Shown: one piece after another, positions 1 through 17,337 of the stretch | How positions within the stretch are numbered: position 1 is the first letter of the stretch | Layout of the letters: each line of letters starts with the position of its first letter | Virus record (IMG/VR): IMGVR_UViG_2778261161_000005 | Direction: 5' to 3' (one strand) | Source: a virus | Taxonomy: Duplodnaviria > Heunggongvirae > Uroviricota > Caudoviricetes | Length of the DNA stretch: 17,337 bases | Program-made: the position numbers and the translations under genes | Notes under the pieces: model-generated | What the model was told of the DNA's origin: nothing | Seen by the model: only the letters and a program-made list of their open reading frames with translations | Databases searched by the model: none

Positions 1-447
1 CATCTCTGTTGCCGGGATGCCTTCCAGTACAGGCCAGAAAGAGCCATCATCAAGCCCGAGATCGCGGCGTTCGGTTGCCAGCATGATAAGATCGGCATAT
101 TTCACGGGCGTACTCATAACTGGGGGTAACCCGTATTTCTCACGGATTACGGCGTCAATTTTTTCTTCCATCCGTTTATAGTCAGGAAGAAGGCGTTTCA
201 GTGGAGCGGGAATATCCTGGCAATACGCTTCTGTTGCATCATGCATTAACGCTTCAAAAGCAAATTCCTGCGGCACCAGCTGGCTGCAAAGCACCGCATG
301 TTGGGCGACACTGTAGAAGTGAGAAAGATGACCGGCAAAGCGGCAGATATTTGAAAGGGAAACCGCGATATCGTTAATCACGATGTCGTCTTTATTTATC
401 TTGTCATAATAAAAATGCTTCCCGGAAAAAGTTTTAATAAATGACAT
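1..447 (-). CDS. yfdR: HD-domain phosphohydrolase, YfdR-like (putative 5'-deoxynucleotidase); partial, 3' end runs off the window
   Basis: Minus-strand ATG at 445-447 preceded by GGAGAA SD; hand translation MSFIKTFSGKHFYYDKINKDD... stays open to position 1 and contains H..HD-type motifs (AQHAV, MHDATE). Sits directly downstream of the DUF2303 gene as in the K-12 CPS-53 yfdQ-yfdR order (from memory). Not in the ORF track because no stop lies in the window. Confidence 0.55.
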   Translation of the reverse strand, partial: MSFIKTFSGKHFYYDKINKDDIVINDIAVSLSNICRFAGHLSHFYSVAQHAVLCSQLVPQEFAFEALMHDATEAYCQDIPAPLKRLLPDYKRMEEKIDAVIREKYGLPPVMSTPVKYADLIMLATERRDLGLDDGSFWPVLEGIPATEM

Positions 448-574
448 TTTGTTCTCCACGTATATGCGCTGCACCGCGCTGAGTTTGGGTAAAAGGAAGC
501 CCTCACCATCCGGTGATTATTGAGTTAATTACGTTTCCATAAATGCCCCCGCAGGGGCATTTGCAGTAATGAAA

Positions 575-1399
575 TCAGGCGGTGAAAGTACCAATAAAGG
601 TTTCTACTTTGCTGTCTTTGAATTTCTCAACAAGCAGATCACGAAATTCGTTAGCCATATCTTCCTGCACCGCTTCCAGCTGAATAATGCGCAGAACCAG
701 TACAGGACGATCGCCAGTGATAATGCTGAGGCGTAATTTAAACGGACGTTCTTTCAGACCTTCAAACGGAACGCATTTAATTTCAAATGCCACTGGCATA
801 ATGTCTTTGGTCTTCGCTTCGACAGATTCCATCAGGGAGCGTTTGCCGCTGAAGTCATTATCTTCAAAATCAGCGGTCTGGTTTGCTTCAATCGTGATTT
901 TACGGACTGCCGCAGCTGCTTTTGTTGCCTGAATAGCGTCACCATTAGCATCAAAGCCCACAAGGTAGTCGGCCCAGTCTTCAATCCATTCTGCCAGTGA
1001 CTTCTGGGAGTTACGCTCGCCGTTAACAGACAACAGGGCAGAGAACGGTGCTGTCTTTTTCAGTTTGAGAGTGGCGGTGTTATCTGCGTGACCTGGTTCA
1101 TCAATAGTACCCAGGTTAAGTACACTGACGGCACGCATATTATCAGCATCGATAAAGCAGCGGGTGCCTTCATCTGCAAGATCTTTAGAATAACGGGTAA
1201 AGTCATCGATGCTGGCAGTGGAAAGCGCACCACGGAAACGGAAGCGATTTAAATTAAATTTTTCCAGATCATGAATGCGGAAATTCTCAGGCAATACCAC
1301 AGCATCGGCACCAATCTTACTGATAATTTCATTAACACCCTGAGCAGAAATAAGGGCATGGATTTGATTAATTGCGGTTGCGTCTAAGTTCTGAGACAT
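575..1399 (-). CDS. yfdQ: DUF2303-like prophage protein (YfdQ-like), 274 aa
   Basis: Long ORF from the six-frame track; the 274-aa length and position between a 120-aa ORF and an HD-domain gene match the CPS-53 yfdP-yfdQ-yfdR arrangement as I recall it. Confidence 0.6.
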
Positions 1400-1464
1400 A
1401 ATAAGTCCTCACTATATAAAGATATTCAGTGATGAGATAAATAATCAGTTAATTAAGAACGATA

Positions 1465-1827
1465 TTAATGACCTGCTGCGCGTAGTTTTCCGTCAGGTTC
1501 ACCGGCAAGAGTCAGTAATTGTCCCTGGTCTTCCTGCAGAATAGTCAGGCGACCACCGCGATTGACATACATCGGCGTTTCGGTGGTGTCTTCTTCGGAA
1601 ATTTTCCCGCGGTTAGTCGGGCGAACATATGAGAGTTTGTGTTTGATTTTCACACGGTTCTCATCAAATGGTTCGATTTCCAGGTTGAGTGAGACCTTAC
1701 CTTTGGTTTTCGTGTTCATCACACCGGAAGCGACTTCACTGAGAACTGCGCCGATTTTGGTTTCAAATACGCCGCCGTCCAGCTCCCCGATAAATGCCTG
1801 CACATCAGTACTGCGTTCGCTAGCCAT
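1465..1827 (-). CDS. small prophage protein, YfdP-like (120 aa); the track ORF 1465..2058 is trimmed to the ATG at 1825-1827
   Basis: The internal ATG (MASERSTDVQAF...) is preceded by GGAGCAGCAAA (SD GGAG). The upstream part of the track ORF is Cys/Arg-rich and lies inside the GC-rich noncoding stretch, so the longer start is unlikely. Confidence 0.55.
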   Translation of the reverse strand: MASERSTDVQAFIGELDGGVFETKIGAVLSEVASGVMNTKTKGKVSLNLEIEPFDENRVKIKHKLSYVRPTNRGKISEEDTTETPMYVNRGGRLTILQEDQGQLLTLAGEPDGKLRAAGH

Positions 1828-2423
1828 TTTGCTGCTCCTCATCATATCGACCCTGCAAGGTCGGTTGGTTTCTCCACAAAACAGAGAAGAACACCTGCGG
1901 TGGCAGCCGCCCGGATGGATTGGGTTATGAGCCCGTCGTCCGGTGATGCTCTTCTCTGTTTTGTAAAAAGAGCGGTACCAGCCGGAAGCAAGTGTACAAA
2001 CTGGTACCGCCAAAGCAGTGGCTGTTGTGGTGGGGTTGTCACTCAGGCGTATGGTCAACCTGACAATCCGGTGTCCTCAACGGGGAAAGAGTAACCCAGC
2101 CATACTTACCGCCGCGCCATTTCGCGGATGACCACAACGCTGAGAGCACTTAGCCAGTTACGGCACCACACTTTGTCGCGGCTCCATAAATGCCCTCATC
2201 GTTGCACCCTGGTCTCTTCCCAGGCGTCAAACCGGATCGCCACGCTGGTTAGGCGTCTTATCAGCATCATCATTGACTTGCACATTCCGGCTACCTGGTT
2301 TGTTTGCCCTAGCAAGGAGTGGATTGTCCCCTTTAACGTCCCCAGACCGCTAACGACGCATGTGCCATACGCCGTGTTACAACCAAATTTTGTTTGAATC
2401 TTGCCTGCCTCATGTTTCTTTTG

Positions 2424-2456
2424 GATACATTATGTATCTCATAGGTACATTGTCAA
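2424..2456 (-). promoter_or_regulatory. leftward sigma70-like promoter (pL-like) with overlapping operator palindrome
   Basis: On the minus strand: TTGACA (plus 2451-2456), 16-nt spacer, CATAAT (plus 2429-2434). The perfect palindrome GATACAT-T-ATGTATC (2424-2438) overlaps the -10. Confidence 0.45.
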
Positions 2457-2458
2457 GT

Positions 2459-2483
2459 ATAAAAAAACCTGCCGAAGCAGGTT
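2459..2483 (-). terminator. rho-independent terminator of the repressor gene
   Basis: Minus-strand hairpin AACCTGC-TTCG-GCAGGTT followed by a U-run (plus-strand A-run 2459-2467), 13 nt after the repressor stop codon. Confidence 0.6.
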
Positions 2484-2495
2484 CATAAATATTGA

Positions 2496-3170
2496 TTAGG
2501 CCTTTATTGTGTATCTTCTTGGTTTTCCCGAGAAAATCACTGTACCAATTATAGAGCAATTACCGTTAATCTTAATGTAAGGCTCAGGCCAGTTTGGGTT
2601 TAATGCTTTGAGATAACGCTGTGTTCCATCTTCTATCAATCGCTTGAAGGTGGTTTCGCCTGTATCGTGCATCAATGCAATAACGTCGTCACCGTGGCAG
2701 GCAGGGACTTCGGGATCAACAAAAATCATGTCTCCAGGGCGGTACTCATCAATCATTGAATCACCAATCACCCGCAAGATATAAGTCATTTCGCCACAGG
2801 GTACAGGGCAGGGATACGTTTCTGCTGTGCTCAAATCAACCTCAGAATAGCCAACTTCTTTCCATGCTCCGGCCTGTACCCATGATATGACAGGGACTAA
2901 CGTTATTTGTTTGTTAGTGATTGAAACATCAGGTTTTTTTGTGATGTTCGTTGTCTGGTGTTCTTGATCAAGCCATCCGACAGGCAGGTCGAAACATTTT
3001 TCGATGTGCCGTGCCATGCTGTCACCGATATTTTTAGTAGCGCCATCCCCCATAAACCTGCTGGTTTGGGTTGGCTCGCGATCAATCATGGTGGCAAAGG
3101 ATGAATTTCCGCCAACACCATCTCTCAGTTTTCTGGCGTTAGACCGCCGGATGTCATGGATTGTTTTCAT
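2496..3170 (-). CDS. prophage repressor, cI/LexA-like with C-terminal S24 peptidase domain (224 aa)
   Basis: C-terminal half carries the Ser (GDSM) and Lys (TFKRL) motifs of S24 self-cleaving repressors and a candidate Ala-Gly cleavage site (VQAGAW). Divergently arranged with a Cro-like gene. Confidence 0.8.
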   Translation of the reverse strand: MKTIHDIRRSNARKLRDGVGGNSSFATMIDREPTQTSRFMGDGATKNIGDSMARHIEKCFDLPVGWLDQEHQTTNITKKPDVSITNKQITLVPVISWVQAGAWKEVGYSEVDLSTAETYPCPVPCGEMTYILRVIGDSMIDEYRPGDMIFVDPEVPACHGDDVIALMHDTGETTFKRLIEDGTQRYLKALNPNWPEPYIKINGNCSIIGTVIFSGKPRRYTIKA

Positions 3171-3185
3171 AACGAAATTAAAACC

Positions 3186-3209
3186 TTTGTACCGATAAGG
3201 TACAAGTAC
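3186..3209. promoter_or_regulatory. operator-like overlapping palindromes in the repressor/cro divergent intergenic region
   Basis: TTGTACC-GATAA-GGTACAA (3186-3204) overlapping GGTAC-AA-GTACC (3198-3209); three GTAC cores spaced about 10 bp apart between the divergent repressor and cro starts. Confidence 0.45.
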
Positions 3210-3260
3210 CTTGAAGGTTCATTTCAATCATGTAATGTGTATACTGGAGGTACATATTGT

Positions 3261-3461
3261 ATGAAAGCGTATTGGGACTCTTTAACCAAAGAACAGCAGG
3301 GCGAGTTGGCCGGAAAAGTTGGCTCAACACCTGGCTACTTACGGCTGGTTTTCAATGGTTATAAAAAAGCCAGTTTTGTGCTGGCGAAAAAACTTGAGCA
3401 ATGCACGTCAGGTGCAATTACGAAATCTGACTTAAGACCGGATATCTACCGTGACATTTGA
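3261..3461 (+). CDS. Cro-like/YdaS-family small HTH regulator (66 aa)
   Basis: ATG at 3261 with GGAGG SD at 3246-3250; small protein with an HTH-like core (GELAGKVGSTPGYLRLV) and a C-terminal LRPDIY motif; divergent from the S24 repressor. The track ORF 3156..3461 is trimmed. Confidence 0.7.
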   Translation: MKAYWDSLTKEQQGELAGKVGSTPGYLRLVFNGYKKASFVLAKKLEQCTSGAITKSDLRPDIYRDI

Positions 3462-3550
3462 AGAGAAGTATGGCTCCCAACTGGAGCTGATATTTCGTTT
3501 TATCGATCGTGCGCTGGCAATTGGCGTACTGGCGTAAGTGGAGAACGAGC

Positions 3551-4303
3551 ATGAACCTTGAAGCCTTACCAAAATATTACTCCCCAAAATCTCCAAAATT
3601 GAGTGATGCCGCACCGGCGACAGGCTCAGGTGGTTTAACGATTACGGATGTGATGGCTGCGCAGGGGATGGTGCAGTCGAAAGCACCGCTTGGGTTTGCC
3701 TTATTCCTGGCAAAAGCTGGCGTTCAGGATCCTCAGTTTGCGATTGAAGGTCTGCTCAATTACGCGATGGCACTGGATAACCCGACATTGAACAAATTGA
3801 GTGAAGAAATCCGGTTACAGATCATCCCTTACCTTGTGAGTTTTGCCTTTGCTGATTATTCCAGGTCTGCGGCAAGTAAGGCTCGCTGTGAGCCTTGTGC
3901 TGGTACTGGATTTCATAATGTATTGCGCGAAGTGGTGAAATACTCCAGAAGCGGGGAGTCTGTTATCAAGGAAGAGTGGGTGAAGGAACTATGTCAGCAT
4001 TGTCATGGTAAGGGAGAAGTCAGCACAGCGTGCAGAGGGTGTAAGGGTAAAGGTATTGTCCTGGATGAAAAAAGGACCCGGCTTCATGGCGCGCCTGTTT
4101 ATAAGATTTGTGGGCGTTGCAATGGAAACCGGTTTAGTCGTTTACCAACGACACTGGCGCGGTGTCATGTCCAGAAGCTGGTACCAGACCTGACTGATTA
4201 TCAGTGGTACAAAGGATATGCAGATGTCATTGATAAACTGGTTACAAAGTGCTGGCAGGAAGAAGCATATGCTGAGGTGCAATTAAGAAAAGTGACGAGA
4301 TAA
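3551..4303 (+). CDS. quuQ: late-gene antitermination protein Q (QuuQ/QuuD-like, 250 aa)
   Basis: ATG at 3551 with GGAG SD; several Cys-x2-Cys pairs (CEPCAGTG, CQHCHGKG, CRGCKGKG, CGRCNGN) typical of phage-82-type Q proteins; immediately followed by a promoter plus terminator pair. The track ORF 3509..4303 is trimmed. Confidence 0.75.
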   Translation: MNLEALPKYYSPKSPKLSDAAPATGSGGLTITDVMAAQGMVQSKAPLGFALFLAKAGVQDPQFAIEGLLNYAMALDNPTLNKLSEEIRLQIIPYLVSFAFADYSRSAASKARCEPCAGTGFHNVLREVVKYSRSGESVIKEEWVKELCQHCHGKGEVSTACRGCKGKGIVLDEKRTRLHGAPVYKICGRCNGNRFSRLPTTLARCHVQKLVPDLTDYQWYKGYADVIDKLVTKCWQEEAYAEVQLRKVTR

Positions 4304-4334
4304 ATGATTTTCGCCGAAGATGGCGACGTAATGC

Positions 4335-4363
4335 TTGCATTTTTCAAAAAATATGGATAAAAT
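4335..4363 (+). promoter_or_regulatory. pR'-like late promoter
   Basis: TTGCAT (4335-4340), 17-nt spacer, TAAAAT (4358-4363), 32 bp downstream of the Q stop. Confidence 0.6.
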
Positions 4364-4408
4364 TTTTTCAACGATGGGCTTTATATACCCGACGTTAAGA
4401 AAAAGTAG

Positions 4409-4434
4409 AAAACCCGCTGATGAGCGGGTTTTTG
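4409..4434 (+). terminator. tR'-like rho-independent terminator
   Basis: Hairpin AACCCGC-TGATGA-GCGGGTT followed by TTTTT, about 45 nt downstream of the predicted pR' start site. Confidence 0.65.
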
Positions 4435-4718
4435 TGCTTTAAATAGGGTAATAGAGATGTTGAATCTCATTCCGGGATTCATGTTTGTTTACTTATTATT
4501 TATCGGGTGACTTTGCCTGATGTTTAAAATGTTTTCTTCCAGTACTATGTCCCTAGATACAATGAGTCTGCATATTACATTATTAGCAGAGCTATTACGG
4601 TCAAAGTACAGCATAAGCTTTTAAAGCCAATCAACCAGTCATCAAGACAGACGGGGTTATTCATGAAAACTCTCCATGTTTGATTCGATGGGGCCTGAAA
4701 TTAAAGCTTTAATATAGC

Positions 4719-4931
4719 TCATGAAAGGTAAACATTGGCAGCTGAAGGGCCACGCAGACCATTTATCCGGCAAAATTCCACGCGTAATCCGGTGGTAATT
4801 TCTTCTGCATCGCGGAGATTGAGCGCTGAAACATGAAGCTGGACATCGATACGACCATCGGATGGGGTGATAAGACCCTTGCCGCTTTTGCCGTCAAAGG
4901 TTTTGACAATTCCTGTCATTTTACGGGACAA
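4719..4931 (-). CDS. cspF: cold-shock-like protein CspF (70 aa)
   Basis: Translation [27 protein letters not shown]...[10 protein letters not shown] matches the CspF/CspH subfamily as recalled; divergent from cspB as in Qin. Confidence 0.85.
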
Positions 4932-5231
4932 AAAAATTCCTTAATACTGATAACTGGGCGCACTATACACACGTTCCTGAAGAAAGCTATAGTTTTTTGA
5001 TGGGGTTGAAGATGGCTGGATGTCTAAAATAAACATTGCTTCATATGTTCAACTATGCGTTAATGATTGCGTCGGTTTGAAGAACAGACGATATACGAAG
5101 TAGTTTACTAAAGCAGTTCTCATTTCAGGTGTTATTCACTTATTCCTTCTTTGAGTCTCTCCAATTAAGTACGAAGTCGTTTCTGTTATACAAGCCATTT
5201 ATGCCGAAAGGCTCAAGTTAAGGAATGTAGA

Positions 5232-5447
5232 ATGTCAAATAAAATGACTGGTTTAGTAAAATGGTTTAACGCTGATAAAGGTTTTGGCTTTATTTCTCCT
5301 GTTGATGGTAGTAAAGATGTGTTTGTGCATTTTTCTGCGATTCAGAATGATAATTTTCGAACCTTATTTGAAGGTCAAAAGGTTACCTTCTCTGTAGAGA
5401 GTGGTGCTAAAGGTCCTGCAGCAGCAAATGTCATAATTACTGATTAA
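5232..5447 (+). CDS. cspB: cold-shock protein CspB (71 aa)
   Basis: Translation [38 protein letters not shown]... carries the RNP1 (KGFGFI) and RNP2 (VFVHF) motifs; about 270 nt of upstream leader-length DNA as in cspA-family genes. Confidence 0.9.
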
Positions 5448-5728
5448 AATTCATAGTTTGTCTGTATACGATAACGAAGAAGGCTGATGCCTGAGTGGAG
5501 ATACAGACAGAGTGGTGAATATTGGATCTCTTTAATAAATAGTAAGGAGGTCCAATACATGAAACAATGGCCAGCATATTTGGCAATAACTTAATCAGGA
5601 AAAGTATGCTAACCATTGTGGTGAAGTGCAGGTTTGCTGCATGAATAGTTTTACAGCAGAAGCTAACTGCTGGCATAGCAAAACAAAGTGCGTAAGTGGA
5701 TGACTCCCACAAAAAGTACCACAATATT

Positions 5729-5752
5729 AAACCCGCTCAGGCGGGTTTTTTA
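5729..5752. terminator. rho-independent terminator, possibly bidirectional
   Basis: Hairpin AACCCGC-TCAG-GCGGG followed by TTTTTT on the plus strand and a shorter U-run on the minus strand; lies between the cspB region and the convergent minus-strand zinc-ribbon ORF. Confidence 0.55.
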
Positions 5753-5810
5753 TTATCTGCTTTAAATATGTTATTAAAATATAAAAAATACTTGTTACGA
5801 ATAAAATCAA

Positions 5811-6032
5811 TCAAGCTACAGCTTTAAGATTTGTCTGGAATACTTTGTTGCAATGAGGGCAGATCAAAAGGGCACCTTTTTGTACTCTTGAAAAACTGTG
5901 TTCTGACTCTTGGGTGCAGTTTGGGCAGGAACATTTAACGAGATAATTACGGCGTGATTTTGAGTCTTTACGTTCTGACATAGGCTTTTCCTGTATAAAT
6001 GGCCGTATACAGTACACTAAATATGAAAACAT
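5811..6032 (-). CDS. small basic zinc-ribbon protein (CxxC...CxxC), function unknown; the start may be the internal ATG at 5979-5981 (56 aa)
   Basis: Track ORF; two CxxC pairs (CPNC, CPHC) and a basic N-terminus (SERKDSKSRR). The internal ATG has a better SD (AGGAAA) than the first ATG. Confidence 0.45.
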   Translation of the reverse strand: MFSYLVYCIRPFIQEKPMSERKDSKSRRNYLVKCSCPNCTQESEHSFSRVQKGALLICPHCNKVFQTNLKAVA

Positions 6033-6199
6033 ATCTCGTATTATTATTTAATATATGATTTTCTTTTAAAATAATTACCCACATTTTTAATGTGTCTGTT
6101 TTTTAGCGCCGTTGAGAACAACGTTTGCTATAAAAACTAACCCATAGACTCCGATCTTTTCAAACATATTGCACCATCTGTGTACATCGGGGTGAGGAT

Positions 6200-6415
6200 A
6201 TGAAATCAATGGATAAGTTAACAACAGGTATCGCCTATGGCACATCGGCTGGTAATGCTGGTTTCTGGGCATTGCAGTTACTCGATAAAGTAACTCCGTC
6301 ACAGTGGGCTGCAATCGGTGTGCTGGGTAGTCTGGTTTTTGGCCTGCTGACGTATCTGACAAACCTTTATTTCAAGATTAAAGAAGACAGGCGTAAGGTT
6401 GCGAGAAGAGAGTAA
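6200..6415 (+). CDS. essQ: class II (phage-21 S-like) holin/pinholin with dual-start motif
   Basis: Translation [28 protein letters not shown]... is 71 aa with two hydrophobic segments and a charged C-terminus; the MKSM N-terminus gives two possible starts (Met1/Met4); lies directly upstream of the lysis genes. Confidence 0.85.
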
Positions 6416-6419
6416 TCCA

Positions 6420-6971
6420 ATGACACAAGACTATGAACTGGTTGTGAAAGGAGTCCGCAATTTTGAGAATAAAGTGGCGGTAACTGTAGCCTTACGGGAC
6501 AAAAAACGCTTTGACGGTGAAATTTTTGACCTGGACATCTCGCTGGACCGTGTTGAAGGTGCCGCGCTGGAGTTTTATGAGGCAGCAGCCAGAATGAGAA
6601 TCAGACAGGTATTCCTGGATGTTGCTGCCGGGTTATGTGTAGGGGATGAGCAGTCGCCGGAAAAGCGCCCCATAATTTTAGAGGCGCAGAATGTGTGGAT
6701 AACCTACAAAGGAAAGCTACCGGGAAGAATTACTGGTTCTCTGAAGACGCCACCGACGGCATTGCGGTCAGAAAAAGATGATATTGAATCGCCCATTGAA
6801 AAACTGGAGGGCAGCGTCGCTGATCTGAATAAAAAATTGTCGGTGCTGATCCCTTCTGAAGATGAAAAAAAACGCCGCGATGAGCAGTTTGCGGCGTTTT
6901 ACGATTATTGCATTGAAGTTACTCGCAGGAATTTTGTGAAGATTTTTGAGGAGGGTAAATCTCTTCAGTAA
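6420..6971 (+). CDS. YdfR-like (DUF1327) lysis-cassette protein with a long C-terminal extension
   Basis: ATG at 6420 (MTQDYELVVKGVRNFENK...) with its SD inside the holin 3' end; the N-terminal roughly 100 aa resemble YdfR as recalled. The track start at 6399 is a TTG inside the holin gene. Confidence 0.6.
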   Translation: MTQDYELVVKGVRNFENKVAVTVALRDKKRFDGEIFDLDISLDRVEGAALEFYEAAARMRIRQVFLDVAAGLCVGDEQSPEKRPIILEAQNVWITYKGKLPGRITGSLKTPPTALRSEKDDIESPIEKLEGSVADLNKKLSVLIPSEDEKKRRDEQFAAFYDYCIEVTRRNFVKIFEEGKSLQ

Positions 6972-7179
6972 GCTTAATGGCGGACGCTGCAATTAATTCA
7001 GGAAGGTCCGCAAGGTCATCTGTCAGTGGATATGATGAAAAATCGGCGGCAGTTCTGTTAAGAAGCGCTTTAACTAATTCCTTTTCCTTCTCCGGCAACA
7101 AGTTGATTAGAGCTACGACTGCTTGCCTGAGTGCGATTAAATCAGCAAAAGTTTGTTTTGGTAGATTTGTGTAATCCAT
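6919..7179 (-). CDS. hypothetical small helical protein, antisense within the lysis cassette (about 86 aa)
   Basis: Minus-strand ORF with ATG at 7177-7179 preceded by AGAGGTG SD; the track start at 7185 is a GTG. It occupies the 320-bp gap between the YdfR-like gene and the lysozyme gene and overlaps the YdfR-like 3' end by about 50 nt. No recognisable family. Confidence 0.35.
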   Translation of the reverse strand: MDYTNLPKQTFADLIALRQAVVALINLLPEKEKELVKALLNRTAADFSSYPLTDDLADLPELIAASAIKLTEEIYPPQKSSQNSCE

Positions 7180-7292
7180 AGTCACCTCTGTGTTTATCAG
7201 ATTGACATCCTCCTCCCGCCAGTGCCCATCACTGGTGAGGTAAGATTTAACATATCCGGGGATTTGAAGCCGATAAATCCTGATAAATATCC

Positions 7293-8320
<1,028 letters not shown>

Positions 8321-8683
8321 ATTAATATTAAATCGGATTATTTTTAGCGCTGAATGTGAAATTTAAATAAAAAGGACTCTTCCATGAGTCAAAATCCTTG
8401 AAATCTTAAGGGTAAGATAAAAGGTCATTAGACAGAATGACACGTTTTATTAATAAATAAAGCTATTGTTTCATTCGTGTGTTTTTCTTTACAAAAGTAA
8501 TCCTTGCTATGGTTGGTTAATCATGCGTTAATGGTGTTCTGGTTTGTTACAAAATTATCTGAAGCAGTCATTGTTATAATTTTATTATTTGTACCTCTTG
8601 AGATCTCCTTGTTGGTTTTTCTCTCTGATATTTTTTTTCGGACCATTCTGCCCAAGGGCTAACTTCTTCAAAAGGTAATAATG

Positions 8684-8896
8684 ATGTCTAACAAAATGAC
8701 TGGTTTAGTGAAATGGTTTAACCCTGAAAAAGGTTTTGGTTTCATCACGCCGAAAGATGGTAGCAAAGATGTGTTTGTCCATTTCTCAGTTATTCAGAGC
8801 AACGATTTCAAAACGTTAACTGAGAATCAGGAAGTCGAATTTGGTATTGAGAACGGACCTAAAGGCCCCGCGGCTGTTCATGTAGTGGCACTTTGA
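8684..8896 (+). CDS. cspI: cold-shock protein CspI (70 aa)
   Basis: Translation [45 protein letters not shown]... matches CspI as recalled; about 360 nt of upstream leader-length DNA. The track starts one codon earlier (8681). Confidence 0.9.
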
Positions 8897-9100
8897 GGTA
8901 GAAAATATTACAAACCATATTCACTTTAGATGCCCGTGTTGCCATGGTTCTCAGTATAGAACATCATCTTTTGATGTTTCTGACAGGAATCCTTTCGGGG
9001 CAAAATGTATCTTTTGTAAATCAATGATGATTACATTTGATAATATTTCACAATACTTAAATGTTAGCCGTCTGTCGTTAGATTTAAGAAAGTGAAAATG

Positions 9101-9124
9101 AAGGCTCCTTCGGGAGCTTTTTTG
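9101..9124 (+). terminator. rho-independent terminator downstream of cspI
   Basis: Hairpin GCTCC-TTCG-GGAGC followed by TTTTTT. Confidence 0.6.
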
Positions 9125-9167
9125 CTTAGTGTCTAGTCGATGGATACTCACATATTACGGTAACATT

Positions 9168-9398
9168 ATGAAAAAAATAATAGTTTTTTTTAACTCTGAA
9201 CCAGCAATGGTAGTGCCAGTGATGACCGGAGTTAACACCATCATGCGTGAATATCCAAATGGCGAAACAACACACCTCACTGTAATGGCTGCAGGGTTTC
9301 CATCTCTGACCGGAGATCATAAAGTCATTTATGTAGCAGCGGATCGACATGTAACTTCAGAAGAAATTCTGGAAGCAGCAATGAGACTCTTGAATTGA
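9168..9398 (+). CDS. small prophage protein, possibly YnfN-like (about 76 aa)
   Basis: Internal ATG (MKKIIVFFNSEPAMVV...) of track ORF 9129..9398; position between cspI and gnsB as in Qin; family assignment is from memory only. Confidence 0.4.
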   Translation: MKKIIVFFNSEPAMVVPVMTGVNTIMREYPNGETTHLTVMAAGFPSLTGDHKVIYVAADRHVTSEEILEAAMRLLN

Positions 9399-9567
9399 TT
9401 TGATTCTAATGCATTGATAATAAATGATAATCATCTTTATCTGTTTGTGTGAAATTTAGACCGTCGTATGTTGATTATTGCGATGTTTCATCTTATCTTT
9501 TATACGTTTGCTCCATATAATTGACACTACTGTGTACCAGGAAAGTCATAACAGACTAAAAGAGGAA

Positions 9568-9744
9568 ATGATGAACATTGAAGAGTTAAAAACAAAAACA
9601 GAAGCAGATATTTCTGAATATATAACAAAAAAAATCATTGAGCTTAAGAAAAAGACCGGGAAAGAAGTTACCAGTATCCAGTTTACTGCACGGGAAAAAA
9701 TGACTGGTCTTGAAAGCTATGATATCAAGATTGATTTAATCTAG
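9568..9744 (+). CDS. gnsB: GnsA/GnsB-family small protein (58 aa)
   Basis: Translation MMNIEELKTKTEADISEYITKKIIELKKKTGKEVTSIQFTAREKMTGLESYDIKIDLI with AAGAGGAA SD upstream; matches the Gns family as recalled. The track ORF 9478..9744 is trimmed. Confidence 0.75.
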   Translation: MMNIEELKTKTEADISEYITKKIIELKKKTGKEVTSIQFTAREKMTGLESYDIKIDLI

Positions 9745-9805
9745 TATGTTTATAGTATTAGCATCAATTTCTCATCAGATGCTATTCAACAATACAAATT
9801 ACCCA

Positions 9806-9832
9806 TAAACCTCGTTTTTACGGGGTTTTGTT
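9806..9832 (+). terminator. probable terminator downstream of gnsB
   Basis: Hairpin AACCTCG-TTTTTA-CGGGGTT (one G-U pair) followed by a T-rich run. Confidence 0.35.
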
Positions 9833-10039
9833 ATATTTAAACATTACCGAATAGATATAAATCTCGATTGTCGATGGTATTGGTTGTGTGACAATACCTA
9901 GTCTTTCCGGTATGCCTGAAGAGAATACAAACGACAGATTATGTAAGGGAAACGCGCTGAAACTTTCACTCTTTCATGCTGAGTGATTTGACGTTATATT
10001 TTTAGCCGCAAGTGAAGAGCAAACGCATGGAGCGACAAA

Positions 10040-10246
10040 ATGCATAAAGATCAATACACTGATGCCCCCTCCCAGGAGCAGGTTCGTGTAAAAACTATGC
10101 TTAATAGCACCATTTCGATGGGTTACCCGGATGTTGTAATTGCATGTATAGAACATCAAGTATCTCTGGAAGCATTCAGGGCAATTGAGGCCGCGTTAGT
10201 AAAGCACGATAAGAATACGAAGGATTATTCCCTGGTGGTTGACTGA
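10040..10246 (+). CDS. hypothetical small prophage protein (68 aa)
   Basis: Track ORF in the position occupied by ynfO/ydfO in Qin; I do not recognise the sequence. Confidence 0.35.
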
Positions 10247-10589
10247 TCACCATAACTGCTAACCATTCTGACCATTTCACAAGTGACAGAGTCAATATCG
10301 TATTCTGTCACTGTCAGGCTAATACAGTACTGCAATTCAACTACAGCAATGCCTCGTATTTAGGTGAATTTACAATATCGTCCAGTTCGGATGCCGGCTG
10401 CATTTCTGAAGATAAGGCATTTCGGTTCGCGTATTTTCCCCTCATGCTCGTCAGTCCTGCGCGTAGTAAGAAACAGGACACTCACACTAATTTGTGTGGG
10501 CATGCTGTGATGTCCTTCTGAATTATCCCCACGCCATTATGTAAAGCTCTGTTTCAGATGCTCGTCACGGTTGTCAGGCTGTCGGGTCC

Positions 10590-10630
10590 TCCCTGGGGGG
10601 GGCCCTGCCACGGGGCGGGAGCGTCGCGGA
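10590..10630. other. cos-like site (putative cosN) in a GC-rich island upstream of the small terminase gene
   Basis: ACGGGGCGGGAGCGTCGCGG (10610-10629) resembles the lambda cohesive-end region (…ACGGGGCGGCGACCTCGCGG…) as recalled. It lies about 170 bp upstream of the Nu1-like gene and is followed by inverted repeats ATGTCGAA / TTCGACAT (10712-10741) in the position of cosB. Confidence 0.45.
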
Positions 10631-10798
10631 AAAAGGCTAGTTTTTGCATTTTTATCGGCCACCATCATCTTTGCATCTTATTGATTATTAATGGTTGTTT
10701 GTTTTTTGTATGTCGAATTGAGTGTTTTTTGTTCGACATCGAACGCGTTTTCTTAAAGTTGTTCGCACGATGCATGTTTAAAGCTCTCCGGAGGAAAT

Positions 10799-11290
10799 AT
10801 GGATCATGAGTTGAAAAACCTGGTGCTGAATATTAATCAACTGGCGGCTTTATCTGGTCTGCACCGCCAGACTGTCGTGGCAAGACTGAAAAACATTCGT
10901 CCCGCTGGTGGACATGACAAACTCAAGCTATACCGGTTGACCGATATTCTGACTGAATTTATGGGGTTACCACCGCCGGTTGCTGAGGGCGAAATGGATC
11001 CACATGAACGCAAAGCCTGGTATCAGTCTGAACGTGAGCGTCTTAAGTTCGAACAGGAAACGGCACAACTCATTCCGGCCAGTGATGTCAGACGGGAGTT
11101 TGCCATCTGGGCAAAAGCGGTCGTGCAGGTGCTGGAGACATTACCGGATATTCTGGAACGTGACTGCGGCCTGCAGCCTGCCGCTGTGAGCCGTGTTCAG
11201 TCCATTATTGATGATCTGCGCGATCAGATAGCCCTGCGGGTGACCGAAGCAGGTGCGGATGATGAGGAGGAATTACAGCAGGAGGAGTAA
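10799..11290 (+). CDS. terminase small subunit, Nu1-like (NohA/NohD-type), 163 aa
   Basis: N-terminal winged-HTH pattern (NINQLAALSGLHRQTVVARLKN...GG...KLYRLTDIL) like lambda Nu1; acidic C-terminus; preceded by the cos-like site; stop overlaps the next ATG. Confidence 0.65.
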   Translation: MDHELKNLVLNINQLAALSGLHRQTVVARLKNIRPAGGHDKLKLYRLTDILTEFMGLPPPVAEGEMDPHERKAWYQSERERLKFEQETAQLIPASDVRREFAIWAKAVVQVLETLPDILERDCGLQPAAVSRVQSIIDDLRDQIALRVTEAGADDEEELQQEE

Positions 11291-11790
11291 TGCTGAATCA
11301 GGAAACCGCAAAGGCAGCACGAACCGATTCAGGTTATATCCTTCGCGCACCGAGACGAATGCGGGTTGCTGATGCCGTTGCTCAGTATATGCGGGTGAAA
11401 GACCGGGTGAATAACGCGTTATGGCGTGACTCGCCAGGTCCCGGCTATGTGCATTTCCCTGACTGGCTGGGGAGCTGGTTTTACGACGAACTGACGTATG
11501 AAGAGCGGAGCAGTGACGGGAAATGGAGTAAGCCGGGTCGCGGTGCCAACGAAGCTTTTGACCTGATGGTGTATGCCGAGGCTCTGGTCATTCTGCATGG
11601 ATACGAAAAGATCCGCTGGCCGGATGCACCGGAGTGGGCGAGCCGGGAAACCTGGCTGGAGTGTGTCCCGGACAGTACCGAACCGTCACCCACACCGGAA
11701 CCGGTATCCACGCCTGTTAAAAAACAAAAACGGAAGAAAACAGTAACTGACGATGTTAACCCCTGGCTGACTTCCGGAGGATGGTTATGA
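11290..11790 (+). pseudogene. terminase large subunit remnant (gpA-like C-terminal region only, 166 codons)
   Basis: Translation aligns to the C-terminal roughly 130 aa of lambda gpA as recalled (PGYVHFP vs PGAVHFP; RGANEAFDLMVYAEAL vs RRNEALDCFVYALAAL). The ATPase and nuclease core domains expected in a roughly 640-aa protein are absent. Confidence 0.6.
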
Positions 11791-11999
11791 ACCAGAATGA
11801 TATCGAAGCCATGATTCAGCGTTATACGGAAGCTGAAATGGCGGTGCTGGACGGAAAATCCGTCACCTTTAATGGTCAGCAGATGACCATGGAAAACTTA
11901 TCTGAGATCCGGCAGGGACGGCAGGAGTGGGAGCGCCGCCTTGCGGCTCTGATTACACGACGACGGGGGCATCCCGGGTACCGGCTTGCGAGGTTCTGA
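11787..11999 (+). CDS. head-to-tail joining protein, gpW-like (about 70 aa)
   Basis: Small ORF between terminase and portal, as lambda W is; ATG at 11787 with GGAGG upstream; stop overlaps the portal ATG (TGATG). Confidence 0.6.
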   Translation: MNQNDIEAMIQRYTEAEMAVLDGKSVTFNGQQMTMENLSEIRQGRQEWERRLAALITRRRGHPGYRLARF

Positions 12000-13507
12000 T
12001 GGCAATTCTTGATGATGTGATTGGCGTTTTTTCACCAGGATGGAAAGCGGCAAGGCTGCGTTCCCGTGCGGTGATCCAGGCTTATGAGGCCGTAAAAACG
12101 ACGCGGACACACAAAGCCCGGCGGGAAAACCGAACTGCCGACCAGTTAAGCCAGTACGGGGCCGTGTCGTTACGTGAGCAGGCCCGTTACCTTGATAACA
12201 ACCACGATCTGGTCATTGGTGTATTTGACAAGCTGGAAGAACGGGTGGTGGGGAAAAACGGGATTATTGTCGAGCCACATCCGGTATTACGCAATGGGGC
12301 CATTGCCCGTGATCTGGCAGCGGAGATACGCACCCGATGGAGTGAATGGTCTGTCAGTCCGGAAGTCACCGGGCAGTTTACCCGTCCGATGCTGGAACGT
12401 CTGATGTTGCGTACCTGGCTGCGCGATGGTGAGGTGTTTGCCCAGATGGTTTCCGGGCGCATAAACAGCCTGACGCCTTCTGCCGGTGTTCATTTCTGGC
12501 TGGAGGCGCTCGAGCCGGACTTTATTCCCATGACCAGTGATGAGAGCAACAGGCTGAATCAGGGCGTGTTTGTTGATGACTGGGGGCGTCCCGAAAAATA
12601 TCTGGTGTATAAAAGCCGTCCCGTATCCGGACGGCAGATGGAAACCAAAGAAGTGGATGCAGAGCGAATGCTGCATCTTAAATTTGTTCGCCGTCTGCAC
12701 CAGATGCGCGGGACGTCTTTGTTGTCCGGTGTGCTGATCCGCCTCAGTGCCCTGAAAGAGTATGAAGATTCTGAGCTGACTGCAGCAAGGATCGCCGCTG
12801 CTCTGGGGATGTACATCCGGAAAGGCGACGGGCAGAGCTATGAACCGGATGGTAATGGCAGCAAGGATAAGGAACGCGAGCTTACCATTCAGCCAGGCAT
12901 TATTTACGACGATCTGAAACCCGGCGAAGAAATCGGAATGGTGAAGTCGGATCGCCCCAATCCTAATCTTGAAACTTTTCGTAATGGTCAGTTGCGTGCC
13001 GTGGCGGCGGGCAGTCGTCTGAGTTTTTCCAGTACAGCGCGCAACTATAACGGCACTTACAGCGCCCAGCGTCAGGAGCTGGTTGAATCCACTGATGGCT
13101 ACCTGATCCTGCAGGACTGGTTTATTGGTGCCGTCACCCGCCCGATGTATCGTGCCTGGCTGAAACAGGCTGTGGCATCCGGTGTTATCAGGCTACCCCG
13201 CGATCTTGATCGTTCTTCACTGTATACCGCGGTGTATTCCGGACCGGTGATGCCGTGGATTGACCCTGTTAAGGAGGCTGAGGCCTGGAAAATTCAGATT
13301 CGTGGTGGAGCGGCGACAGAATCAGACTGGGTACGTGCAGGTGGTCGTAATCCGGATGATGTCAAACGTCGGCGCAAGGCCGAAATTGATGAAAACCGCA
13401 AGCTGGATCTGGTATTTGATACCGATCCGGCCAGTGATAAAGGAGGCAGCAGTGCCGCAACGAAACGACAGGAGCCGCAGCACACCGACGACCAGTCCGA
13501 AGAATAA
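11999..13507 (+). CDS. portal protein (lambda gpB family), about 502 aa
   Basis: Long ORF directly after the W-like gene, with the size and position expected for a lambda-like portal; ATG at 11999 ([11 protein letters not shown]...). The track ORF 11927..13507 is trimmed. Confidence 0.7.
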
Positions 13508-13520
13508 TTCCTGGTTCAGG

Positions 13521-15461
13521 ATGCAGGCAGGTCACCAGAGTGACGCGGATATTTATATTTATGACGAGATTGGTTTCTGGGGTGTTACGGCGAAGCAGTT
13601 TATCAGTGATCTGAATGCACTGGGCGATATCACCCACATTAAGGGACGCTTCCTGAACAACATTAACGCGGTCAGTAAAACAGACTTTGCTGATAAGCGT
13701 GGTATGCGTTATGTGCGGGTTAACGCTCCTGCAGGTGCAACATCTGGAAAATATTACCCTGTTGTTGTTATGCGTTCTGCTGGCTCAGTAAGCGAACTGG
13801 CATCAAGGGTCATTATCACCACGGCAACGCGAACCGCAGGCGATCCGATGAATAACTGCGAGTTTAACGGATTTGTTATGCCTGGTGGCTGGACTGACAG
13901 GGGGCGTTATGCTTATGGAATGTTCTGGCAATATCAAAACAATGAACGAGCCATCCACTCAATAATGATGAGTAATAAGGGCGATGATTTGCGCTCTGTG
14001 TTCTATGTTGATGGCGCTGCTTTCCCTGTTTTTGCGTTTATCGAAGATGGCCTGTCAATATCCGCACCTGGTGCTGATCTCGTTGTTAATGATACGACCT
14101 ATAAGTTTGGGGCAACAAATCCAGCGACTGAATGTATCGCGGCGGACGTTATCCTTGATTTTAAGAGTGGGCGTGGTTTTTATGAGTCTCATTCGTTAAT
14201 CGTTAACGATAACTTGTCGTGCAAAAAACTTTTTGCCACAGACGAAATTGTAGCGCGTGGTGGTAATCAGATTCGAATGATAGGTGGGGAGTATGGTGCA
14301 TTATGGCGTAATGATGGCGCTAAAACTTACCTGCTGCTTACCAATCAAGGTGATGTTTATGGTGGCTGGAATACATTAAGACCGTTTGCTATTGATAACG
14401 CAACCGGCGAGCTGGTTATTGGAACCAAACTGTCCGCAAGTCTGAACGGTAATGCATTAACAGCAACAAAGCTGCAAACGCCAAGACGGGTTTCTGGTGT
14501 TGAGTTTGATGGTTCCAAAGATATTACTTTAACCGCCGCGCATGTGGCTGCTTTTGCCAGAAGAGCAACGGATACGTATGCCGATGCGGATGGGGGCGTT
14601 CCATGGAATGCCGAATCAGGCGCTTACAATGTCACCCGCTCTGGCGACAGCTATATTCTGGTTAACTTCTATACCGGAGTCGGAAGTTGCCGGACCCTGC
14701 AGATGAAGGCGCATTACAGAAATGGAGGTCTGTTCTACCGTTCCTCAAGAGATGGCTATGGTTTTGAGGAAGACTGGGCAGAAGTTTATACCTCGAAAAA
14801 TCTTCCACCAGAAAGCTACCCAGTCGGCGCACCAATCCCGTGGCCATCAGATACCGTTCCGTCTGGTTATGCCCTGATGCAGGGGCAGACTTTTGACAAA
14901 TCTGCATACCCGAAACTTGCAGCCGCTTATCCGTCAGGCGTGATCCCTGATATGCGTAGCTGGACGATTAAGGGCAAACCTGCCAGTGGTCGGGCCGTAT
15001 TGTCTCAGGAACAGGACGGCATTAAATCGCACACCCACAGCGCCAGCGCATCCAGTACGGATTTGGGGACGAAAACCACATCGTCGTTTGATTACGGCAC
15101 TAAATCCACGAATAACACCGGGGCGCATACGCACAGTGTGAGCGGTACAGCCGCAAGTGCCGGAAACCATACTCATAGTGTCACAGGCGCATCAGCAGTC
15201 AGCCAGTGGTCACAAAATGGGTCAGTACATAAGGTAGTGTCTGCGGCCAGTGTGAATACAAGTGCTGCAGGAGCGCACACTCATAGTGTTAGCGGCACAG
15301 CCGCATCTGCAGGTGCTCACGCACATACTGTCGGTATTGGTGCTCATACGCACTCTGTTGCGATTGGCTCACATGGACACACTATCACCGTTAACGCTGC
15401 TGGTAACGCGGAAAACACCGTCAAAAACATCGCATTTAACTACATTGTGAGGCTTGCATAA
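13521..15461 (+). CDS. chimeric ORF: ClpP-type prohead protease N-terminus (about 37 aa) fused in frame to a side tail fibre protein (Stf-like)
   Basis: First ATG after the portal stop; the N-terminus [28 protein letters not shown] matches the start of ClpP-family prohead proteases, then the sequence switches to tail-fibre-like repeats and ends with a tail-collar region ([42 protein letters not shown]), His-rich HxH repeats and [11 protein letters not shown]. The track ORF 13260..15461 overlaps the portal in another frame. Confidence 0.65.
15121..15313 (+). repeat. imperfect direct repeats of about 43 bp within the stf 3' region
   Basis: GGGCGCATACGCACAGTGTGAGCGGTACAGCCGCAAGTGCCGG (15121-15163) and GGAGCGCACACTCATAGTGTTAGCGGCACAGCCGCATCTGCAGG (15270-15313), both encoding [15 protein letters not shown]. 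Confidence 0.7.
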
Positions 15462-16036
15462 TGGCATTCAGAATGAGTGAACAACCACGGACCATAAAAA
15501 TTTATAATCTGCTGGCCGGAACTAATGAATTTATTGGTGAAGGTGACGCATATATTCCGCCTCATACAGGTCTGCCAGCAAACAGTACCGATATTGCACC
15601 GCCAGATATTCCGGCAGGCTTCGTGGCTGTTTTCAACAGTGATGAGGCATCGTGGCATCTCGTTGAAGACCATCGGGGTAAAACGGTTTATGACGTAGCG
15701 TCAGGGGACGCGTTATTTATTTCTGAACTCGGTCCGTTACCGGAAAATGTTACCTGGTTATCGCCGGAAGGGGAGTTTCAGAAGTGGAACGGCACAGCCT
15801 GGGTGAAAGATGCAGAAGCAGAAAAACTGTTCCGGATCCGGGAGGCGGAAGAAACAAAAAACAGCCTGATGCAGGTAGCCAGTGAGCATATTGCGCCGCT
15901 TCAGGATGCTGCAGATCTGGAAATTGCAACGGAGGAAGAAATCTCGTTGCTGGAAGCATGGAAAAAGTATCGGGTATTGCTGAACCGTGTTGATACGTCA
16001 ACTGCACAGGATATTGAATGGCCAGCACTGCCGTAG
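15461..16036 (+). CDS. tail fibre assembly protein (Tfa), 191 aa
   Basis: Translation [39 protein letters not shown]... matches TfaQ/TfaR-type proteins as recalled; start overlaps the stf stop (TAATG). Confidence 0.85.
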
Positions 16037-16133
16037 GGTAAAACATATAAATTCTATAATTAGATGTATCTTTCCATTTACGGCAAGGAAGGGGGCTTGG
16101 AAGACGTAAAGCATCTCACACCAAGATTATTTT

Positions 16134-16724
16134 TTATATGTCAGGTGTCTGAAGTTTTGCTTTGGCTCTTAAAATGGTTTGCCGCGAGGTTTTGAATTCC
16201 CGGGCAATGGCACTTATACTTACACCTGACTTAATCCGTTCGAATACCACCTGTTTCTGTTCTTCATTTAACACAGGTGGTCGACCAAAACGTTTCCCTG
16301 CGCCCCGGGCTCTTACTATCCCGGAATGAGTGCGTTCAAGTAAAAGGTCTCGTTCAAATTCAGCGACTGCTGAAATTACTTGCATCATCATTTTTCCTGT
16401 TGGACTGGTCAGGTCAATGCCCCCCAATGCTAAGCAATGCACTCTGATACCTGTTTCGGTCAGTTGTTCCACTGTTTTCCTGATATCCATTGCATTACAA
16501 CCAAGGCGATCCAGTTTTGTCACAATCAATTGATCACCACATTTCAGGCGAGCAAGCAACCGGTTAAAACCAGGACGCTCACTGGTTGCTGCTGAGCCGC
16601 TAATGTGTTCTTCGATTATTTGCTGAGGTTTGATTTTAAAACCTGCACTTTCGATTTCCCGGCGTTGATTTTCGGTGGTCTGATCCAGCGTTGATATCCG
16701 ACAGTAAGCAAAAATTCGAGACAT
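16134..16724 (-). CDS. serine recombinase (resolvase/DNA-invertase family), 196 aa
   Basis: N-terminal catalytic motif [10 protein letters not shown] with the serine nucleophile, and a C-terminal HTH; sits in the position of pin in Rac/Qin-type prophages but is not close to canonical Pin/Gin/Hin by eye. Confidence 0.8.
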
Positions 16725-17103
16725 AGTGAGACTCTATACGAAATTGGTGTACATATCATAATGCATATCCAAAAATTATTTCGCTTATTATTGTACATAT
16801 TTGTATGTATACGTTCGAAAATAAACGAATTCGGATGCAGTCCCGTAATTTTGGTGTAACCAAAAATCGATTTTTTGAAAAATGGCTTTAACTCGGTTTG
16901 TTTTTCGAACTCCGGGCGGACTCGAGGAAGACGAATAATAGTGTTGTATGTTATTTCAACCAGATTTTAAGTTGTTTGGTCGTGGAAAAGTGGAGCAAAA
17001 TGTTGTTAAAGTGGAAAAATGGTAAAAAAAGTAGGTTGTTGCGGAATAACGTAGTTGTTGATATTTTTTTAATGCATTGAAAAATTATTTTTCAGGGGGG
17101 GTA

Positions 17104-17337
17104 TTACACTTTACCATTTAAATTTTGGTTGTCTTTAAGAACTGATATCGCTGTTTGTAATAATTCTTTGTTATCCAGCCATGACTTTTTCTTTATGTTT
17201 CCTTCAATGTAATCAAGCAATGTTCTGGTATTGATAGGTCTTCCCTGTTTTGCTACTTCCACGACAGCATCTCCCAGGATAATTCTGACTTCAGGAAGCT
17301 GCGCAGGGAACCACTTTAGGGTGTCTTTTGATTTCAT
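17104..17337 (-). CDS. ydfK: YdfK/YnaE-family small prophage protein (77 aa)
   Basis: Translation MKSKDTLKWFPAQLPEVRIILGDAVVEVAKQGRPINTRTLLDYIEG... matches YdfK/YnaE as recalled; the start codon is the last three bases of the window. Confidence 0.75.
   Translation of the reverse strand: MKSKDTLKWFPAQLPEVRIILGDAVVEVAKQGRPINTRTLLDYIEGNIKKKSWLDNKELLQTAISVLKDNQNLNGKV

Follow-up and report, generated by a model that had tools for sequence, protein, structure and literature searches.

The window analysed here is a 17,337 nt stretch of a virus genome assigned to the Caudoviricetes (IMG/VR record IMGVR_UViG_2778261161_000005). Its first part carries three genes on the minus strand, and these are the genes already named yfdP, yfdQ and yfdR in E. 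coli lambdoid prophages. The first gene of the operon, yfdP (1465..1827), begins with an ATG at 1827 that is preceded by GAGGAG, and encodes a protein of 120 aa. It is followed by yfdQ (575..1399), which encodes a 274 aa protein of the DUF2303 family (Pfam PF10065), and by yfdR (1..447), which encodes a predicted HD-domain 5′-deoxynucleotidase. The window contains the N-terminal 149 of the 178 yfdR codons, and the C-terminal 29 lie beyond its start. The three proteins are 98.9-99.2% identical to their counterparts from prophage CPS-53 of E. coli K-12 (98.9% for YfdQ and, for the full-length copy of YfdR in a genome identical to the window, 98.9%). Furthermore, the NCBI annotation of this 100% identical chromosome uses the names yfdR, yfdQ and yfdP.

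This is an ordinary and very common early operon. A 2.5 kb query finds some match in 4713 of 5426 complete E. coli genomes, with at least 80% coverage in 2061, and the operon is also carried by Stx1-, Stx2a- and Stx2c-converting phages and by the inducible phages mEp460, 2H10 and Ayreon. Among 72,556 plasmid records it was found in 23, mostly mislabelled chromosomes or phage-sized circles, and this near-absence indicates that the module is specific to phages.

The initial annotation had described positions 1-1827 as early-left cargo of a lambdoid phage, consisting of three co-oriented genes for a 120 aa protein, a DUF2303 protein and an HD phosphohydrolase. The common orientation agrees with the gene positions given above, and the family assignments are borne out by PHROGs matches well above chance level, of YfdP to phrog_204 (1e-49), YfdQ to phrog_210 (4e-120) and YfdR to phrog_318 (1e-94). 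With regard to its extent, the genes are confirmed, but position 1827 is the yfdP start codon and the control region lies farther on, at 1828-2456. The statement that sequence does not establish the functions remains valid for YfdP and YfdQ, although it overlooked the identity with K-12 genes that have been studied in part.

Early-left placement is likewise upheld by what lies upstream of the genes. A pL-type promoter (TTGACA, 16 nt spacer, CATAAT; 2429..2456, minus strand) matches the sigma-70 consensus at 11 of 12 positions. Upstream of it on the same strand is a ymfK-like gene for an S24/LexA-family phage repressor (2496..3170), recognized from its open reading frame and from the annotation of the identical genome. 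The predicted intrinsic terminator of the repressor gene (2465..2484, minus strand) is located just upstream of pL, and an equivalent terminator is also annotated in phage Ayreon. A single operator (2433-2449) sits between the two promoter hexamers, three operator copies lie between the repressor gene and the cro-like gene (3188-3254), and the window contains 6 matches to the pattern TGTACC-N5-GGTACA where 0.47 are expected. The promoter is thus co-oriented with, and downstream of, the repressor gene and bears the same operator as the pR/pRM region, which is the arrangement of a lambdoid early-left (pL) operon. In the identical genome the operon continues with yfdS, gene remnants and int, as expected for the lambdoid early-left layout, and no exo-, bet-, gam- or erf-type genes are present between yfdR and int of this prophage.

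Gene order and spacing are the same as in the yfdP-yfdQ-yfdR-yfdS-yfdT cluster of CPS-53 (KpLE1). However, the repressor, pL and the entire structured leader have disappeared from this cryptic prophage, which agrees with the window upstream of yfdP in no more than the final 19 nt before the ATG. Unlike CPS-53, the window presents the operon in an intact regulatory context.

The leader RNA upstream of yfdP

The promoter and yfdP are separated by an untranslated leader of ~595 nt, whose fold as a whole has a z-score of -4.9. In other loci, the distance from the repressor gene to yfdP ranges from about 600 to 1440 bp. The 5′ part of the leader (2012..2422, minus strand) is predicted to be highly structured, varies between prophages and has a G+C content of 53%, compared with 45.5% for the window. 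This part holds no convincing open reading frame, and PGAP annotates no gene there. ARAGORN found no tRNA genes. A search of Rfam gave nothing at the gathering threshold for the window leader or for 12 related loci, and the best E-values for the window leader were at chance level.

Downstream of the variable part is a predicted intrinsic terminator (1965..2011, minus strand) composed of GGCGGUACCAG...CUGGUACCGC followed by UCUUUUU. It was recognized from its sequence and fold, and is missing from the automatic scan because its loop is longer than 8 nt. The 5′ arm (1969-1945) of a 25 bp helix (1871..1969, minus strand) begins inside the U-tract of this terminator, and the 3′ arm (1895-1871) ends with the conserved sequence GUGUGGAGAA. 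The apical part between the two arms is 49 nt long and holds GGGCUCAUAACCC (1922-1934).

The helix is present in about 50 of 60 distinct loci, and covariation is seen across more than 20 genera. Sequences were aligned by gap-free registration on an invariant TGT, with shifted registers and shuffled columns as controls. Over 25 positions in 29 sequences, 92.7% of the pairs are canonical, whereas the values are 36-63% with shifted registers and 70% with shuffled columns, and changes on both sides of the helix occur at 20 of the 25 positions. Choosing the register sequence by sequence favours pairing, and this bias was addressed with shuffled sequences, which yielded 8.8 pairs compared with the 19.2 observed. 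A combination of MAFFT and RNAalifold recovered only the 9 basal pairs, owing to misalignment of the arms. A small predicted GC hairpin (1846..1865, minus strand) follows the long helix and precedes the yfdP Shine-Dalgarno sequence. In other genera the sequence of its stem differs yet stays self-complementary (CGGCGGUGGCAGCCGCC, GCAGUGCGAACUGC and others).

In phage lambda, nutL and an RNase III-sensitive hairpin are located upstream of the first pL gene. The window is similar to the lambda pL-N leader in that a long untranslated leader follows an operator-controlled pL and a long double-stranded RNA helix lies shortly ahead of the ribosome binding site. It differs in that the terminator precedes the helix and has its U-tract in common with the 5′ arm, and in that no N gene and no boxA or boxB were recognized in an informal inspection. 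Compared by eye, the window leader has no evident resemblance to putL or putR of HK022. As a separate observation, also by eye, HK022 put RNA may faintly resemble the GAUAAUGUUCUG element of other genera.

Sequence and covariation together suggest how the operon might be controlled. In a lysogen, the S24-type repressor would occupy the single operator inside pL and keep the operon off. On induction, transcription would traverse the structured leader, with part of it stopping at the intrinsic terminator. RNA that reads through would then fold into the conserved helix upstream of yfdP, which has a length typical of RNase III substrates and may be cleaved by this enzyme.

The leader also corresponds to an RNA that has been described in E. 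coli K1 strain RS218. The primers, probe and alignment for sRNA-17 map to the window leader on the same strand, and the 3′ end of sRNA-17 coincides with the terminator at 1965-2011. Only the 3′ ~65 nt are common to sRNA-17 and the window, and the middle of the RS218 leader is occupied by a different insert. Its authors presented sRNA-17 as a trans-acting sRNA (PMC7719688). To us it seems rather to be a fragment of the yfdP leader that arose by termination or processing, because the qRT-PCR amplicon begins ~250 nt upstream of the 5′ end mapped by RACE. When sRNA-17 is deleted, the reads for yfdP increase from 0.5 to 47 and those for yfdR from 0 to 8.5 (PMC7719688), which fits in-cis control by the leader. 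The leader defined here, with its promoter, operator, terminator and helix, could account in cis for the sRNA-17 phenotype reported in neonatal-meningitis E. coli. Terminator loss was also considered as the cause of this phenotype and is not established; the published deletion primers spare the terminator hairpin.

The RS218 data bear on the possibility that the genes are cargo of benefit to the lysogen. Low expression in the prophage state, for example via the leader that responds to ArcA, would in that case slow replication or raise the stress tolerance of the host. The sRNA-17 RNA can be detected in lysogens, with a response to ArcA and to oxygen, but read counts for yfdP and yfdR in wild-type RS218 lysogens are about 0 (PMC7719688). 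Although the decayed prophage CPS-53 keeps the genes intact, the promoter in the window contains a repressor operator, a terminator stands ahead of the genes, and the pair yfdP-yfdQ is also found in an early-operon position in phages such as those of Xanthomonas and Vibrio, whether these are temperate or not. We consider a lysogen benefit to be improbable.

Proteins encoded by yfdR, yfdQ and yfdP

The YfdR translation contains the metal-binding H...HD...D residues of the HD-domain phosphohydrolase superfamily (H50, H69-D70 and D119), all of them within the part that is present. Alignments to the HD_3 and YfbR-like profiles span residues 41-104, and the nearest solved structure is 2gz4 (E 4e-14). 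The best profile matches, YfbR-like and the NCBIfam 5′-deoxynucleotidase, are weak: with the truncated 149 aa query, YfdR scores 24.9 bits against Pfam PF12917, under the cut-off of 25.9, and 20.5 bits against NF003009 (PRK03826), for which the cut-off is 122. The HD-domain fold and the H...HD...D residues are common to YfdR, E. coli YfbR and phage T5 Dmp. YfdR may be comparable to Dmp, also in view of the label of its PHROGs family, deoxyribonucleoside 5′-monophosphate phosphatase. Judged by these sequence scores, YfdR and YfbR are related but are not equivalogs. The two proteins differ further in that YfdR is reported to have nucleotide affinities far below those of YfbR (PMC4776307, citing Zimmerman et al. 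2008) and a separate DnaA-binding activity (PMC4776307). The low affinities speak against the earlier suggestion that the operon affects nucleotide pools.

An action on host defences had also been suggested, together with a search of defence profiles. When this search was carried out with PADLOC, no model matched YfdP, YfdQ or YfdR, even at E ≤ 1, and a defence role for the three genes has no support. For anti-defence functions this is a weak negative, as the library (PADLOC-DB 2.0) is made up of defence systems and not of anti-defence proteins. As an anti-defence or nucleotide-pool module, the operon would use the HD hydrolase, or elsewhere a DEDD exonuclease, to destroy nucleotide-based immune signals or dNMPs, and YfdP-YfdQ would sequester or inhibit a defence factor. 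Early pL expression is typical of lambdoid anti-host genes, HD and DEDD enzymes recur beside the pair, the PHROGs label of YfdR names a dNMP phosphatase, and insertions of leucine-rich-repeat (LRR) genes between yfdQ and yfdR point to a variable, conflict-type locus. However, the low nucleotide affinity of YfdR (PMC4776307) disagrees with such an activity, and our literature search found no published anti-defence phenotype. Moreover, the encoded proteins are well conserved, with 55-75% identity across genera of the Enterobacterales, unlike typical fast-evolving anti-defence genes. We give little credence to an anti-defence module.

The 127 nt gap between yfdQ and yfdR has a predicted folding energy of -35.3 kcal/mol and contains a GC-rich hairpin, AAAUGCCCC-UGCG-GGGGCAUUU (541..562, minus strand), just past the yfdQ stop codon. 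This hairpin is not followed by a U-tract, and at the equivalent site in phage Ayreon the depositors annotated a terminator. The hairpin may serve to stabilise the mRNA or to attenuate transcription.

YfdQ matches PF10065 with 309.3 bits (cut-off 26.6) over profile positions 2-269 of 269, and is thus a member of the DUF2303 family. A YfdQ homologue has been solved (PDB 9o7m, unpublished), and the 36 YfdQ chains in this entry point to a large homo-oligomer. Profile searches of the PDB returned only 9o7m for YfdQ and nothing for YfdP, and the AF2 model of YfdQ has a pLDDT of 78. YfdP is assigned to its family by the phrog_204 match and by its position directly upstream of the DUF2303 gene, and its homologues carry the precomputed label PF27127. 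Nearly all relatives of YfdP are stand-alone proteins of 110-125 aa, and almost no domain fusions that could hint at its function were found among them. The tail of YfdP (residues 70-105) is conserved although it is disordered. Apart from 9o7m for YfdQ, we found no fold relatives of either protein, no likeness to Rad52-, RecT-, Erf-, gp2.5- or Gam-type proteins by sequence or fold, and no biochemical hint from sequence or fold relatives. DNA mimicry was considered and rejected: pI values of 5.0-5.7 correspond to a merely modest acidic excess, and two distant YfdP homologues are near-neutral (6.9 and 7.9).

Another proposal is that virions contain proteins of the YfdQ family and deliver them along with the DNA, so that they would act as soon as infection begins. 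In Burkholderia phage JC1, mass spectrometry of purified virions revealed gp10, a DUF2303 protein (PMC9144972). However, this is one proteomic report on a distant phage, and yfdQ belongs to a repressor-controlled early operon away from the structural genes. The reading of 9o7m as a virion map was rejected, since the PDB contains nothing near-identical to the capsid protein of the matching Xanthomonas phage, and this assembly is probably not a virion. A literature search found no papers that cite 9O7M. Packaging of YfdQ is very improbable in our estimation.

Host replication and the yfdP-yfdQ pair

The only demonstrated activity of the near-identical K-12 proteins is DnaA binding by YfdR together with inhibition of oriC by multicopy genes. 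Specifically, YfdR binds domain I of DnaA (Noguchi & Katayama, PMC4776307), extra copies of yfdQ and yfdR with either yfdS or yfdT block initiation at oriC, and oriC replication in vitro is inhibited in extracts oversupplied with YfdQRST (PMC4776307). The gene yfdP is dispensable for this inhibition, the effect is seen only with multicopy or overproduced genes, and deletion of yfdQRST from K-12 leaves initiation and hydroxyurea resistance unchanged (PMC4776307). In addition, a resident lambdoid phage forms more plaques when YfdQ is produced (bioRxiv 10.1101/413146). Because the proteins of the window are ~99% identical to those of CPS-53, the published data on DnaA binding and inhibition of initiation apply to them directly.

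On balance, and by a modest measure, we favour the interpretation that the window holds the first genes of an early-left (pL) operon that belongs to a lambdoid prophage of E. coli without a recombination module, and that this operon likely serves to take over host replication. The takeover would most likely occur early in lytic growth. YfdR would bind DnaA domain I at Phe46 in competition with DiaA and DnaB, and together with YfdQ and either YfdS or YfdT it would block new rounds from oriC, as the K-12 proteins do at raised copy number only. YfdP and YfdQ would constitute an ancient, invariably paired two-protein module.

The pairing is apparent from gene neighbourhoods. The genes yfdP and yfdQ are adjacent in 72 of 73 loci, including those of Vibrio, Pseudomonas and Xanthomonas phages, and yfdR is found in 58 of the 73. 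In sampled loci that lack an adjacent yfdR, the gene that follows encodes SSB, a DEDD exonuclease, an HNH endonuclease, an LRR-repeat protein or an unassigned ORF; LRR proteins are encoded between yfdQ and yfdR in some genera. The conserved unit is the yfdP-yfdQ pair, not the trio, and yfdR is optional and often swapped for an SSB or exonuclease gene. Since yfdP is dispensable for the replication effect and many phages with the pair have no yfdR, yfdP-yfdQ must have a function of its own. From its constant neighbours (genes for SSB, DEDD exonuclease, recombinase and HD hydrolase), we infer that the pair probably acts on replication or on single-stranded DNA intermediates. The invariance of the pair, the absence of fold relatives other than 9o7m and the absence of PADLOC matches are newly described here.

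A further reading, which we put forward as conceivable rather than probable, is that YfdP-YfdQ is a self-contained and widespread two-protein module whose function is independent of YfdR and DnaA. The module would be accompanied in Enterobacterales by a previously undescribed cis-regulatory leader RNA in which the terminator U-tract is reused at the base of the covarying 25 bp helix, and the tip of this helix would, in the E. coli group, mimic the initiator-tRNA anticodon stem-loop. Host takeover, handling of single-stranded DNA and counter-defence were considered as roles for a module of this kind. The products of yfdP and yfdQ still lack an assigned function even though these are extremely common early phage genes. 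Three aids to this question are the recognition of the pair as a conserved unit, the solved YfdQ assembly and the intact leader that has now been defined.

The same neighbourhoods raise the possibility that YfdP-YfdQ is an unrecognized accessory complex for recombination, repair or single-stranded DNA, working with SSB and exonucleases to offset the missing Rec module, with YfdR as an add-on. [quoted passage not shown] However, phage ArgO145 has the cluster in addition to a complete four-function Rec module, and a hidden recombinase was deemed unlikely in a Casjens-type survey (PMC12315714). The Xanthomonas phages MET23-P3 and JUN5 also have a recombinase, an exonuclease and SSB besides the pair. 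We regard a recombination complex as unlikely.

The takeover of host replication that we favour was attributed above to a prophage without a recombination module, and similar phages are known. [quoted passage not shown] The YfdQ protein of the window is 57-59% identical to those of ST64B and phiNP. Genomes of this class are rich in Chi sites (PMC12315714), whereas the 17 kb of the window, taken alone, contain two.

The operon and its promoter

Three co-oriented genes occupy the first 1827 nt of the window, as stated in the initial annotation, and all are on the (-) strand. The yfdP-like gene (1465-1827; 120 aa), with GAGGAG ahead of its ATG at 1827, is followed by a yfdQ-like gene (575-1399; 274 aa; Pfam DUF2303, 309 bits) and by a yfdR-like HD-domain gene (1-447) that the window start cuts after codon 149 of 178, and whose product carries H50, H69-D70 and D119. 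The proteins match phrog_204 (1e-49, yfdP-like), phrog_210 (4e-120, yfdQ-like) and phrog_318 (1e-94, HD-domain protein), and share 98.9-99.2% identity with YfdP, YfdQ and YfdR of the cryptic E. coli K-12 prophage CPS-53. Furthermore, 2.5 kb of the window recur with 100% identity in the chromosome of E. coli Ec1119; the operon there lies within a prophage integrated beside yjjG, and the genes already bear the NCBI names yfdR, yfdQ and yfdP. We regard the identity of the three genes as virtually certain.

The operon is a prophage gene set that is already known, very common and partly characterised. At least 80% of the 2.5-kb query is covered in 2061 of 5426 complete E. coli genomes (4713 with some match) and in 46 phage records, including 2H10, cdtI, mEp460, Ayreon and Stx2c phages; the yfdP-yfdQ module is essentially absent from plasmids. 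What remains novel is a conserved leader RNA located beyond 1-1827 and the function of the YfdP-YfdQ pair.

Placement of the genes as early-left cargo under repressor control also proved right. A ymfK-type S24 repressor gene (2496-3170, (-)) precedes the yfd genes on the same strand and is followed by its own terminator (2484-2465, (-)). Beyond this lies the promoter TTGACA-16-CATAAT (2456-2429, (-)), which agrees with 11 of 12 consensus positions and holds a 17-bp operator of the pattern TGTACC-N5-GGTACA between its hexamers (2433-2449, (-)). This pattern has six matches across the window versus 0.47 expected, three of them at 3188-3254 in the gap between the repressor and cro-like genes. The presence of the operator both in the promoter and in this gap supports a repressor-controlled pL, the early-left promoter of lambdoid phages.

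Downstream of yfdR in Ec1119 are a yfdS-like gene, gene remnants and int, and no exo-, bet-, gam- or erf-type genes were found in the operon of that genome. [quoted passage not shown] The class is reported to be Chi-rich (PMC12315714), in contrast to the window, itself part of a phage, where the only two Chi sites (GCTGGTGG) in 17.3 kb are at 7711 and 10904, both (+). A strong GC hairpin without a U-tract (541-562, (-)) is present right after the yfdQ stop codon, in the 127-nt gap ahead of yfdR, and could make the expression of yfdR differ from that of yfdP/yfdQ.

A conserved helix in the yfdP leader

The leader upstream of yfdP is an untranslated RNA of ~595 nt (G+C 53%, fold z-score -4.9). 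Inside it, an intrinsic terminator (2011-1965, (-)) is followed directly by a 25-bp helix (1969-1871, (-)) just upstream of yfdP. The 5′ arm of the helix starts within the terminator U-tract and the 3′ arm ends with conserved GUGUGGAGAA; a small GC hairpin, the Shine-Dalgarno sequence and the ATG then follow in that order on the (-) strand. When yfdP upstream regions were sampled at one genome per species (71 loci), this architecture was common to ~50 of 60 distinct sequences.

Covariation was examined in 29 sequences from different genera and species, registered without gaps on the TGT that all share in the 3′ arm. Canonical pairing over the 25 stem positions reaches 92.7%, with both-sided changes at 20 of them (for example, G-C 11, C-G 9, A-U 7 and U-A 1 at one position). 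Control registers moved by 1-3 positions gave 36-63% canonical pairs, and column shuffles gave 70% (maximum 73%). Likewise, shuffling the 5′ part reduces the best helix that can be drawn through the TGT anchor from the observed 19.2 pairs to 8.8 on average. The leader helix is real and conserved, its covariation spanning more than 20 Enterobacterales genera. MAFFT with RNAalifold recovers only the basal nine pairs because the arms are misaligned.

No Rfam family matches the leader, either in the window or in 12 related loci, and comparison by eye with HK022 putL/putR revealed no evident resemblance. In its length, its perfect pairing and its position ahead of the first pL gene, the helix is reminiscent of the RNase III site in the lambda N leader, and by this analogy it may undergo an RNase III step. 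In the Escherichia/Enterobacter/Kosakonia/Klebsiella group the helix tip carries conserved GGGCUCAUAACCC (1922-1934, (-)), in which three G-C pairs close a CUCAUAA loop, with CUCAUUC as a variant. In form, the tip presumably resembles the anticodon stem-loop of initiator tRNA. Other sequences replace it in Serratia, Yersinia and Proteus.

Some loci carry additional elements. In Serratia, Proteus, Xenorhabdus, Phytobacter and Sodalis (compared loci L150:4380-4460, L141, L115, L103 and L110), a longer terminator-ended element with conserved CAACCAACACYAGGGG...GAAGAUAAUGUUCUG replaces the simple terminator upstream of yfdP. It has no Rfam match and is faintly like the GGAUGA...CAAUG part of HK022 put RNA. 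The helix loops of Yersinia, Serratia and Chania (L124, L126, L131, L144, L150 and L153) have a conserved AGUMUAAA on the 3′ side (CAGTATAAA / TAGTCTAAA); it looks like a -10 promoter box, and the hairpin may contain an internal promoter. Rfam also gave matches above gathering score elsewhere in the window. An IS009 RNA (15804-16002, (+); 221 bits) falls in the terminase/portal/head region, and two leaders of the cspA thermoregulator type (5071-5510 and 8537-8942, both (+); 156 and 117 bits) belong to cold-shock-like genes of the prophage.

The leader corresponds in part to sRNA-17, a published 193 nt RNA of E. coli K1 RS218. Placed from the RS218 primers, northern probe and alignment (PMC7719688 supplementary tables), sRNA-17 maps to the same strand of the yfdP leader (window 1965-2137, (-)) with its 3′ end at the terminator; only its 3′ ~65 nt are in common with the window. 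The qRT-PCR amplicon starts ~250 nt upstream of the RACE 5′ end (PMC7719688), from which we infer that a longer leader transcript must exist. When sRNA-17 was deleted, reads increased for both yfdP (0.5 to 47) and yfdR (0 to 8.5) (PMC7719688). This derepression looks like a cis disturbance of the leader; the published deletion primers spare the terminator hairpin. In the CPS-53 copy (L003:9248-9604) the repressor, pL and entire leader are missing, and the match upstream of yfdP extends no further than 19 nt from the ATG; K-12 experiments are therefore uninformative on native regulation.

Role of the operon

In K-12, multicopy yfdQ and yfdR together with yfdS or yfdT suppress over-initiation and inhibit initiation in wild-type cells, yfdP being dispensable, and an excess of YfdQRST in extracts inhibits oriC replication in vitro (PMC4776307). 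The simplest reading is that the early-left operon would serve host-replication takeover during lytic growth, a physiological role that we favour at slightly better than even chances. Gene deletion in K-12 gave no phenotype (PMC4776307), and YfdQ production raises plaque formation by a resident lambdoid phage (bioRxiv 10.1101/413146). That the operon is instead cargo benefiting the lysogen seems improbable.

The proposed effects on nucleotide pools or host defences did not find support. YfdR is an HD-domain relative of YfbR with much lower nucleotide affinity (PMC4776307), a PADLOC search with the three proteins returned no match, and no published defence-related phenotype was found; an anti-defence or nucleotide-pool module is accordingly unlikely. 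Clear homology to housekeeping or recombination proteins was likewise not seen.

The yfdP-yfdQ pair

In 72 of 73 loci the gene immediately upstream of yfdQ is yfdP. Vibrio, Pseudomonas and Xanthomonas phages are among them, and there the upstream gene is detected at 1e-25 to 1e-38 with an HMM trained on enterobacterial YfdP sequences. yfdR comes next in 58 of the 73, and the conserved unit is therefore the pair. In ten sampled loci where yfdR is not adjacent, the next gene encodes SSB, a DEDD 3′-5′ exonuclease, an HNH endonuclease or an inserted leucine-rich-repeat protein, or is an unassigned ORF. SSB takes this position in Proteus and Hahella and is also just downstream in Vibrio phages; leucine-rich-repeat inserts separate yfdQ from yfdR in Serratia, Atlantibacter and Acerihabitans prophages (L099:5947-6762, L101:5956-6744, L114:5877-6986). 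The surroundings of the pair are DNA-metabolism genes, and an accessory role in ssDNA, recombination or repair is a lesser possibility beside host-replication takeover.

Nearly all of the 522 clusters that the YfdP family forms at 50% identity consist of single, unfused proteins of 110-125 aa. Disorder is predicted for the part of the family that is conserved best, PT.RG...E..TT.TPMYV..GG.LT, which suggests a partner-binding segment. AlphaFold models (pLDDT 70 for YfdP, 78 for YfdQ) yielded no convincing fold relatives. A DUF2303 protein is reported in virions of Burkholderia phage JC1 (PMC9144972). For the operon described here, a role as a virion-borne protein is very improbable. The sole solved relative is PDB 9o7m ('YfdQ Protein', 36 chains), which shares 98.8% sequence identity with a protein of Xanthomonas phage MET23-P3. 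The entry contains no YfdP-like chain and is probably not a virion map. It is absent from fold libraries (last release April 2026), and no paper describing it was found in the searchable literature; 9o7m will probably show how proteins of the YfdQ family assemble.

Follow-up and report, generated by a model that had tools for sequence, protein, structure and literature searches.

sRNA-17 is a 193-nt RNA of E. coli K1 RS218 from a lambdoid prophage (Front Microbiol 2020, PMC7719688). In this mEp460-type prophage, which is homologous to the one analysed here, the leftward strand is transcribed and the 193-nt RNA was shown experimentally; it was mapped by RACE from the 3′ base of a hairpin, designated X' below, to an intrinsic terminator, yfdP was nearly silent in the wild type (0.49 reads), and the DNA of what is described below as the core was read by the RS218 authors as an ArcA-bound promoter of sRNA-17 (PMC7719688). 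The published fold of HK022 put is a V-shaped RNA of 73 nt with two stems, and it occurs in both early operons. The C4 antisense RNA of P1 and P7 is cut out of a longer early transcript, and its 5′ end is reportedly made by RNase P, a result said to go back to Hartmann et al. in 1995. GOLLD and ROOL often adjoin tRNA genes. Both are described as large orphan structured RNAs carried by prophages (PMC12286853).

The DNA analysed (the window) was the 17,337-nt Caudoviricetes record IMGVR_UViG_2778261161_000005, in which region 1828-2495 lies between the prophage repressor gene and yfdP. An earlier sequence-only reading had taken this region for one structured leader; it is indeed untranslated, structured and located downstream of a promoter, but it is a mosaic of non-coding RNA modules on the minus strand and not one single leader. 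Four parts follow the promoter and operator and a 5′ leader of about 40 nt without structure, namely a structured RNA of about 240 nt, a variant of sRNA-17 ending in a terminator, a long hairpin, and the ribosome-binding site of yfdP, behind which lie yfdP, yfdQ and yfdR. The modules are separately mobile and exchangeable. The GC content was 52-57% across 1800-2400 versus 37-48% in most flanks. Folding of the whole minus-strand leader was better than that of shuffled sequences (z = -4.19) and better than that of the plus strand (z = -2.80), but the gain of single modules over shuffles was not significant (z = -1.1 for the core and -0.5 for the sRNA-17-like module), and the evidence for structure is therefore comparative rather than thermodynamic.

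A pL-like sigma-70 promoter, TTGACA-16-CATAAT, was located at 2456..2429 on the minus strand with 11 of 12 consensus positions, and was the top promoter-like site within 1400-3400, with an expected transcript start near 2421. In phage Ayreon this feature carries a promoter annotation. Its -10 hexamer is covered by an operator-like perfect 15-bp palindrome GATACATTATGTATC (2424-2438), in agreement with the strong leftward promoter overlapped by a perfect operator-like palindrome that had been proposed before. The half-site pattern RTACANNNTGTAY was found twice in the window, in this palindrome and at 3250-3262 just before a cro-like gene, a count that by itself is at chance level. From its sequence, the pL-like promoter looks repressor-controlled. 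The repressor gene (2496-3170) encodes an S24-type protein with a Peptidase_S24 match and is followed by an intrinsic terminator at 2484-2465 on the minus strand, consisting of the hairpin GAACCTGC-TTCG-GCAGGTTT and a T run.

The structured RNA is composed of a conserved core (2380-2201, minus strand; 165-250 nt across the family) and the closing hairpin X' (2135..2204, minus strand), in which CAACGAUGAGGGCA pairs with UGCUCUCAGCGUUG around a variable insert. The covariance model R1 was constructed from 42 sequences and matched window 2201-2380 on the minus strand over model positions 1-163 with 144.9 bits (E = 7e-48), a score that expresses consistency and not independent detection because the sequence of the window was among those used in building the model. 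All four helices were formed in this match, P1 at 2354-2374, P2 by pairing of 2342-2350 with 2290-2298 around a variable tip (2299-2341), P4 at 2242-2256 and P5 at 2208-2224, each on the minus strand. P5 is the hairpin CCTGG/CCAGG which had been placed near 2207-2223 with a loop of 6 nt; it is present, but lies one base away and has a loop of 7 nt. X' was found in 63 of 101 family members, and its cognate strands pair at -23.1 kcal/mol versus -18.9 kcal/mol for non-cognate strands, a value as low as which was reached in none of 2000 permutations.

The fold of four helices is kept by compensatory changes. In 95 distinct sequences, 95.9% of cells were paired versus 24-41% with the partners slid, changes on both sides were observed at 18 of 33 core pairs, and the observed values were reached by none of 500 shuffles. 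A perfect switch from G-C to A-U was present in P1 (47 versus 47 sequences). G-U pairs are frequent, such as the U-G at pair 12-24 in 91 of the 95 sequences, and because they would be C-A mismatches on the opposite strand, the minus strand is the functional one. About 60 positions of the core are invariant, many of them unpaired, although this conservation is overstated, and the taxonomic range possibly understated, because nearly all members were gathered through exact matches to conserved blocks. Two further contacts were assigned as pseudoknots. PK2 joins four bases of the P4 loop (2247-2250) to a downstream GGUG of most members (2230-2233), with 99.5% of cells paired; in place of the CACC/GGUG of most members, the window carries AACC/GGUU, and member L259 carries GGUC/GACC. 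The candidate PK1 pairs GCAC of the P1 loop (2362-2365) with GUGC (2280-2283) of an invariant 18-mer, GUAGCCGGAAUGUGCAAG (2277-2294); 100% of its cells are paired, but it is unproven because its columns never vary, and member L253 is without the P1 loop. Two other helices were rejected, a long-range helix GGCACAU/AUGUGC predicted by RNAalifold from the first alignment in place of the local P1, in view of the G-C/A-U switch in P1, and an inner helix AUCG/CGAU within CACC..GGUG, whose varying position covaries with P4. Four pairs of the former were retained as the candidate PK1.

The core is an RNA family of its own across prophages of Enterobacterales and is absent from Rfam. Searches of the window, P1 and Tritos against Rfam gave no match in the region at gathering thresholds or at E up to 10, and five strings from its conserved blocks were not found in any relevant paper; sRNA-17 is published, and the core family is conserved but without annotation. 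Preprints on Pas sRNA and Minerva proved unrelated. The core was present in at least 120 viral contigs and in 1834 of 5426 complete E. coli genomes, and was annotated in 0 of 40 of the E. coli matches listed. E. coli prophages, P1 and Stx-converting phages rank among the most closely studied of genomes, yet a pseudoknotted RNA carried by about a third of complete E. coli genomes has gone without annotation. By sequence, all 24 confirmed species genomes were assigned to Enterobacterales, including a 1.7-kb contig that bears a Bacillota MAG label, and 98 of 100 metagenome loci were confirmed at 89 bits or more. Weak Marinobacter-like matches are probably due to chance.

The genomic context of the core is varied. 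Among 101 non-redundant copies, 48 followed a cI-type repressor gene of the same strand, as in lambdoid phages, 32 in Uetakevirus-type contexts and 6 in P1-type contexts, and the protein genes downstream are mutually unrelated. A tRNA gene was found on the same strand within 1.5 kb of 47 of 130 copies, and adjoins the core directly wherever the context was read at sequence level: tRNA-Ile(CAU) immediately upstream of the core in P1 and D6, and tRNA-Arg(UCU) immediately downstream of the element in phiV10, typing phage 9 and BUCT711. In N-less lambdoid phages the early-left leader is an array in which RNA modules of several kinds, namely structured RNA, DicF-like pieces and tRNAs, can be exchanged, which bears on the control of early transcription in such phages and on the spread of phage RNA genes.

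Using the published primers, sRNA-17 was mapped to mEp460 L002 2717-2910, which corresponds to window 2139-1966 (minus strand), with the 5′ RACE start at 2139 (PMC7719688). Both RNAs thus occupy the same strand of the same locus, the interval between repressor gene and yfdP of a lambdoid prophage. The first 9 nt (CGUUGUGGU) agree with those of the 193-nt sRNA-17 without a mismatch, as do the final 68 nt, in which the terminator lies; the middle of sRNA-17, about 100 nt, is unrelated to the window, where a module known from upstream of dicF is found instead. The window neither contains the sequence of the Northern probe nor aligns with the middle of sRNA-17, and its module is therefore a variant of sRNA-17 and not the same RNA; shortened versions like this one were called 'degenerative sRNA-17' (PMC7719688). 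The module contains hairpins at 2112-2127 and 2034-2069, the first of which, CCGCGCCATTTCGCGG, is exactly as given in the sequence-only reading, and a closing stem that resembles an acceptor stem plus CCA (2131-2138/2024-2031). The expectation that the region holds a regulatory or structured RNA was supported.

The stretch 2016-2138 is 87-88% identical to one directly upstream of dicF in Tritos-type phages and is also homologous to the 'dicF-like region' of P1. In Tritos, Rfam DicF (RF00039) was detected with 72.5 bits adjoining the homologous stretch, and the same family gave no match in window 1700-2600 at E up to 10. The DicF-like intrinsic terminator of the window (1965..2010, minus strand; -20.9 kcal/mol) is made of a perfect 10-bp stem GCGGUACCAG/CUGGUACCGC, a 19-nt loop and UCUUUUU, and coincides with the RACE-mapped 3′ end of sRNA-17 (PMC7719688). 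It begins with UUUGGCGGUACCAGUUUGUAC, comparable to UUUGGCGGUAUCAGUUUUAC of DicF, but the similarity is confined to the 3′ half; the window lacks UUUCUGGUGACG, the 5′ target-pairing part of DicF, and its hairpin is a different one, with a perfect 10-bp stem. The placing of protein genes behind an sRNA terminator is shared with the dicB operon of Qin-type prophages.

A nut-like antitermination site had also been considered for the region, and this was not upheld. Matches to boxA (CGCUCUUA or UGCUCUUUAACAA) occurred at chance level and none in nut layout, no N-like gene was found among the downstream ORFs, and the sole boxB-like hairpin, P5 with its 7-nt loop, resembles lambda boxB only in a purine-rich loop. 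The likeness to HK022 put is one of arrangement, as each is a structured RNA transcribed first from pL in an N-less lambdoid phage, with terminators behind it, and putL lies at the same position. The fold of put is nevertheless unlike that of the core, and R1 found nothing at E up to 10 in HK022 24000-40751, a segment inferred to contain both put sites, which are not annotated in the record. The core was single-copy in the window and in every full phage record listed, with none in the pR operon, and does not occur in both early operons as put does; the RS218 expression data, moreover, argue indirectly against antitermination at the core and so separate it from put and, by function, from Bacillus EAR. 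The core is not a put or nut homologue. It differs from GOLLD and ROOL, to neither of which a Rfam match was obtained, in its much smaller size (165-250 nt) and in its occurrence in Enterobacterales behind a repressor gene in half of the cases. With C4 it has no sequence or model similarity, the Rfam C4 family being without a match; the closing stem 2131-2138/2024-2031 leads us to suggest that an RNase P route may be shared.

Taken together, region 1828-2495 is probably the untranslated start of a lambdoid prophage pL transcript, modular and processed into stable RNAs, with a terminator that limits yfdPQR. Processing of the pL transcript, or of same-strand read-through from the repressor gene, would take place at the base of X'; the fused tRNA-Arg of phiV10-type phages would be cleaved by RNase P at a point 3-4 nt farther downstream. 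The cut would free a stable structured RNA and the sRNA-17-like RNA, and the terminator would let just a fraction of the polymerases through to yfdPQR. sRNA-17 itself probably arises from the pL leader by processing. Its 5′ end could be primary rather than processed, and the increase in yfdP seen upon deletion in RS218 may stem from the inserted resistance cassette. From its varied contexts, the most likely role of the core RNA is that of a stable, trans-acting RNA bound to a conserved component of the host. More tentatively, the core might be the founder of a new class of phage RNA, compact and pseudoknotted, exchanged together with rare-codon tRNA genes by temperate phages of three unrelated lineages, which would bind a host machine (RNA polymerase, ribosome, RNase or a tRNA-handling enzyme) and reprogram the cell early after induction, or would be a third type of RNA-only antiterminator unrelated to put and EAR, or catalytic.

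A cis-acting role of the core in processive antitermination, in the manner of HK022 put or Bacillus EAR, is unlikely; as the first pL product, the core would carry the bound polymerase through the DicF-like and later terminators into yfdPQR and beyond. In many copies the core does follow a promoter-like site by 30-60 nt or about 90 nt, in 48 of 101 copies it occupies, behind cI, the pL position at which putL is found, these early-left operons are without an N-like gene, and the many invariant unpaired bases would suit the binding of a conserved machine such as RNA polymerase. There are also two terminators between the RNA-tRNA unit and the next gene in phiV10, and a terminator-like hairpin lies within 600 nt downstream in 64 of 87 copies, but the excess over the opposite-strand control (46 of 87) is modest. 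The single copy per phage outside pR, the different fold of put and the lack of an R1 match in HK022 24000-40751 speak against such a role, and since the element travels with tRNA genes among unrelated operons, an accessory RNA gene fits better than a wired-in regulatory site. The published qRT-PCR amplicon spans from the core 5′ end into sRNA-17, so that the core is transcribed in RS218; sRNA-17 nevertheless stops at the terminator and yfdP gave 0.49 reads (PMC7719688), and the terminator therefore works downstream of the core. The same amplicon is at odds with the published reading, in which the upstream conserved RNA was not recognised as RNA and its DNA is merely an ArcA-regulated promoter of sRNA-17, conservation at the RNA level being incidental (PMC7719688). 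This reading draws on the 5′ RACE start at 2139 and on EMSA, in which a fragment corresponding to window 2139-2388 was bound by phospho-ArcA, although with protein at 20-80 μM (PMC7719688). On the minus strand, 2139-2388 contains no sigma-70-like site that reaches 9 of 12 matches, and compensatory pair changes, pseudoknot swaps, strand-specific G-U pairs and the tRNA-fused copies of P1 and Uetakeviruses, which have no sRNA-17 behind them, would all be left unexplained; we regard it as quite improbable. A virulence-linked sRNA can thus be re-read, the 'promoter' DNA of sRNA-17 being that of a conserved transcribed RNA.

A ligand-sensing riboswitch or an attenuator governing the downstream terminator would account for a complex pseudoknotted fold rich in invariant unpaired nucleotides and for its place in a 5′ leader ahead of a terminator, but is very unlikely here, as the terminator lies 190 nt beyond the core behind another module, no sequence is common to the two, no Rfam riboswitch family matched in the region, and the downstream genes are of no common class, the next gene being a tRNA in a third of the cases. 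Equally far from the preferred reading of a processed pL leader is the view that phage tRNA/sRNA clusters have left the modules behind as decayed remnants or spacers, functionless and kept only as recombination joints. Decay would have preserved neither the compensatory pairs nor the roughly 60 invariant positions seen in many genera and in three phage groups, and the core itself is free of tRNA-like features by ARAGORN and Rfam; this view is judged highly improbable despite the mosaic arrangement of the modules, the junction motif GUUGUGG that coincides with the 5′ end of tRNA-Arg, the T-arm-like hairpins inside some X' inserts, and a window in which no tRNA or tmRNA was detected (ARAGORN; no Rfam tRNA match at E up to 10). 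Least credible of all is that the region encodes one or more small proteins. ORFs of 37-89 aa are present on both strands, and some phage records (mEp460, Ayreon and cdtI) annotate ORFs here. The Pfam search of the region's ORFs gave no match, no frame was open over the core throughout 114 homologues, core lengths are evenly distributed over the three residues modulo 3 with indels that are not multiples of three, and substitutions track base pairing. The absence of a convincing CDS noted in the sequence-only reading was thus substantiated, and the conserved protein-coding frame in homologues that it had named as its refutation was searched for among these 114 and not found. A concrete object for testing now exists, with its covariance model and exact coordinates, along with natural variants that show compensatory pseudoknot swaps.

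Between the terminator and yfdP, a long branched hairpin is formed at 1964-1876 on the minus strand. The long-range pair 1881-1890/1950-1959 that had been pointed out within it is real and longer than reported, with arms at 1876-1900 and 1940-1964. It is followed on the same strand by a small hairpin (1848-1863), the Shine-Dalgarno sequence GAGGAG (1835-1840) and the start codon of yfdP (1825-1827), the product of which matched phrog_204. In E. coli, Salmonella ST64B, Klebsiella Kp4866-6 and Citrobacter phiNP, the long hairpin is kept ahead of yfdP/sb37 homologues, with compensatory changes at 6 pairs in 7 sequences.

The leader (1828-2495, minus strand), the 660-base stretch between the repressor gene and yfdP, carries at 2380 to 2135 on the minus strand a conserved structured RNA whose core (2380-2201) is undescribed as an RNA, to judge by Rfam 15 and the searchable literature: Rfam 15 gave no match to the core at any threshold tried, and five strings from its conserved blocks were not found in any relevant paper. 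When the window was aligned with P1, D6, phiV10, typing phage 9, BUCT711, SPN9TCW, Tyrion and mEp460, long invariant stretches were seen between variable hairpins, and an invariant 18-mer (GTAGCCGGAATGTGCAAG) was present in at least 120 viral contigs. An alignment of 42 non-redundant sequences, the window among them, gave four helices (P1, P2, P4 and P5) and two candidate pseudoknots (PK1 and PK2), and the covariance model built from it (R1) was used to align 101 copies of the core, 95 of them distinct.

Standard pairs occupied 95.9% of cells in the R1 alignment, vs 24-41% when partners were slid by 1-3 columns. Changes on both sides were found in 18 of the 33 core pairs, and none of 500 shuffles reached any of the five observed measures. 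At pair 11-25 of helix P1, 47 sequences have G-C and 47 have A-U, P4 pair 152-160 occurs as four pair types, and P5 has changes on both sides in each of its five pairs. Most members have CACC/GGUG at PK2; the window has AACC/GGUU, and one locus (L259) has GGUC/GACC, in which the whole helix is swapped. The columns of candidate PK1 (GCAC of the helix P1 loop with GUGC) are invariant, so they offer no covariation to support the pairing. On the opposite strand, many of the conserved G-U pairs would turn into C-A mismatches, so the minus strand is the functional one. About 60 unpaired core positions are invariant across three unrelated phage backbones, an apparent conservation inflated by the collection of members through exact matches to conserved blocks, by which distant relatives may also be hidden. 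In lower P2 (2290-2298 with 2342-2350), Watson-Crick pairing is incomplete in the conserved GCGGUC/GGUAGC segment; its U-G is C-A, not a standard pair, in Klebsiella-type variants, which suggests a special internal-loop motif. The hairpin X' follows P5 in 63 of 101 copies (2204-2135 in the window) and has a variable insert of 40-260 nt. Its cognate strands gave -23.1 kcal/mol, compared with -18.9 kcal/mol for strands of other copies (0/2000 permutations as low).

The window, a defective E. coli prophage of the lambdoid type, has one R1 copy. No copy was found by R1 in HK022 (record positions 24000-40751), SfV, K-12 CPS-53, ST64B, phiNP or Tritos, and Klebsiella phage Kp4866-6 has a divergent one. 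By sequence, each of the 24 confirmed species genomes belongs to Enterobacterales, among them a 1.7-kb contig that carries a Bacillota MAG label; Escherichia, Citrobacter, Klebsiella, Enterobacter, Kosakonia, Kluyvera, Phytobacter, Erwinia dacicola and others are represented. The core was confirmed at >= 89 bits in 98 of 100 metagenome loci and was present in 1834 of 5426 complete E. coli genomes (554 places lie on P1-like plasmids), with annotation in 0 of 40 among the matches listed. The sole tandem case seen was IMGVR_UViG_2791355294_000005, with two same-strand copies about 800 nt apart (3993-4158 and 4800-4963; 119 and 162 bits). Nearly identical sequences outside Enterobacterales, in a Marinobacter MAG (L139, 901-1040) and in L213 (10587-10726), have both conserved blocks and GGCGAU, scored 17-21 bits with R1, and are explained either by chance or by very distant kinship.

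Searches of phage records returned the leader only as separate pieces: 1830-2032 in SfV, SfII and others, 2016-2138 in PPompW and Tritos-type phages, 2132-2375 in phiV10-type phages (Uetakevirus), and 2211-2388 in P1, P7 and D6. The block common to phages with other types of immunity stops at 2403, only just within the transcript. None of the phage records found carried RNA annotation for the leader, and some annotated small ORFs on either strand. Among 101 non-redundant core copies, a cI-type repressor lies upstream on the same strand, that is, in pL (early-left promoter) position, in 48, half of these within 113-250 nt; other contexts are Uetakevirus-type (32), P1-type (6) and unclear (16). 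Many copies have a promoter-like site 30-60 nt or about 90 nt upstream, and the first downstream protein genes are mutually unrelated.

The pL-like promoter that the sequence-only reading had proposed was found as TTGACA-16-CATAAT (minus strand, 2456..2429; 11 of 12 consensus positions), beyond the repressor terminator (2484-2465, minus strand), and the operator-like palindrome proposed to overlap it is a perfect 15-bp GATACATTATGTATC at 2424-2438, spanning the -10 hexamer. The half-site pattern of this palindrome has one further match in the window (3250-3262, beside cro); because two matches equal the chance expectation, only their placement is suggestive. This repressor-side promoter faces a non-coding stretch of conserved RNA modules. 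The region is GC-rich, as claimed (52-57% vs 37-48% in most surroundings), and the view that it holds no convincing coding sequence agrees with the lack of Pfam matches for its ORFs. The three hairpins named earlier are all real: that at 2112-2127 stands as named, that at 2208-2224 had been placed one base off and has a 7-nt loop, and the long-range one has arms at 1876-1900 and 1940-1964. For the entire leader, the minus-strand fold surpasses both shuffled sequences (z = -4.19) and the plus strand (z = -2.80).

A same-strand tRNA gene occurs within 1.5 kb in 47 of 130 copies and directly abuts the element wherever the junction was read at sequence level. In P1 and D6, the element begins 15 nt past the CCA end of tRNA-Ile(CAU), with ban downstream; in phiV10, typing phage 9 and BUCT711, the last X' bases run into the 5' end of tRNA-Arg(UCU) (GCGUU|GUGGCAU...), which is followed by a strong terminator. 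The X' inserts of Kp4866-6 (L134, ~1830-1935) and SPN9TCW contain tRNA T-arm-like hairpins (GUCUGGUUCGAUUCCAGAC and GGUCCGUUCGAUUCGGACACC), which hint at tRNA pieces built into the RNA.

Downstream of the core, the terminator and the sRNA-17-like part are already known, and the window is a variant. sRNA-17 of E. coli K1 RS218 is a 193-nt RNA of an mEp460-type prophage, mapped by RACE and detected by Northern blotting (PMC7719688). By mapping of the published primers, it corresponds to mEp460 2717-2910, beginning with CGUUGUGGUGAAU (the 3' base of X') and ending at that same terminator (PMC7719688). Its equivalent in the window is 2139-1966, which matches it exactly over the first 9 and last 68 nt but not in the middle; versions of this kind have been named 'degenerative sRNA-17' (PMC7719688). 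In the sRNA-17-like RNA, the 5' GUUGUGGU forms a stem with ACCACAAC (2131-2138 with 2024-2031), and AGCCA comes next, an arrangement reminiscent of an acceptor stem and its CCA end; this closing stem is retained in mEp460 (GUUGUGGUGA/UCACCACAAC) despite a different RNA middle, and in Uetakeviruses the same GUGG forms the first base pairs of tRNA-Arg. The terminator hairpin (GCGGUACCAG/CUGGUACCGC + UCUUUUU; 2010-1965, minus strand) begins like the 3' half of DicF, whereas the DicF 5' part is absent; the Rfam DicF model did not match it and gave 72.5 bits in Tritos. In Tritos, the segment immediately preceding dicF can be aligned with window 2016-2138, and the annotated 'dicF-like region' of P1 also aligns with it in part. 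The DicF relatedness is a new observation.

In the homologous prophage, a small RNA extends on the same strand from the X' base to the terminator and little transcription reaches yfdP, for which reads were 0.49 in the wild type vs 47 in the deletion strain (PMC7719688). The published ArcA-binding 'promoter' fragment of sRNA-17 (PMC7719688) corresponds to window 2139-2388, the conserved RNA itself. Reading this DNA as the sRNA-17 promoter, as published (PMC7719688), leaves both the covariation and the tRNA-fused copies unexplained; no sigma-70-like promoter was found inside 2139-2388, and since the published qRT-PCR amplicon begins at the core 5' end (PMC7719688), the core is co-transcribed with sRNA-17. 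An antiterminator like put of HK022 or EAR of Bacillus would suit the position behind pL, the absence of N and the terminators downstream of the core, but termination still works behind the core in the RS218 data (PMC7719688), each phage has a single copy, and no similarity to put was found (HK022 record positions 24000-40751).

A stable trans-acting RNA binding a conserved host component is favoured because of the approximately 60 invariant unpaired positions, the lack of a common protein neighbour and the co-travel with tRNA genes. The pL transcript, or in a lysogen a transcript reading through from the same-strand repressor gene, would be cut at the X' base, freeing a predicted ~280-nt structured RNA and the sRNA-17-like RNA; in relatives with a fused tRNA, RNase P cleavage would fall 3-4 nt downstream of the X' base, and the terminator may serve as an attenuator for yfdPQR. 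A riboswitch does not fit, given the mismatched layout and varied downstream genes, nor do decay products of tRNA clusters, which are at odds with the conservation. Protein coding is excluded as far as sequence can show: no open reading frame is kept across core homologues, and core lengths are spread evenly over residues modulo 3.

The genes around the leader are yfdR (1-447), yfdQ (DUF2303; 575-1399), yfdP (1465-1827) and the S24-type repressor gene (2496-3170) on the minus strand, and a cro-like gene (3261-3461, plus strand) directly followed by a Q antiterminator (PF03589 with a DnaJ zinc-finger motif; both genes, 3261-4303). As the replication genes usually found between cro and Q are absent, the prophage is deleted. 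The true start of yfdP is ATG at 1827, with GAGGAG 7 nt upstream, in agreement with annotated homologues; a mechanical ORF list had carried the gene on to a TTG at 2058 (1465-2058, minus strand, 197 aa). The long hairpin in front of yfdP (1964-1876) is conserved before yfdP/sb37 homologues in ST64B, Kp4866-6 and phiNP; among 7 sequences, 6 of its pairs show compensatory changes. Upstream of yfdP in K-12 CPS-53 (L006, 9440-9530), neither the core nor this hairpin was found, and three direct repeats of about 15 nt each (ATTTTGAYGSGTCAGA) are present. Rfam also gave an IS009 match (221 bits) and two cspA-thermoregulator matches (156 and 117 bits) in the window, at 15804-16002 (+), 5071-5510 (+) and 8537-8942 (+), the cspA-thermoregulator matches lying over cold-shock-like genes within the prophage.

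Follow-up and report, generated by a model that had tools for sequence, protein, structure and literature searches.

Closest described systems and layout of the locus

The SfV-type phages and two elements of Escherichia coli K-12, e14 and Qin, are the described systems closest to the locus studied here. The early region of SfV-type phages comprises cI, an operator region and cro, and a DUF968-Q gene pair located, in intact members, several kb downstream of cro and in the same orientation, with 10 genes between cro and Q in SfV (orf36-orf45) and 9 in Ayreon. The family carries no N gene, and SfII, SfIV and SfV have been described as lacking cII, cIII and N (PMC3851460). The e14 element (cohE/ymfK, croE/ymfT, ymfL, ymfM) is a deletion-riddled remnant of the same immunity type; its repressor, CohE, is listed among SOS-sensitive repressors (PMC8249747), and its ymfM gene, downstream of cro, gives an SOS-inducible, LexA-independent SfiC phenotype (bioRxiv 10.1101/2020.11.19.390815). 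Qin has a left arm made of dicA/dicC, ydfX, flxA, relBE, hokD, rem and a full-length ydfU, without an S24 repressor.

The window, i.e., the whole 17,337-nt stretch of IMG/VR record IMGVR_UViG_2778261161_000005 (Caudoviricetes), was originally predicted to encode a divergent repressor/Cro pair followed directly by Q, and this arrangement was borne out: an S24 repressor (2496-3170, minus strand), cro (3261-3461, plus strand) and Q (3551-4303, plus strand) are all in the positions first assigned to them, with cro and Q separated by 89 nt (3461 to 3551) that contain no other gene, as opposed to several kb between cro and Q in lambda and ~4.4 kb between dicC and Q in Qin. The prediction that the left arm differs from that of K-12 Qin also held, in that the sequence left of 3447 shows no similarity to the Qin left arm and matches e14 and SfV instead. 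The Qin right arm (DUF968 tail, Q, cspF, cspB, ynfU, holin), on the other hand, resembles the window closely (94.7% identity over 3447-6625, and 91.3% between the Qin rrrQ-rzpQ block and 7283-8307), and the annotation of relatives uses Qin names for the genes from cspI to ydfK.

The early-left genes are shared with SfV, SfIV, Ayreon, 2H10 and phi-cdtI (orf29-32, corresponding to yfdS, R, Q and P). They include a yfdQ-like gene (575-1399, minus strand; DUF2303, Pfam PF10065, E 2.7e-92; 97.8% identity to the SfV orf31 region), annotated as yfdQ in relatives, and a yfdP-like gene (1465-1827, minus strand; Pfam YfdP), the equivalent position of which is annotated yfdP in two related loci (L001 and L002). 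A PL-like leftward promoter (TTGACA-16-CATAAT, 2429-2456, minus strand; 11 of 12 consensus matches) lies at the relative place where Ayreon has an annotated promoter, and a predicted intrinsic terminator that would end the repressor transcript (2465-2484, minus strand; terminator scan, fold -11.6 kcal/mol, z -4.1) coincides with terminators annotated in SfV and Ayreon. Downstream of PL, no credible open reading frame for an N gene was found in 1828-2495. That is, the absence of N and cII noted originally is real, but since the whole SfV family is without N and lambda-type cII, as the window is, it does not reflect decay; the regulator that was lost here is a different one, the 186-type YmfL (see below). 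Compared with its SfV relatives, the window has a late region with Qin-type morons (cspF, cspB, ynfU, cspI), and its structural genes are mostly gone. The replication genes are missing, head genes persist as fragments only, and elsewhere the prophage has decayed badly, leaving pieces of terminase and portal genes and tail-fibre open reading frames that are fused.

Taken together, we consider it highly probable that the element is a defective SfV/e14-type prophage in which a TA-microhomology deletion joined cro codon 63 to the DUF968 gene, leaving a putative chain from an SOS-sensitive repressor through Q to lysis, and that the joint represents one outcome of an apparent deletion hot spot rather than a purpose-built circuit.

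Origin and spread of the cro-Q junction

The early-right genes that lie between cro and Q in SfV, Ayreon and E. coli GmM066 are absent from the window, in agreement with the original prediction that the replication and early-right module is missing. Up to 3451 the window aligns with the immunity region of SfV and e14, and from 3447 onwards with the DUF968/HNH gene that precedes Q, giving two collinear BLAST blocks (window 1-3451 to 12001-15452 and window 3447-10651 to 19159-26377 of locus L001). The two blocks overlap by 5 nt (TACCG, 3447-3451) in comparisons with GmM066 (99.5% and 99.4% identity), SfV (95-98%) and Ayreon; phage matches split at this same point, and in most E. coli genomes the similarity begins only at 3447. 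The parental sequences (GGATATC(TA)TCCG in cro and GCGGA(TA)CCGTG in DUF968) place the true crossover at the TA of 3448-3449. What follows, and makes up the cro-Q spacer, is the last 87 nt of the DUF968 gene (3452-3538, plus strand), out of frame with cro and ending in its own stop at 3536-3538, which was recognised by alignment with the intact DUF968 genes of GmM066, SfV and Ayreon (the SfV orf45 product matches Pfam DUF968 and HNHc_6).

The deletion measures 3.7 kb relative to GmM066, the closest relative, which occupies the same chromosomal site and already lacks part of the lost gene set; the stretch missing from cro codon 63 to the 3' end of DUF968 amounts to 6,073 bp relative to SfV and 5,423 bp relative to Ayreon. 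The regulator lost is YmfL, a 186-type CII homologue (Pfam Phage_CP76) that relatives carry, together with Ash-family, replication (HTH_36/DnaD_N), PerC, Dam, LexA-DNA-binding, RusA and KilA-N genes and most of DUF968. The e14 element, although similarly eroded, differs in that its cro, ymfL and ymfM (the SfiC division inhibitor) are intact, whereas the window lacks everything from ymfL onwards and retains Q and lysis genes, neither of which is annotated in the part of e14 compared.

Based on comparison with SfV and e14 Cro, the shortened gene, cro' (3261-3461, plus strand), consists of 63 native codons, three new ones (RDI replacing PKD) and a chance stop. Its 66-aa product, encoded on the strand opposite to cI and 90 nt away from it, is identical to the annotated SfV Cro at 63 of 66 residues and to e14 Cro at 62 of 66, while its Pfam matches are weak and below the family cut-offs (YdaS_toxin, E 1.7e-5; HTH_3, E 6.5e-3). 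It is a small, single-domain protein, and not the longer, multi-domain one that had been considered as a possible objection to the original prediction.

A natural mosaic joint, such as would be found in a compact functional phage, or a chimeric contig would be the alternative to deletion. Lambdoid genomes are mosaic, with a natural boundary falling between cro and ymfL, and about 380 complete genomes have no contiguous parental cro-ymfL sequence, nearly all of those sampled matching only the ymfL 5' end. A mosaic origin, however, fits poorly with a spacer that is an out-of-frame DUF968 tail, with a Cro that lacks its last three codons, with a same-locus relative that is 99.5% identical on both flanks and carries the extra 3.7 kb, or with an element in which replication genes are lacking and head genes survive only as fragments. 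The identical junction also recurs across independent public assemblies, in at least 24 contigs (30 in another count), and therefore it is not an assembly error. We regard both versions of this alternative as refuted as far as sequence data show, and assign them almost no probability. The split collinear blocks, the out-of-frame DUF968 tail, the altered Cro end and the intact gene sets of relatives all lead to the reading, as judged from these alignments, that the cro-Q joint is a deletion within a defective SfV/e14-type prophage. The synteny comparison suggested with the original prediction recovered collinear flanks together with the intervening genes in relatives. Further, because Q already lies downstream of cro in intact relatives that have no N, the deletion most likely shortened the path from repressor to Q rather than created it, to the extent that gene order is a guide.

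The copies of the junction came to light only through a look-up of the exact Cro' protein, which is found on 30 contigs, one of them (NTPM01000023.1, GCA_002463805.1) 100% identical to the window; relatives of this prophage sit between yjjG and prfC. Among 5,426 complete E. coli genomes, none has the exact junction and only two have cro within ~660 nt or less of Q, and neither exact nor degenerate junction patterns were found in GTDB species representatives or JGI metagenome contigs. An apparent cI-Q neighbour in XL10-Gold (match H3) was rejected, being e14 located downstream of Qin rzpQ and joined to it by the match-merging rule.

A predicted path from repressor to lysis

The 224-aa repressor (2496-3170, minus strand) is of the ymfK/cohE type and identical to e14 CohE at 223 of 224 residues and to SfV cI at 222 of 224. 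Its S24 autopeptidase domain (Pfam PF00717, E 1.5e-26) is full length, covering profile positions 1-116 of 116, and an Ala100-Gly101 cleavage site (in VQAGAW) and a Ser138 (in GDSM)-Lys176 (in FKRL) dyad were assigned by motif rather than by structural alignment; residues 1-90 gave no Pfam match to a helix-turn-helix domain. SOS control of Q through this repressor is plausible, given its near identity to CohE, and homologous genes of the e14 PR operon are SOS-inducible in K-12 (bioRxiv 10.1101/2020.11.19.390815). The putative operator and divergent-promoter region (3187-3255), equivalent to the "putative operator region" annotated in SfV, contains the palindrome GTACC-N5-GGTAC at 3190-3204 and a near copy at 3206-3220, within an inverted repeat spanning 3188-3221; a generic search for GGTAC-N6-GTAC operators did not rise above chance. 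A consensus promoter scan of 3171-3260 called neither PR nor PRM, and candidate hexamers were read by eye.

Between cro' and Q, a scan flagged a weak terminator-like hairpin (3471-3489), but it lies within DUF968 coding sequence conserved in intact phages and the spacer as a whole shows no significant fold (z -1.25); no convincing terminator is apparent there. The Q gene itself (3551-4303, plus strand) encodes a 250-aa, ydfT-type protein of the Q-lambda family (Pfam Antiterm PF03589, E 1.3e-52) that carries a CXXC zinc-finger insertion (DnaJ_CXXCXGXG match) and matches solved Q-lambda structures (PDB 7UBM, E 1.4e-36; 4MO1; 7UBJ), which settles in favor of the original prediction its own caveat that the protein might not be a Q antiterminator. 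Relatives annotate the start at the ATG at 3551, with GGAG ahead of it, and a 264-aa open reading frame from the GTG at 3509 was dismissed as a mere upstream extension. The gene is 97% identical in DNA to SfV Q, and the window is 100% identical over 3447-8000 to prophages of CFT073 and many other strains.

Downstream of Q, a PR'-like late promoter was read from the sequence (4335-4378, plus strand; TTGCAT-17-TAAAAT at 4335-4363, followed by CAACGATGGG at 4369-4378), and this segment is almost invariant in Ayreon, K-12 Qin and GmM066. We take the CAACGATGGG-containing region to hold putative Q-binding and pause elements based on its resemblance to the lambda PR' pause region. A tR'-like intrinsic terminator (4409-4440, plus strand; scan match, hairpin -21.3 kcal/mol, z -5.7) follows ~65 nt downstream of the PR' start and is conserved, Ayreon having a terminator annotated there. 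The window and lambda share divergent CI and Cro genes forming a switch, a Q that belongs structurally with lambda Q and, as predicted from these elements, a PR' transcript that a strong terminator would keep short; unlike lambda, the window appears to lack an N/nut stage, cII, O, P and nin genes are absent from it, and its Q carries the CXXC insert. The lysis cassette (6200-8320, plus strand) has intact open reading frames, assigned by Pfam on the called genes and by annotation in relatives: essQ holin (6200-6415; Phage_holin_2_1), a ydfR-like gene (6420-6971; DUF1327), rrrQ lysozyme (7293-7826; Phage_lysozyme) and rzpQ (7823-8320; DUF2514) with an embedded Rz1-like lipoprotein frame (7974-8270).

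Under the deletion model, the CI-type repressor would keep PR shut until, during the SOS response, RecA-stimulated self-cleavage at Ala100-Gly101 opens it; cro' and Q would then be co-transcribed over the 89-nt spacer, and Q would load at the conserved PR' (4335-4378) and let RNA polymerase read past both tR' (4409-4440) and the terminator downstream of cspB, reaching the genes for holin, lysozyme and spanins. The cold-shock genes, originally thought to be gated through Q as well, do not fit this scheme in a simple way: cspB (5232-5447, within 5071-5510, plus strand; Pfam CSD) has its own cspA-type thermoregulator leader (Rfam RF01766, 156 bits), as does cspI (Rfam), and cspF and ynfU are on the strand opposite to Q, and thus they are not simply Q-controlled.

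A cell whose repressor is wired through Q to lysis should pay a price when its DNA is damaged, and since the lineage nonetheless persists in ~30 contigs, the circuit may be weak or silent. The C-terminus of Cro' is also changed. It is conceivable, though we think it rather unlikely, that the architecture is real while the circuit is an inert fossil awaiting further decay, one that does not fire because it is silenced, because PR is weak, because Cro' or Q is defective, or because Q is too scarce. Survival of the lineage with wiring that should be lethal, the heavy erosion of the remaining prophage and the failure of the consensus scan to call PR are what one would expect of such a fossil. However, all open reading frames along the cI-cro'-Q-lysis path are full length, the block from Q to rzpQ is 100% identical to widely distributed copies, and the e14 homologues of the PR operon are SOS-inducible in K-12 (bioRxiv 10.1101/2020.11.19.390815).

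Recurrent deletions at the 3' end of cro

The junction studied here is one of many that leave cro at nearly the same place. At least 12 distinct DNA junctions exit within GGA-TA-TC-TA (codons 61-63), inside a span of 7 nt, and ~45 distinct Cro fusion proteins part from the native sequence after D61 or I62, as opposed to ~11 of 59 retrieved Cro variants that diverge before residue 61, some of which are frameshifts, contig-end partials or distant homologues. These same-origin deletions all run rightward and use 2-8 bp of microhomology, with right ends scattered over DUF968 (two sites), the holin gene, the head-gene region, terminase, ymfQ (which immediately precedes the tail-fibre genes) and the sequence upstream of lom at the DNA level; the tails of the fusion proteins add Q-lambda-family fragments and a tail-fibre C-terminus. 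No junction fell in the next 25 nt past this site among 119 IMG/VR loci, and no reciprocal leftward event was found in IMG/VR compared with eight rightward loci. Klebsiella and Salmonella homologues, although abundant, showed essentially no such fusions, and their DNA is without the full palindrome present here. One apparent fusion (P0007/L136) was excluded as Nextera adapter read-through.

On balance, we favor the hypothesis that the 3' end of SfV/e14-type cro is a sequence-dependent, one-directional deletion hot spot that time and again removes lethal early and late genes and spares the repressor, the promoters and most of cro. The hot-spot sequence (CCGGATATCTATCCG) forms a small palindrome, CGGATA-TC-TATCCG; the proposed site within cro is GGATATCTA, and the palindrome there is CGGATATCTATCCG. 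Conceivable causes are a hairpin or palindrome, a nuclease, and a protein whose binding stalls replication forks; the predicted hairpin (5-bp stem, 4-nt loop, on both strands) is weak, and its z values of -0.7 to -1.8 fall short of significance. By reasoning, several other candidates were set aside: a Pin/Gin-type crossover site (the half-sites do not fit), an EcoRV-type cut at GATATC (GGAT is invariably followed by the parental A, and GATATC is missing from the partner sites), Type I-E CRISPR targeting (with the AAG PAM lying upstream, the deletions run the wrong way), Chi protection (no Chi is nearby) and selection for a functional Cro, which fails to explain the nucleotide-level clustering and the empty 25 nt downstream. 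A literature search found no described deletion hot spot of this kind.

Three sister deletions, in Z0117EC0005 and EC25 (same prfC site) and SHP24 (thrW site), illustrate the range of outcomes. All exit cro within GGATA and extend rightward, like the window. In Z0117EC0005 and SHP24, the deletion ends, as in the window, in DUF968 just ahead of a Q: the former has a 252-nt DUF968 remnant, its right end being 165 nt upstream of that of the window with only a TA match, and the latter joins the two genes in register at CGGATA and continues into a different, quuD-type Q. In EC25, the right end is at the terminator upstream of lom, and Q and the lysis genes were lost.

These deletions also bear on whether the joint might have been selected for fast signalling from repressor to Q to lysis, that is, as a domesticated SOS-triggered lysis switch serving, for instance, altruistic lysis or content release. 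It would account for the cI, cro', Q, PR', tR', holin, lysozyme and spanin genes or sites being intact, for the inheritance of the junction in ~30 contigs, and for the fact that Z0117EC0005 and SHP24 also keep a Q right after a cro::DUF968' joint. Nonetheless, two of the three Q-retaining joints use one DUF968 site that shares a 6-bp microhomology (CGGATA) with cro, and hence the recurrence of the two is explained without selection. The scattered right ends of the same-origin deletions, the loss of Q and lysis genes in EC25 at the same chromosomal site, and the absence of the exact junction from all 5,426 complete E. coli genomes further argue against such a switch, which we consider improbable. 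Since deletions of the same origin end anywhere, and EC25 lost Q and its lysis genes altogether, the adjacency of cro and Q looks incidental.

Implications

The cro-Q joint by itself is routine prophage erosion, and the annotation of the element should be corrected to that of a remnant hybrid between SfV/e14-type and Qin-type sequences, as opposed to a Qin variant with a novel switch. The element nevertheless offers a natural minimal chain, composed of a repressor that is SOS-sensitive by homology, Q and lysis genes, which allows a direct test of DNA-damage lysis without virions. The hot spot, if true, would yield immunity-only remnants or immunity-plus-Q/lysis remnants such as the window. The clustered independent deletions suggest a preferred path of decay, in which immunity is kept and killing functions are shed; given that the SfV/e14-type prophage family is found in 1,312 of 5,426 complete E. 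coli genomes (about one quarter), such a path, if true, would bear on how prophages are domesticated in a very common E. coli family.

The cI-cro-Q region and its control signals

An ORF map and Pfam searches bore out the original prediction that a divergent repressor/cro pair is followed directly by Q. The repressor (cI; 2496-3170, minus strand, 224 aa) carries a complete Peptidase_S24 domain (E 1.5e-26) with Ala100-Gly101, Ser138 and Lys176 present, and is identical at 223/224 residues to CohE of the K-12 prophage e14 and at 222/224 to SfV cI. The divergent, deletion-altered cro' (3261-3461, plus strand) encodes 66 aa with weak YdaS/HTH_3 matches, while Q (3551-4303, plus strand, 250 aa) matches PF03589 (E 1.3e-52), including a DnaJ-like CXXC insert, as well as solved Q-lambda chains (7UBM, E 1.4e-36). 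Since the latter protein is a Q and cro' is not a long, multi-domain gene, the observed adjacency stands, with a gap of only 89 nt; a longer GTG-start ORF at 3509 was set aside as an ORF-listing artefact, the annotated start in relatives being the ATG at 3551, after GGAG. This Q allele has CEPC in its first CXXC motif vs. CEHC in SfV and K-12 Qin, and LARCH vs. LARHH or LARRH, and is shared at 100% DNA identity by CFT073 and many other strains.

Flanking cI on the minus strand are a strong PL-like promoter (2429-2456) and a terminator (2465-2484), as annotated in Ayreon/SfV, and there is no credible ORF in 1828-2495, to the left of cI. The cI-cro' intergenic region holds a putative operator region (3187-3255; GTACC-N5-GGTAC palindromes) equivalent to the one annotated in SfV. 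A consensus promoter scan called neither PR nor PRM, and structure in the cro'-Q spacer was not significant (z -1.25). Downstream of Q, TTGCAT-17-TAAAAT is followed by CAACGATGGG and a strong terminator (z -5.7), a stretch almost invariant among phage Ayreon, K-12 Qin and E. coli GmM066, the closest relative.

Sequence evidence for a deletion between cro and Q

In a phage collection search, window 2400-3451 matched the cI-cro region of SfV, SfIV, Ayreon, 2H10 and phi-cdtI (95-99.6%) and 3447-4400 matched the DUF968-Q region of other phages, with no phage in that collection spanning both. Most matches in 5,426 complete E. coli genomes start exactly at 3447 and continue, 100% identical, to 8000 (CFT073 and many others). 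The same prophage lies between yjjG and prfC in GmM066 and Z0117EC0005, and local BLAST against the GmM066 locus gave two blocks (window 1-3451 = 12001-15452; 3447-10651 = 19159-26377), so that 3.7 kb is missing from the window; the absent block is 6,073 bp relative to SfV and 5,423 bp relative to Ayreon. In SfV it encodes YmfL (Pfam Phage_CP76, 186 CII family), an Ash-family protein, orf38, an HTH_36/DnaD_N replication protein, PerC-like, Dam, a LexA-DNA-binding-domain protein, RusA, KilA-N and DUF968/HNHc_6.

The window junction, cro ...GGATATC[TA]CCGTGACATTTGAAGAG..., combines the parental sequences cro ...GGATATC[TA]TCCGAAAGATTAA and DUF968 ...GCGGA[TA]CCGTGGCATTTGAAGAG. Cro' retains 63 native residues, followed by RDI where the native protein has PKD, and the 87 nt after the junction are the DUF968 tail, out of frame. 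A public draft contig of GCA_002463805.1 is identical to the window, and the exact Cro' protein occurs on ~30 contigs, in all of which Q lies 89 nt downstream; hence the junction is real and inherited. It is also rare: none of the 5,426 complete E. coli genomes has it, and scans of GTDB representatives and JGI metagenomes gave no match. On these comparisons, the cro-Q joint arose by an ordinary deletion within a defective prophage of hybrid SfV/e14-Qin type.

N and a cII-like gene are absent, as originally proposed, but SfII, SfIV and SfV ordinarily have no N and no lambda-type cII or cIII (PMC3851460), and a 186-type CII-like gene is present in relatives and was deleted here. This gene, ymfL (SfV orf36; 8093-8644 of the SfV locus), matches Phage_CP76 (phage 186 CII family, E 7.9e-15), and thus the SfV family may have a CII-type regulator; the family was reported to be without cII when lambda-type factors were those looked for (PMC3851460).

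The left arm is indeed unlike that of K-12 Qin. In XL10-Gold, a K-12 derivative (NZ_CP081008.1; fetched locus 10414-11832), e14 (intE, xisE ... ymfK) immediately follows Qin rzpQ, implying a large e14/Qin rearrangement, and adjoins a Lit-family pseudogene. The window's ydfR-like DUF1327 ORF (6420-6971) encodes 183 aa vs. 103 aa in K-12, its counterpart in GmM066 and Z0117EC0005 being annotated as a truncated pseudogene. Beyond ~10650 the window differs from both of these genomes, and its right arm is further eroded (10651-15461: a DUF1441 gene, a 166-aa terminase fragment and a gpW-like ORF), and a tail-fibre ORF of 733 aa, which begins at 13260, overlaps the portal ORF (11927-13507). A full-length Rfam IS009 (15804-16002, plus strand, 221 bits) lies in the 3' part of the tail-fibre assembly gene, adjoined by the pin invertase gene.

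Recurrent deletion endpoints within cro

Independent rightward deletions in SfV/e14-type prophages leave cro within GGA-TA-TC-TA, codons 61-63, with 2-8 bp of microhomology and scattered right ends. This exit, which corresponds to 15436-15452 of the parental GmM066 locus, is seen in the window (3440-3451), Z0117EC0005, EC25 and the fetched loci L004, L017, L045, L080, L109, L134, L135, L138 and L139. Z0117EC0005, a complete genome with the same locus as the window, has a cro::DUF968' joint, GGA[TA]CACGCG, that leaves 252 nt of DUF968; SHP24 (complete genome, thrW locus, different Q type) has [CGGATA]CCGCGG at the window's DUF968 site. Microhomologies at DNA junctions with identified parents are TA (four times), TATC, TATCT, CGGATA and CGGATATC. 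On the right, the breaks fall in DUF968, holin, a head-gene region, terminase, ymfQ (L134; immediately before the tail-fibre genes) and a terminator preceding lom. In EC25, whose remnant occupies the same prfC site, neither Q nor any of the lysis genes is left. The left edge of this EC25 remnant (1-2166) carries a Dsr1 anti-phage sirtuin gene.

A search with Cro', which sees only breaks inside the ORF, returned ~45 different fusion proteins (64-116 aa), which match Cro at 100% identity as far as D61 or I62 and diverge thereafter. The base directly after GAT is A in all but one further-mutated variant (P0049), that is, GGATA is kept. Divergence sets in ahead of residue 61 in about 11 of the 59 variants retrieved, several of which are frameshifts, contig-end partials or distant homologues. 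Among the fusion tails are in-frame DUF968 ends, Q-lambda-family fragments, a tail-fibre C-terminus and a holin end; one was a Nextera adapter and was discarded. At the end of that contig (L136, Logan ERR11264780) the adapter CTGTCTCTTATACACATCT is attached precisely behind cro GGATATC; this library artefact coincides to the nucleotide with the in vivo junction cluster.

At the DNA level, 115 of 119 IMG/VR loci with the cro 3' end were parental and four had new sequence directly after GGATA or GGATATC, with no breaks in the next 25 nt, although the DNA sample downstream of the cro stop codon is small. Whole-collection scans found GGATA-not-T at two loci and GGATATC-not-T at six, and no reciprocal pattern (right side kept, left replaced). 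The parental cro-ymfL joint occurs in 1,312 complete genomes, and a spread sample gives an estimate of roughly 1-2% of cro-bearing complete genomes with a hot-spot break. D61/I62-type fusions are essentially absent from the abundant Cro homologues of Klebsiella and Salmonella, whose DNA is without the full CGGATA-TC-TATCCG palindrome. The hairpin predicted at the site is weak, and none of the known recombinase or nuclease sites fits as a cause. From these sequence patterns, cro codons 61-63 look like a recurrent rightward deletion hot spot. Separately, ~380 complete E. coli genomes are without a contiguous parental cro-ymfL segment, nearly all of those sampled matching ymfL over its first 33 nt alone, which marks a natural mosaic boundary within the cro-ymfL spacer (GmM066 15446-15480), just right of the hot spot.

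Implications for the proposed repressor-to-Q circuit

The proposed gating of Q by an SOS-cleavable repressor is plausible as direct cI-to-Q wiring. SOS would trigger repressor self-cleavage and open PR, cro' and Q would share one transcript, and Q would modify polymerase at PR' to read past tR' into the lysis genes, whose frames (holin, DUF1327, lysozyme, Rz-like, Rz1-like) are intact. The literature backs this indirectly: e14 CohE has been described as SOS-sensitive (PMC8249747), and e14 ymfM, 3' of cro, confers SfiC filamentation, SOS-inducible and LexA-independent (bioRxiv 10.1101/2020.11.19.390815; PMC6206680). The Cro' tail is altered, cspB and cspI each have their own cspA-type leader (Rfam), and cspF and ynfU run against the direction of late transcription. 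Intact relatives, in a family without an N gene, already have Q in the orientation of cro and several kb beyond it; this gene order indicates that the deletion most likely shortens the repressor-to-Q path and does not invent it. The cI-to-Q wiring is most readily viewed as an accidental outcome of a deletion route that recurs, and that route represents a more interesting lead than the cro-Q joint itself.

Follow-up and report, generated by a model that had tools for sequence, protein, structure and literature searches.

What is the small, basic open reading frame (ORF) that lies antisense to the late operon of a Qin-like prophage, between a cold-shock gene and the holin, and does it serve the phage? 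The window analyzed here is a stretch of 17,337 nucleotides of viral DNA (IMG/VR record IMGVR_UViG_2778261161_000005). A sequence-only reading of it had reported an ORF of 73 amino acids on the strand opposite the late genes, between the cspB terminator and the holin. Indeed, the ORF is present exactly as described, with correct coordinates, and its surroundings are as follows.

4719..4931, minus strand: cspF, divergent from cspB (RefSeq annotation)
5232..5447, plus strand: cspB, a cold-shock gene convergent with ynfU (RefSeq annotation)
5729..5748, no strand assigned: GC-rich hairpin with an 8-bp stem, between the convergent cspB and ynfU (terminator scan)
5811..6032, minus strand: the open reading frame of 73 codons, 73 aa
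5811..5981, minus strand: ynfU coding sequence (CDS), 56 aa plus stop (RefSeq CDS WP_001405948.1, from the 100%-identical CFT073 locus)
6200..6415, plus strand: essQ, a class II holin, on the strand opposite ynfU

The sequence-only reading did not recognize this ORF, and yet it is an already known gene: it is ynfU (K-12 number b4776), a member of the PF23499/NF038384 family. By megablast, the locus at 5700..6200 is present in 1,653 of 5,426 complete E. coli genomes, and many of these copies, including those of CFT073, S88, and APEC O1, are 100% identical; the annotation under the match reads "ynfU: putative zinc-binding protein YnfU." The protein encoded in the window is identical to RefSeq WP_001405948.1 and shares 96% identity with the commonest E. 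coli YnfU cluster. It matches Pfam PF23499 (YnfU) with 106.9 bits against a cutoff of 27 (4.7e-31, model positions 1 to 49 of 49) and NCBIfam NF038384 with 78.7 bits against a cutoff of 36 (1.7e-22, model positions 1 to 51 of 52).

Translation of this gene has been published. Weaver et al. profiled ribosomes stalled at initiation in E. coli K-12, detected YnfU in this way, and verified it with a chromosomal SPA tag; none of the other small proteins new in their study reached so high a level. This detection was made at 37°C in rich medium. PIRT-Seq then provides an independent detection of ynfU translation in K-12, and the published K-12 product is 56 aa long. The literature we searched for YnfU gave neither a functional assignment nor a metal analysis. 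K-12 YnfU occupies the same place between cspB and essQ in a Qin-like prophage and has the same length of 56 aa and the same two CPxC knuckles. Nothing of substance differs, except that the allele in the window lies in a more complete prophage of the CFT073 type, with terminase and portal retained. The gene order in CFT073 is the Q antiterminator, cspF, cspB, ynfU, essQ, ydfR, rrrQ, rzpQ, cspI, a gene that RefSeq labels ynfQ, ynfN, gnsB, terminase, and portal. The gene labeled ynfQ encodes a YmcF-like protein.

Together with its T-run, the hairpin at 5729..5748 forms a clear, strong intrinsic terminator of cspB on the plus strand, as judged by the terminator scan. Folded on the minus strand, it keeps the same 8-bp stem, with a U-tract that is poor on the ynfU side, and it may have a second role in ending ynfU transcripts. 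This terminator follows the cspB stop codon at a distance of about 280 nt (5448..5728, plus strand). From cspB to ynfU the gap measures about 370 nt in most loci of Escherichia and Shigella, compared with only about 90 to 260 nt in a number of other genera, among them Klebsiella, Raoultella, and Enterobacter; the long spacer of E. coli may be a long 3′ untranslated region or an inserted element. When the cspB-ynfU and ynfU-essQ spacers were scanned with Rfam, only subthreshold matches centered on the terminator hairpin were found. The cspA thermoregulator of Rfam (RF01766) is matched twice over its full length on the plus strand, once over the cspB leader and coding region (5071..5510, 156.5 bits) and once over the cspI leader and coding region (8537..8942, 116.8 bits). 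The prophage thus holds two cold-regulated csp units that flank the lysis cassette. Elsewhere, in the phage morphogenesis region, Rfam IS009 (RF02111) has a full-length match at 15804..16002 on the plus strand (221.5 bits, E = 1e-54).

Since the sequence-only reading had left the product at 56 to 73 aa, we considered which start codon is used. The 56-aa form, which begins at an internal methionine (ATG at 5981) and reads MSERKDSKSRRNYLVKCSCPNCTQESEHSFSRVQKGALLICPHCNKVFQTNLKAVA, is supported as the real product by both family models, the RefSeq CDS, the ribosome-binding site, and the upstream footprint. The 73-aa form is not supported and was dropped: PF23499 and NF038384 both begin at its residue 18, RefSeq annotates the 56-aa CDS, and the footprint of the promoter overlaps the extension. 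The upstream elements are these.

5982..6032, minus strand: in-frame upstream extension of 17 codons, holding the leader, the ribosome-binding site, and the core promoter
5989..5992, minus strand: Shine-Dalgarno sequence AGGA, 7 nt before the ATG at 5981 (read from the sequence)
6009..6014, minus strand: candidate -10 hexamer TACTGT, consensus TATGGT (phylogenetic footprint)
6032..6037, minus strand: weak -35-like GAGATA with a nearly invariant G, at a 17-nt spacing to the -10 hexamer (conserved alignment columns)
6032..6056, minus strand: the -35-like hexamer together with an A/T-rich, UP-like tract upstream of it (conserved columns A12, A15, and G22)

Across 52 diverse ynfU loci, the upstream region has the order A/T-rich tract, near-invariant G, 17 nt, gTGTAtGGT, about 15 nt, CAGGA, 6 to 8 nt, and ATG. 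The CAGGA is nearly invariant in these 52 loci, and in the -10-like hexamer the T, the A, and the final T are nearly invariant across genera. RNAalifold predicted 0 conserved pairs in the same 52 upstream regions. Conservation upstream without RNA pairing is best read as that of a sigma-70-type promoter and a ribosome-binding site, and ynfU thus appears to have its own promoter of this type, with a weak -35 element and a UP-like tract. Transcription would start near 6002. The ATG of the 73-aa ORF (6032..6030) overlaps the -35-like hexamer and so falls outside the likely transcript, and the 5982..6032 extension is probably left untranslated. A simple consensus scanner chose a different pair, the E. 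coli-specific TTTAAA/AATAAT at 6070..6043. A structured leader or RNA thermometer for ynfU was also considered and rejected: a CTGTATA/TATACAG hairpin that can be seen by eye is E. coli-specific and not conserved, and in a comparison of the leader with Rfam, the cspA-type thermoregulator and every other family stayed below the gathering score.

We then asked how well the gene is conserved, using homologues from 74 species-representative genomes and eight phage records, two of which we annotated. The ynfU frame is open in all 68 distinct core homologous sequences, and any other frame is open in at most 4 of the 68. The median pairwise dN/dS among these 68 sequences is 0.13. Variation is concentrated at third codon positions, with column entropies of 0.60, 0.32, and 1.19 at the first, second, and third. 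YnfU is under strong purifying selection, and a chance or spurious ORF is excluded. The four knuckle cysteines C19, C22, C41, and C44 are invariant, as are P20, P42, and the loop between the knuckles, S26-E-H-S-F-(S/T)-R-(V/I)-Q-K-G36, both in the curated alignment of 27 sequences and in those genes that are intact among 69 distinct sequences from 73 loci. C17 varies and is therefore not a ligand. The conservation of both ORF and cysteines, on which the sequence-only reading had staked its proposal, is thus strong.

The family is narrow. A search at an E value of 1e-3 or better found only 40 of 1.84 billion representative proteins. When a second search was seeded with the distant members, every named match was in Enterobacterales: Serratia, Hafnia, Yersinia, Erwinia, Brenneria, Morganella, and Mangrovibacter, with second paralogues in Citrobacter, Kluyvera, Klebsiella, and Raoultella. 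The YnfU family is confined to Enterobacterales and is mostly chromosomal.

What kind of protein is it? The description of a small, basic zinc ribbon with two CxxC pairs and a Lys/Arg-rich N terminus holds: the 56-aa form has two CPxC pairs, CPNC (C19/C22) and CPHC (C41/C44), and Lys or Arg occupies 7 of the first 16 positions, which makes the N-terminal tail basic. AlphaFold2, run with the 27-sequence alignment, returned a moderately confident zinc ribbon (mean pLDDT 70, core 75 to 82) with strands at residues 14 to 18, 25 to 29, 38 to 40, and 47 to 49 and a short helix at 30 to 34. Going by this model and the Cys4 pattern, the two knuckles (C19, C22, C41, and C44) very probably hold one structural Zn2+. 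Could YnfU then handle metal instead of binding macromolecules, for instance by buffering or donating zinc or through an iron site like that of rubredoxin? The four invariant cysteines and the RefSeq name "putative zinc-binding protein" fit this idea, and a preprint lists ynfU with suf genes as upregulated in lag phase and under hypomagnetic conditions, which is weak and indirect support. However, a protein of 56 aa with one Cys4 site is what one expects of a structural zinc ribbon, conservation is highest in the loop that joins the knuckles, as would suit a binding surface, and rubredoxin is absent among the Pfam families listed for YnfU. We regard metal handling as the most improbable of the explanations considered here.

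The comparison with known zinc ribbons places YnfU apart from them. As the sequence-only reading had judged by eye, it is neither an Ogr/Delta nor a TraR/DksA zinc finger: Ogr/Delta is absent among the best 25 Pfam matches listed for YnfU, up to E = 10, and so is TraR/DksA. As a further point against TraR/DksA, the YnfU model has only a helix of 5 residues and lacks long ones. Among the 27 members, secondary Pfam matches are to the PhnA zinc ribbon (24 of 27), the terminase GpA zinc finger (22 of 27), and zf-DNL (8 of 27), all below the gathering cutoffs. Membership in the PhnA, DNL, SprT, GpA, and Elf1 zinc ribbons was rejected, since every match fell below its gathering cutoff. A profile search against PDB sequences gave Tim15 (DNL finger, 2E2Z) at E = 0.0096, L44e at 0.066, and PA0128 at 0.084, which we judged not significant.

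Weaver et al. drew attention to the pair of CPxC zinc knuckles in YnfU and to a moderate match with PA0128, which is PhnA-like. The N-terminal zinc ribbon of PhnA/YjdM (PF08274; Pseudomonas aeruginosa PA0128, PDB 2AKL) has in common with YnfU a single CxxC...CxxC ribbon of similar spacing, but YnfU scores 21.6 to 22.4 bits against a cutoff of 30.8, so that the resemblance is at the level of the fold only. PhnA also has an extra C-terminal domain and lacks the SEHSFSRVQKG loop of YnfU. The DNL finger (Tim15/Zim17/Hep1, PF05180, PDB 2E2Z) is the best PDB sequence match and has the pattern CxxC-x3-S-x-H-...-KG-x-L-I-x-CPxC in common with YnfU, which nevertheless reaches only 13.4 bits against a cutoff of 27. 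In YnfU the C-terminal segment after the second knuckle, where D-N-L would fall, is short and variable. DNL fingers are Hsp70 escort proteins of eukaryotic organelles.

A Foldseek search with the YnfU model gave no significant match (top E values, 0.4 to 1.6). At the top of this nonsignificant list were small zinc ribbons bound to archaeal ribosomes, HVO_2753, and Tim15. The archaeal ribosome-bound ribbons and HVO_2753-like microproteins (9FHL chain C, 9O17 chain AZ, and 6YDH) resemble YnfU in size (50 to 60 aa), CPxC knuckles, basic character, and fold, and the closest matches, 9fhl_C, 9znf_BV, and 9o17_AZ, show 32 to 34% identity over 35 to 38 columns. With E values of 0.4 to 1.6 and sequence-level homology not detected, they are a lead to how YnfU might work and not evidence of membership. 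Judged on these profile scores, YnfU is its own small family within the zinc-ribbon fold class, outside Ogr/Delta, TraR/DksA, PhnA, and DNL.

The next question is what ynfU travels with. Counts of csp neighbors come from targeted tblastn, and the further contexts come from Pfam-annotated contigs; a crude calling of neighbors by longest ORF was abandoned because antisense ORFs were miscalled over short genes. In 50 of 74 species, ynfU has a csp gene of the CspA family within 1.2 kb, and in 27 it has two. As in the window, a csp gene is convergent and just downstream of ynfU in 32 of the 74 loci. The ynfU-cspB-cspF trio recurs in 27 of the 74 and is also found in phage PHB10 at a different genome position. 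Clustering the 74 loci by their far flanks gave 22 contexts, 15 of which keep the csp pairing. The lambdoid lysis region is only one of the 22 and accounts for 9 loci (Escherichia, Shigella, two Citrobacter, and Yokenella). The conserved neighbor of ynfU is a cold-shock gene and not the holin. Among the Klebsiella, Enterobacter, Lelliottia, Kluyvera, Yersinia, Hafnia, Serratia, and Citrobacter loci, no annotated phage genes were found within flanks of 3.5 to 5 kb on each side. The surroundings in these genera are as follows.

Klebsiella: a transsulfuration-type gene (Cys_Met_Meta_PP), ynfU, a CSD gene, PTS genes
Enterobacter: a tautomerase gene, ynfU, an HTH gene (in one place, two uncharacterized genes and a PAAR gene)
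Lelliottia: an ABC transporter, a YnaE-like gene, ynfU, a CSD gene, pgsA-uvrC
Kluyvera: thrS-infC-rpmI, a YmcF-like gene, ynfU, two CSD genes, a YniD-like gene, pfkB
Yersinia: homologue directly after dsbB
Hafnia: ynfU, a DUF2058 gene, a CSD gene
Serratia: homologue adjoining a TolA-like gene
Citrobacter: paralogue between mgtS and an M3 peptidase gene

The Citrobacter paralogue deserves a remark. In contigs L095 to L097 (3501..3674), a divergent YnfU paralogue lies between a gene for an MgtS-like small protein and an M3 peptidase gene, followed by genes for a short-chain dehydrogenase and a GntR-type regulator. The equivalent K-12 region, mgtS-dcp-ydfG-ydfH, adjoins the Qin prophage.

These contexts bear on whether YnfU serves the phage, as the sequence-only reading had implied by pointing to late-gene expression and infection. 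As a zinc finger of the Ogr/Delta kind, YnfU could control late transcription or lysis; alternatively, encoded ahead of the holin and expressed in the lysogen, it could act in exclusion or defense. In Escherichia, Shigella, some Citrobacter, and Klebsiella phage ST13-OXA48phi12.4, ynfU is indeed divergent just upstream of the holin, in this phage with no csp gene; eight deposited phage genomes carry it, and its position antisense to the late transcript could bring read-through into collision with ynfU transcription. However, the lysis region is a single context of the 22, and many homologues have no phage genes nearby. Escherichia phage PHB10 has ynfU-cspB-cspF beside an integrase gene and umuDC, away from the lysis region. 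Neither Ogr/Delta nor TraR/DksA is among the listed Pfam matches, the PADLOC-DB defense models gave 0 families at E ≤ 1, and PHROGs gave no significant match, the weak ones being only to families of unknown function. YnfU probably does not regulate late transcription or lysis, and a phage role of either kind seems to us highly unlikely. Most homologues lie in nonphage chromosomal contexts, the conserved neighbor is a csp gene, and the phage framing is not supported.

The csp genes are not the only companions. A YmcF-like gene lies within 3 kb of ynfU in 21 of 74 species, and ynfN does so in 19, in most cases along with the YmcF-like gene. Phytobacter and a single Kosakonia genome have leftward ynfN, ymcF-like, and cspI next to a rightward ynfU (ynfN<-ymcF-like<-cspI<- then ->ynfU), which is the order in the window minus the lysis cassette (6200..8320). 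The simplest reading of this synteny is that a small cold-shock gene island preexists in Enterobacteriaceae chromosomes and moves as a unit, and that the Qin-like prophage would carry it as cargo around its lysis genes.

Several small genes in the window touch on this island. In the window, ynfN is an ORF of 89 aa at 9129..9398 on the plus strand, is found also at 3403..3630 of Kluyvera contig L087, and has no match in Pfam; it appears to be another conserved member. The YmcF-like zinc-ribbon gene at 8907..9095 on the plus strand (PF23641, 7.4e-33; motifs CPCC...CIFC) begins 11 nt past the cspI stop codon. It starts with ATT, 8 nt after a GAGG Shine-Dalgarno sequence, and is missing from the ORF list because of this start codon. 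Few E. coli genes start with AUU. GAGG, 8 nt, and ATT follow one another in the same way in the Kluyvera homologue (L087, 3676..3852). Like YnfU, YmcF-like proteins have a CxxC...CxxC pattern in about 60 aa and recur in the same cold-shock islands, but the YmcF-like gene sits on the csp strand; homology between the two was rejected (hhalign probability, 0.65%). Finally, a truncated ORF at the end of the window (17104..17337, minus strand) shows 62% identity to the YnaE-family (PF27475) protein that adjoins ynfU in Lelliottia. This makes it a further small gene common to the prophage and to a chromosomal ynfU-csp locus, and a search of the ORF against our local Pfam copy gave no match.

How might these pieces fit together? 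The explanation we favor, and hold to be somewhat better than an even bet, is that ynfU is a genuine translated zinc-ribbon gene carried as cargo of a mobile cold-shock gene island, with a binding role linked to cold shock, and not a phage regulator. It would be transcribed from its own promoter opposite the late operon and expressed in the lysogen as a "moron," outside the lysis program and without need of Q-dependent late transcription, whose read-through past the cspB terminator would be antisense to ynfU. The family would not be an invention of the phage. Its main branch travels with cold-shock genes (cspB/cspG/cspI-like and cspF/cspH-like), and YnfU itself would most likely be a small binding module in which the invariant loop and the conserved basic tail form the binding surface. 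It is possible, though we hold it only tentatively, that it binds RNA, the ribosome, or a protein of RNA metabolism or cold acclimation, alongside the neighboring Csp proteins. In a more specific form, YnfU would be a dedicated partner of CspB/CspF-type proteins that binds RNA or the ribosome in cold acclimation, and with the YmcF-like protein, YnfN, and YnaE it would make up a mobile "cold-shock island" captured by lambdoid phages around the lysis cassette, giving lysogens fitness in the cold; this version we consider rather unlikely. The functional link to the csp genes is drawn from genomic linkage and is to be read as a suggestion. The neighboring Qin small ORF YnfR is cold-induced, which provides a precedent for a cold-linked role of YnfU. 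Against such a role count the absence of significant structural matches and the abundance of YnfU at 37°C, which makes it a protein that is not specific to the cold.

This abundance also suits another possibility, that YnfU is a generic small regulator that binds a larger host protein unrelated to cold shock and that its adjacency to csp genes is hitchhiking in a mobile island. Weaver et al. point out that many characterized E. coli small proteins act through binding larger proteins. The distant branch (Yersinia, Serratia, and the Citrobacter paralogue) has no adjacent csp gene, and neither has about one-third of the main-branch loci, so csp adjacency may reflect comobility and not a common function. 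Yet the pairing survives 15 flanking contexts and several gene orders, and pure hitchhiking is not obviously enough to account for that. We regard binding to an unrelated host protein as a realistic minority option, with about equal weight to the specific mechanism through cold shock and RNA.

As a gene, ynfU is not new: databases annotate it, Pfam and NCBIfam each have a family for it, and its translation has been published. This analysis adds that the 56-aa start is the one to choose, that a promoter footprint lies upstream, and that the family is restricted to Enterobacterales and repeatedly linked to csp genes. This linkage, found in many contexts, offers a testable functional lead on YnfU, which is among the better expressed of the orphan small proteins in E. 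coli, and it redirects the hypothesis for YnfU function away from phage late regulation. The locus also illustrates how the lysis cassette of a lambdoid prophage can be flanked on either side by stress genes of host type.

Follow-up and report, generated by a model that had tools for sequence, protein, structure and literature searches.

The lysis cassette analysed here raises the question of whether a short open reading frame lying on the minus strand, against the direction of late transcription, is a gene and, if so, what kind of gene it is. The frame, here called gene Y, lies between a DUF1327/YdfR-like gene and the endolysin gene in the window, the whole 17,337-nucleotide stretch of prophage DNA that was analysed (IMG/VR record IMGVR_UViG_2778261161_000005, Caudoviricetes). 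Taken as a whole, the evidence is probably best explained by Y being an accessory ‘moron’ gene, carried as a self-contained mobile antisense unit by lambdoid prophages of Escherichia coli and Salmonella.

Position and start of gene Y

6420..6971, plus strand: DUF1327/YdfR-like gene, 183 amino acids from ATG 6420 or 190 from TTG 6399 (Pfam DUF1327, E = 1.8e-41)
6919..7179, minus strand: gene Y, 86-amino-acid acidic protein (RefSeq WP_001306174.1, PHROG 2572), predicted three-helix bundle
7183..7188, minus strand: Shine–Dalgarno sequence of Y, GAGGTG, read from the sequence (CACCTC on the plus strand), with GAGG 5 nt 5′ of the ATG
7293..7826, plus strand: endolysin, an rrrQ-type phage lysozyme (Pfam Phage_lysozyme, E = 2.6e-24; RefSeq rrrQ), the start codon of which abuts the block upstream of Y

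The longest form of the Y frame, 6919..7185 on the minus strand, encodes 88 residues from a GTG codon, and an internal ATG at 7179 gives the 86-residue form beginning MDYTNLPKQ. The ATG is taken as the start because GTG 7185 sits inside the Shine–Dalgarno sequence and the RefSeq start agrees. Homologues of Y in Salmonella and in locus L017 have AAGGA 6 nt ahead of their start codons, and in all three subfamilies of Y a Shine–Dalgarno sequence lies 5–6 nt from the start codon. The YdfR-like gene ends at 6971 and the lysozyme ATG lies at 7293, leaving a gap of 321 bp, and the convergent overlap of Y with the YdfR-like gene, which is matched by PHROG 2091 over residues 8–190, is 53 nt (6919–6971). 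These measurements agree with the initial annotation, made from the letters and their reading frames, which had described an 86-codon minus-strand frame with a reasonable Shine–Dalgarno sequence in a gap of about 320 bp, overlapping the 3′ end of the YdfR-like gene.

The same annotation had called the frame unannotated, which is incorrect. An identical protein is listed in RefSeq/PGAP as WP_001306174.1, ‘hypothetical protein’ (for example, C_RS27370 of CFT073), with a coding sequence at identical coordinates in genomes that are 99.9–100% identical to the window, and Y matches PHROG phrog_2572 from end to end (residues 1–86 of 86, E = 1.2e-53). Neither entry gives a function or describes the context, and neither is linked to the distant Salmonella homologues; a literature search on the accession, locus tag and PHROG returned nothing, including transcription, transcription-start, ribosome-profiling or proteomic evidence.

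Homologues, distribution and selection

Homologues of Y from Salmonella and other prophages (P0020, P0021 and P0023–P0026) are 41–50% identical in amino acid sequence over full-length alignments, which contain 20 invariant residues and one in-frame indel of 7 codons. In seven alleles from the three subfamilies the Y frame is the sole open one of the six, each of the other five containing 2–11 stop codons in every allele, and dN/dS between subfamilies is 0.25–0.35 where dS is 1.0–1.9. Because homologues at 41–50% identity keep only this frame open, at dN/dS of 0.25–0.35, the comparisons clearly point to Y being a genuine protein-coding gene under selection. Loss of the frame in homologous loci had been named beforehand as one result that would count against a gene, and conservation with constraint at synonymous sites as one of the checks; the frame proved to be conserved. 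A further candidate homologue, P0019 (975 amino acids), was set aside, since this protein is repeat-rich and its score (eight matched stretches, E = 1.6e-10) was judged to be inflated by the repeats.

Constraint over short timescales is weak, judging from near-identical copies. Two E. coli alleles differ at 12 sites with an omega of 0.59, a value that is uninformative alone and made the distant homologues necessary. The 81 IMG/VR copies comprise 13 distinct alleles with 7 synonymous and 15 non-synonymous polymorphic changes; seven of these copies have lost the start codon and one contains a nonsense codon.

Matches to Y occur in 315 of 5,426 complete E. coli genomes (about 6%), 294 of them at ≥80% coverage, and the carriers include the uropathogen CFT073, APEC O1, S88 and the commensal HS. 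Viable phages that carry Y include 2H10, PhiR63_1, PhiR12_x (for example, PhiR12_2) and PhiR5_1. The range is narrow, with E. coli the only carrier among GTDB species representatives, to which the Salmonella homologues are added. A search of IMG/VR with Y returned 80 near-identical copies and no new contexts.

A mobile unit and its insertion sites

6756..7241, no strand: extra DNA relative to the cargo-less ydfR–R junction of phage BP-4795, 486 bp (blastn)
6912..7214, no strand: cargo-specific DNA, comprising the Y frame, 35 nt on its 5′ side and 7 nt on its 3′ side; phages that carry other cargo have different sequence in its place

Comparison of loci shows a Y unit of approximately 430 bp (about 6865–7294), composed of an upstream block, a leader of approximately 60 nt, the Shine–Dalgarno sequence, the 86-codon frame, and a hairpin followed by a U-tract. 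In BP-4795 (L008) only about 50 nt, containing no antisense frame, separate the ydfR-type gene from R, and by blastn the window junction 6755/7242 corresponds to positions 1413/1422 of that locus. The Salmonella prophages carry the Y homologue in antisense, with Rz (DUF2514) on one side and the small terminase gene (DUF1441) on the other. Loci L017 and L020 have it in antisense downstream of Q-region genes, with no lysozyme gene after the upstream block, and in L018 and L019 its neighbour is once more a DUF1327 gene. The unit is thus shown to have been inserted at three positions in the late region, each time antisense to late transcription. Its G+C content is modestly lower than that of the surroundings, with 42% across 6800–7300 against 47–53% in the flanking lysis genes.

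The site between ydfR and the endolysin gene is also used by other genes. In other phages at least three unrelated antisense frames occupy it, which with Y makes four kinds of cargo in all, and each of these other frames has its own Shine–Dalgarno sequence and the same orientation as Y. The limits of the cargo-specific DNA were set by blastn against L004, with which homology ends at 6911 and resumes at 7215. Common ancestry of Y with two of its slot-mates, orf6 of phage 86 and a 90-amino-acid cargo protein, was considered and rejected (hhalign probabilities of 0.1% and 2.5%, respectively); they are either unrelated or undetectably distant. In P21-type lysis cassettes, small antisense genes have landed repeatedly between ydfR and the endolysin gene.

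Signals flanking the gene

6865..6900, minus strand: intrinsic-terminator-like hairpin, 18 nt past the Y stop codon, AAAACGCCGC-N12-GCGGCGUUUU, then four more U
7218..7236, minus strand: leader hairpin, GCCAGTG-N5-CACTGGT, in the presumed 5′ leader, with no U-tract on either strand
7249..7277, minus strand: candidate sigma-70 promoter of Y, −35 TTTATC (7277–7272), 17-nt spacer, −10 TATGTT (7254–7249); weak, 7/12 to consensus
7270..7294, minus strand: near-invariant 25-nt block, ATG(G/T)ATATTTATCAGGNTTTATC(G/T)G, containing a direct repeat of (A/C/G)TTTATC

Single-strand folding in silico places a U-tract of eight U at the hairpin 3′ of Y. The hairpin pattern is present at every Y locus examined, and its consensus 8-bp stem has no broken pair and one G–C to A–U compensatory change across six sequences; the U-tract is interrupted, and weaker, in the Salmonella and L017 groups. 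The structure is embedded in late-strand coding sequence (KKRRDEQFAAF). At its 3′ end the YdfR-like gene continues across the hairpin and overlaps the end of Y by 53 nt, and late-strand frames upstream of the unit likewise read on through the hairpin into the 3′ end of Y. Because the compensatory change alters late-strand residues (RR/AA to HH/VA), the target of selection appears to be the hairpin and not the late-strand peptide. On the late strand, too, the hairpin resembles a terminator.

At the other end, the 25-nt block forms the upstream edge of the mobile unit, where it abuts and overlaps the lysozyme start codon. Its core, ATATTTATCAGGnTTTATC, is identical in seven sequences, including those of Salmonella, L017 and L020, in which no lysozyme gene follows it. 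The block is present in BP-4795, where it fronts the endolysin gene without any cargo, so it could partly be an endolysin leader carried along with the module. It is absent from the Qin prophage of K-12, in which ydfR overlaps the rrrQ start codon, and K-12 transcription-start data are for that reason unusable as a proxy for Y. The leader hairpin is common to E. coli loci with different cargo (L004–L006) and is kept in part in Salmonella.

The candidate promoter matches the consensus at 3 of 6 positions in the −35 hexamer and 4 of 6 in the −10 hexamer. In the alignment both hexamers (TATGTT or TATTGT at −10) and their 17-nt spacing are kept in all three subfamilies and the sequence of the spacer diverges. 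A consensus scan of the minus strand upstream of 7180 did not report this site and found no stronger promoter, and across the Y region the same scan found promoter-like sites no more often than in shuffled sequence. We infer that Y has a weak sigma-70 promoter of its own, so that its transcription would not depend on the Q-dependent late operon. Such a gene would be expressed chiefly during lysogeny or ahead of late transcription, and after induction its expression would be damped by converging late transcription.

The predicted product

By count from the sequence, the Y product has 13 acidic residues against 8 basic ones, a net charge of about −5, and has no signal peptide, membrane segment or lipobox. 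Its AF2 model is a three-helix bundle (helices 8–26, 30–48 and 56–74; pLDDT 71.8). No family reached threshold in Pfam, NCBIfam or PADLOC, consistent with the earlier description of an acidic, helical protein of no recognised family. By sequence, profile or fold there was no significant match beyond uncharacterised entries and the protein’s own homologues. Neither the Y product nor the three other slot cargo proteins matched any PADLOC-DB 2.0 defence model at E ≤ 0.1. The best Pfam match, ABATE (PF07336), scored 14 bits (E = 0.078) against a gathering threshold of 24.4 bits, and DUF1823 (PF08853), the label given to Y in the records of PhiR12_x, scored 13.2 bits (E = 0.11) against a threshold of 25 bits; both were rejected. 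The top Foldseek match in the PDB, an anti-CRISPR AcrIIC4-like fold, was not significantly similar.

The product is predicted to be a soluble acidic three-helix bundle, most likely cytoplasmic, that would act by binding another protein. A role that benefits the lysogen, for example by excluding or hindering other phages, is a guess, and a rather doubtful one. Another reading, also rather doubtful, is that the ydfR–endolysin junction is a dedicated antisense expression slot, in which an outward-facing promoter block and a shared hairpin flank interchangeable cargo encoding lysogeny-expressed factors; the promoter–gene–terminator unit would then also move to other late-region sites. If that reading is true, Y and its slot-mates would constitute an unrecognised lysogeny-expressed set within the lysis cassettes of Stx and other lambdoid prophages, for example of phage-exclusion proteins or lysis safety catches.

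Alternative explanations

The working product is unlikely to be an antisense RNA that pairs with late mRNA, silencing leaky lysis genes in the lysogen or excluding related superinfecting phages. Such a transcript would run along the minus strand over the end of the ydfR-type frame and, if termination leaks, over the holin region too. A convergent overlap of 53–59 nt with a late-strand frame is kept in all three subfamilies, and the conserved hairpin lies inside late-strand coding sequence; a precedent is provided by STnc6030, in the late genes of prophage BTP1, which functions in superinfection exclusion (PMC7067206) and, like the predicted Y unit, runs antisense to late genes of its resident prophage, with presumed activity during lysogeny. 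STnc6030, however, is non-coding and acts by base pairing, whereas Y encodes a protein clearly under selection: its amino acids are conserved although synonymous sites are saturated (dS 1.0–1.9, dN/dS about 0.3), and a Shine–Dalgarno sequence and start codon are kept in every subfamily. Moreover, the late strand that is overlapped is the module’s own DNA and not a target conserved among phages, the late-strand partners being alike only across the hairpin and overlap, and no Rfam family matches the region (search of 6600–7450). A cytoplasmic lysis regulator, antiholin-like or binding the holin tail in the manner of T4 RIII and serving as a timing device or safety catch, is quite improbable. Y lies within or adjoining the lysis cassette in all contexts examined, and its small, soluble, acidic product is encoded near a class II holin with a basic C-terminal tail. 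Yet Y stands beside mutually unrelated lysis systems (in the window a class II holin of the P21 type and a phage lysozyme, in Salmonella Phage_holin_3_7/Phage_holin_8 with a GH19 endolysin), the antisense orientation uncouples Y from late expression, the closely related cassettes of BP-4795 and K-12 Qin work without Y, and the product has no sequence or fold likeness to any known lysis regulator.

It is very improbable that Y forms half of a convergent toxin/antitoxin-like pair, with the late-strand C-terminal extension or a 73-amino-acid frame as partner. The idea draws on the late-strand frame that overlaps the 3′ end of Y in every subfamily, on the similar ends of these partner frames (KSLQ*, KPTQRG* and KLSQQE*), and on an E(K/Q)KRRDE..AA(F/L)Y motif common to the E. 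coli and Salmonella partners. This likeness, however, spans 31 residues (14/31 identical) encoded by the terminator hairpin and overlap, and the compensatory change in the hairpin alters residues of the ‘motif’. Partners of 144 and 243 amino acids show no detectable similarity, and the same E. coli extension stands beside unrelated antisense cargo in L004 and L006. A conserved late-strand partner was accordingly rejected, the similarity being confined to hairpin and overlap. Equally hard to credit is a chance or decaying frame without function, carried passively in prophage DNA. It would account for the weak constraint among near-identical copies, the start-codon losses, the one nonsense allele and the narrow range (E. 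coli among GTDB representatives, and Salmonella), and the window prophage is itself defective, missing 1.6 kb that in strain S19-141 lies within the annotated large-terminase gene. But frame, Shine–Dalgarno sequence, start codon and helix pattern are kept at 41–50% identity with dN/dS of about 0.3, Y is intact in viable phages and across matches amounting to 315 complete E. coli genomes, and the unit has moved as a whole among three places in the genome; the chance reading is largely refuted already by the frame and dN/dS results.

Relation to known systems

An accessory moron remains the preferred reading of Y. The initial annotation had started from the premise that late lysis operons are normally unidirectional, which was overstated: in the window itself cspF and ynfU lie on the minus strand between Q and the holin gene, and bor of phage lambda is antisense just downstream of Rz. 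By position bor is the nearest moron example, and the Salmonella Y homologue occupies the same place, after Rz. Bor is a lipoprotein that has been shown to act in serum resistance, whereas the Y product has no signal peptide, lipobox or Pfam match to Bor or another family; in further contrast to bor, the Y insertion lies inside the lysis cassette and its terminator-like hairpin is embedded in late-strand coding sequence.

Lambdoid morons resemble Y in being additional DNA that separates two genes lying side by side in related phages, with one small frame, its own promoter-like and terminator-like signals and a lower G+C content, set against the late operon near lysis genes; the concept is that of Juhala et al. 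2000, as cited in PMC4104026. The classification as a moron in the initial annotation fits the 486 extra base pairs at the ydfR/R junction, the Shine–Dalgarno sequence, the invariant upstream block, the 3′ hairpin with its U-tract and the three positions. On this reading Y is an ordinary moron, with no sign of a novel type of mechanism in the evidence. The P2/P4 prophage hotspots for accessory and defence cargo, as outlined in PMC9122126, share with the Y slot conserved flanks around interchangeable, unrelated cargo, the empty state being represented here by BP-4795. The Y slot differs in that it lies in a lambdoid lysis cassette and its cargo consists of single small frames, not multi-gene systems, with a PADLOC match for none of the four. 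The literature on lysis-cassette morons and lambdoid hotspots yielded analogies only.

If expressed from the resident prophage, Y would be one more uncharacterised lysogeny gene in approximately 6% of complete E. coli genomes. Its setting is the more useful finding: P21-type cassettes are common in Stx phages, and the cargo genes at their ydfR-to-endolysin junction are cheap candidates for phage-exclusion or lysis-control screens. The slot is also mishandled by annotators: the YdfR-like gene is treated in RefSeq as a pseudogene, with only 6420–6755 flagged, as a partial YdfR gene; one cargo frame is missing from the records of Stx1 phages; and Y itself bears the unsupported ‘DUF1823’ label in PhiR12_x.

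An antisense gene in the lysis cassette

The window comes from an E. coli prophage of the Qin-like lambdoid type; over positions 6100–7900, many complete genomes match it at 100% identity, and CFT073, APEC O1 and S88 at 99.9%. The reverse-strand ORF that the initial annotation had placed in the lysis cassette with an SD sequence, here termed Y, was confirmed: it has 86 codons (6919–7179, minus strand), overlaps the 3′ end of the convergent DUF1327 YdfR-like gene by 53 nt and occupies the 321-bp gap up to the lysozyme gene. The longest version of the frame (6919–7185) yields 88 residues from a GTG that lies within the SD sequence (GAGGTG, its GAGG 5 nt before the ATG at 7179), so the 86-residue form is taken as the product. 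Y is not unannotated, as had been stated: RefSeq carries it as WP_001306174.1, ‘hypothetical protein’, and it belongs to PHROG 2572, which it matches end to end (E = 1.2e-53) and to which no function is assigned there. The literature held nothing on its accession, locus tag or PHROG. Its entry as a hypothetical protein was already known; the distant homologues, the evidence of selection, the limits and signals of the module, its three insertion contexts and the variable antisense slot described here are new.

Coding constraint and predicted fold

Apart from one short partial Salmonella match, a word-indexed search returned only copies from E. coli with at least 85% identity, and these are too close for coding constraint to be separated from plain DNA identity; two E. 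coli alleles differ by 12 nt, giving 8 amino-acid changes. Exhaustive HMMER and profile searches found relatives of 89–108 residues, 41–50% identical, in Salmonella enterica and unassigned assemblies, and these can be aligned along the whole of Y, with 20 residues invariant and an indel of 7 codons that keeps the frame. The reading frame is kept at the homologous loci: in seven alleles of three subfamilies (E. coli Y, the Salmonella homologues and those typified by locus L017) it is the sole open frame, the other five containing 2–11 stops, and between-subfamily dN/dS is 0.25–0.35 at a dS of 1.0–1.9 (Nei–Gojobori). Y encodes a protein and evolves under moderate purifying selection. Over short timescales the constraint is weaker: the 13 distinct alleles of 81 near-identical IMG/VR copies show 7 synonymous and 15 non-synonymous polymorphisms, the start codon is gone in 7 of the 81 and one has a nonsense codon; some decay would be expected where a dispensable gene resides in prophages that are partly degraded. 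Among public alleles, codons 30–34 (7078–7092, EKEKE) vary by in-frame gain or loss of 6 nt in a GAGAAG/GAAAAG repeat (EKEKEKE, EKEKE or EKE), presumably through slippage, and two other alleles have in-frame deletions near the C terminus.

The description of the product as acidic, helical and without a recognized family holds. Acidic residues number 13 and basic ones 8, reading the sequence showed neither a signal peptide nor a hydrophobic span, and AF2, given an 11-sequence alignment, models a three-helix bundle (residues 8–26, 30–48 and 56–74) with disordered ends (pLDDT 71.8, pTM 0.43). Assignment to DUF1823, ABATE, a PADLOC family or a known family of lysis regulators was rejected. No Foldseek match in PDB or BFVD had an E value below 1.7; the highest-ranking one in PDB, AcrIIC4, was non-significant at E = 2.8, and a PDB profile search likewise gave none below E = 1.2.

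Limits and signals of the inserted unit

In the cargo-less phage BP-4795, the ydfR-type gene is followed by endolysin gene R after approximately 50 nt, and relative to it the window has 486 extra bp (6756–7241). Relative to phages with other inserts, homology ends at 6911 and restarts at 7215, so the Y-specific DNA is 6912–7214, comprising the ORF with 7 nt downstream and 35 nt upstream. This 303-bp stretch is matched in 315 of 5,426 complete E. coli genomes and in the isolated phages 2H10, PhiR63_1, PhiR12_x and PhiR5_1. G+C content is 42% across the unit and 47–53% in the flanking genes.

Homology among the three subfamilies reaches about 115 nt beyond the Y start codon and stops at an almost invariant block, ATG(G/T)ATATTTATCAGGNTTTATC(G/T)G (7294 to 7270), that abuts the lysozyme start codon. 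The block is kept in Salmonella and at L017 and L020, two further loci with Y homologues, where no lysozyme gene comes after it, and therefore travels with Y; it is also found before the endolysin gene of BP-4795 (1440–1475 of that locus), and K-12 Qin is without it. It carries a direct repeat, (A/C/G)TTTATC-N3-(A/C/G)TTTATC. Within and just after the block, TTTATC and TAT(G/T)(T/G)T keep a 17-nt spacing over a diverged spacer and form a candidate weak sigma-70 promoter (7/12 match), from which transcription would start near 7240–7245 giving a leader about 60 nt long in which a small hairpin lies at 7218–7236. The block could represent an antisense promoter ancestral to the cassette, a binding site for a regulator, or leader sequence of the endolysin gene. 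A minus-strand terminator-like hairpin (GCAGCCGACAGGCTGT, then a T-rich tail; 7312–7327) lies inside the first lysozyme codons, just upstream of the putative promoter, and could insulate it or be due to chance.

Downstream, the minus strand from 18 nt past the Y stop reads AAAACGCCGC-N12-GCGGCGUUUU and then four more U (6900 to 6865), a hairpin that a consensus scan missed because its loop limit was 8 nt. The stem was found in every Y locus examined, and its 8-bp consensus in six sequences has no broken pair and one G–C to A–U compensatory change. The hairpin is embedded in late-strand coding sequence, and this change recodes KRR...AAF to RHH...VAF, which argues that selection preserves the hairpin and not that peptide. 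The other subfamilies have an interrupted U-tract, and on the late strand, too, the hairpin is terminator-like.

A recurrent antisense slot

The unit sits in a recurrent antisense cargo slot of a P21-type lysis cassette, all other occupants of which are antisense too.

Other occupants of the slot
90-residue ORF, antisense, vB_EcoS-783R2; 82%-identical variants
orf6, 104 residues, antisense, Stx2 phage 86; 77%-identical variant
ORF of about 210–233 residues, antisense, Stx1/Stx2 phages; not annotated in LC567821
Coordinates of orf6, its variant and the 90-residue ORF: L005 1894–2208 (−), L006 1803–2117 (−), L007 828–1100 (−)

Each of these ORFs has its own SD on reading of the alignments, canonical for the orf6 type and the 90-residue ORF. 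None of their proteins is detectably related to Y, the profile comparison covering orf6 and the 90-residue protein, and none matched Pfam or PADLOC at threshold; NCBIfam gave a single sub-threshold match, to the 90-residue protein. In Stx1a phage Stx1_14744 (LC567821), the long ORF (1618–2319, minus strand) has 233 residues from a GTG and is common to eight Stx1/Stx2 phage records; the ATG of ‘MLIYPAADL’ (about 210 residues), with AGGAG 7 nt upstream, is the more likely start. The record instead draws a plus-strand CDS of 263 residues across this ORF, which has its own hairpin-plus-T7 terminator directly past its stop.

In Salmonella prophages the Y homologue is flanked by Rz (DUF2514) and the gene for the small terminase (DUF1441), the site at which phage lambda carries bor; at L017 and L020 it lies downstream of the genes following antiterminator Q, where a late-strand ORF starting just past the upstream block looks like a putative holin-like ORF; and at L018 and L019 it is again convergent with a DUF1327 gene. 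Y is antisense to late transcription in all three positions. The late region of the prophage already holds antisense genes besides Y, since two minus-strand ORFs between the Q and holin genes (4719–4931 and 5811–6032) correspond to cspF and ynfU when placed by offset against the annotations of CFT073 and S19-141.

In every context the hairpin is traversed by a late-strand ORF that continues 53–59 nt into the 3′ end of Y. The late-strand proteins are alike only over 31 residues of hairpin and overlap, or not at all; a conserved convergent gene pair was accordingly rejected and a toxin–antitoxin-like pair is largely excluded. The E. coli late-strand extension also accompanies other cargo. The simpler reading is that late ORFs lying upstream just continue into the unit that was inserted. 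RefSeq treats the YdfR-like gene (6420–6971, plus strand) as a C-terminally truncated pseudogene spanning only 6420–6755, and PHROG 2091 (183 residues) matches the whole ORF. The extension (SEKDDIES...FAAFYDYC), common to proteins of other phages, including an L006 protein that has no DUF1327 core, resembles a distinct late-strand module that has been fused in frame.

Interpretation as a moron

The proposal that Y is a moron facing the late transcript is supported by the extra DNA relative to BP-4795, its own SD, the terminator hairpin, the travelling upstream block and the three antisense positions. Y is a genuine accessory gene and appears to be built as a classic moron, with promoter-like block, SD, ORF and terminator. 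Judged by its sequence, the unit resembles lambdoid morons in being inserted between otherwise adjacent genes, in its terminator and in its shifted composition. The weak sigma-70 match is a candidate for the promoter that such units carry. Because Y faces the Q-dependent late operon, the resident prophage would most plausibly express it, and after induction converging late transcription would damp it. The protein would most likely act by binding another one in the cytoplasm; a role benefiting the lysogen, such as phage exclusion, is our best guess.

Other readings fare less well. A non-functional ORF is largely excluded, the frame being conserved under purifying selection. The transcript could act as an antisense RNA, for which STnc6030 of BTP1 offers a precedent (PMC7067206), although the probability is low; a lysis regulator is likewise of low probability, Y belonging to no known family of these.

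Other features of the window

Rfam matches above the gathering score
5071–5510, plus strand, cspA-type thermoregulator leader, before the cspB-like gene
8537–8942, plus strand, cspA-type thermoregulator leader, before the cspI-like gene
15804–16002, plus strand, IS009 (RF02111)

In K-12, YdfR is reported to co-purify with RNA and to bind RNase E through the N-terminal catalytic half of that enzyme (PMC13232886, 2026 RNA Biology), which may offer a lead to what the neighbouring DUF1327 gene, not Y, does. At 11396/11397 the window is missing 1.6 kb relative to the 99.98–100% identical S19-141 prophage, within the annotated large-terminase gene of the latter, and the window prophage is therefore probably defective.

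Follow-up and report, generated by a model that had tools for sequence, protein, structure and literature searches.

A probable lambda-type cos site upstream of a DUF1441-family small terminase gene in a defective lambdoid prophage

Results

The locus

The window analysed here, a 17,337-nt stretch of viral DNA (IMGVR_UViG_2778261161_000005), carries a defective prophage in which a GC-rich island, an AT-rich stretch and a small terminase (TerS) gene follow one another. As the sequence-only reading had noted, the island stands out from AT-richer DNA, with 72% GC at 10560–10634 compared with 45% for the whole window and 23–38% over 10660–10760. Positions 10584–10795 can be laid out as a complete lambda-type cos, with cosQ and cosN followed by an AT-rich cosB. 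Behind it, at 10799–11290 on the + strand, lies an intact TerS gene encoding a 163-aa protein of the DUF1441 family (Pfam PF07278, E 4.6e-44), and directly after this comes the gene for the large subunit (TerL, GpA_nuclease), which is full-length in relatives but deleted in the window copy. Of 5,426 complete E. coli genomes, 2,187 contain the 901 bp around the site, in as many as 7 copies, and the genes behind it are annotated there as ‘DUF1441 family protein’ and as ‘phage terminase large subunit’.

cosQ and cosN

The sequence-only reading had pointed to a resemblance to lambda cosN within the island and had proposed alignment to lambda cos as a check, and this alignment supports the resemblance. 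The island reads ...ctgtcGGGTCCTccctggggggggccctgccACG / GGGCGGGAGCGT / CGCGGaaaaagg..., and the lambda junction, obtained by joining the two ends of NC_001416, reads ...acGGGTCCTttccggtgatccgacaggttACG / GGGCGGCGACCT / CGCGGgttttcg... in the same register. The heptamer GGGTCCT at 10584–10590 (+) is identical at 7/7 positions to lambda cosQ (bp 48473–48479) and lies 22 nt from the predicted nick, compared with 23 nt in lambda; it sits just outside the interval that the sequence-only reading had described, which began at 10590, and was missed there. In lambda, cosQ is the packaging-termination signal, and it is conserved across lambda-like phages (PMC4669245). Among 65 distinct relatives of the window site the heptamer is kept in 62 and reads GGCTCCT in one, and the cos region is absent from the other two; the sequence flanking cosQ and the spacer between cosQ and cosN are variable, whereas the heptamer itself is constant.

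The cosN at 10611–10626 (+) comprises the 12-nt cohesive end GGGCGGGAGCGT (10613–10624) and the CG dinucleotides that flank it, so that the context 10610–10629 reads ACG, GGGCGGGAGCGT, CGCGG in the window and ACG, GGGCGGCGACCT, CGCGG in lambda. The two cohesive ends have the same length and are identical at 8/12 positions, differing at bp 7, 8, 9 and 11 and agreeing throughout the left half (6/6); ACGGGGCGG (nine bases) and CGCGG (five bases), which bracket the variable part, are identical in both. The CG dinucleotides at both nicks are present in the window and its relatives, as in lambda. Wherever a cosN could be recognised in related loci, 198 in all, the left half is GGGCGG without exception, and the right half varies (GAGCGT, CGCGCT, CAGCGG, CGTGCT, CTGGCT and others). 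This division matches what is known of lambda-like phages, in which changes at bp 7–12, natural or engineered, are tolerated and the CG dinucleotides at the nicks are conserved (PMC4669245). Feiss et al., who base the term lambda-like on cohesive ends of this kind, count Gifsy-1 among such phages and place its differences from lambda at bp 8, 9 and 11 (PMC4669245); the window adds bp 7 to these differences. By the register with lambda, the top-strand nick is predicted at 10612/10613 and the bottom-strand nick opposite 10624/10625, which would give an overhang of the same length, 12 nt, and the same polarity as in lambda. The deposited record of phage cdtI begins at the base equivalent to window 10613, and that of the linear phage Tritos ends at 10612 and starts at 10613; these termini coincide with the top-strand nick position predicted from lambda, although the record ends may themselves have been set by lambda homology. 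Both phages have a cohesive end identical to that of the window.

A GC-rich patch could look like cosN by chance and have no packaging function. The full lambda 20-mer found no match in the window when up to 3 mismatches were allowed, as the site carries 4, and a distant-mode blastn search did not retrieve lambda; because both searches missed lambda, we relied on direct alignment in register and on a degenerate pattern to show the homology. The pattern cosQ-N(18–24)-ACGGGGCGGNNNCNTCGCGG occurs once in the window, marking a single cos, and in 0/200 shuffles. Together with the strict conservation over hundreds of loci amid variable flanks, the deposited phage genome ends at this exact base and the position directly upstream of TerS and gpA-type TerL genes, this effectively refutes a chance resemblance, to which we give almost no credence. 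A literature search with the exact 12-mer GGGCGGGAGCGT returned nothing relevant.

The G tract that the sequence-only reading had placed at 10598–10604 as a run of seven does exist, but it is a run of eight at 10595–10602 (+), within the spacer between cosQ and cosN. We regard it as part of the variable spacer, as relatives carry GGTGGGGTGG, AGTGGGGGTC or other variants at this position and the run is thus not conserved among them; it is also found in the intact prophage of E. coli GPEC1222. An 83-aa ORF at 10558–10809 (+) spans both cosN and cosB, and its equivalent in PhiR40_1 is annotated as ‘hypothetical protein’; this ORF was probably called by mistake across what is a DNA site.

cosB and the inverted repeat

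For lambda, phi80, 21 and Gifsy-1, cosB has been described as a series of sites in the order R3, I1, R2 (inverted) and R1, with lambda R3 at bp 50–65 (Murialdo and Feiss, PMC9026076). When we took the nick instead of the start codon as the zero point for aligning the cosB regions of the relatives, 122 distinct sequences, the comparison revealed the same layout, in which R2 is inverted and a putative IHF site separates it from R3. In the window, an I2-like spacer that begins with CGCGGAAAAAGGCTAGTTTTTG (10625–10659, +) leads from cosN to cosB and is highly conserved among relatives. It is followed by the R3-like site CACCATCATC (10660–10669, +), a putative TerS binding site at +48 to +57 from the nick, and the motif CA[TC]CA[TC]C is found on the + strand at +40–49 in 120/122 of the distinct cosB sequences. 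The I1-like site AATCAATAAGATG (10674–10686, −) has one mismatch to the IHF consensus WATCAANNNNTTR. The window holds 32 IHF matches compared with 24 expected, and a single site is not significant alone; among relatives, however, matches with at most one mismatch lie at +60–69 on the − strand in 93/95 cases, and the match is perfect in 32/48 sequences of the window's own length class.

The two arms of the inverted repeat that the sequence-only reading had noticed come next, as an R2-like site ATGTCGAA (10710–10717, −; +98 to +105) and an R1-like site TTCGACAT (10732–10739, +; +120 to +127), and form a perfect 8-bp inverted repeat with a 14-nt spacer. Taken alone this repeat is not significant, as 8.5% of dinucleotide shuffles of the 174-bp segment from cosN to the ATG contain one (p about 0.08) and comparable inverted repeats occur across the whole window at 0.23 per 174 bp, and its weight therefore comes solely from the comparison with relatives. 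In four clades the register of the inverted pair is constant, with the left arm at +92–98 and the right arm at +118–121, and independent of the distance from the nick to the ATG, which ranges from 129 to about 186 nt. The arms covary between clades, being ATGTCGAA/TTCGACAT in the window, AGTGTCGAA/TTCGACACT in Gifsy-2, AAGATGATG/CATCATCTT in Fels-1 and GATGATGAA/TTCGTCATC in L147, and the half-site can be written in general form as TTC-R-N-CA-Y-C. In the Fels-1 type the same CATCATC motif occupies all three R positions, and among the 122 cosB sequences CA[TC]CA[TC]C also occurs on the − strand at +90–99 in 15 and on the + strand at +120–129 in 64. Perfect symmetry of the arms is not required, because in the closest sister clade, mEp460/phi458, whose TerS is 87% identical, they match at only 5/8 positions. 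The R3-like CACCATCATC of the window shares with its R2 and R1 sites (TCGACAT) only the core C-R-W-CATC. A further R-like copy, TTCGCACG (10762–10769, +; +150 to +157), lies within a conserved block, TTAAAGTTGTTCGCACGATGCATGTTTAAAG (10753–10783, +), that is nearly invariant between the groups with 100% and 87% identical TerS and absent where the distance from cos to ATG is 129 nt. From this comparison we read the inverted repeat as the R2/R1 pair of predicted small-terminase binding sites, at the place where the sequence-only reading had expected cosB.

The repeat might instead act in RNA, forming a hairpin that terminates or attenuates late transcription before the terminase genes are reached, and a terminator scan does flag TGTTCGACATCGAACG followed by CGTTTTCTTA at 10730–10745, a hairpin that would use the right arm. 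This was the 1 terminator site found, however, compared with 0.6 expected in shuffles, which is no enrichment, and no Rfam family matches at the site. What stays constant across clades is where the half-sites lie with respect to the nick and which motif they carry, and not the potential for base pairing; the sister clade, with GTTCATCACTAACACCG at this place, no longer has the flagged stem, and on this ground we rejected the hairpin, which we consider an improbable function for the repeat.

Compared with lambda, the window keeps the order and approximate spacing of the sites, from the R3-like site (+48–57, compared with +50–65 in lambda) through the IHF site, the inverted R site and the direct R site to the TerS ATG, 187 nt from the nick in the window and 191 in lambda. 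It differs in that its R2 and R1 sites are closer together, at +98 and +120 compared with about +109 and +151, and in that the sequence of the R sites, TTC-R-N-CA-Y-C or CATCATC, is unrelated to lambda CGTTTCCTTTCT.

The small terminase

The TerS of the window is 100% identical to those of the isolated phages PhiR40_1, PhiR47_1, PhiR55_1 and vB_EcoS-606R10 and 42–87% identical to proteins of mEp460, mEp043, VT1-Sakai, Stx2 phages, Gifsy-2, Fels-1 and cdtI. The sequence-only reading had spoken of an intact Nu1-like gene; the gene is indeed intact, but it encodes a DUF1441 protein that has no detectable sequence similarity to Nu1, as BLASTP against lambda Nu1 gave no alignment at E ≤ 100. Pfam reports DUF1441 only, plus a sub-threshold match to HTH_30, and a search of PDB gave no sequence match. 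An hhalign comparison of a 10-sequence profile with Nu1 gave a probability of 6.6%, with an alignment that was colinear over the whole length. The AlphaFold model (pLDDT 79) has a beta-alpha-alpha-beta-beta-alpha N-terminus followed by long helices, and this N-terminus is predicted to be a winged helix-turn-helix, with a fold weakly linked to winged helices of the MerR/Nu1 type. We thus regard TerS as Nu1-like by position and role and perhaps by fold, while its sequence does not place it in the Nu1 family. In the literature, DUF1441 receives passing mentions in phage genome papers.

In TerS, the helix sequence HRQT is invariant in the phages that have the cosB motif, whereas in cdtI, where the motif is missing and cosB is of another kind, the helix reads HRDT. 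This split fits a specificity module made up of cosB and the TerS N-terminus, in which TerS would bind the cosB half-sites. In cdtI (L002 13–45, compared with window 10625–10660) and Tritos the sequence in common with the window covers cosQ, cosN and I2 to about +33, beyond which cosB is unrelated. A recombination joint between I2 and R3 suggests itself as a means by which packaging specificity might be swapped and the cohesive ends kept.

From the identity, conservation, register and deposited ends described above, protein binding, exact nicks and the direction of packaging can be predicted for an intact relative. The winged helix-turn-helix of TerS would bind the half-sites of cosB, R3-like at 10660–10669, R2-like at 10710–10717 (inverted) and R1-like at 10732–10739, and IHF would bend the DNA at 10674–10686. 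TerL would thereby be placed on cosN and make staggered nicks at 10612/10613 on the top strand and opposite 10624/10625 on the bottom strand, leaving the 12-nt 5′ overhang GGGCGGGAGCGT. Packaging would then run rightwards, with the terminase genes entering first, and cosQ at 10584–10590 would act when packaging ends at the next cos.

A prophage with three deletions

The prophage that carries this cos is defective, as the sequence-only reading had held. Alignment with the prophage of E. coli GPEC1222, which lies between yjjG and prfC, gives four blocks of 99.9–100% identity separated by three deletions, which we attribute to microhomology. The first removes 5.4 kb of the early region, from the end of a cro-like gene into a DUF968 gene, and with it, probably, the replication functions. 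The second removes 1602 bp in frame within TerL (534 codons; junction 11396/11397) and leaves a 166-aa remnant of the gpA family (11290–11790, +), in which residues 1–36 are fused to the last ~130; the remnant lacks the ATPase domain and the greater part of the nuclease domain, and Pfam finds only the GpA_nuclease tail. The third removes about 16 kb of head and tail genes, from codon ~63 of a prohead protease/capsid fusion gene into a tail-fibre gene, and its junction at 13626–13642 falls across a 17-bp microhomology. The repressor, Q, the lysis genes, cos, TerS, portal and tail-fibre genes are kept.

The TerL and head-tail junctions were found in 0/5,426 complete E. coli genomes, none of which covers at least 80% of the window, and the TerL junction is absent from GTDB species representatives; the early-region junction has imperfect look-alikes only, one at 94% identity and one in two pieces. 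The cos–TerS stretch, by contrast, is base-identical (100%) to its counterpart in intact prophages of other strains, with which 13.6 kb of the window agrees at 99.9–100%. Where the sequence-only reading had seen cos and TerS as retained, their presence is thus explained by recent deletion and not by selection. We consider it very likely that the deletions are recent and that cos is an idle leftover in a copy unable to cut its own cos.

Several further features of the prophage were noted along the way. Its block of lysis and cold-shock genes is annotated with Qin gene names in relatives, and two Rfam cspA thermoregulator 5′ UTRs, at 5071–5510 (157 bits) and 8537–8942 (117 bits), precede prophage cold-shock genes that are annotated in relatives as cspB and cspI. 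A chimeric ORF at 13452–15461 opens with ~63 codons from the start of the ClpP-like prohead protease/major capsid fusion and ends in a tail-fibre C-terminus with Gp34_trimer, Collar and gp37_C domains. The tail-fibre assembly gene that comes next (15461–16036) contains a full-length match to the Rfam family IS009 (221 bits, 15804–16002). A Pin/Hin-type serine invertase (Resolvase and HTH_7; 16134–16724, −) adjoins the tail-fibre and tail-fibre-assembly genes, which suggests an invertible host-range segment nearby.

Whether the deleted prophage behaves as a satellite

The sequence-only reading had raised the possibility of satellite-like mobilisation, in which a deleted prophage keeps cos and TerS because a helper with the same cos mobilises it, supplying TerL, capsids and tails. 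Several observations are in keeping with this, as cos and TerS are intact, yet TerL, capsid and tail genes are gone, and the same cos–TerS region is common in relatives, with up to 7 copies per genome, so that compatible helpers are plausible. Packaging of passive prophages by a helper is moreover an established laboratory phenomenon (PMC4669245), and Gram-negative PICIs exploit lambda-like cos packaging (PMC9026076). Nevertheless, the identity of cos–TerS and of 13.6 kb in all to intact prophages, at 99.9–100%, leaves no time for selection, and the absence of the TerL and head-tail junctions from the 5,426 complete E. coli genomes, and of the TerL junction from the GTDB representatives, indicates that the element has not spread. 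The early region, the probable holder of the replication functions, is deleted, and 0/9 ORFs scanned encode a packaging-redirection protein, none of them resembling Rpp or a capsid-remodelling protein. There is, in addition, a single cos in the window, and the remaining element, if flanked as in GPEC1222, would be about 23–24 kb, roughly half a genome. By the rules of lambda packaging, an element of half genome size is too short to be packaged as a monomer. Taken together, this evidence goes against the satellite proposal, which we regard as quite unlikely.

The Feiss laboratory studied packaging of passive prophages in a dilysogen with two tandem cos sites, and found that initiation requires matching cosB and TerS specificity but termination does not (PMC4669245). 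A helper of the same cosB/TerS type would probably nick the window cos and package rightwards into the remnant and then into host DNA near prfC, although mature transducing particles would not be expected without a downstream cos. Such cutting by a helper is general lambda biology and not evidence specific to this locus.

The 166-aa TerL remnant presumably keeps its TerS-binding and portal-binding ends, by analogy with lambda gpA, and could act as a dominant-negative packaging protein. One might go further and see in the triple-deleted prophage an incipient helper-dependent element, whose mini-TerL could disrupt or bridge the machinery with which a related superinfecting phage packages its DNA, and whose intact cos the terminase of that phage would cut to package the locus with adjacent host DNA; to this we assign a slightly smaller chance still than to mobilisation as a satellite.

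Discussion

Our results make it highly probable that 10584–10795 is the normal cos of a lambdoid prophage of the Gifsy/Fels-1/mEp460 type, defined by a DUF1441 TerS and a gpA-family TerL. Gifsy-1, Fels-1, Gifsy-2, cdtI, Tritos and the mEp460/mEp043 group all have this terminase module, and Gifsy-1, Fels-1, Gifsy-2 and the mEp460/mEp043 group also have the cosB register of the window. Among the Gifsy, Fels-1 and mEp460 relatives the half-site sequences are clade-specific, whereas cdtI and Tritos have only cosQ, cosN and I2 in common with the window and combine another cosB with a TerS that is 42% identical. The window copy is set apart from the Gifsy, Fels-1 and cdtI relatives in that it sits in a prophage without a functional TerL.

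Defective lambdoid prophages that keep cos and a small-terminase gene beside their lysis genes have a precedent in the E. coli K-12 cryptic prophages DLP12 (nohD) and Qin (nohA), which we take to be remnants of cos and a Nu1 homologue next to lysis genes. In K-12 the remnants are long-standing, degraded and fixed, with a TerS of Nu1 type, whereas the deletions in the window are very recent, as shown by 100% identity to intact copies, and its TerS belongs to DUF1441. Gram-negative PICIs of the cos type, such as EcCICFT073, carry a lambda-like cosN and rely on the TerS and TerL of a helper (PMC9026076). They differ from the window element in having their own integrase, regulation and replication modules and an Rpp that redirects the helper TerS to a distinct island cosB, and in being conserved and widespread, whereas the window element is a one-off deletion derivative with the phage's own cosB and TerS. 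A PICI or satellite is a separate element that recurs, has its own replication and regulation module and carries a gene for exploiting a helper; this combination was not found within the window, beyond which the integrase end lies.

A cos of this type is already known and ordinary, and no new mechanism emerges, so that the significance goes little beyond annotation. The cos subsites and the probable nick are now pinned down for a prophage family that about 40% of complete E. coli genomes carry, which can be used for orienting prophage and phage assemblies and for predicting which lambdoid phages package each other's DNA. The only new result, and a modest one, is a motif that the uncharacterised DUF1441 TerS proteins may recognise, TTC-R-N-CA-Y-C or CATCATC, set in the layout R3, IHF, R2, R1, which is open to direct testing.

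A last observation concerns mEp043, Kp4865-4 and Chris1 (L092, L094 and L093, respectively), in which cos and ATG are 129 nt apart and an R1-like half-site, TTCACCATC or TTCATCATC (about +118 to +132 from the nick), shares bases with the start codon of TerS. Were TerS to bind there, it could regulate its own translation or transcription.

Follow-up and report, generated by a model that had tools for sequence, protein, structure and literature searches.

The open reading frame at positions 11290-11790 (+ strand) of the 17,337-nucleotide stretch analysed here (hereafter, the window) encodes 166 aa. We believe, with high confidence, that it is the relic of a 700-aa large terminase (TerL) of the gpA type after one in-frame deletion of codons 37-570, which probably arose via microhomology-primed joining. 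The deletion is not a random event, since it starts at a recurrent breakpoint: the position just after TerL nt 108 (...GCGGGTG|) is common to about 45 distinct deletions in E. coli prophages. This refines the preliminary description of the locus, which had presented the deletion as such.

The window is the remnant of a Qin-like lambdoid prophage. It starts with a YfdQ-like gene, an S24 repressor and a cro-like gene, continues with a Q antiterminator, cspF/cspB, holin, lysozyme, Rz, cspI and gnsB, passes to the late region with a cos-like site, a small terminase (TerS) gene of the DUF1441 family, the 166-aa ORF, a gpW-like adaptor and a lambda-family portal, and ends with a tail-fibre ORF, a tail-fibre assembly gene and a Pin-type invertase. 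A fuller form of this prophage is present at the yjjG-prfC locus in E. coli GPEC1222 and in many other strains. In a BLAST comparison with the GPEC1222 locus the window falls into three collinear blocks of 99.9-100% identity, the reference having an extra 5,408 bp between the first and second blocks and an extra 1,602 bp between the second and third; a fourth block lies about 16.1 kb further along.

The first gap (5,408 bp; junction at 3447..3451, + strand) corresponds to the removal of replication and early genes between the cro-like and DUF968 genes. The third deletion (about 16.1 kb; junction at 13626-13642) occurred at an imperfect homology of about 17 nt and left no capsid and tail genes; in the resulting in-frame fusion (13452..15461, + strand), protease/capsid codons 1-64 are followed by the C-terminal 605 aa or so of the side tail fibre. 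Three deletions in all mark this lambdoid prophage of the yjjG-prfC locus. It is dead because the two deletions other than that in TerL took the early region and the capsid-to-tail genes, and its decay is recent, considering that all three deletions sit in DNA that is otherwise 99.9-100% identical to GPEC1222. The window as such was found in none of 5,426 complete E. coli genomes. Contig NTPM01000023.1 of the NCBI assembly GCA_002463805.1 matches it without a difference over 16,048 nt; on this contig the element is followed by a dinI-like gene and prfC.

Several other features of the window can be mentioned here. The S24 repressor, Q antiterminator, holin, lysozyme and Rz genes (2496-8320) look intact, and the replication, capsid and tail genes are gone; given the intact-looking lysis genes, SOS induction could still kill the host. 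Rfam models of cspA thermoregulator leaders match at 5071-5510 and 8537-8942, upstream of the cspB- and cspI-like genes, and the Rfam IS009 family matches at 15804-16002 inside the tail-fibre assembly gene (221 bits).

The middle gap defines the ORF under study. Segments 3447-11397 and 11396-13642 of the window are each 100% identical to the intact GPEC1222 prophage, and the 1,602 bp lying between them in the reference are 534 codons (TerL aa 37-570), so the reading frame is kept. The ORF is thus TerL aa 1-36 fused to aa 571-700. The retained 5' stump (nt 1-108; 11290..11397, + strand) ends with ...CAGTATATGCGGGTG and is 100% identical to positions 25703-25810 of locus L003. The right-hand part (codons 571-700 and the stop; 11398..11790, + strand) contains the last 74 or so residues of the nuclease domain and the C-terminal tail, and is 100% identical to L003 27413-27805; its product aligns to the C-terminus of lambda gpA, including the NEA(L/F)D..VYA motif. 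The junction itself, GCGGGTG|AAAGACC (11396..11398, + strand), has a 2-nt microhomology (TG), as follows from the 2-nt overlap of the BLAST segments and from reading the parent flanks. At its start, the ATG of the ORF overlaps the TAA of the upstream DUF1441 gene (GGAGGAGTAATG) and is preceded by GGAGGAG.

In protein sequence the intact TerL of GPEC1222 is about 100% identical to its counterpart in mEp460, a viable phage; its identity to lambda gpA is 28%. Pfam assigns to it the GpA_ATPase domain at aa 41-304, with the Walker A motif GPARTGKT at aa 73-80, and the GpA_nuclease domain at aa 326-644, where all profile positions (1-294) are matched. Pfam gives a single match for the 166-aa ORF, GpA_nuclease (E = 6e-20), in which residues 34-110 cover profile positions 211-294 of 294; Pfam and a Walker A scan gave neither an ATPase-domain match nor a Walker A motif in the remnant, and GPARTGKT is present in the full-length TerL only. 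The whole ATPase domain and nuclease profile positions 1 to about 210 were lost with the 1,602-bp gap; about 70% of the nuclease domain is gone and the last 28% or so of its profile is kept. A functional large terminase of the gpA type is expected to have both an ATPase domain with Walker A and a complete nuclease domain; the remnant has neither. Its position between the small terminase and the adaptor and portal genes is the expected one, and its length is 166 aa as against 700 (about 640-700 aa in the family).

The largest possible product of the ORF, of 19 kDa, has neither an ATPase domain nor a complete nuclease domain. Judging by its domain content, the predicted protein should be capable neither of cutting cos nor of translocating DNA, because both the ATPase and a complete nuclease domain are absent. 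An AlphaFold model of it, built from 26 sequences of similar length, is of low confidence (mean pLDDT 48), and a search by sequence for a relative of solved structure found none. In tblastn against phage genomes, residues 19-166 align with the C-terminal 150 aa or so of the 700-aa TerL proteins of mEp460 and cdtI (86-90% identity) and of phages related to them, which supplies the terminase alignment coordinates that the preliminary description had proposed to establish. That description regarded the ORF as a C-terminal remnant of gpA starting at a normal operon-junction ATG after a Nu1-like gene, with the catalytic regions missing, in agreement with an internal deletion. The start codon, the loss of catalytic regions and the internal deletion are all borne out, the last one by the proposed comparison with the homologous locus of a related strain: GPEC1222 has the intact gene and flanks 100% identical to those of the window. 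The remnant itself was described correctly in part: the last 130 aa or so are exactly TerL residues 571-700, and the first 36 residues turned out to be the authentic N-terminus of TerL.

The neighbouring packaging genes are preserved. The small terminase (163 aa; 10799..11290, + strand; Pfam PF07278, E = 5e-44) is intact and identical to the GPEC1222 protein. The gpW-like head-tail adaptor (70 aa; 11787..11999, + strand) is likewise intact and identical to that of GPEC1222; it has a weak DUF6148 match, and its mEp460 counterpart is annotated as a head-tail adaptor. The same is true for the lambda-family portal (502 aa; 11999..13507, + strand; Phage_portal_2, E = 6.5e-82), also identical to its GPEC1222 counterpart. 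A candidate cosN, CCACG GGGCGGGAGCGT CGCGG, is located at 10608..10629 (+ strand), 190 nt upstream of TerS; it was recognised by reading the sequence against the lambda left end, ACG GGGCGGCGACCT CGCGG, and was assigned on its similarity to that end. The statements that Nu1, W and portal are intact and that cos is kept thus hold, the latter for a lambda-like sequence that is a putative cosN. The further proposal, of an element unable to package itself, is borne out by the loss of the TerL catalytic domains and by another deletion that removed the capsid and tail genes.

That errors of assembly or annotation produced the ORF, or that it represents a small protein family of its own as a complete member, is in our opinion hardly conceivable, even though NCBI lists the protein as an ordinary one (WP_274539543.1, “terminase gpA endonuclease subunit”). 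The allele was seen on about 10 contigs; the exact 166-aa protein comes from two NCBI assemblies, several SRA runs and two ENA metagenomes, always with the same junction. Since the same allele occurs in independent assemblies (NCBI, Logan, ENA), the junction is not an artefact, and an overlap of 2 nt cannot produce a misjoin. A single intact gene matches the two halves without a difference. A small family should have conserved ends across diverged lineages; the relatives of similar length are mixed fragments with unrelated, heterogeneous N- and C-termini, mostly labelled “partial” at the source, so that the alternative of a small family raised in the preliminary description was looked for and not found. 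What is found is what one expects of a pseudogene: a deletion mapped from an intact gene with identical flanks in an element that lost other essential functions. A Logan contig (P0001) carries a 162-aa variant in which KDRV is absent at the junction (window 11398-11409); this looks like a secondary 12-nt slippage between two CGGGTG copies, which the deletion of the window placed 6 nt apart.

Another possibility is that the remnant is a working mini-protein with a dominant-negative effect on the packaging of superinfecting phages of the mEp460/cdtI type, i.e., a prophage-encoded exclusion. Lambda gpA binds gpNu1 through its first 48 or so residues and the prohead through the last 32 or so. The mini-protein keeps the TerS-proximal N-terminus and the portal-proximal C-terminus of TerL with no catalytic part between them; the fusion is in frame, and the strong Shine-Dalgarno sequence and the translational coupling to TerS are kept. 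Because the ribosome binding site, the coupling and the frame have been preserved, the product may be made, and it could still bind TerS or the portal. Nevertheless, we consider an exclusion function quite unlikely. The allele is rare (none of the 5,426 complete genomes), its 100% identity to the parent makes it too recent for selection to be visible, the reading frame is kept in only about one third of the sister deletions from this anchor, and the structure model is of the low confidence given above.

We return to the TerL relic and to its left breakpoint. About 45 different fusion proteins start with TerL aa 1-36 (MLNQ...AQYMRV) and diverge right after V36; other breakpoints within the first 160 TerL codons number about 13. 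The count of 45 comes from protein searches, which covered the short relatives of the remnant and used the first 121 and the first 40 residues of the intact TerL. What follows V36 may be another part of TerL, the portal C-terminus, the DUF2190 decoration protein, gpM-, gpL- or gpJ-like tail proteins, Lom, tail fibres or an out-of-frame sequence; one of the anchored fusions is from E. fergusonii. All 25 mappable continuations are on the same strand of the intact prophage, from 285 bp (0.28 kb) to 21.7 kb downstream. The far ends differ, and we therefore regard the events as independent. The smallest anchored deletion, from nt 108 to TerL nt ~392, was observed in locus L154 (Logan SRR33768432, 2501-4195), about 260 bp upstream of an IS3-family insertion in the same TerL gene.

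Fifteen of the junctions were read as DNA, and in each of them the left side ends with GCGGGT, GCGGGTG or GCGGGTGC. Twelve of these have a mapped right-hand parent and display a microhomology of 1-7 nt; the parent has T at position -1 in 11 of the 12 and then G in most. The prophages hosting the 15 junctions have TerS regions that are 85-100% identical, and their neighbouring genes differ. TerL nt 1-108 are 100% conserved in most lineages. Thus, a deletion and a recurrent one-sided anchor with short microhomology are observed.

A control independent of gene calling was made by walking 200-nt probes along the intact sequence (locus L014, where TerL starts at 1567) in the 5,426 complete genomes. 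The probe at 1275-1474 has 1,471 copies, that at 1475-1674, which ends at TerL nt 108, 1,464 copies, that at 1675-1874, 1,434 copies, and that at 2200-2399, 1,428 copies; the drop of 30 copies (about 2%) falls exactly at nt 108. The right flank is present in 1,360 genomes, which is also the number with both flanks contiguous; hence, there is essentially no genome with the right flank only and none with an insert. The match of a 43-nt probe over the site ends at GCGGGTG in 21 genomes. In total, about 28 complete genomes carry a truncated allele, with K_EC180, ES2 and O15_8X among the matches listed; in K_EC180 and ES2 the 108-nt stump is annotated by PGAP as a truncated hypothetical protein. 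A full-text literature search found no prior description of such a deletion hot spot.

The reading frame deserves a separate comment. Over all anchored junctions about one third are in frame, which equals the chance expectation, and the in-frame state of the window's allele is therefore most simply a matter of chance. Among the 25 mapped junctions 13-14 are in frame; in our judgement, this excess is due to the easier detection of long ORFs.

We infer that the deletion originated by microhomology-primed illegitimate joining. The 3' end of the top strand would be fixed at ...GCGGGT(G), i.e., at TerL nt 107-108; its last 1-7 nt would pair with a downstream site, and the paired end would be extended, with the DNA in between dropped. 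The same anchored event would then have taken place about 45 times in E. coli prophages with this terminase. The 3' end might be fixed by a site-specific nick, by polymerase arrest or by something else. A further step is tempting, and we propose it tentatively, with more doubt than belief: in prophages of the mEp460/cdtI type an unrecognised factor (such as a nickase, a recombinase, a satellite or defence function) could break a strand site-specifically, or arrest replication, at nt 108 of TerL, which would repeatedly trigger a one-directional loss of the morphogenesis genes and would amount to a dedicated disarming of the prophage with lysis, cos and TerS kept.

Several explanations of the anchor were considered and rejected. 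A hairpin or cruciform at the site finds no support: folds of the two strands give z = +0.6 and -0.1 against shuffles, and there is no long inverted repeat; the break is at the foot of a small GCCC/GGGC hairpin, and such hairpins are commonplace. CRISPR self-targeting was dismissed, as the 43-nt probe matched terminase loci only (in 1,352 of the 5,426 genomes, fewer than carry the gene). A secondary cosN site was set aside because the sequence at nt 108 is, by eye, unlike the cosN half-sites of the phage. DNA gyrase cleaves at the consensus RT|GNYNNY, and the site fits it; however, subunit exchange predicts GCCC from the left site in half of the joints, and it was seen in none of the 15. Neither a mosaic boundary nor an unusual conservation distinguishes nt 108, the whole stretch from -350 to +100 being low in variation. 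A hot spot shared with the A genes of the lambda type is contradicted by the K-12 prophages, where DLP12 breaks at codon ~103 and Qin at codon 3.

The Chi sequence (GCTGGTGG) occurs 36 nt downstream of the anchor (L014 1710-1717, TerL nt 144-151) and is deleted in the window. Its orientation protects the left side from RecBCD arriving from the late genes; TerS-TerL contains three Chi sequences of this orientation, and the late operon has no oppositely oriented one. Trimming by RecBCD up to Chi could contribute to the asymmetry of the deletions, and it leaves the nucleotide precision on the far side of Chi unexplained.

The pattern resembles that of IS excision. According to the accounts in PMC9943667, which cites Kusumoto et al. 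2011, and in bioRxiv 10.1101/2023.06.07.543989, excision dependent on the IS-excision enhancer (IEE) yields deletions of a few nt to more than 40 kb next to the IS; the same two sources attribute to IEE microhomology-mediated end joining and describe a strand-switch model that starts at the 3'-OH of the flank at the IS end. In excision by the transposase with IEE, as it is presented there (Kusumoto et al. 2011, via PMC9943667), one end is likewise fixed, the far end varies up to tens of kb, and the joint has microhomology. The deletion could then be a by-product of the excision of an IS3-, IS1- or IS30-family element inserted after nt 108 and removed together with a right flank of variable length; the fixed end, the one-sidedness and the microhomology of 1-7 nt all fit, and the one-sided deletions that such a process should leave are indeed found. 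We nevertheless judge it improbable, since the anchor, unlike that in IS excision, has no IS in any allele examined. The equal counts of the right flank and of contiguous flanks (1,360 genomes) leave no IS-bearing allele, pattern scans, in which a foreign base was sought either right after GCGGGTG or in front of CCCATGG..., returned only deletion alleles or nothing, and an IS fragment is left at none of the 15 DNA junctions. Moreover, this origin would call for repeated insertion at a single nucleotide across lineages with 6-15% divergence in their TerS regions.

Satellites also have to be weighed. Those integrating into the late genes of prophages have been described (Tommasini, Mageeney and Williams 2023, PMC10111431), and PICI attR sites in tRNA genes adjoin variable-length deletions with a fixed start (PMC10111431). 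The deletion might accordingly be tied to a helper-embedded satellite (of the HE-PICI type), through its faulty excision or through helper-satellite recombination between cos-TerS copies. E. coli EC42405 provides a relevant case: an element of about 10.7 kb with an integrase and its own DUF1441 TerS lies inside the same TerL gene, at nt ~990, and one of the anchored deletions (L024/P0092) ends inside the att core of this element. We find this origin very unlikely for the TerL relic: no element at nt 108 was seen, the remaining right ends are scattered over the late operon and not limited to a few att sites, satellite DNA is present at no junction, and both flanks in the window are 100% resident prophage. 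None of the features of an HE-PICI (integrase, AlpA and replication genes between the gene halves) was found between the TerL halves of the window.

The EC42405 element merits a description of its own. It is located in a Qin-like prophage (L160, NZ_CP043414.1 2478000-2511000; 19880-32682 of the locus), its genes are oriented like TerL, and its att core is about TTCTGGATG. It encodes a tyrosine integrase, an HTH protein, BRO-N, Icd-like and DUF4222 proteins, a RepA-family helicase, SSB, a protease/capsid fusion and a DUF1441 TerS. The element fits the helper-embedded PICI type: the described layout and the late-gene orientation (PMC10111431) are found in it, at a site different from the anchor. 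The terminase sites named in that paper (A_Terminase_1_132, A:Terminase_1:245) refer to the Terminase_1 profile and not to a gpA-type gene, and “GpA” is absent from its supplementary files.

As for known relatives, the remnant derives from the gpA family (GpA_ATPase PF05876 and GpA_nuclease PF20454; mEp460 gp02, cdtI, lambda gpA) and is not a functional member of it. Its residues 1-36 and 37-166 are identical to the respective ends of one 700-aa member, the intact TerL described above, and the gene order cos, TerS, TerL, W, portal is the same in the window and in phages of this family; unlike the family, the remnant is devoid of 534 internal residues. In K-12, aaaD (DLP12) and A'-stfQ (Qin) are likewise A stumps that come after a Nu1-type gene and are deletion-fused to a late gene in a decayed lambdoid prophage. 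Those stumps are of A genes of the lambda type, fused to tfaD after codon ~103 in DLP12 and to stf after codon 3 in Qin; the two breakpoints have no anchor in common with each other or with the window, and the right end in the window is, unlike theirs, back inside TerL itself.

The terminase pseudogene taken alone is ordinary prophage decay, comparable to aaaD of DLP12. Prophage decay is usually modelled as random deletion with selection; here, about 2% of the copies of a common E. coli terminase gene are truncated from one nucleotide in one direction. If a defined lesion is the cause, the locus would offer a tractable natural system for the study of illegitimate recombination, and the high frequency of cos-TerS stumps in E. 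coli genomes would be explained. Annotation pipelines, which now call the products “terminase gpA endonuclease subunit” or “hypothetical protein”, could flag the hot-spot deletion alleles.

Two minor observations concern the same gene. In many database proteins (P0209-P0221, P0242, P0256), minor frameshifts occur no more than a few codons away from the hot spot, in the run GCGGGTGCCCATGGGGGCC (L014 1660-1700, which is TerL nt ~95-130 of intact alleles); either sequencing errors in homopolymers or small scars of repair at the same lesion could account for them. Other terminase fusions recur as well (proteins P0062, P0065, P0067, P0019): TerL at about aa 667 (...PDSTEPS) is joined to Lom in three variants, and in a more distant lineage the DUF1441 TerS at about aa 88 is joined to the C-terminal 155 aa or so of TerL.

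Follow-up and report, generated by a model that had tools for sequence, protein, structure and literature searches.

Junctions at which a packaging or head gene has been joined by deletion to the 3' part of a fibre gene, or to tfa, are present in two prophages of Escherichia coli K-12, Qin (nohA-stfQ-tfaQ-pinQ-ydfK) and DLP12 (nohD-aaaD-tfaD). The Qin junction, which is out of frame, has the small terminase gene nohA on its left and a 320-aa remnant of stfQ on its right. In DLP12, codon 103 of the large terminase gene (TerL; aaaD) is joined to tfaD. A scar of the Qin/DLP12 type leaves Tfa, Pin and YdfK behind.

A chimeric side tail fibre, StfE2 of prophage e14, was reported to block adsorption of phage T2 (Kirigo et al., 2025; PMC12529663). 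Its formation is reversible and is due to PinQ/PinE inversion between 16-bp inverted repeats that lie inside two opposed stf genes (PMC12529663). The late genes of lambdoid prophages are also entered by helper-embedded PICI satellites (HE-PICI), which are integrase-bearing elements inserted at defined att sites, including C:CLP_protease:110 (Tommasini, Mageeney and Williams, 2023; PMC10111431).

The locus described here lies in a stretch of 17,337 nucleotides (17.3 kb; the whole stretch is called the window below) that represents the right two-thirds of a Qin-like lambdoid prophage of E. coli at the prfC site. As in Qin and DLP12, a head gene has been joined by deletion to the 3' end of a fibre gene, and Tfa, Pin and YdfK remain around the junction. 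The invertase is 99% identical to PinQ of Qin (194 of 196 residues), and the Stf tip is 76% identical. Unlike in Qin and DLP12, the left partner is a protease/capsid gene, the fusion is in frame and has a native, strong start, and both the portal and the adaptor genes survive. The hybrid resembles StfE2 in being a chimeric side tail fibre of a cryptic prophage that adjoins Tfa and a Pin invertase. It differs from StfE2 in that it arose by an irreversible deletion, its N-terminus does not come from a fibre, and the locus has neither pix sites nor another stf.

Gene content of the window and deletions relative to intact prophages

The early region of the window holds yfdQ/yfdP-type genes and, on the minus strand, a gene for a LexA-family (cI-like) repressor (2496-3170). 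A cro-like gene of the YdaS family is followed directly by the gene of the Q antiterminator, an adjacency made by deletion, and cspF, cspB, the holin, lysozyme and Rz genes, cspI and gnsB are also found between the cro-like gene and the terminase genes. The regulatory order of the prophage is now repressor, cro-like gene, Q and late genes.

The plus strand then carries an intact candidate gene for the small terminase subunit (10799-11290; Pfam DUF1441, E=4.6e-44), a TerL remnant of 166 aa (11290-11790) whose exact protein is deposited in NCBI as WP_274539543.1, an intact gpW-like head-tail adaptor gene (11781-11999; PHROG 118, E=1.4e-37) and an intact portal gene of the lambda gpB family (11999-13507), 502 aa long according to the annotation of relatives. 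The portal gene matched Pfam Phage_portal_2 (E=6.5e-82), is called as a gene in L004, and is 100% identical in DNA to positions 21378-22886 of L003, the reference prophage introduced below. The hybrid reading frame (13452-15461, plus strand; 669 aa, GTG start and TAA stop) was defined from its translation and an NCBI entry. Its stop overlaps the start of an intact gene for the tail fibre assembly chaperone Tfa (15461-16036, plus strand; Pfam Caudo_TAP, E=2.1e-43), and this Tfa is identical to WP_000885593.1 of intact relatives. The PinQ-type serine invertase (16134-16724, minus strand) was recognized by Pfam Resolvase and HTH_7. In a draft genome with exactly the same arrangement, ydfK, dinI and prfC come next. 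The window is a defective (cryptic) lambdoid prophage of the Qin type, in which regulatory, lysis and packaging genes were kept and capsid and tail genes were deleted. Judged from this gene content, virion production would be impossible, as capsid, tail and most of TerL are gone.

The window was compared directly with the intact prophage that lies next to prfC in E. coli GPEC1222 (L003), and was also used as a megablast query against 5426 complete E. coli genomes. The megablast search identified prophages 99.7-100% identical to positions 1-13642 of the window, and the tail fibre genes of the same genomes are 99.8% identical to it from 13626 on. Comparison with the GPEC1222 prophage resolved the window into four colinear blocks separated by three deletions, of 5412, 1602 and 16,133 bp, with flanks of 99.9-100% identity (100% over 10.2 kb). 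The 5412-bp deletion of early genes (L003 5817-11228), whose junction lies at 3447-3451 on the plus strand, placed Q directly after the cro-like gene, and the 1602-bp deletion is internal to TerL. Both had escaped a preliminary description of the region 13521-15461 that was made from the letters of the window.

The 16,133-bp deletion runs from codon 64 of the protease/capsid gene to codon 512 of stf. Lost with it were the rest of the protease/capsid gene, DUF2190, the head-tail connector genes, U and V with the tail tube, the G/T chaperones, the tape measure gene, the tail-tip genes M, L, K, I and J, as well as Lom and stf up to codon 511. The preliminary description had already proposed that the head and tail morphogenesis block was missing from between the two partners. 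That block is indeed gone, except that baseplate genes had been counted among the losses; this is a siphovirus, and the missing genes are those of the tail tip.

On alignment with intact relatives, as the preliminary description had suggested, the breakpoint could be placed to the nucleotide. A three-way comparison put the junction at 13640-13642 (plus strand), at a 3-bp microhomology, TAA, that is common to both parents. The left parent reads ...CACATTAA up to the break and TCTCCATATTAATTCACCGGGTGGC beyond it (TCTCCAT... after the break), and encodes ...THI NLHINSPGG, i.e. the break falls directly before the ClpP signature. The right parent reads ...CCCGATAA up to the break and GGGACGCTTCC beyond it (GGGACGC... 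after the break), and the window itself reads ...CACATTAAGGGACGC. The TAA sits in a gapped, imperfect match of the two parents over window positions 13626-13642. The fusion is in frame, as had been stated before, because the deletion length of 16,133 and the offset between the two gene frames are both 2 mod 3.

The protease-stf hybrid and its two parents

The reading frame of the hybrid is open from 13260 to 15461 and unbroken throughout 13521-15461. The start had previously been placed at ATG 13521, as a weak start of a 646-aa product, and this has to be replaced by GTG 13452, a strong start that gives 669 aa and lies 5 nt after the Shine-Dalgarno sequence AGGAGG read at 13441-13446. GTG 13452 overlaps the 3' end of the portal gene, and in intact relatives the protease gene has its start at the corresponding place, 55 nt ahead of the portal stop. 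The NCBI annotation of the 669-aa hybrid also begins at GTG 13452, and the 646-aa version is absent from NCBI. Three features would permit translation of the hybrid: its Shine-Dalgarno sequence is the consensus, its reading frame overlaps that of the portal gene, and it belongs to the Q-dependent late operon, with Q intact.

Residues 1-63 and two further nucleotides (13452-13642, plus strand) are derived from the protease/capsid gene and are 100% identical to L003 22831-23021. The remainder (13643-15461, plus strand), which corresponds to Stf residues 512-1117, is 99.9% identical to L003 39155-40973, the last 1.8 kb of stf. The left parent (L003 22831-24858) is annotated as 'ClpP-like prohead protease/major capsid protein fusion protein', with 675 aa and the Pfam domains CLP_protease (aa 31-191) and Phage_capsid_4 (aa 377-672). 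The right parent is the side tail fibre gene stf (L003 37620-40973; 1117 aa), which carries PF08400, phage_tail_N, at aa 1-134.

The first 63 aa alone matched PHROG 133, 'head maturation protease' (E=4.9e-21, residues 15-63), and also PHROG 2976 and PHROG 94. Pfam CLP_protease gave no match in the whole hybrid or in its first 63 aa, a piece too short for that profile. Only aa 31-63 of the 161-aa ClpP domain are kept, and the break comes just before the INSPGG motif. The protease-derived part contains no catalytic residue, and it falls short of a complete ClpP fold (about 160-180 aa, with catalytic Ser/His). Residues 58-669 matched the tail fibre family PHROG 295 (E=1e-161), and Gp34_trimer, gp37_C, Collar and Phage_fiber were found by Pfam in the fibre part.

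The last 216 residues match a crystal structure, that of the receptor-binding tip of T4 gp37 (2XGF; E=4e-88). As in the distal long tail fibre of T4 and in lambda Stf/Tfa, the tip has His-x-His repeats and Tfa follows, and the combination of shaft and receptor-binding tip domains with a succeeding Tfa gene is that of a lambdoid Stf. Unlike the T4 fibre, the hybrid is without the proximal half and without a domain for attachment to the tail or baseplate. A Pfam search of the hybrid did not find the tail-attachment domain PF08400, which is present in the intact 1117-aa Stf parent.

These results bear out the protease/tail-fibre chimera of the preliminary description, since the DNA identities on the two sides and the PHROG assignments agree. 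Its ClpP-type N-terminus holds by PHROG match and by DNA identity, with an extent of 63 residues and not 37. The frame does continue into fibre sequence without a stop, but the change occurs at 13640-13642, after ...LGDITHI, and not near 13630. The left partner, which had been taken for a prohead protease gene, does encode the protease. Its parent is a protease-capsid fusion, so the capsid gene is itself part of the left partner. The same continuous gene was not found in intact relatives; the two halves are separate genes in GPEC1222 (16,133 bp apart) and in other near-identical prophages. Near-identity of the halves to two genes that are 16 kb apart in intact relatives indicates that the hybrid is not a chance reading frame.

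Origin, distribution and possible function of the hybrid

The protease-stf reading frame is very probably a recent deletion scar of illegitimate recombination that is probably inert. One recent, spontaneous microhomology-mediated deletion in a lambdoid prophage next to prfC would have removed the 16,133 bp. Codon 63/64 of the protease/capsid gene would thereby have been joined to codon 512 of stf at the shared TAA, with the frames matching by chance (1 in 3). The fusion would have taken over the strong ribosome-binding site of the protease gene and its position in the Q-dependent late operon, and would presumably be translated with late transcription. The predicted product consists of 63 protease residues without a catalytic residue, followed by the fibre shaft and a gp37-like tip without the domain that attaches it to the tail.

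The two other deletions of the window prophage also have short microhomologies, of 2-5 bp. All junctions in this prophage and in three decayed relatives (L001, L006 and L007) have 1-6 bp of microhomology and no recombinase-type sites, a pattern that marks illegitimate recombination. Neither junction parent showed significant DNA secondary structure (z-scores of +0.3 and +0.7). In a control search, the first 67 residues of the intact protease retrieved about a dozen truncated or fused reading frames. The protease breakpoints in these were scattered (aa 29, 36, 41, 45, 58, 59, 61, 63 and about 75) and, therefore, the left end of the 16,133-bp deletion is not a preferred site.

An independent protease-stf junction (L003 22955/39229) was found in the dusA-site prophage of E. 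coli 01G17CRGN001, with breakpoints 66 bp and 78 bp away from those of the window. This junction is out of frame, which fits a 1-in-3 chance of frame preservation. Both gene-internal deletions of the window prophage, in TerL and at the protease-stf junction, are in frame, for which the chance is 1 in 9; such a pair could be a sign that deletions with polar effects on downstream genes are selected against.

For a site-specific origin, either an HE-PICI integrase would have recombined its attachment site within the ClpP gene, or Pin would have used quasi-sites. HE-PICI satellites do integrate at C:CLP_protease:110 and at other lambdoid late-gene sites (PMC10111431), and the pin gene lies only 0.7 kb downstream of the hybrid. 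However, the junction is at about position 48 of the CLP_protease profile and not at 110, and the att identity block ATGATGATCCAT is absent, so that neither position nor att block fits an HE-PICI attachment site. Moreover, neither this junction nor the TerL breakpoint discussed below is among the 14 listed sites of these elements, and the window contains no satellite genes. As for Pin, the pix site TTGGTTTGGGAGAAGG had no match in the window with up to three mismatches. No inverted repeats suited to Pin were found in window positions 13000-17337, which hold one stf end and one tfa only. The missing pix site and the missing inverted repeats argue against an invertible segment or a Pin-mediated origin, and by its sequence the locus does not appear to be a member of the StfE2/Pin-inversion system. 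With the scattered breakpoints in the protease gene added, a site-specific origin is largely refuted already and must be rated as highly improbable.

The exact 669-aa protein is deposited in NCBI (EOT7756931.1 and others; UPI001FCE578F) from seven draft E. coli contigs of 50-200 kb, in which it has the same neighbours as in the window and is labelled 'tail fiber protein' or 'phage tail protein'. The altered cro-like protein of the window has an NCBI record as well, as does the 166-aa TerL remnant. So far the hybrid is known from draft assemblies only, and a short-read assembler may create a chimeric join across a repeat. Such an artefact is, nonetheless, the least probable of the explanations considered here. 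The seven long contigs agree in their neighbours, a shared sequence of 3 bp is far too short to mislead an assembler, and the two other clean deletions on the same contig have database entries of their own. The records point to a hybrid that is real and clonal.

A match spanning the junction did not top the megablast search of the 5426 complete E. coli genomes, in which the best match had a different junction. The exact 40-nt junction pattern had no match in one genome per GTDB species or in JGI metagenomes, collections that are too sparse for a strain-level variant. Since the flanks are 100% identical to an intact prophage and no junction-spanning match came first, the deletions would be very recent and confined to a small lineage. 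With flanks still identical to the intact form, selection would have had no time to mark the sequence in either direction.

Retention of the consensus Shine-Dalgarno sequence, the complete gp37-like tip, the Tfa chaperone and PinQ speaks against an inert scar. In an exapted state, the hybrid would be made from the translation signals of the protease gene (strong Shine-Dalgarno sequence and native GTG), be folded by Tfa into a soluble trimer and act via its tip. By covering a receptor on the outer membrane it might keep T-even-like or lambdoid phages from adsorbing; alternatively, it might leave the cell at SOS-induced lysis. The intact Q, holin, endolysin and Rz genes upstream and the intact Tfa gene downstream are in accord with this, as are the match of the tip to the receptor-binding domain of T4 gp37 and the near-identity of the invertase to K-12 PinQ. 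The chimeric StfE2 of e14, with its reported block of T2 adsorption (PMC12529663), is a precedent suggesting that such fibre remnants can have a host-level function.

Exaptation is, however, unlikely. The locus has no pix inverted repeats and no invertible segment, and PADLOC defence models had no match in the window. The fusion would be cytoplasmic, apparently without an export signal. It is found on seven contigs only, with flanks identical to the intact prophage, and nothing indicates selection. Also, comparable deletions have their right ends all over the late region, and stf is not overrepresented among them. No sign of a function was found, and the hybrid is most likely a functionless remnant that could serve, at most, as a store of tail-fibre sequence with which incoming phages might recombine.

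A recurrent left breakpoint in the large terminase gene

The in-frame 1602-bp deletion shortened TerL from 700 to 166 aa by joining residues 1-36 to residues 571-700. Its junction, at 11396-11397 on the plus strand (break 11397/11398), has TG as microhomology. The left end of this deletion lies after ...GCTCAGTATATGCGGGTG, at window position 11397 in TerL codon 36, and the undeleted site continues beyond the break with CCCATGGGGGCCGGGAAC... Unrelated deletions have the TerL left end in common with it, to the nucleotide: in UR21/11-869 it is joined to stf, and in ETEC4079 to gpJ. One IMG/VR contig has the identical left end joined to TerL nt 989.

When TerL residues 1-40 were used as a protein query, 56 short reading frames were retrieved. 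About 30 of the 56 are identical through residue 36, after which every one has a tail of its own; divergence at another codon was seen in just two or three. The left breakpoint of the window is shared by about 30 independent deletions elsewhere. Twelve of the tails could be placed on the intact prophage, and 11 of these diverge at the hot spot; without exception they lie rightward on the same strand. The mapped right ends fall in TerL, portal, protease/capsid, DUF2190, U, tape measure, J, Lom and stf, and one deletion extends past the prophage end to dusA. TG stands immediately 5' of the break in 10 of 13 right-hand partners, and two have longer matches (TGCCC and GCGGGTG). The pattern suggests that a 3' end of constant position, ...GGGTG-3', anneals through its last bases. 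In IMG/VR, 63 intact copies of the site and one left-keeping junction were found, and none that kept the right side only.

Several candidate causes of the hot spot were rejected or found no support. The hot spot is not the cos site: phage records of the family begin or end 784 bp to its left, at window position 10612/10613, and a cosQ-like GGGTCCT occupies 10584-10590. Folding into a hairpin or cruciform was not significant (z-scores of -0.9 to +0.2). A Type I-E CRISPR self-targeting spacer in the ATG-PAM register was absent from the 5426 genomes, and no GpA-type TerL site is listed for HE-PICI. A Chi site, GCTGGTGG, is located 36 bp to the right of the break, and its position does not predict the break. 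By eye, no EcoKI, NcoI, Dam/MutH or Vsr site coincides with the hot spot, and no pix-like site fits. The lambda-type TerL of DLP12 in K-12 (aaaD) breaks at codon 103 and not at the equivalent of the hot spot. A literature search found no described deletion hot spot at this position of TerL.

Bierne, Ehrlich and Michel reportedly described, in 1991, deletion hot spots at replication arrest sites (terB). Deletions at terB and those at the TerL hot spot are alike in having one end fixed to the nucleotide, a variable other end and a few bases of terminal microhomology. No Ter-like sequence was visible by eye at the TerL site. A site-specific nick in the top strand, or replication arrest followed by microhomology-primed restart, would fit the hot spot best.

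In a wider reading of the hybrid, an SOS-induced fusion, driven by the strong start of the protease gene and trimerised by Tfa, would occupy an outer-membrane receptor or be released in soluble form at lysis, as a deletion-born counterpart of StfE2. This is a shade less probable than the already unlikely exaptation of the hybrid as such. The TerL deletion is a separate matter; it suggests that the decay of the window prophage is in part non-random and follows a nucleotide-precise, one-sided process. As a deletion scar, the chimera represents ordinary and recent prophage decay, caught while both parents are still identical to a living relative.

Chimeric pseudogenes of this kind pass as tail fibre genes in databases, which gives the hybrid a slight relevance for annotation. 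Few fibre remnants of cryptic prophages are candidates for adsorption blocking, and the hybrid is a further one. The TerL hot spot outweighs the chimera in importance. If deletions repeatedly start at one nucleotide of the terminase gene, inactivation of prophages there would be driven by a specific event and not by random loss. Candidates for such an event, if it is true, would be a nick, replication arrest, or an unrecognised nuclease or recombinase, acting in a prophage family that is widespread in E. coli.

A deletion hot spot in TerL

The deletion in the TerL gene, with its junction at window 11396-11398, is in frame, and its left breakpoint (...GCGGGTG, between codons 36 and 37) recurs in other E. 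coli prophages, in approximately 30 deletions of independent origin. In L003, the intact prophage locus of E. coli GPEC1222, this position lies between nucleotides 19174 and 19175. The prophages carrying these deletions occupy several chromosomal sites, and the right ends are spread across 0.9 to >24 kb of the late region; the orientation is identical in every case. Terminal microhomology is mostly TG and at most 7 nt. No similar pile-up of breakpoints was found in the protease gene, which served as the control. The TerL hot spot is nucleotide-precise and one-sided. As causes of the hot spot, cos, a hairpin and the listed HE-PICI sites were each checked and were unsupported, as was CRISPR targeting in the one register checked (type I-E, ATG-PAM).

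The probable cos region lies at window 10584-10624. A cosQ-like GGGTCCT at 10584-10590 and a G8 run occur here, and a lambda-like cohesive-end sequence, GGGGCGGGAGCG, begins at window 10613. The records of phages cdtI, Tritos and mEp460_4F5 each have their start or their end at window 10613 or no more than 5 nt from it.

Immediately to the right of the hot spot is a stretch with a G5 run (L003 19175-19190), which was deleted from the window. Many TerL fragments in databases (P0048-P0060) are frameshifted within or beside the G5 run of CCCATGGGGGCCGGG. These frameshifts represent either a second TerL-inactivating mutational hot spot or homopolymer sequencing errors.

Relatives with late-region deletions

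In L008, a Qin-site prophage (GCA_036909995.1), the interval from the TerL stub to a truncated stf holds two minus-strand genes encoding 309 and 212 aa (10129-12359). They lie downstream of a hot-spot junction that L009 otherwise has in common with L008. Neither gene had a Pfam match.

At 6373-6377 of L001, the dusA prophage of strain 01G17CRGN001 (NZ_CM148329.1), protease codon 41/42 has been fused to stf by a deletion that arose independently. Its stf end is 78 bp downstream of the right breakpoint in the window, and the junction is out of frame with GGTT microhomology; P0134 is its truncated product. The same prophage carries four or five additional deletions.

Tail fibre tip and late-region cargo

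The tail fibre tip (window 14811-15458), in which His-x-His motifs are repeated, is closely homologous to the receptor-binding needle of T4 gp37 (E=4e-88 against 2XGF). It differs from the K-12 StfQ tip in its sub-terminal part, by a variable stretch rich in indels. Host-type cargo, typical of Qin, was also observed in the late region of the window (4700-10250), where cspF, cspB, cspI, ymcF, ynfN, gnsB and ynfU are interspersed among the lysis genes; all are identical in the intact relative.

Early-gene deletion and Q

A 5412-bp deletion with its junction at window 3447-3451 removed the ymfL, ash, replication-type, PerC, RusA and KilA-N genes and most of the DUF968 gene. Q now directly follows the cro-like gene, the product of which is changed in its final three residues. 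Repressor cleavage might switch on Q, together with the intact lysis cassette of holin, lysozyme and Rz genes, without replication. With the cro-like gene rewired to Q, the element could become an SOS-triggered lysis module.

Follow-up and report, generated by a model that had tools for sequence, protein, structure and literature searches.

The pinR locus and its neighbours

The window analysed here, which is the whole stretch of 17,337 nucleotides, carries at 16134..16724 on the minus strand a coding sequence for a small serine recombinase of 196 amino acids, which was identified from its open reading frame and translation and from two Pfam domains, Resolvase (PF00239, 2.5e-36) and HTH_7 (PF02796, 3.8e-11). 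The gene is convergent with tfa, a tail fibre assembly gene present in a single copy at 15461..16036 on the plus strand (Caudo_TAP, 2.1e-43), which is preceded on the same strand by the single copy of the tail-fibre ORF at 13260..15461 (Gp34_trimer, Collar and Phage_fiber domains). This ORF consists of the C-terminal part of stf fused to upstream head-gene sequence, and the window prophage appears to have undergone a deletion with its junction within the ORF at ∼13626-13642. A first-pass annotation of this DNA had described a recombinase adjoining tail-fibre genes, with a single stf/tfa set in one orientation, and both observations were borne out by the window ORFs and the Pfam searches. The remainder of the range given there for the recombinase (16725-17103) is the intergenic region upstream of the gene, and beyond it, at 17104..17337 on the minus strand, lies a homologue of ydfK/ynaE (PF27475, YnaE; RefSeq annotation of identical DNA), which bounds the recombinase module on its far side in prophages and viable phages alike.

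The predicted recombinase is 100% identical to PinR of the Rac prophage of E. coli K-12 (b1374) and differs at two residues from PinQ of the Qin prophage (b1545, 99% identity). DNA of 99.9% identity is present in many E. coli chromosomes in RefSeq, where the genes are annotated in the order stfR, tail fibre assembly, pinR and ydfK. The gene in the window is the long-annotated pinR of E. coli K-12 and was already known; it belongs with pinR and pinQ both by sequence identity and by its tfa-pin-ydfK/ynaE context in a lambdoid prophage. There is no substantive difference between the genes themselves, and the K-12 copies share with the window this neighbourhood and three features that are described below, namely a cysteine at residue 76, a relic of a res site and a relic of a terminal inverted repeat (IR). 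What differs is the internal deletion of the window prophage and, slightly, the preservation of the res relic.

A protein 100% identical to PinR is also encoded in the viable lambdoid phages HannyBb, mEp460_ev081, 2H10, Tritos and PhiR63_1. The gene order in mEp460_ev081 and 2H10 is lom, stf, tfa, recombinase, ydfK-like gene and int, while HannyBb combines other tail-fibre genes with the same recombinase module, the homology beginning in the last ∼110 bp of tfa. A tfa-pinR-ydfK layout in one orientation is normal for viable lambdoid phages and is no artefact of deletion.

Search for an invertible segment

Searches with the core of the e14 crossover site pix (CCTTCTCCCAAACCAA) and with a degenerate 26 bp hix/gix consensus gave no match in the window at ≤3 mismatches. 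An inverted-repeat finder was applied to positions 13600-17337 with the settings of a positive control, in which the e14 pix pair ranked first (21 nt, 95%, 1797 nt apart), and returned only a 17 nt pair (82%) lying within two coding regions. e14 was taken as the control since HK225, which was considered as a textbook example of inversion, has a layout that is not clearly that of an inversion module. Further candidates were rejected. Two inverted pairs (16762-16780/17159-17177 and 16287-16303/17301-17317), with complementarity of 79-82% and positions in or beside coding sequence, are at chance level; the pinR-proximal part (from 16091) of a possible gix-like half-site at ∼16074-16099 is, by alignment with the transposon described below, the outer tip of the IR relic. 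No paired inverted 26 bp crossover sites bracketing stf/tfa, or any segment beside the recombinase gene, were found in the window, in agreement with the first-pass annotation, which had reported no convincing hix/gix-like pair. Oppositely oriented alternative tail-fibre ends were likewise absent, both here and in the viable phages examined.

Invertases of the Hin/Gin/Cin/Pin group are mutually ∼60% identical or more and need a Fis-bound recombinational enhancer for inversion. The weaker likeness to Pin that the earlier annotation had remarked upon was evident on alignment, PinR being 39% identical to PinE and 36-39% identical to PinE and the phage invertases found. Its alignment scores are 105 bits with Gin and 82 bits with gamma-delta resolvase. 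PinE is itself 38% identical to gamma-delta resolvase, which puts PinR and a resolvase at about the same distance from PinE. PinR shares with Hin, Gin, Cin and PinE the small serine recombinase fold, the GRPP arm before the helix-turn-helix, a position beside phage tail-fibre genes and a historical name, but it is not closely related in sequence to the characterised invertases and lacks their inverted crossover pair and alternative tail-fibre ends, and its nearest relatives are transposon resolvases.

The model implicit in the first-pass annotation was that of a Pin-type tail-fibre invertase whose segment had been deleted from a defective prophage. The window prophage does carry another deletion (junction 13626-13642), and genuine invertases can be found at a comparable place in other lambdoid phages (HK225). 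However, tfa, pinR and ydfK are arranged identically, with one stf/tfa set, in the viable mEp460_ev081, 2H10 and HannyBb, the gene is bounded by the transposon IR relic and res relic, and its identity to PinE is 39%. The model is already contradicted and its probability is close to nil. Membership of the invertase family with a lost or hidden segment is unsupported; what the window carries is a Tn3-family remnant whose tnpR is this gene and which retains relics of an IR and of res.

Relationship to Tn3-family transposons

Homologues were found in species-representative genomes and on E. coli plasmids (loci with labels such as L015 and L032), and the closest relatives of PinR were the TnpR resolvases of Tn3-family transposons, at 77-84% identity; the value was 84% for TnpR of a plasmid Tn3-family element (L032, global alignment) and 77% for that of a Shewanella transposon. 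The genes of homologues at 60-84% identity adjoin Tn3-family transposase genes and are divergent from them. At the Shewanella locus (L015), tnpR is divergent from a 1033-aa ORF with DDE_Tnp_Tn3 and DUF4158 domains, within a transposon of 9.4 kb that has 38 bp IRs (GGGGTCCGCTTGGAAAACGGAAAATATCCTACGCTAAG) at both ends. On the E. coli plasmid (L032) the gene lies in a compact 3.8 kb element with the same IRs as in Shewanella, and the transposase is named 'Tn3 family transposase' by PGAP. A tnpR divergent from tnpA within an element with ∼38 bp IRs is the setting of the nearest homologues (L015, L032/L033 and L017). A tblastn survey detected TnpA sequence beside the homologues in L015, L017, L018, L032 and L033, and no TnpA remnant at any of the prophage and phage loci surveyed. 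Homologues at 80-90% identity are present in ∼250 PLSDB records of IncI/K/FIB-type E. coli plasmids. In plasmid papers a resolvase adjoining the tnpA of Tn5403 has been labelled 'pinR', and the plasmid and Shewanella transposons may be Tn5403-like, a link drawn from these literature annotations, as PGAP gives only the family name.

Comparison of the window with the plasmid transposon by blastn generated one colinear alignment (83% over 721 nt, window 16804-16089), which extends from res subsite II through tnpR and an 8 bp spacer to the last base of the IR and ends there. In the chromosomal pinR and pinQ of many E. coli genomes the homology ends at transposon position 3805-3807 of 3814. Beyond subsite I the window sequence is unrelated to the transposon, and no remnant of tnpA was found between res and ydfK or elsewhere in the window. 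PinR originates from a Tn3-family transposon; owing to the absence of tnpA and of a second IR, what the window holds is a transposon remnant and not a complete mobile transposon.

Tn3 and gamma-delta resolvases resemble PinR in domain architecture and in the remaining catalytic residues, and their three-subsite res lies between divergent tnpA and tnpR, as in the relatives of PinR. They are only 33% identical to PinR, however, the spacings within res differ, and the residue that is Arg71 in these enzymes is a cysteine in PinR.

Relics of the terminal inverted repeat and of res

A relic of the 38 bp Tn3-family terminal IR lies at 16091..16125 on the plus strand, with its GGGG outer end at 16091 and pointing into pinR. 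No other stretch of the window matches the IR of the Shewanella and plasmid elements as well, and the relic lies 8 bp past the stop codon of pinR, exactly as in the plasmid copy (L032). The score of the relic is only ∼3 sd above that of shuffled sequences, one of which scored higher, and it is the exact register with the plasmid copy, not the score, that makes it convincing. Judged from this alignment, the transposon-derived DNA ends at this relic, and pinR, like the tnpR of the transposons, is adjoined by a terminal inverted repeat.

Upstream of the gene in the relatives, within the ∼110 bp that precede the ATG, is an array of half-sites (TGTmCGAAA/TTTCGkACA), which comprises a 26 bp palindromic site, a 14 bp spacer, a 32 bp site, a spacer of ∼11 bp and a third site; read from its motifs, this is the res-site layout of a resolvase. 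The array keeps fixed distances to the ATG in every relative as well as in the window, where its three subsites span 16735-16837 on the minus strand. Subsite I, at the position of the crossover site, is represented by a decayed 26 bp relic (16812..16837, minus strand, CATCCGAATTCGTTTATTTTCGAACG) at the ATG distance of the TGACCGAAAmCGnnCGGTTTCGkACA of the transposon copies. After a 14 bp spacer equal to theirs follows the 32 bp relic of subsite II (16766..16797, minus strand, TGTACAATAATAAGCGAAATAATTTTTGGATA), which is also decayed and is colinear with TGTmCGAAAG...TTTCGkAyA in the transposon copies. The relic of subsite III, the promoter-proximal site (16735..16755, minus strand, TATGTACACCAATTTCGTATA), has retained its right half-site, as judged by alignment and half-site scores. 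Directly upstream of pinR there is, in other words, a multi-subsite res array in register with the transposon copies. The plasmid and Shewanella elements share with the window subsites of 26, 32 and ∼21 bp, equal ATG distances and the 8 bp spacer between stop codon and IR; they differ from it in keeping tnpA, both IRs, high-scoring half-sites and an arginine at the Arg71 position. The gamma-delta half-site begins TGTCCG, which resembles the half-sites of the PinR family, and gamma-delta subsite I measures 28 bp compared with 26 bp here.

Preservation of the array was scored with a half-site matrix built from the transposon copies. Register-aligned transposon and plasmid copies scored 11-16 bits in subsite I, 10.7-15.8 bits in subsite II and 10.5-15.2 bits in subsite III (five half-sites scored), values that are partly circular because the matrix was trained on these copies; the gap is still large, the window half-sites scoring 4.8/7.3 bits in subsite I, 6.2/8.8 bits in subsite II and 12.7 bits in subsite III. 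The function of res in the window is doubtful, given the low scores of subsites I and II. The res relic of K-12 pinR is somewhat worse preserved than the variant in the window, with half-sites of -1.7/7.3, 4.8/4.0 and 12.7 bits respectively. The window and mEp460 differ at 13 of 113 positions in the res relic, at seven of 47 in the adjoining spacer and at four of 591 in the coding sequence, where all the changes are synonymous. A half-site scan of the whole window yielded no second res-like array (21 hits compared with 21.9 expected); the single strong isolated hit, at 16453-16462, lies inside the pinR coding sequence, has no partner and was rejected.

Resolvases act on two directly repeated res sites and not on inverted crossover sites. 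As pinR is a resolvase gene by origin, an invertible tail-fibre segment is not to be expected beside it.

Two further observations were made in the intergenic region. A TATGAT box (TATAAT in the transposon copies) was noted by eye at 16755-16760, overlapping the upstream edge of subsite III; a promoter scan of the res region produced nothing above chance, and the box is absent from its list. A palindrome, CCAAAAATCGATTTTTTG, is located at 16860..16877 (strand not assigned), just outside the transposon-derived DNA, and is not present in the transposon copies. Its dyad is kept by symmetric double substitution in mEp460, HannyBb and K-12 pinR and pinQ. The palindrome was rejected as a hix-like crossover site, its arms being only ∼8 bp long, with no match to the outer half-site and no partner, and an Rfam search of the intergenic region gave no match.

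Replacement of a catalytic arginine

Alignment of the family places the catalytic serine, equivalent to Ser10 of gamma-delta, at codon 11 of pinR (16692..16694, minus strand), where it is intact. PinR keeps Y7, R9, S11 and R73 from the Tn3 catalytic set (Y6, R8, S10, D36, R68 and R71), and by manual reading of the alignment E39 is at the position of D36, as in the relatives. The full set of a TnpR is broken at R71. Alignments to Gin and gamma-delta place codon 76 (16497..16499, minus strand) at the position of Arg71 of Tn3 and gamma-delta, and this codon is TGT (Cys) in the window and CGT in the plasmid transposon copy in the blastn alignment. Residue 76 is arginine in 115 of the 120 family cluster representatives and cysteine in the other five; these five clusters, with 2148, 1066, 374, 359 and 6 member sequences, are phage-type only, and one has no more than 85% identity to the window protein and represents a lineage that has diverged by 15%. 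Two sequences with Arg76 in a prophage context (P0006 and P0008) were considered as ancestral intermediates and rejected as mosaics with the plasmid transposon copy.

The R71A and R71K mutants of Tn3 resolvase show no resolution in vivo, give no recombination products and cleave ∼1000-fold more slowly; they still bind site I, and the R71 mutants are described as 'not inert' (PMC2794168). By analogy with these alanine and lysine substitutions PinR, with its cysteine, is probably catalytically crippled.

These data bear on whether PinR might still function as a resolvase at the res upstream of its own gene, where tandem prophages or phage-genome dimers with res directly repeated would be conceivable substrates. 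Colinearity of res with functional transposon copies would be consistent with such activity, as would an intact ORF under purifying selection (see below), the presence of the module in viable phages, and the intact arrays and Arg76 of plasmid and phage relatives (L032 and L005). Subsites I and II have decayed, however, and differ between phage lineages, the catalytic Arg71 is a cysteine, and we regard continued resolution as very improbable. Lambdoid phages package from concatemers and integrate via a tyrosine integrase, so there is no apparent need for resolution.

Retention of the ORF

Selection was assessed within the Cys lineage by comparing the window gene with the 15%-diverged Cys76 allele. 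There were 26 synonymous and 34 nonsynonymous differences (dN/dS 0.37), a nonsynonymous deficit with a binomial p of 5e-4, and no stops. By this measure the pinR ORF is under purifying selection, with the reservation that mosaic recombination among prophages could distort both dN/dS and the contrast between coding sequence and flank. pinR and pinQ are also intact in Rac and Qin of K-12 despite the truncation of neighbouring genes, an identical protein persists in viable phages whose tail-fibre genes differ, and the helix-turn-helix of PinR closely resembles that of the transposon enzymes.

A functionless hitch-hiker, that is, a dead transposon gene spread by recombination of the surrounding phage module, would likewise present a lost catalytic residue, a decayed res and no tnpA. 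The near-identity of the coding sequence across phages could reflect recent spread and not selection, and frameshifted copies are known (L025 and L026). Against this stand the dN/dS value maintained across 15% protein divergence with no stops, the intact genes in both K-12 prophages beside truncated neighbours, and deletion phenotypes reported in the literature (in PMC12529663 and in a preprint). We find it distinctly improbable that the gene is a passenger of this kind.

Proposed origin and role of PinR

We put at roughly 0.7 the probability that PinR is the stranded tnpR remnant of a Tn3-family transposon, decayed in its capacity for recombination and kept as a DNA-binding protein. On this reading a Tn3-family transposon once entered a lambdoid phage genome immediately downstream of tfa; its transposase gene and other end are gone, and its right end, consisting of the terminal IR, tnpR and res, survives as the pinR module (IR-tnpR-res), stranded between tfa and ydfK. 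In the phage-borne lineage subsites I and II have lost most of their half-site matches and the catalytic Arg71 is replaced by cysteine, while the ORF, the helix-turn-helix and the promoter-proximal subsite III are kept. The nature of residue 76 suggests that catalysis has been lost, and strand-exchange activity would be residual at most.

Tn3-type resolvases also act as repressors via res. As the ORF is selected, the helix-turn-helix and subsite III are kept and resolvases double as repressors, a DNA-binding role appears the most economical explanation. PinR may survive as a DNA-binding protein with sequence specificity, which would repress its own gene and perhaps regulate other targets. One preprint claims that antioxidant genes are repressed in a PinR-dependent manner.

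Reported inversion of e14 in trans

The first-pass annotation had proposed that the recombinase might be an orphan, act on a distant site or have a different role. This list brackets the real possibilities, and action at a distant site has been published for PinQ, with PinR stated to be equivalent, by Kirigo et al. (NAR 2025, PMC12529663). According to that study, PinQ inverts the 1797 bp P segment of e14 in trans and blocks adsorption of T2, and no inversions are found within Rac or Qin. PinR and PinQ would on this account be active invertases that act in trans at pix on the 1.8 kb segment, the chimeric StfE2 blocking T2 adsorption, and a local segment would be genuinely absent since the target lies elsewhere in the genome. 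No e14 sequence was found in the window.

The published evidence (PMC12529663) is that, by qPCR of orientation, overproduction of PinQ increased the share of inverted e14 P segments from ∼30% to ∼88%, that deletion of pinQ lowered this share, that inversion was present in T2 survivors and that the effect was lost on deletion of stfP, stfE or e14. The PinQ of those experiments is only two amino acids different from the window protein, and by manual alignment the inner parts of pix and of the family subsite I have in common an A-tract and a CC/CG core, agreeing at 14 of 26 positions. Catalysis in trans is nevertheless difficult to reconcile with a cysteine at the catalytic Arg71 position of both PinR and PinQ, and the relatives recognise TGTmCGAAA half-sites and not the TTCTCC outer half of pix. 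Furthermore, T2 could select for cells that are inverted and resistant, and so raise the share of one orientation with no catalysis by PinQ. In the sections read and the term searches of PMC12529663, neither expression of PinQ in a pinE-deleted strain nor a catalytic-serine control was found, and the term searches found no mention of transposon ancestry or of the catalytic arginine. We consider it unlikely that PinR or PinQ is itself the active invertase, which is the chief rival reading; PinE as the catalyst of e14 inversion fits that report.

A tentative possibility is that PinR and PinQ are exapted resolvases in which catalysis was lost early in their phage-borne history through the change of Arg71 to Cys, and which lambdoid phages and E. 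coli keep solely for DNA binding, as a repressor or as a non-catalytic partner that biases another recombinase such as PinE. Were this true, the phage-defence inversion that is attributed to PinQ would be catalysed by PinE, with an indirect contribution from PinQ. The reclassification and the Arg-to-Cys change together offer a sharp and inexpensive way to test whether PinQ itself, as claimed in 2025, inverts e14 DNA to defend against phage.

Annotation of PinR

A recombinase beside tail-fibre genes that have no invertible segment is, as a finding, not new, in that the gene is annotated and publications already cover both the lack of a nearby target and a candidate target at a distance. New here are the Tn3-family TnpR relatives and the colinearity with the right end of the transposon. 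The missing segment is accounted for once PinR is reclassified as what remains of a Tn3-family resolvase in which a catalytic arginine is mutated. The name 'Pin' is misleading as to mechanism, and so is the transfer of 'DNA invertase from prophage Rac' to transposon resolvases by annotation pipelines; the 'pinR' label beside Tn5403 tnpA in the plasmid papers mentioned above shows how the name has come to be used for them.

Sequence conservation in and around pinR

The coding sequence of pinR (16134-16724, minus strand) was almost invariant across lineages. When 16134-16837 of the window was compared with phage mEp460 (L003) and K-12, only 4 of 591 positions differed within the gene, all of them synonymous, whereas the adjoining res relic was 11.5% different and the 47 bp next to the relic were 15% different. 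This contrast between the coding sequence and its flank could be the result of recent gene conversion of the coding sequence, or of sites that are decaying fast. The recombinase gene, at 99-100% identity, was also present in contigs assigned to MAGs of Alistipes, Draconibacterium and Caldithrix (L007, L010 and L011); these occurrences probably reflect contaminating E. coli DNA or binning errors, and not true hosts.

Two alleles in a prophage context (L035, 5001-5591 and L036, 38-628) were mosaic. In both, part of the gene matched the plasmid transposon copy (L032) at ~97% identity, as did the proximal res of L035. These mosaics indicate that plasmid transposons recombine with prophage relics, occasionally restoring Arg76 at the site of the catalytic arginine.

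The palindrome CCAAAAATCGATTTTTTG (16860-16877) lies just beyond the transposon-derived DNA. A symmetric double change was found here in mEp460, HannyBb and K-12 pinR/pinQ, A to C in one arm and T to G in the other, by which the dyad is preserved; such a change hints at a putative protein-binding site or RNA stem.

The homologue from Erwinia phage LS-2018a (L005, 5800-6579) was 61% identical; it carries Arg76, and all three subsites of its array are intact. The half-sites there have the sequence TGTACTAAA in place of TGTmCGAAA, suggesting that binding specificity may have co-evolved in this phage-borne copy. In Erwinia oleae (L019, 1268-2652) two paralogous genes of the PinR family are arranged divergently, back to back, and the ~200 bp separating them is filled with half-site arrays.

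Structure of the tail-fibre region

Comparison with the intact prophage of E. coli O145:H28 RM9872 located a deletion junction at 13626-13642, within the tail-fibre ORF (13260-15461, plus strand), where ~16 kb is missing and a ClpP-like prohead protease/capsid gene runs into mid-stf. Both flanks aligned over ~17 shared bases at the junction, which indicates that this ORF is a fusion product and that the window prophage is defective. Downstream, a full-length match to Rfam IS009 (RF02111; 15804-16002, plus strand; bit score 221, gathering cutoff 117) falls in the 3' portion of the tfa coding sequence (15461-16036, plus strand).
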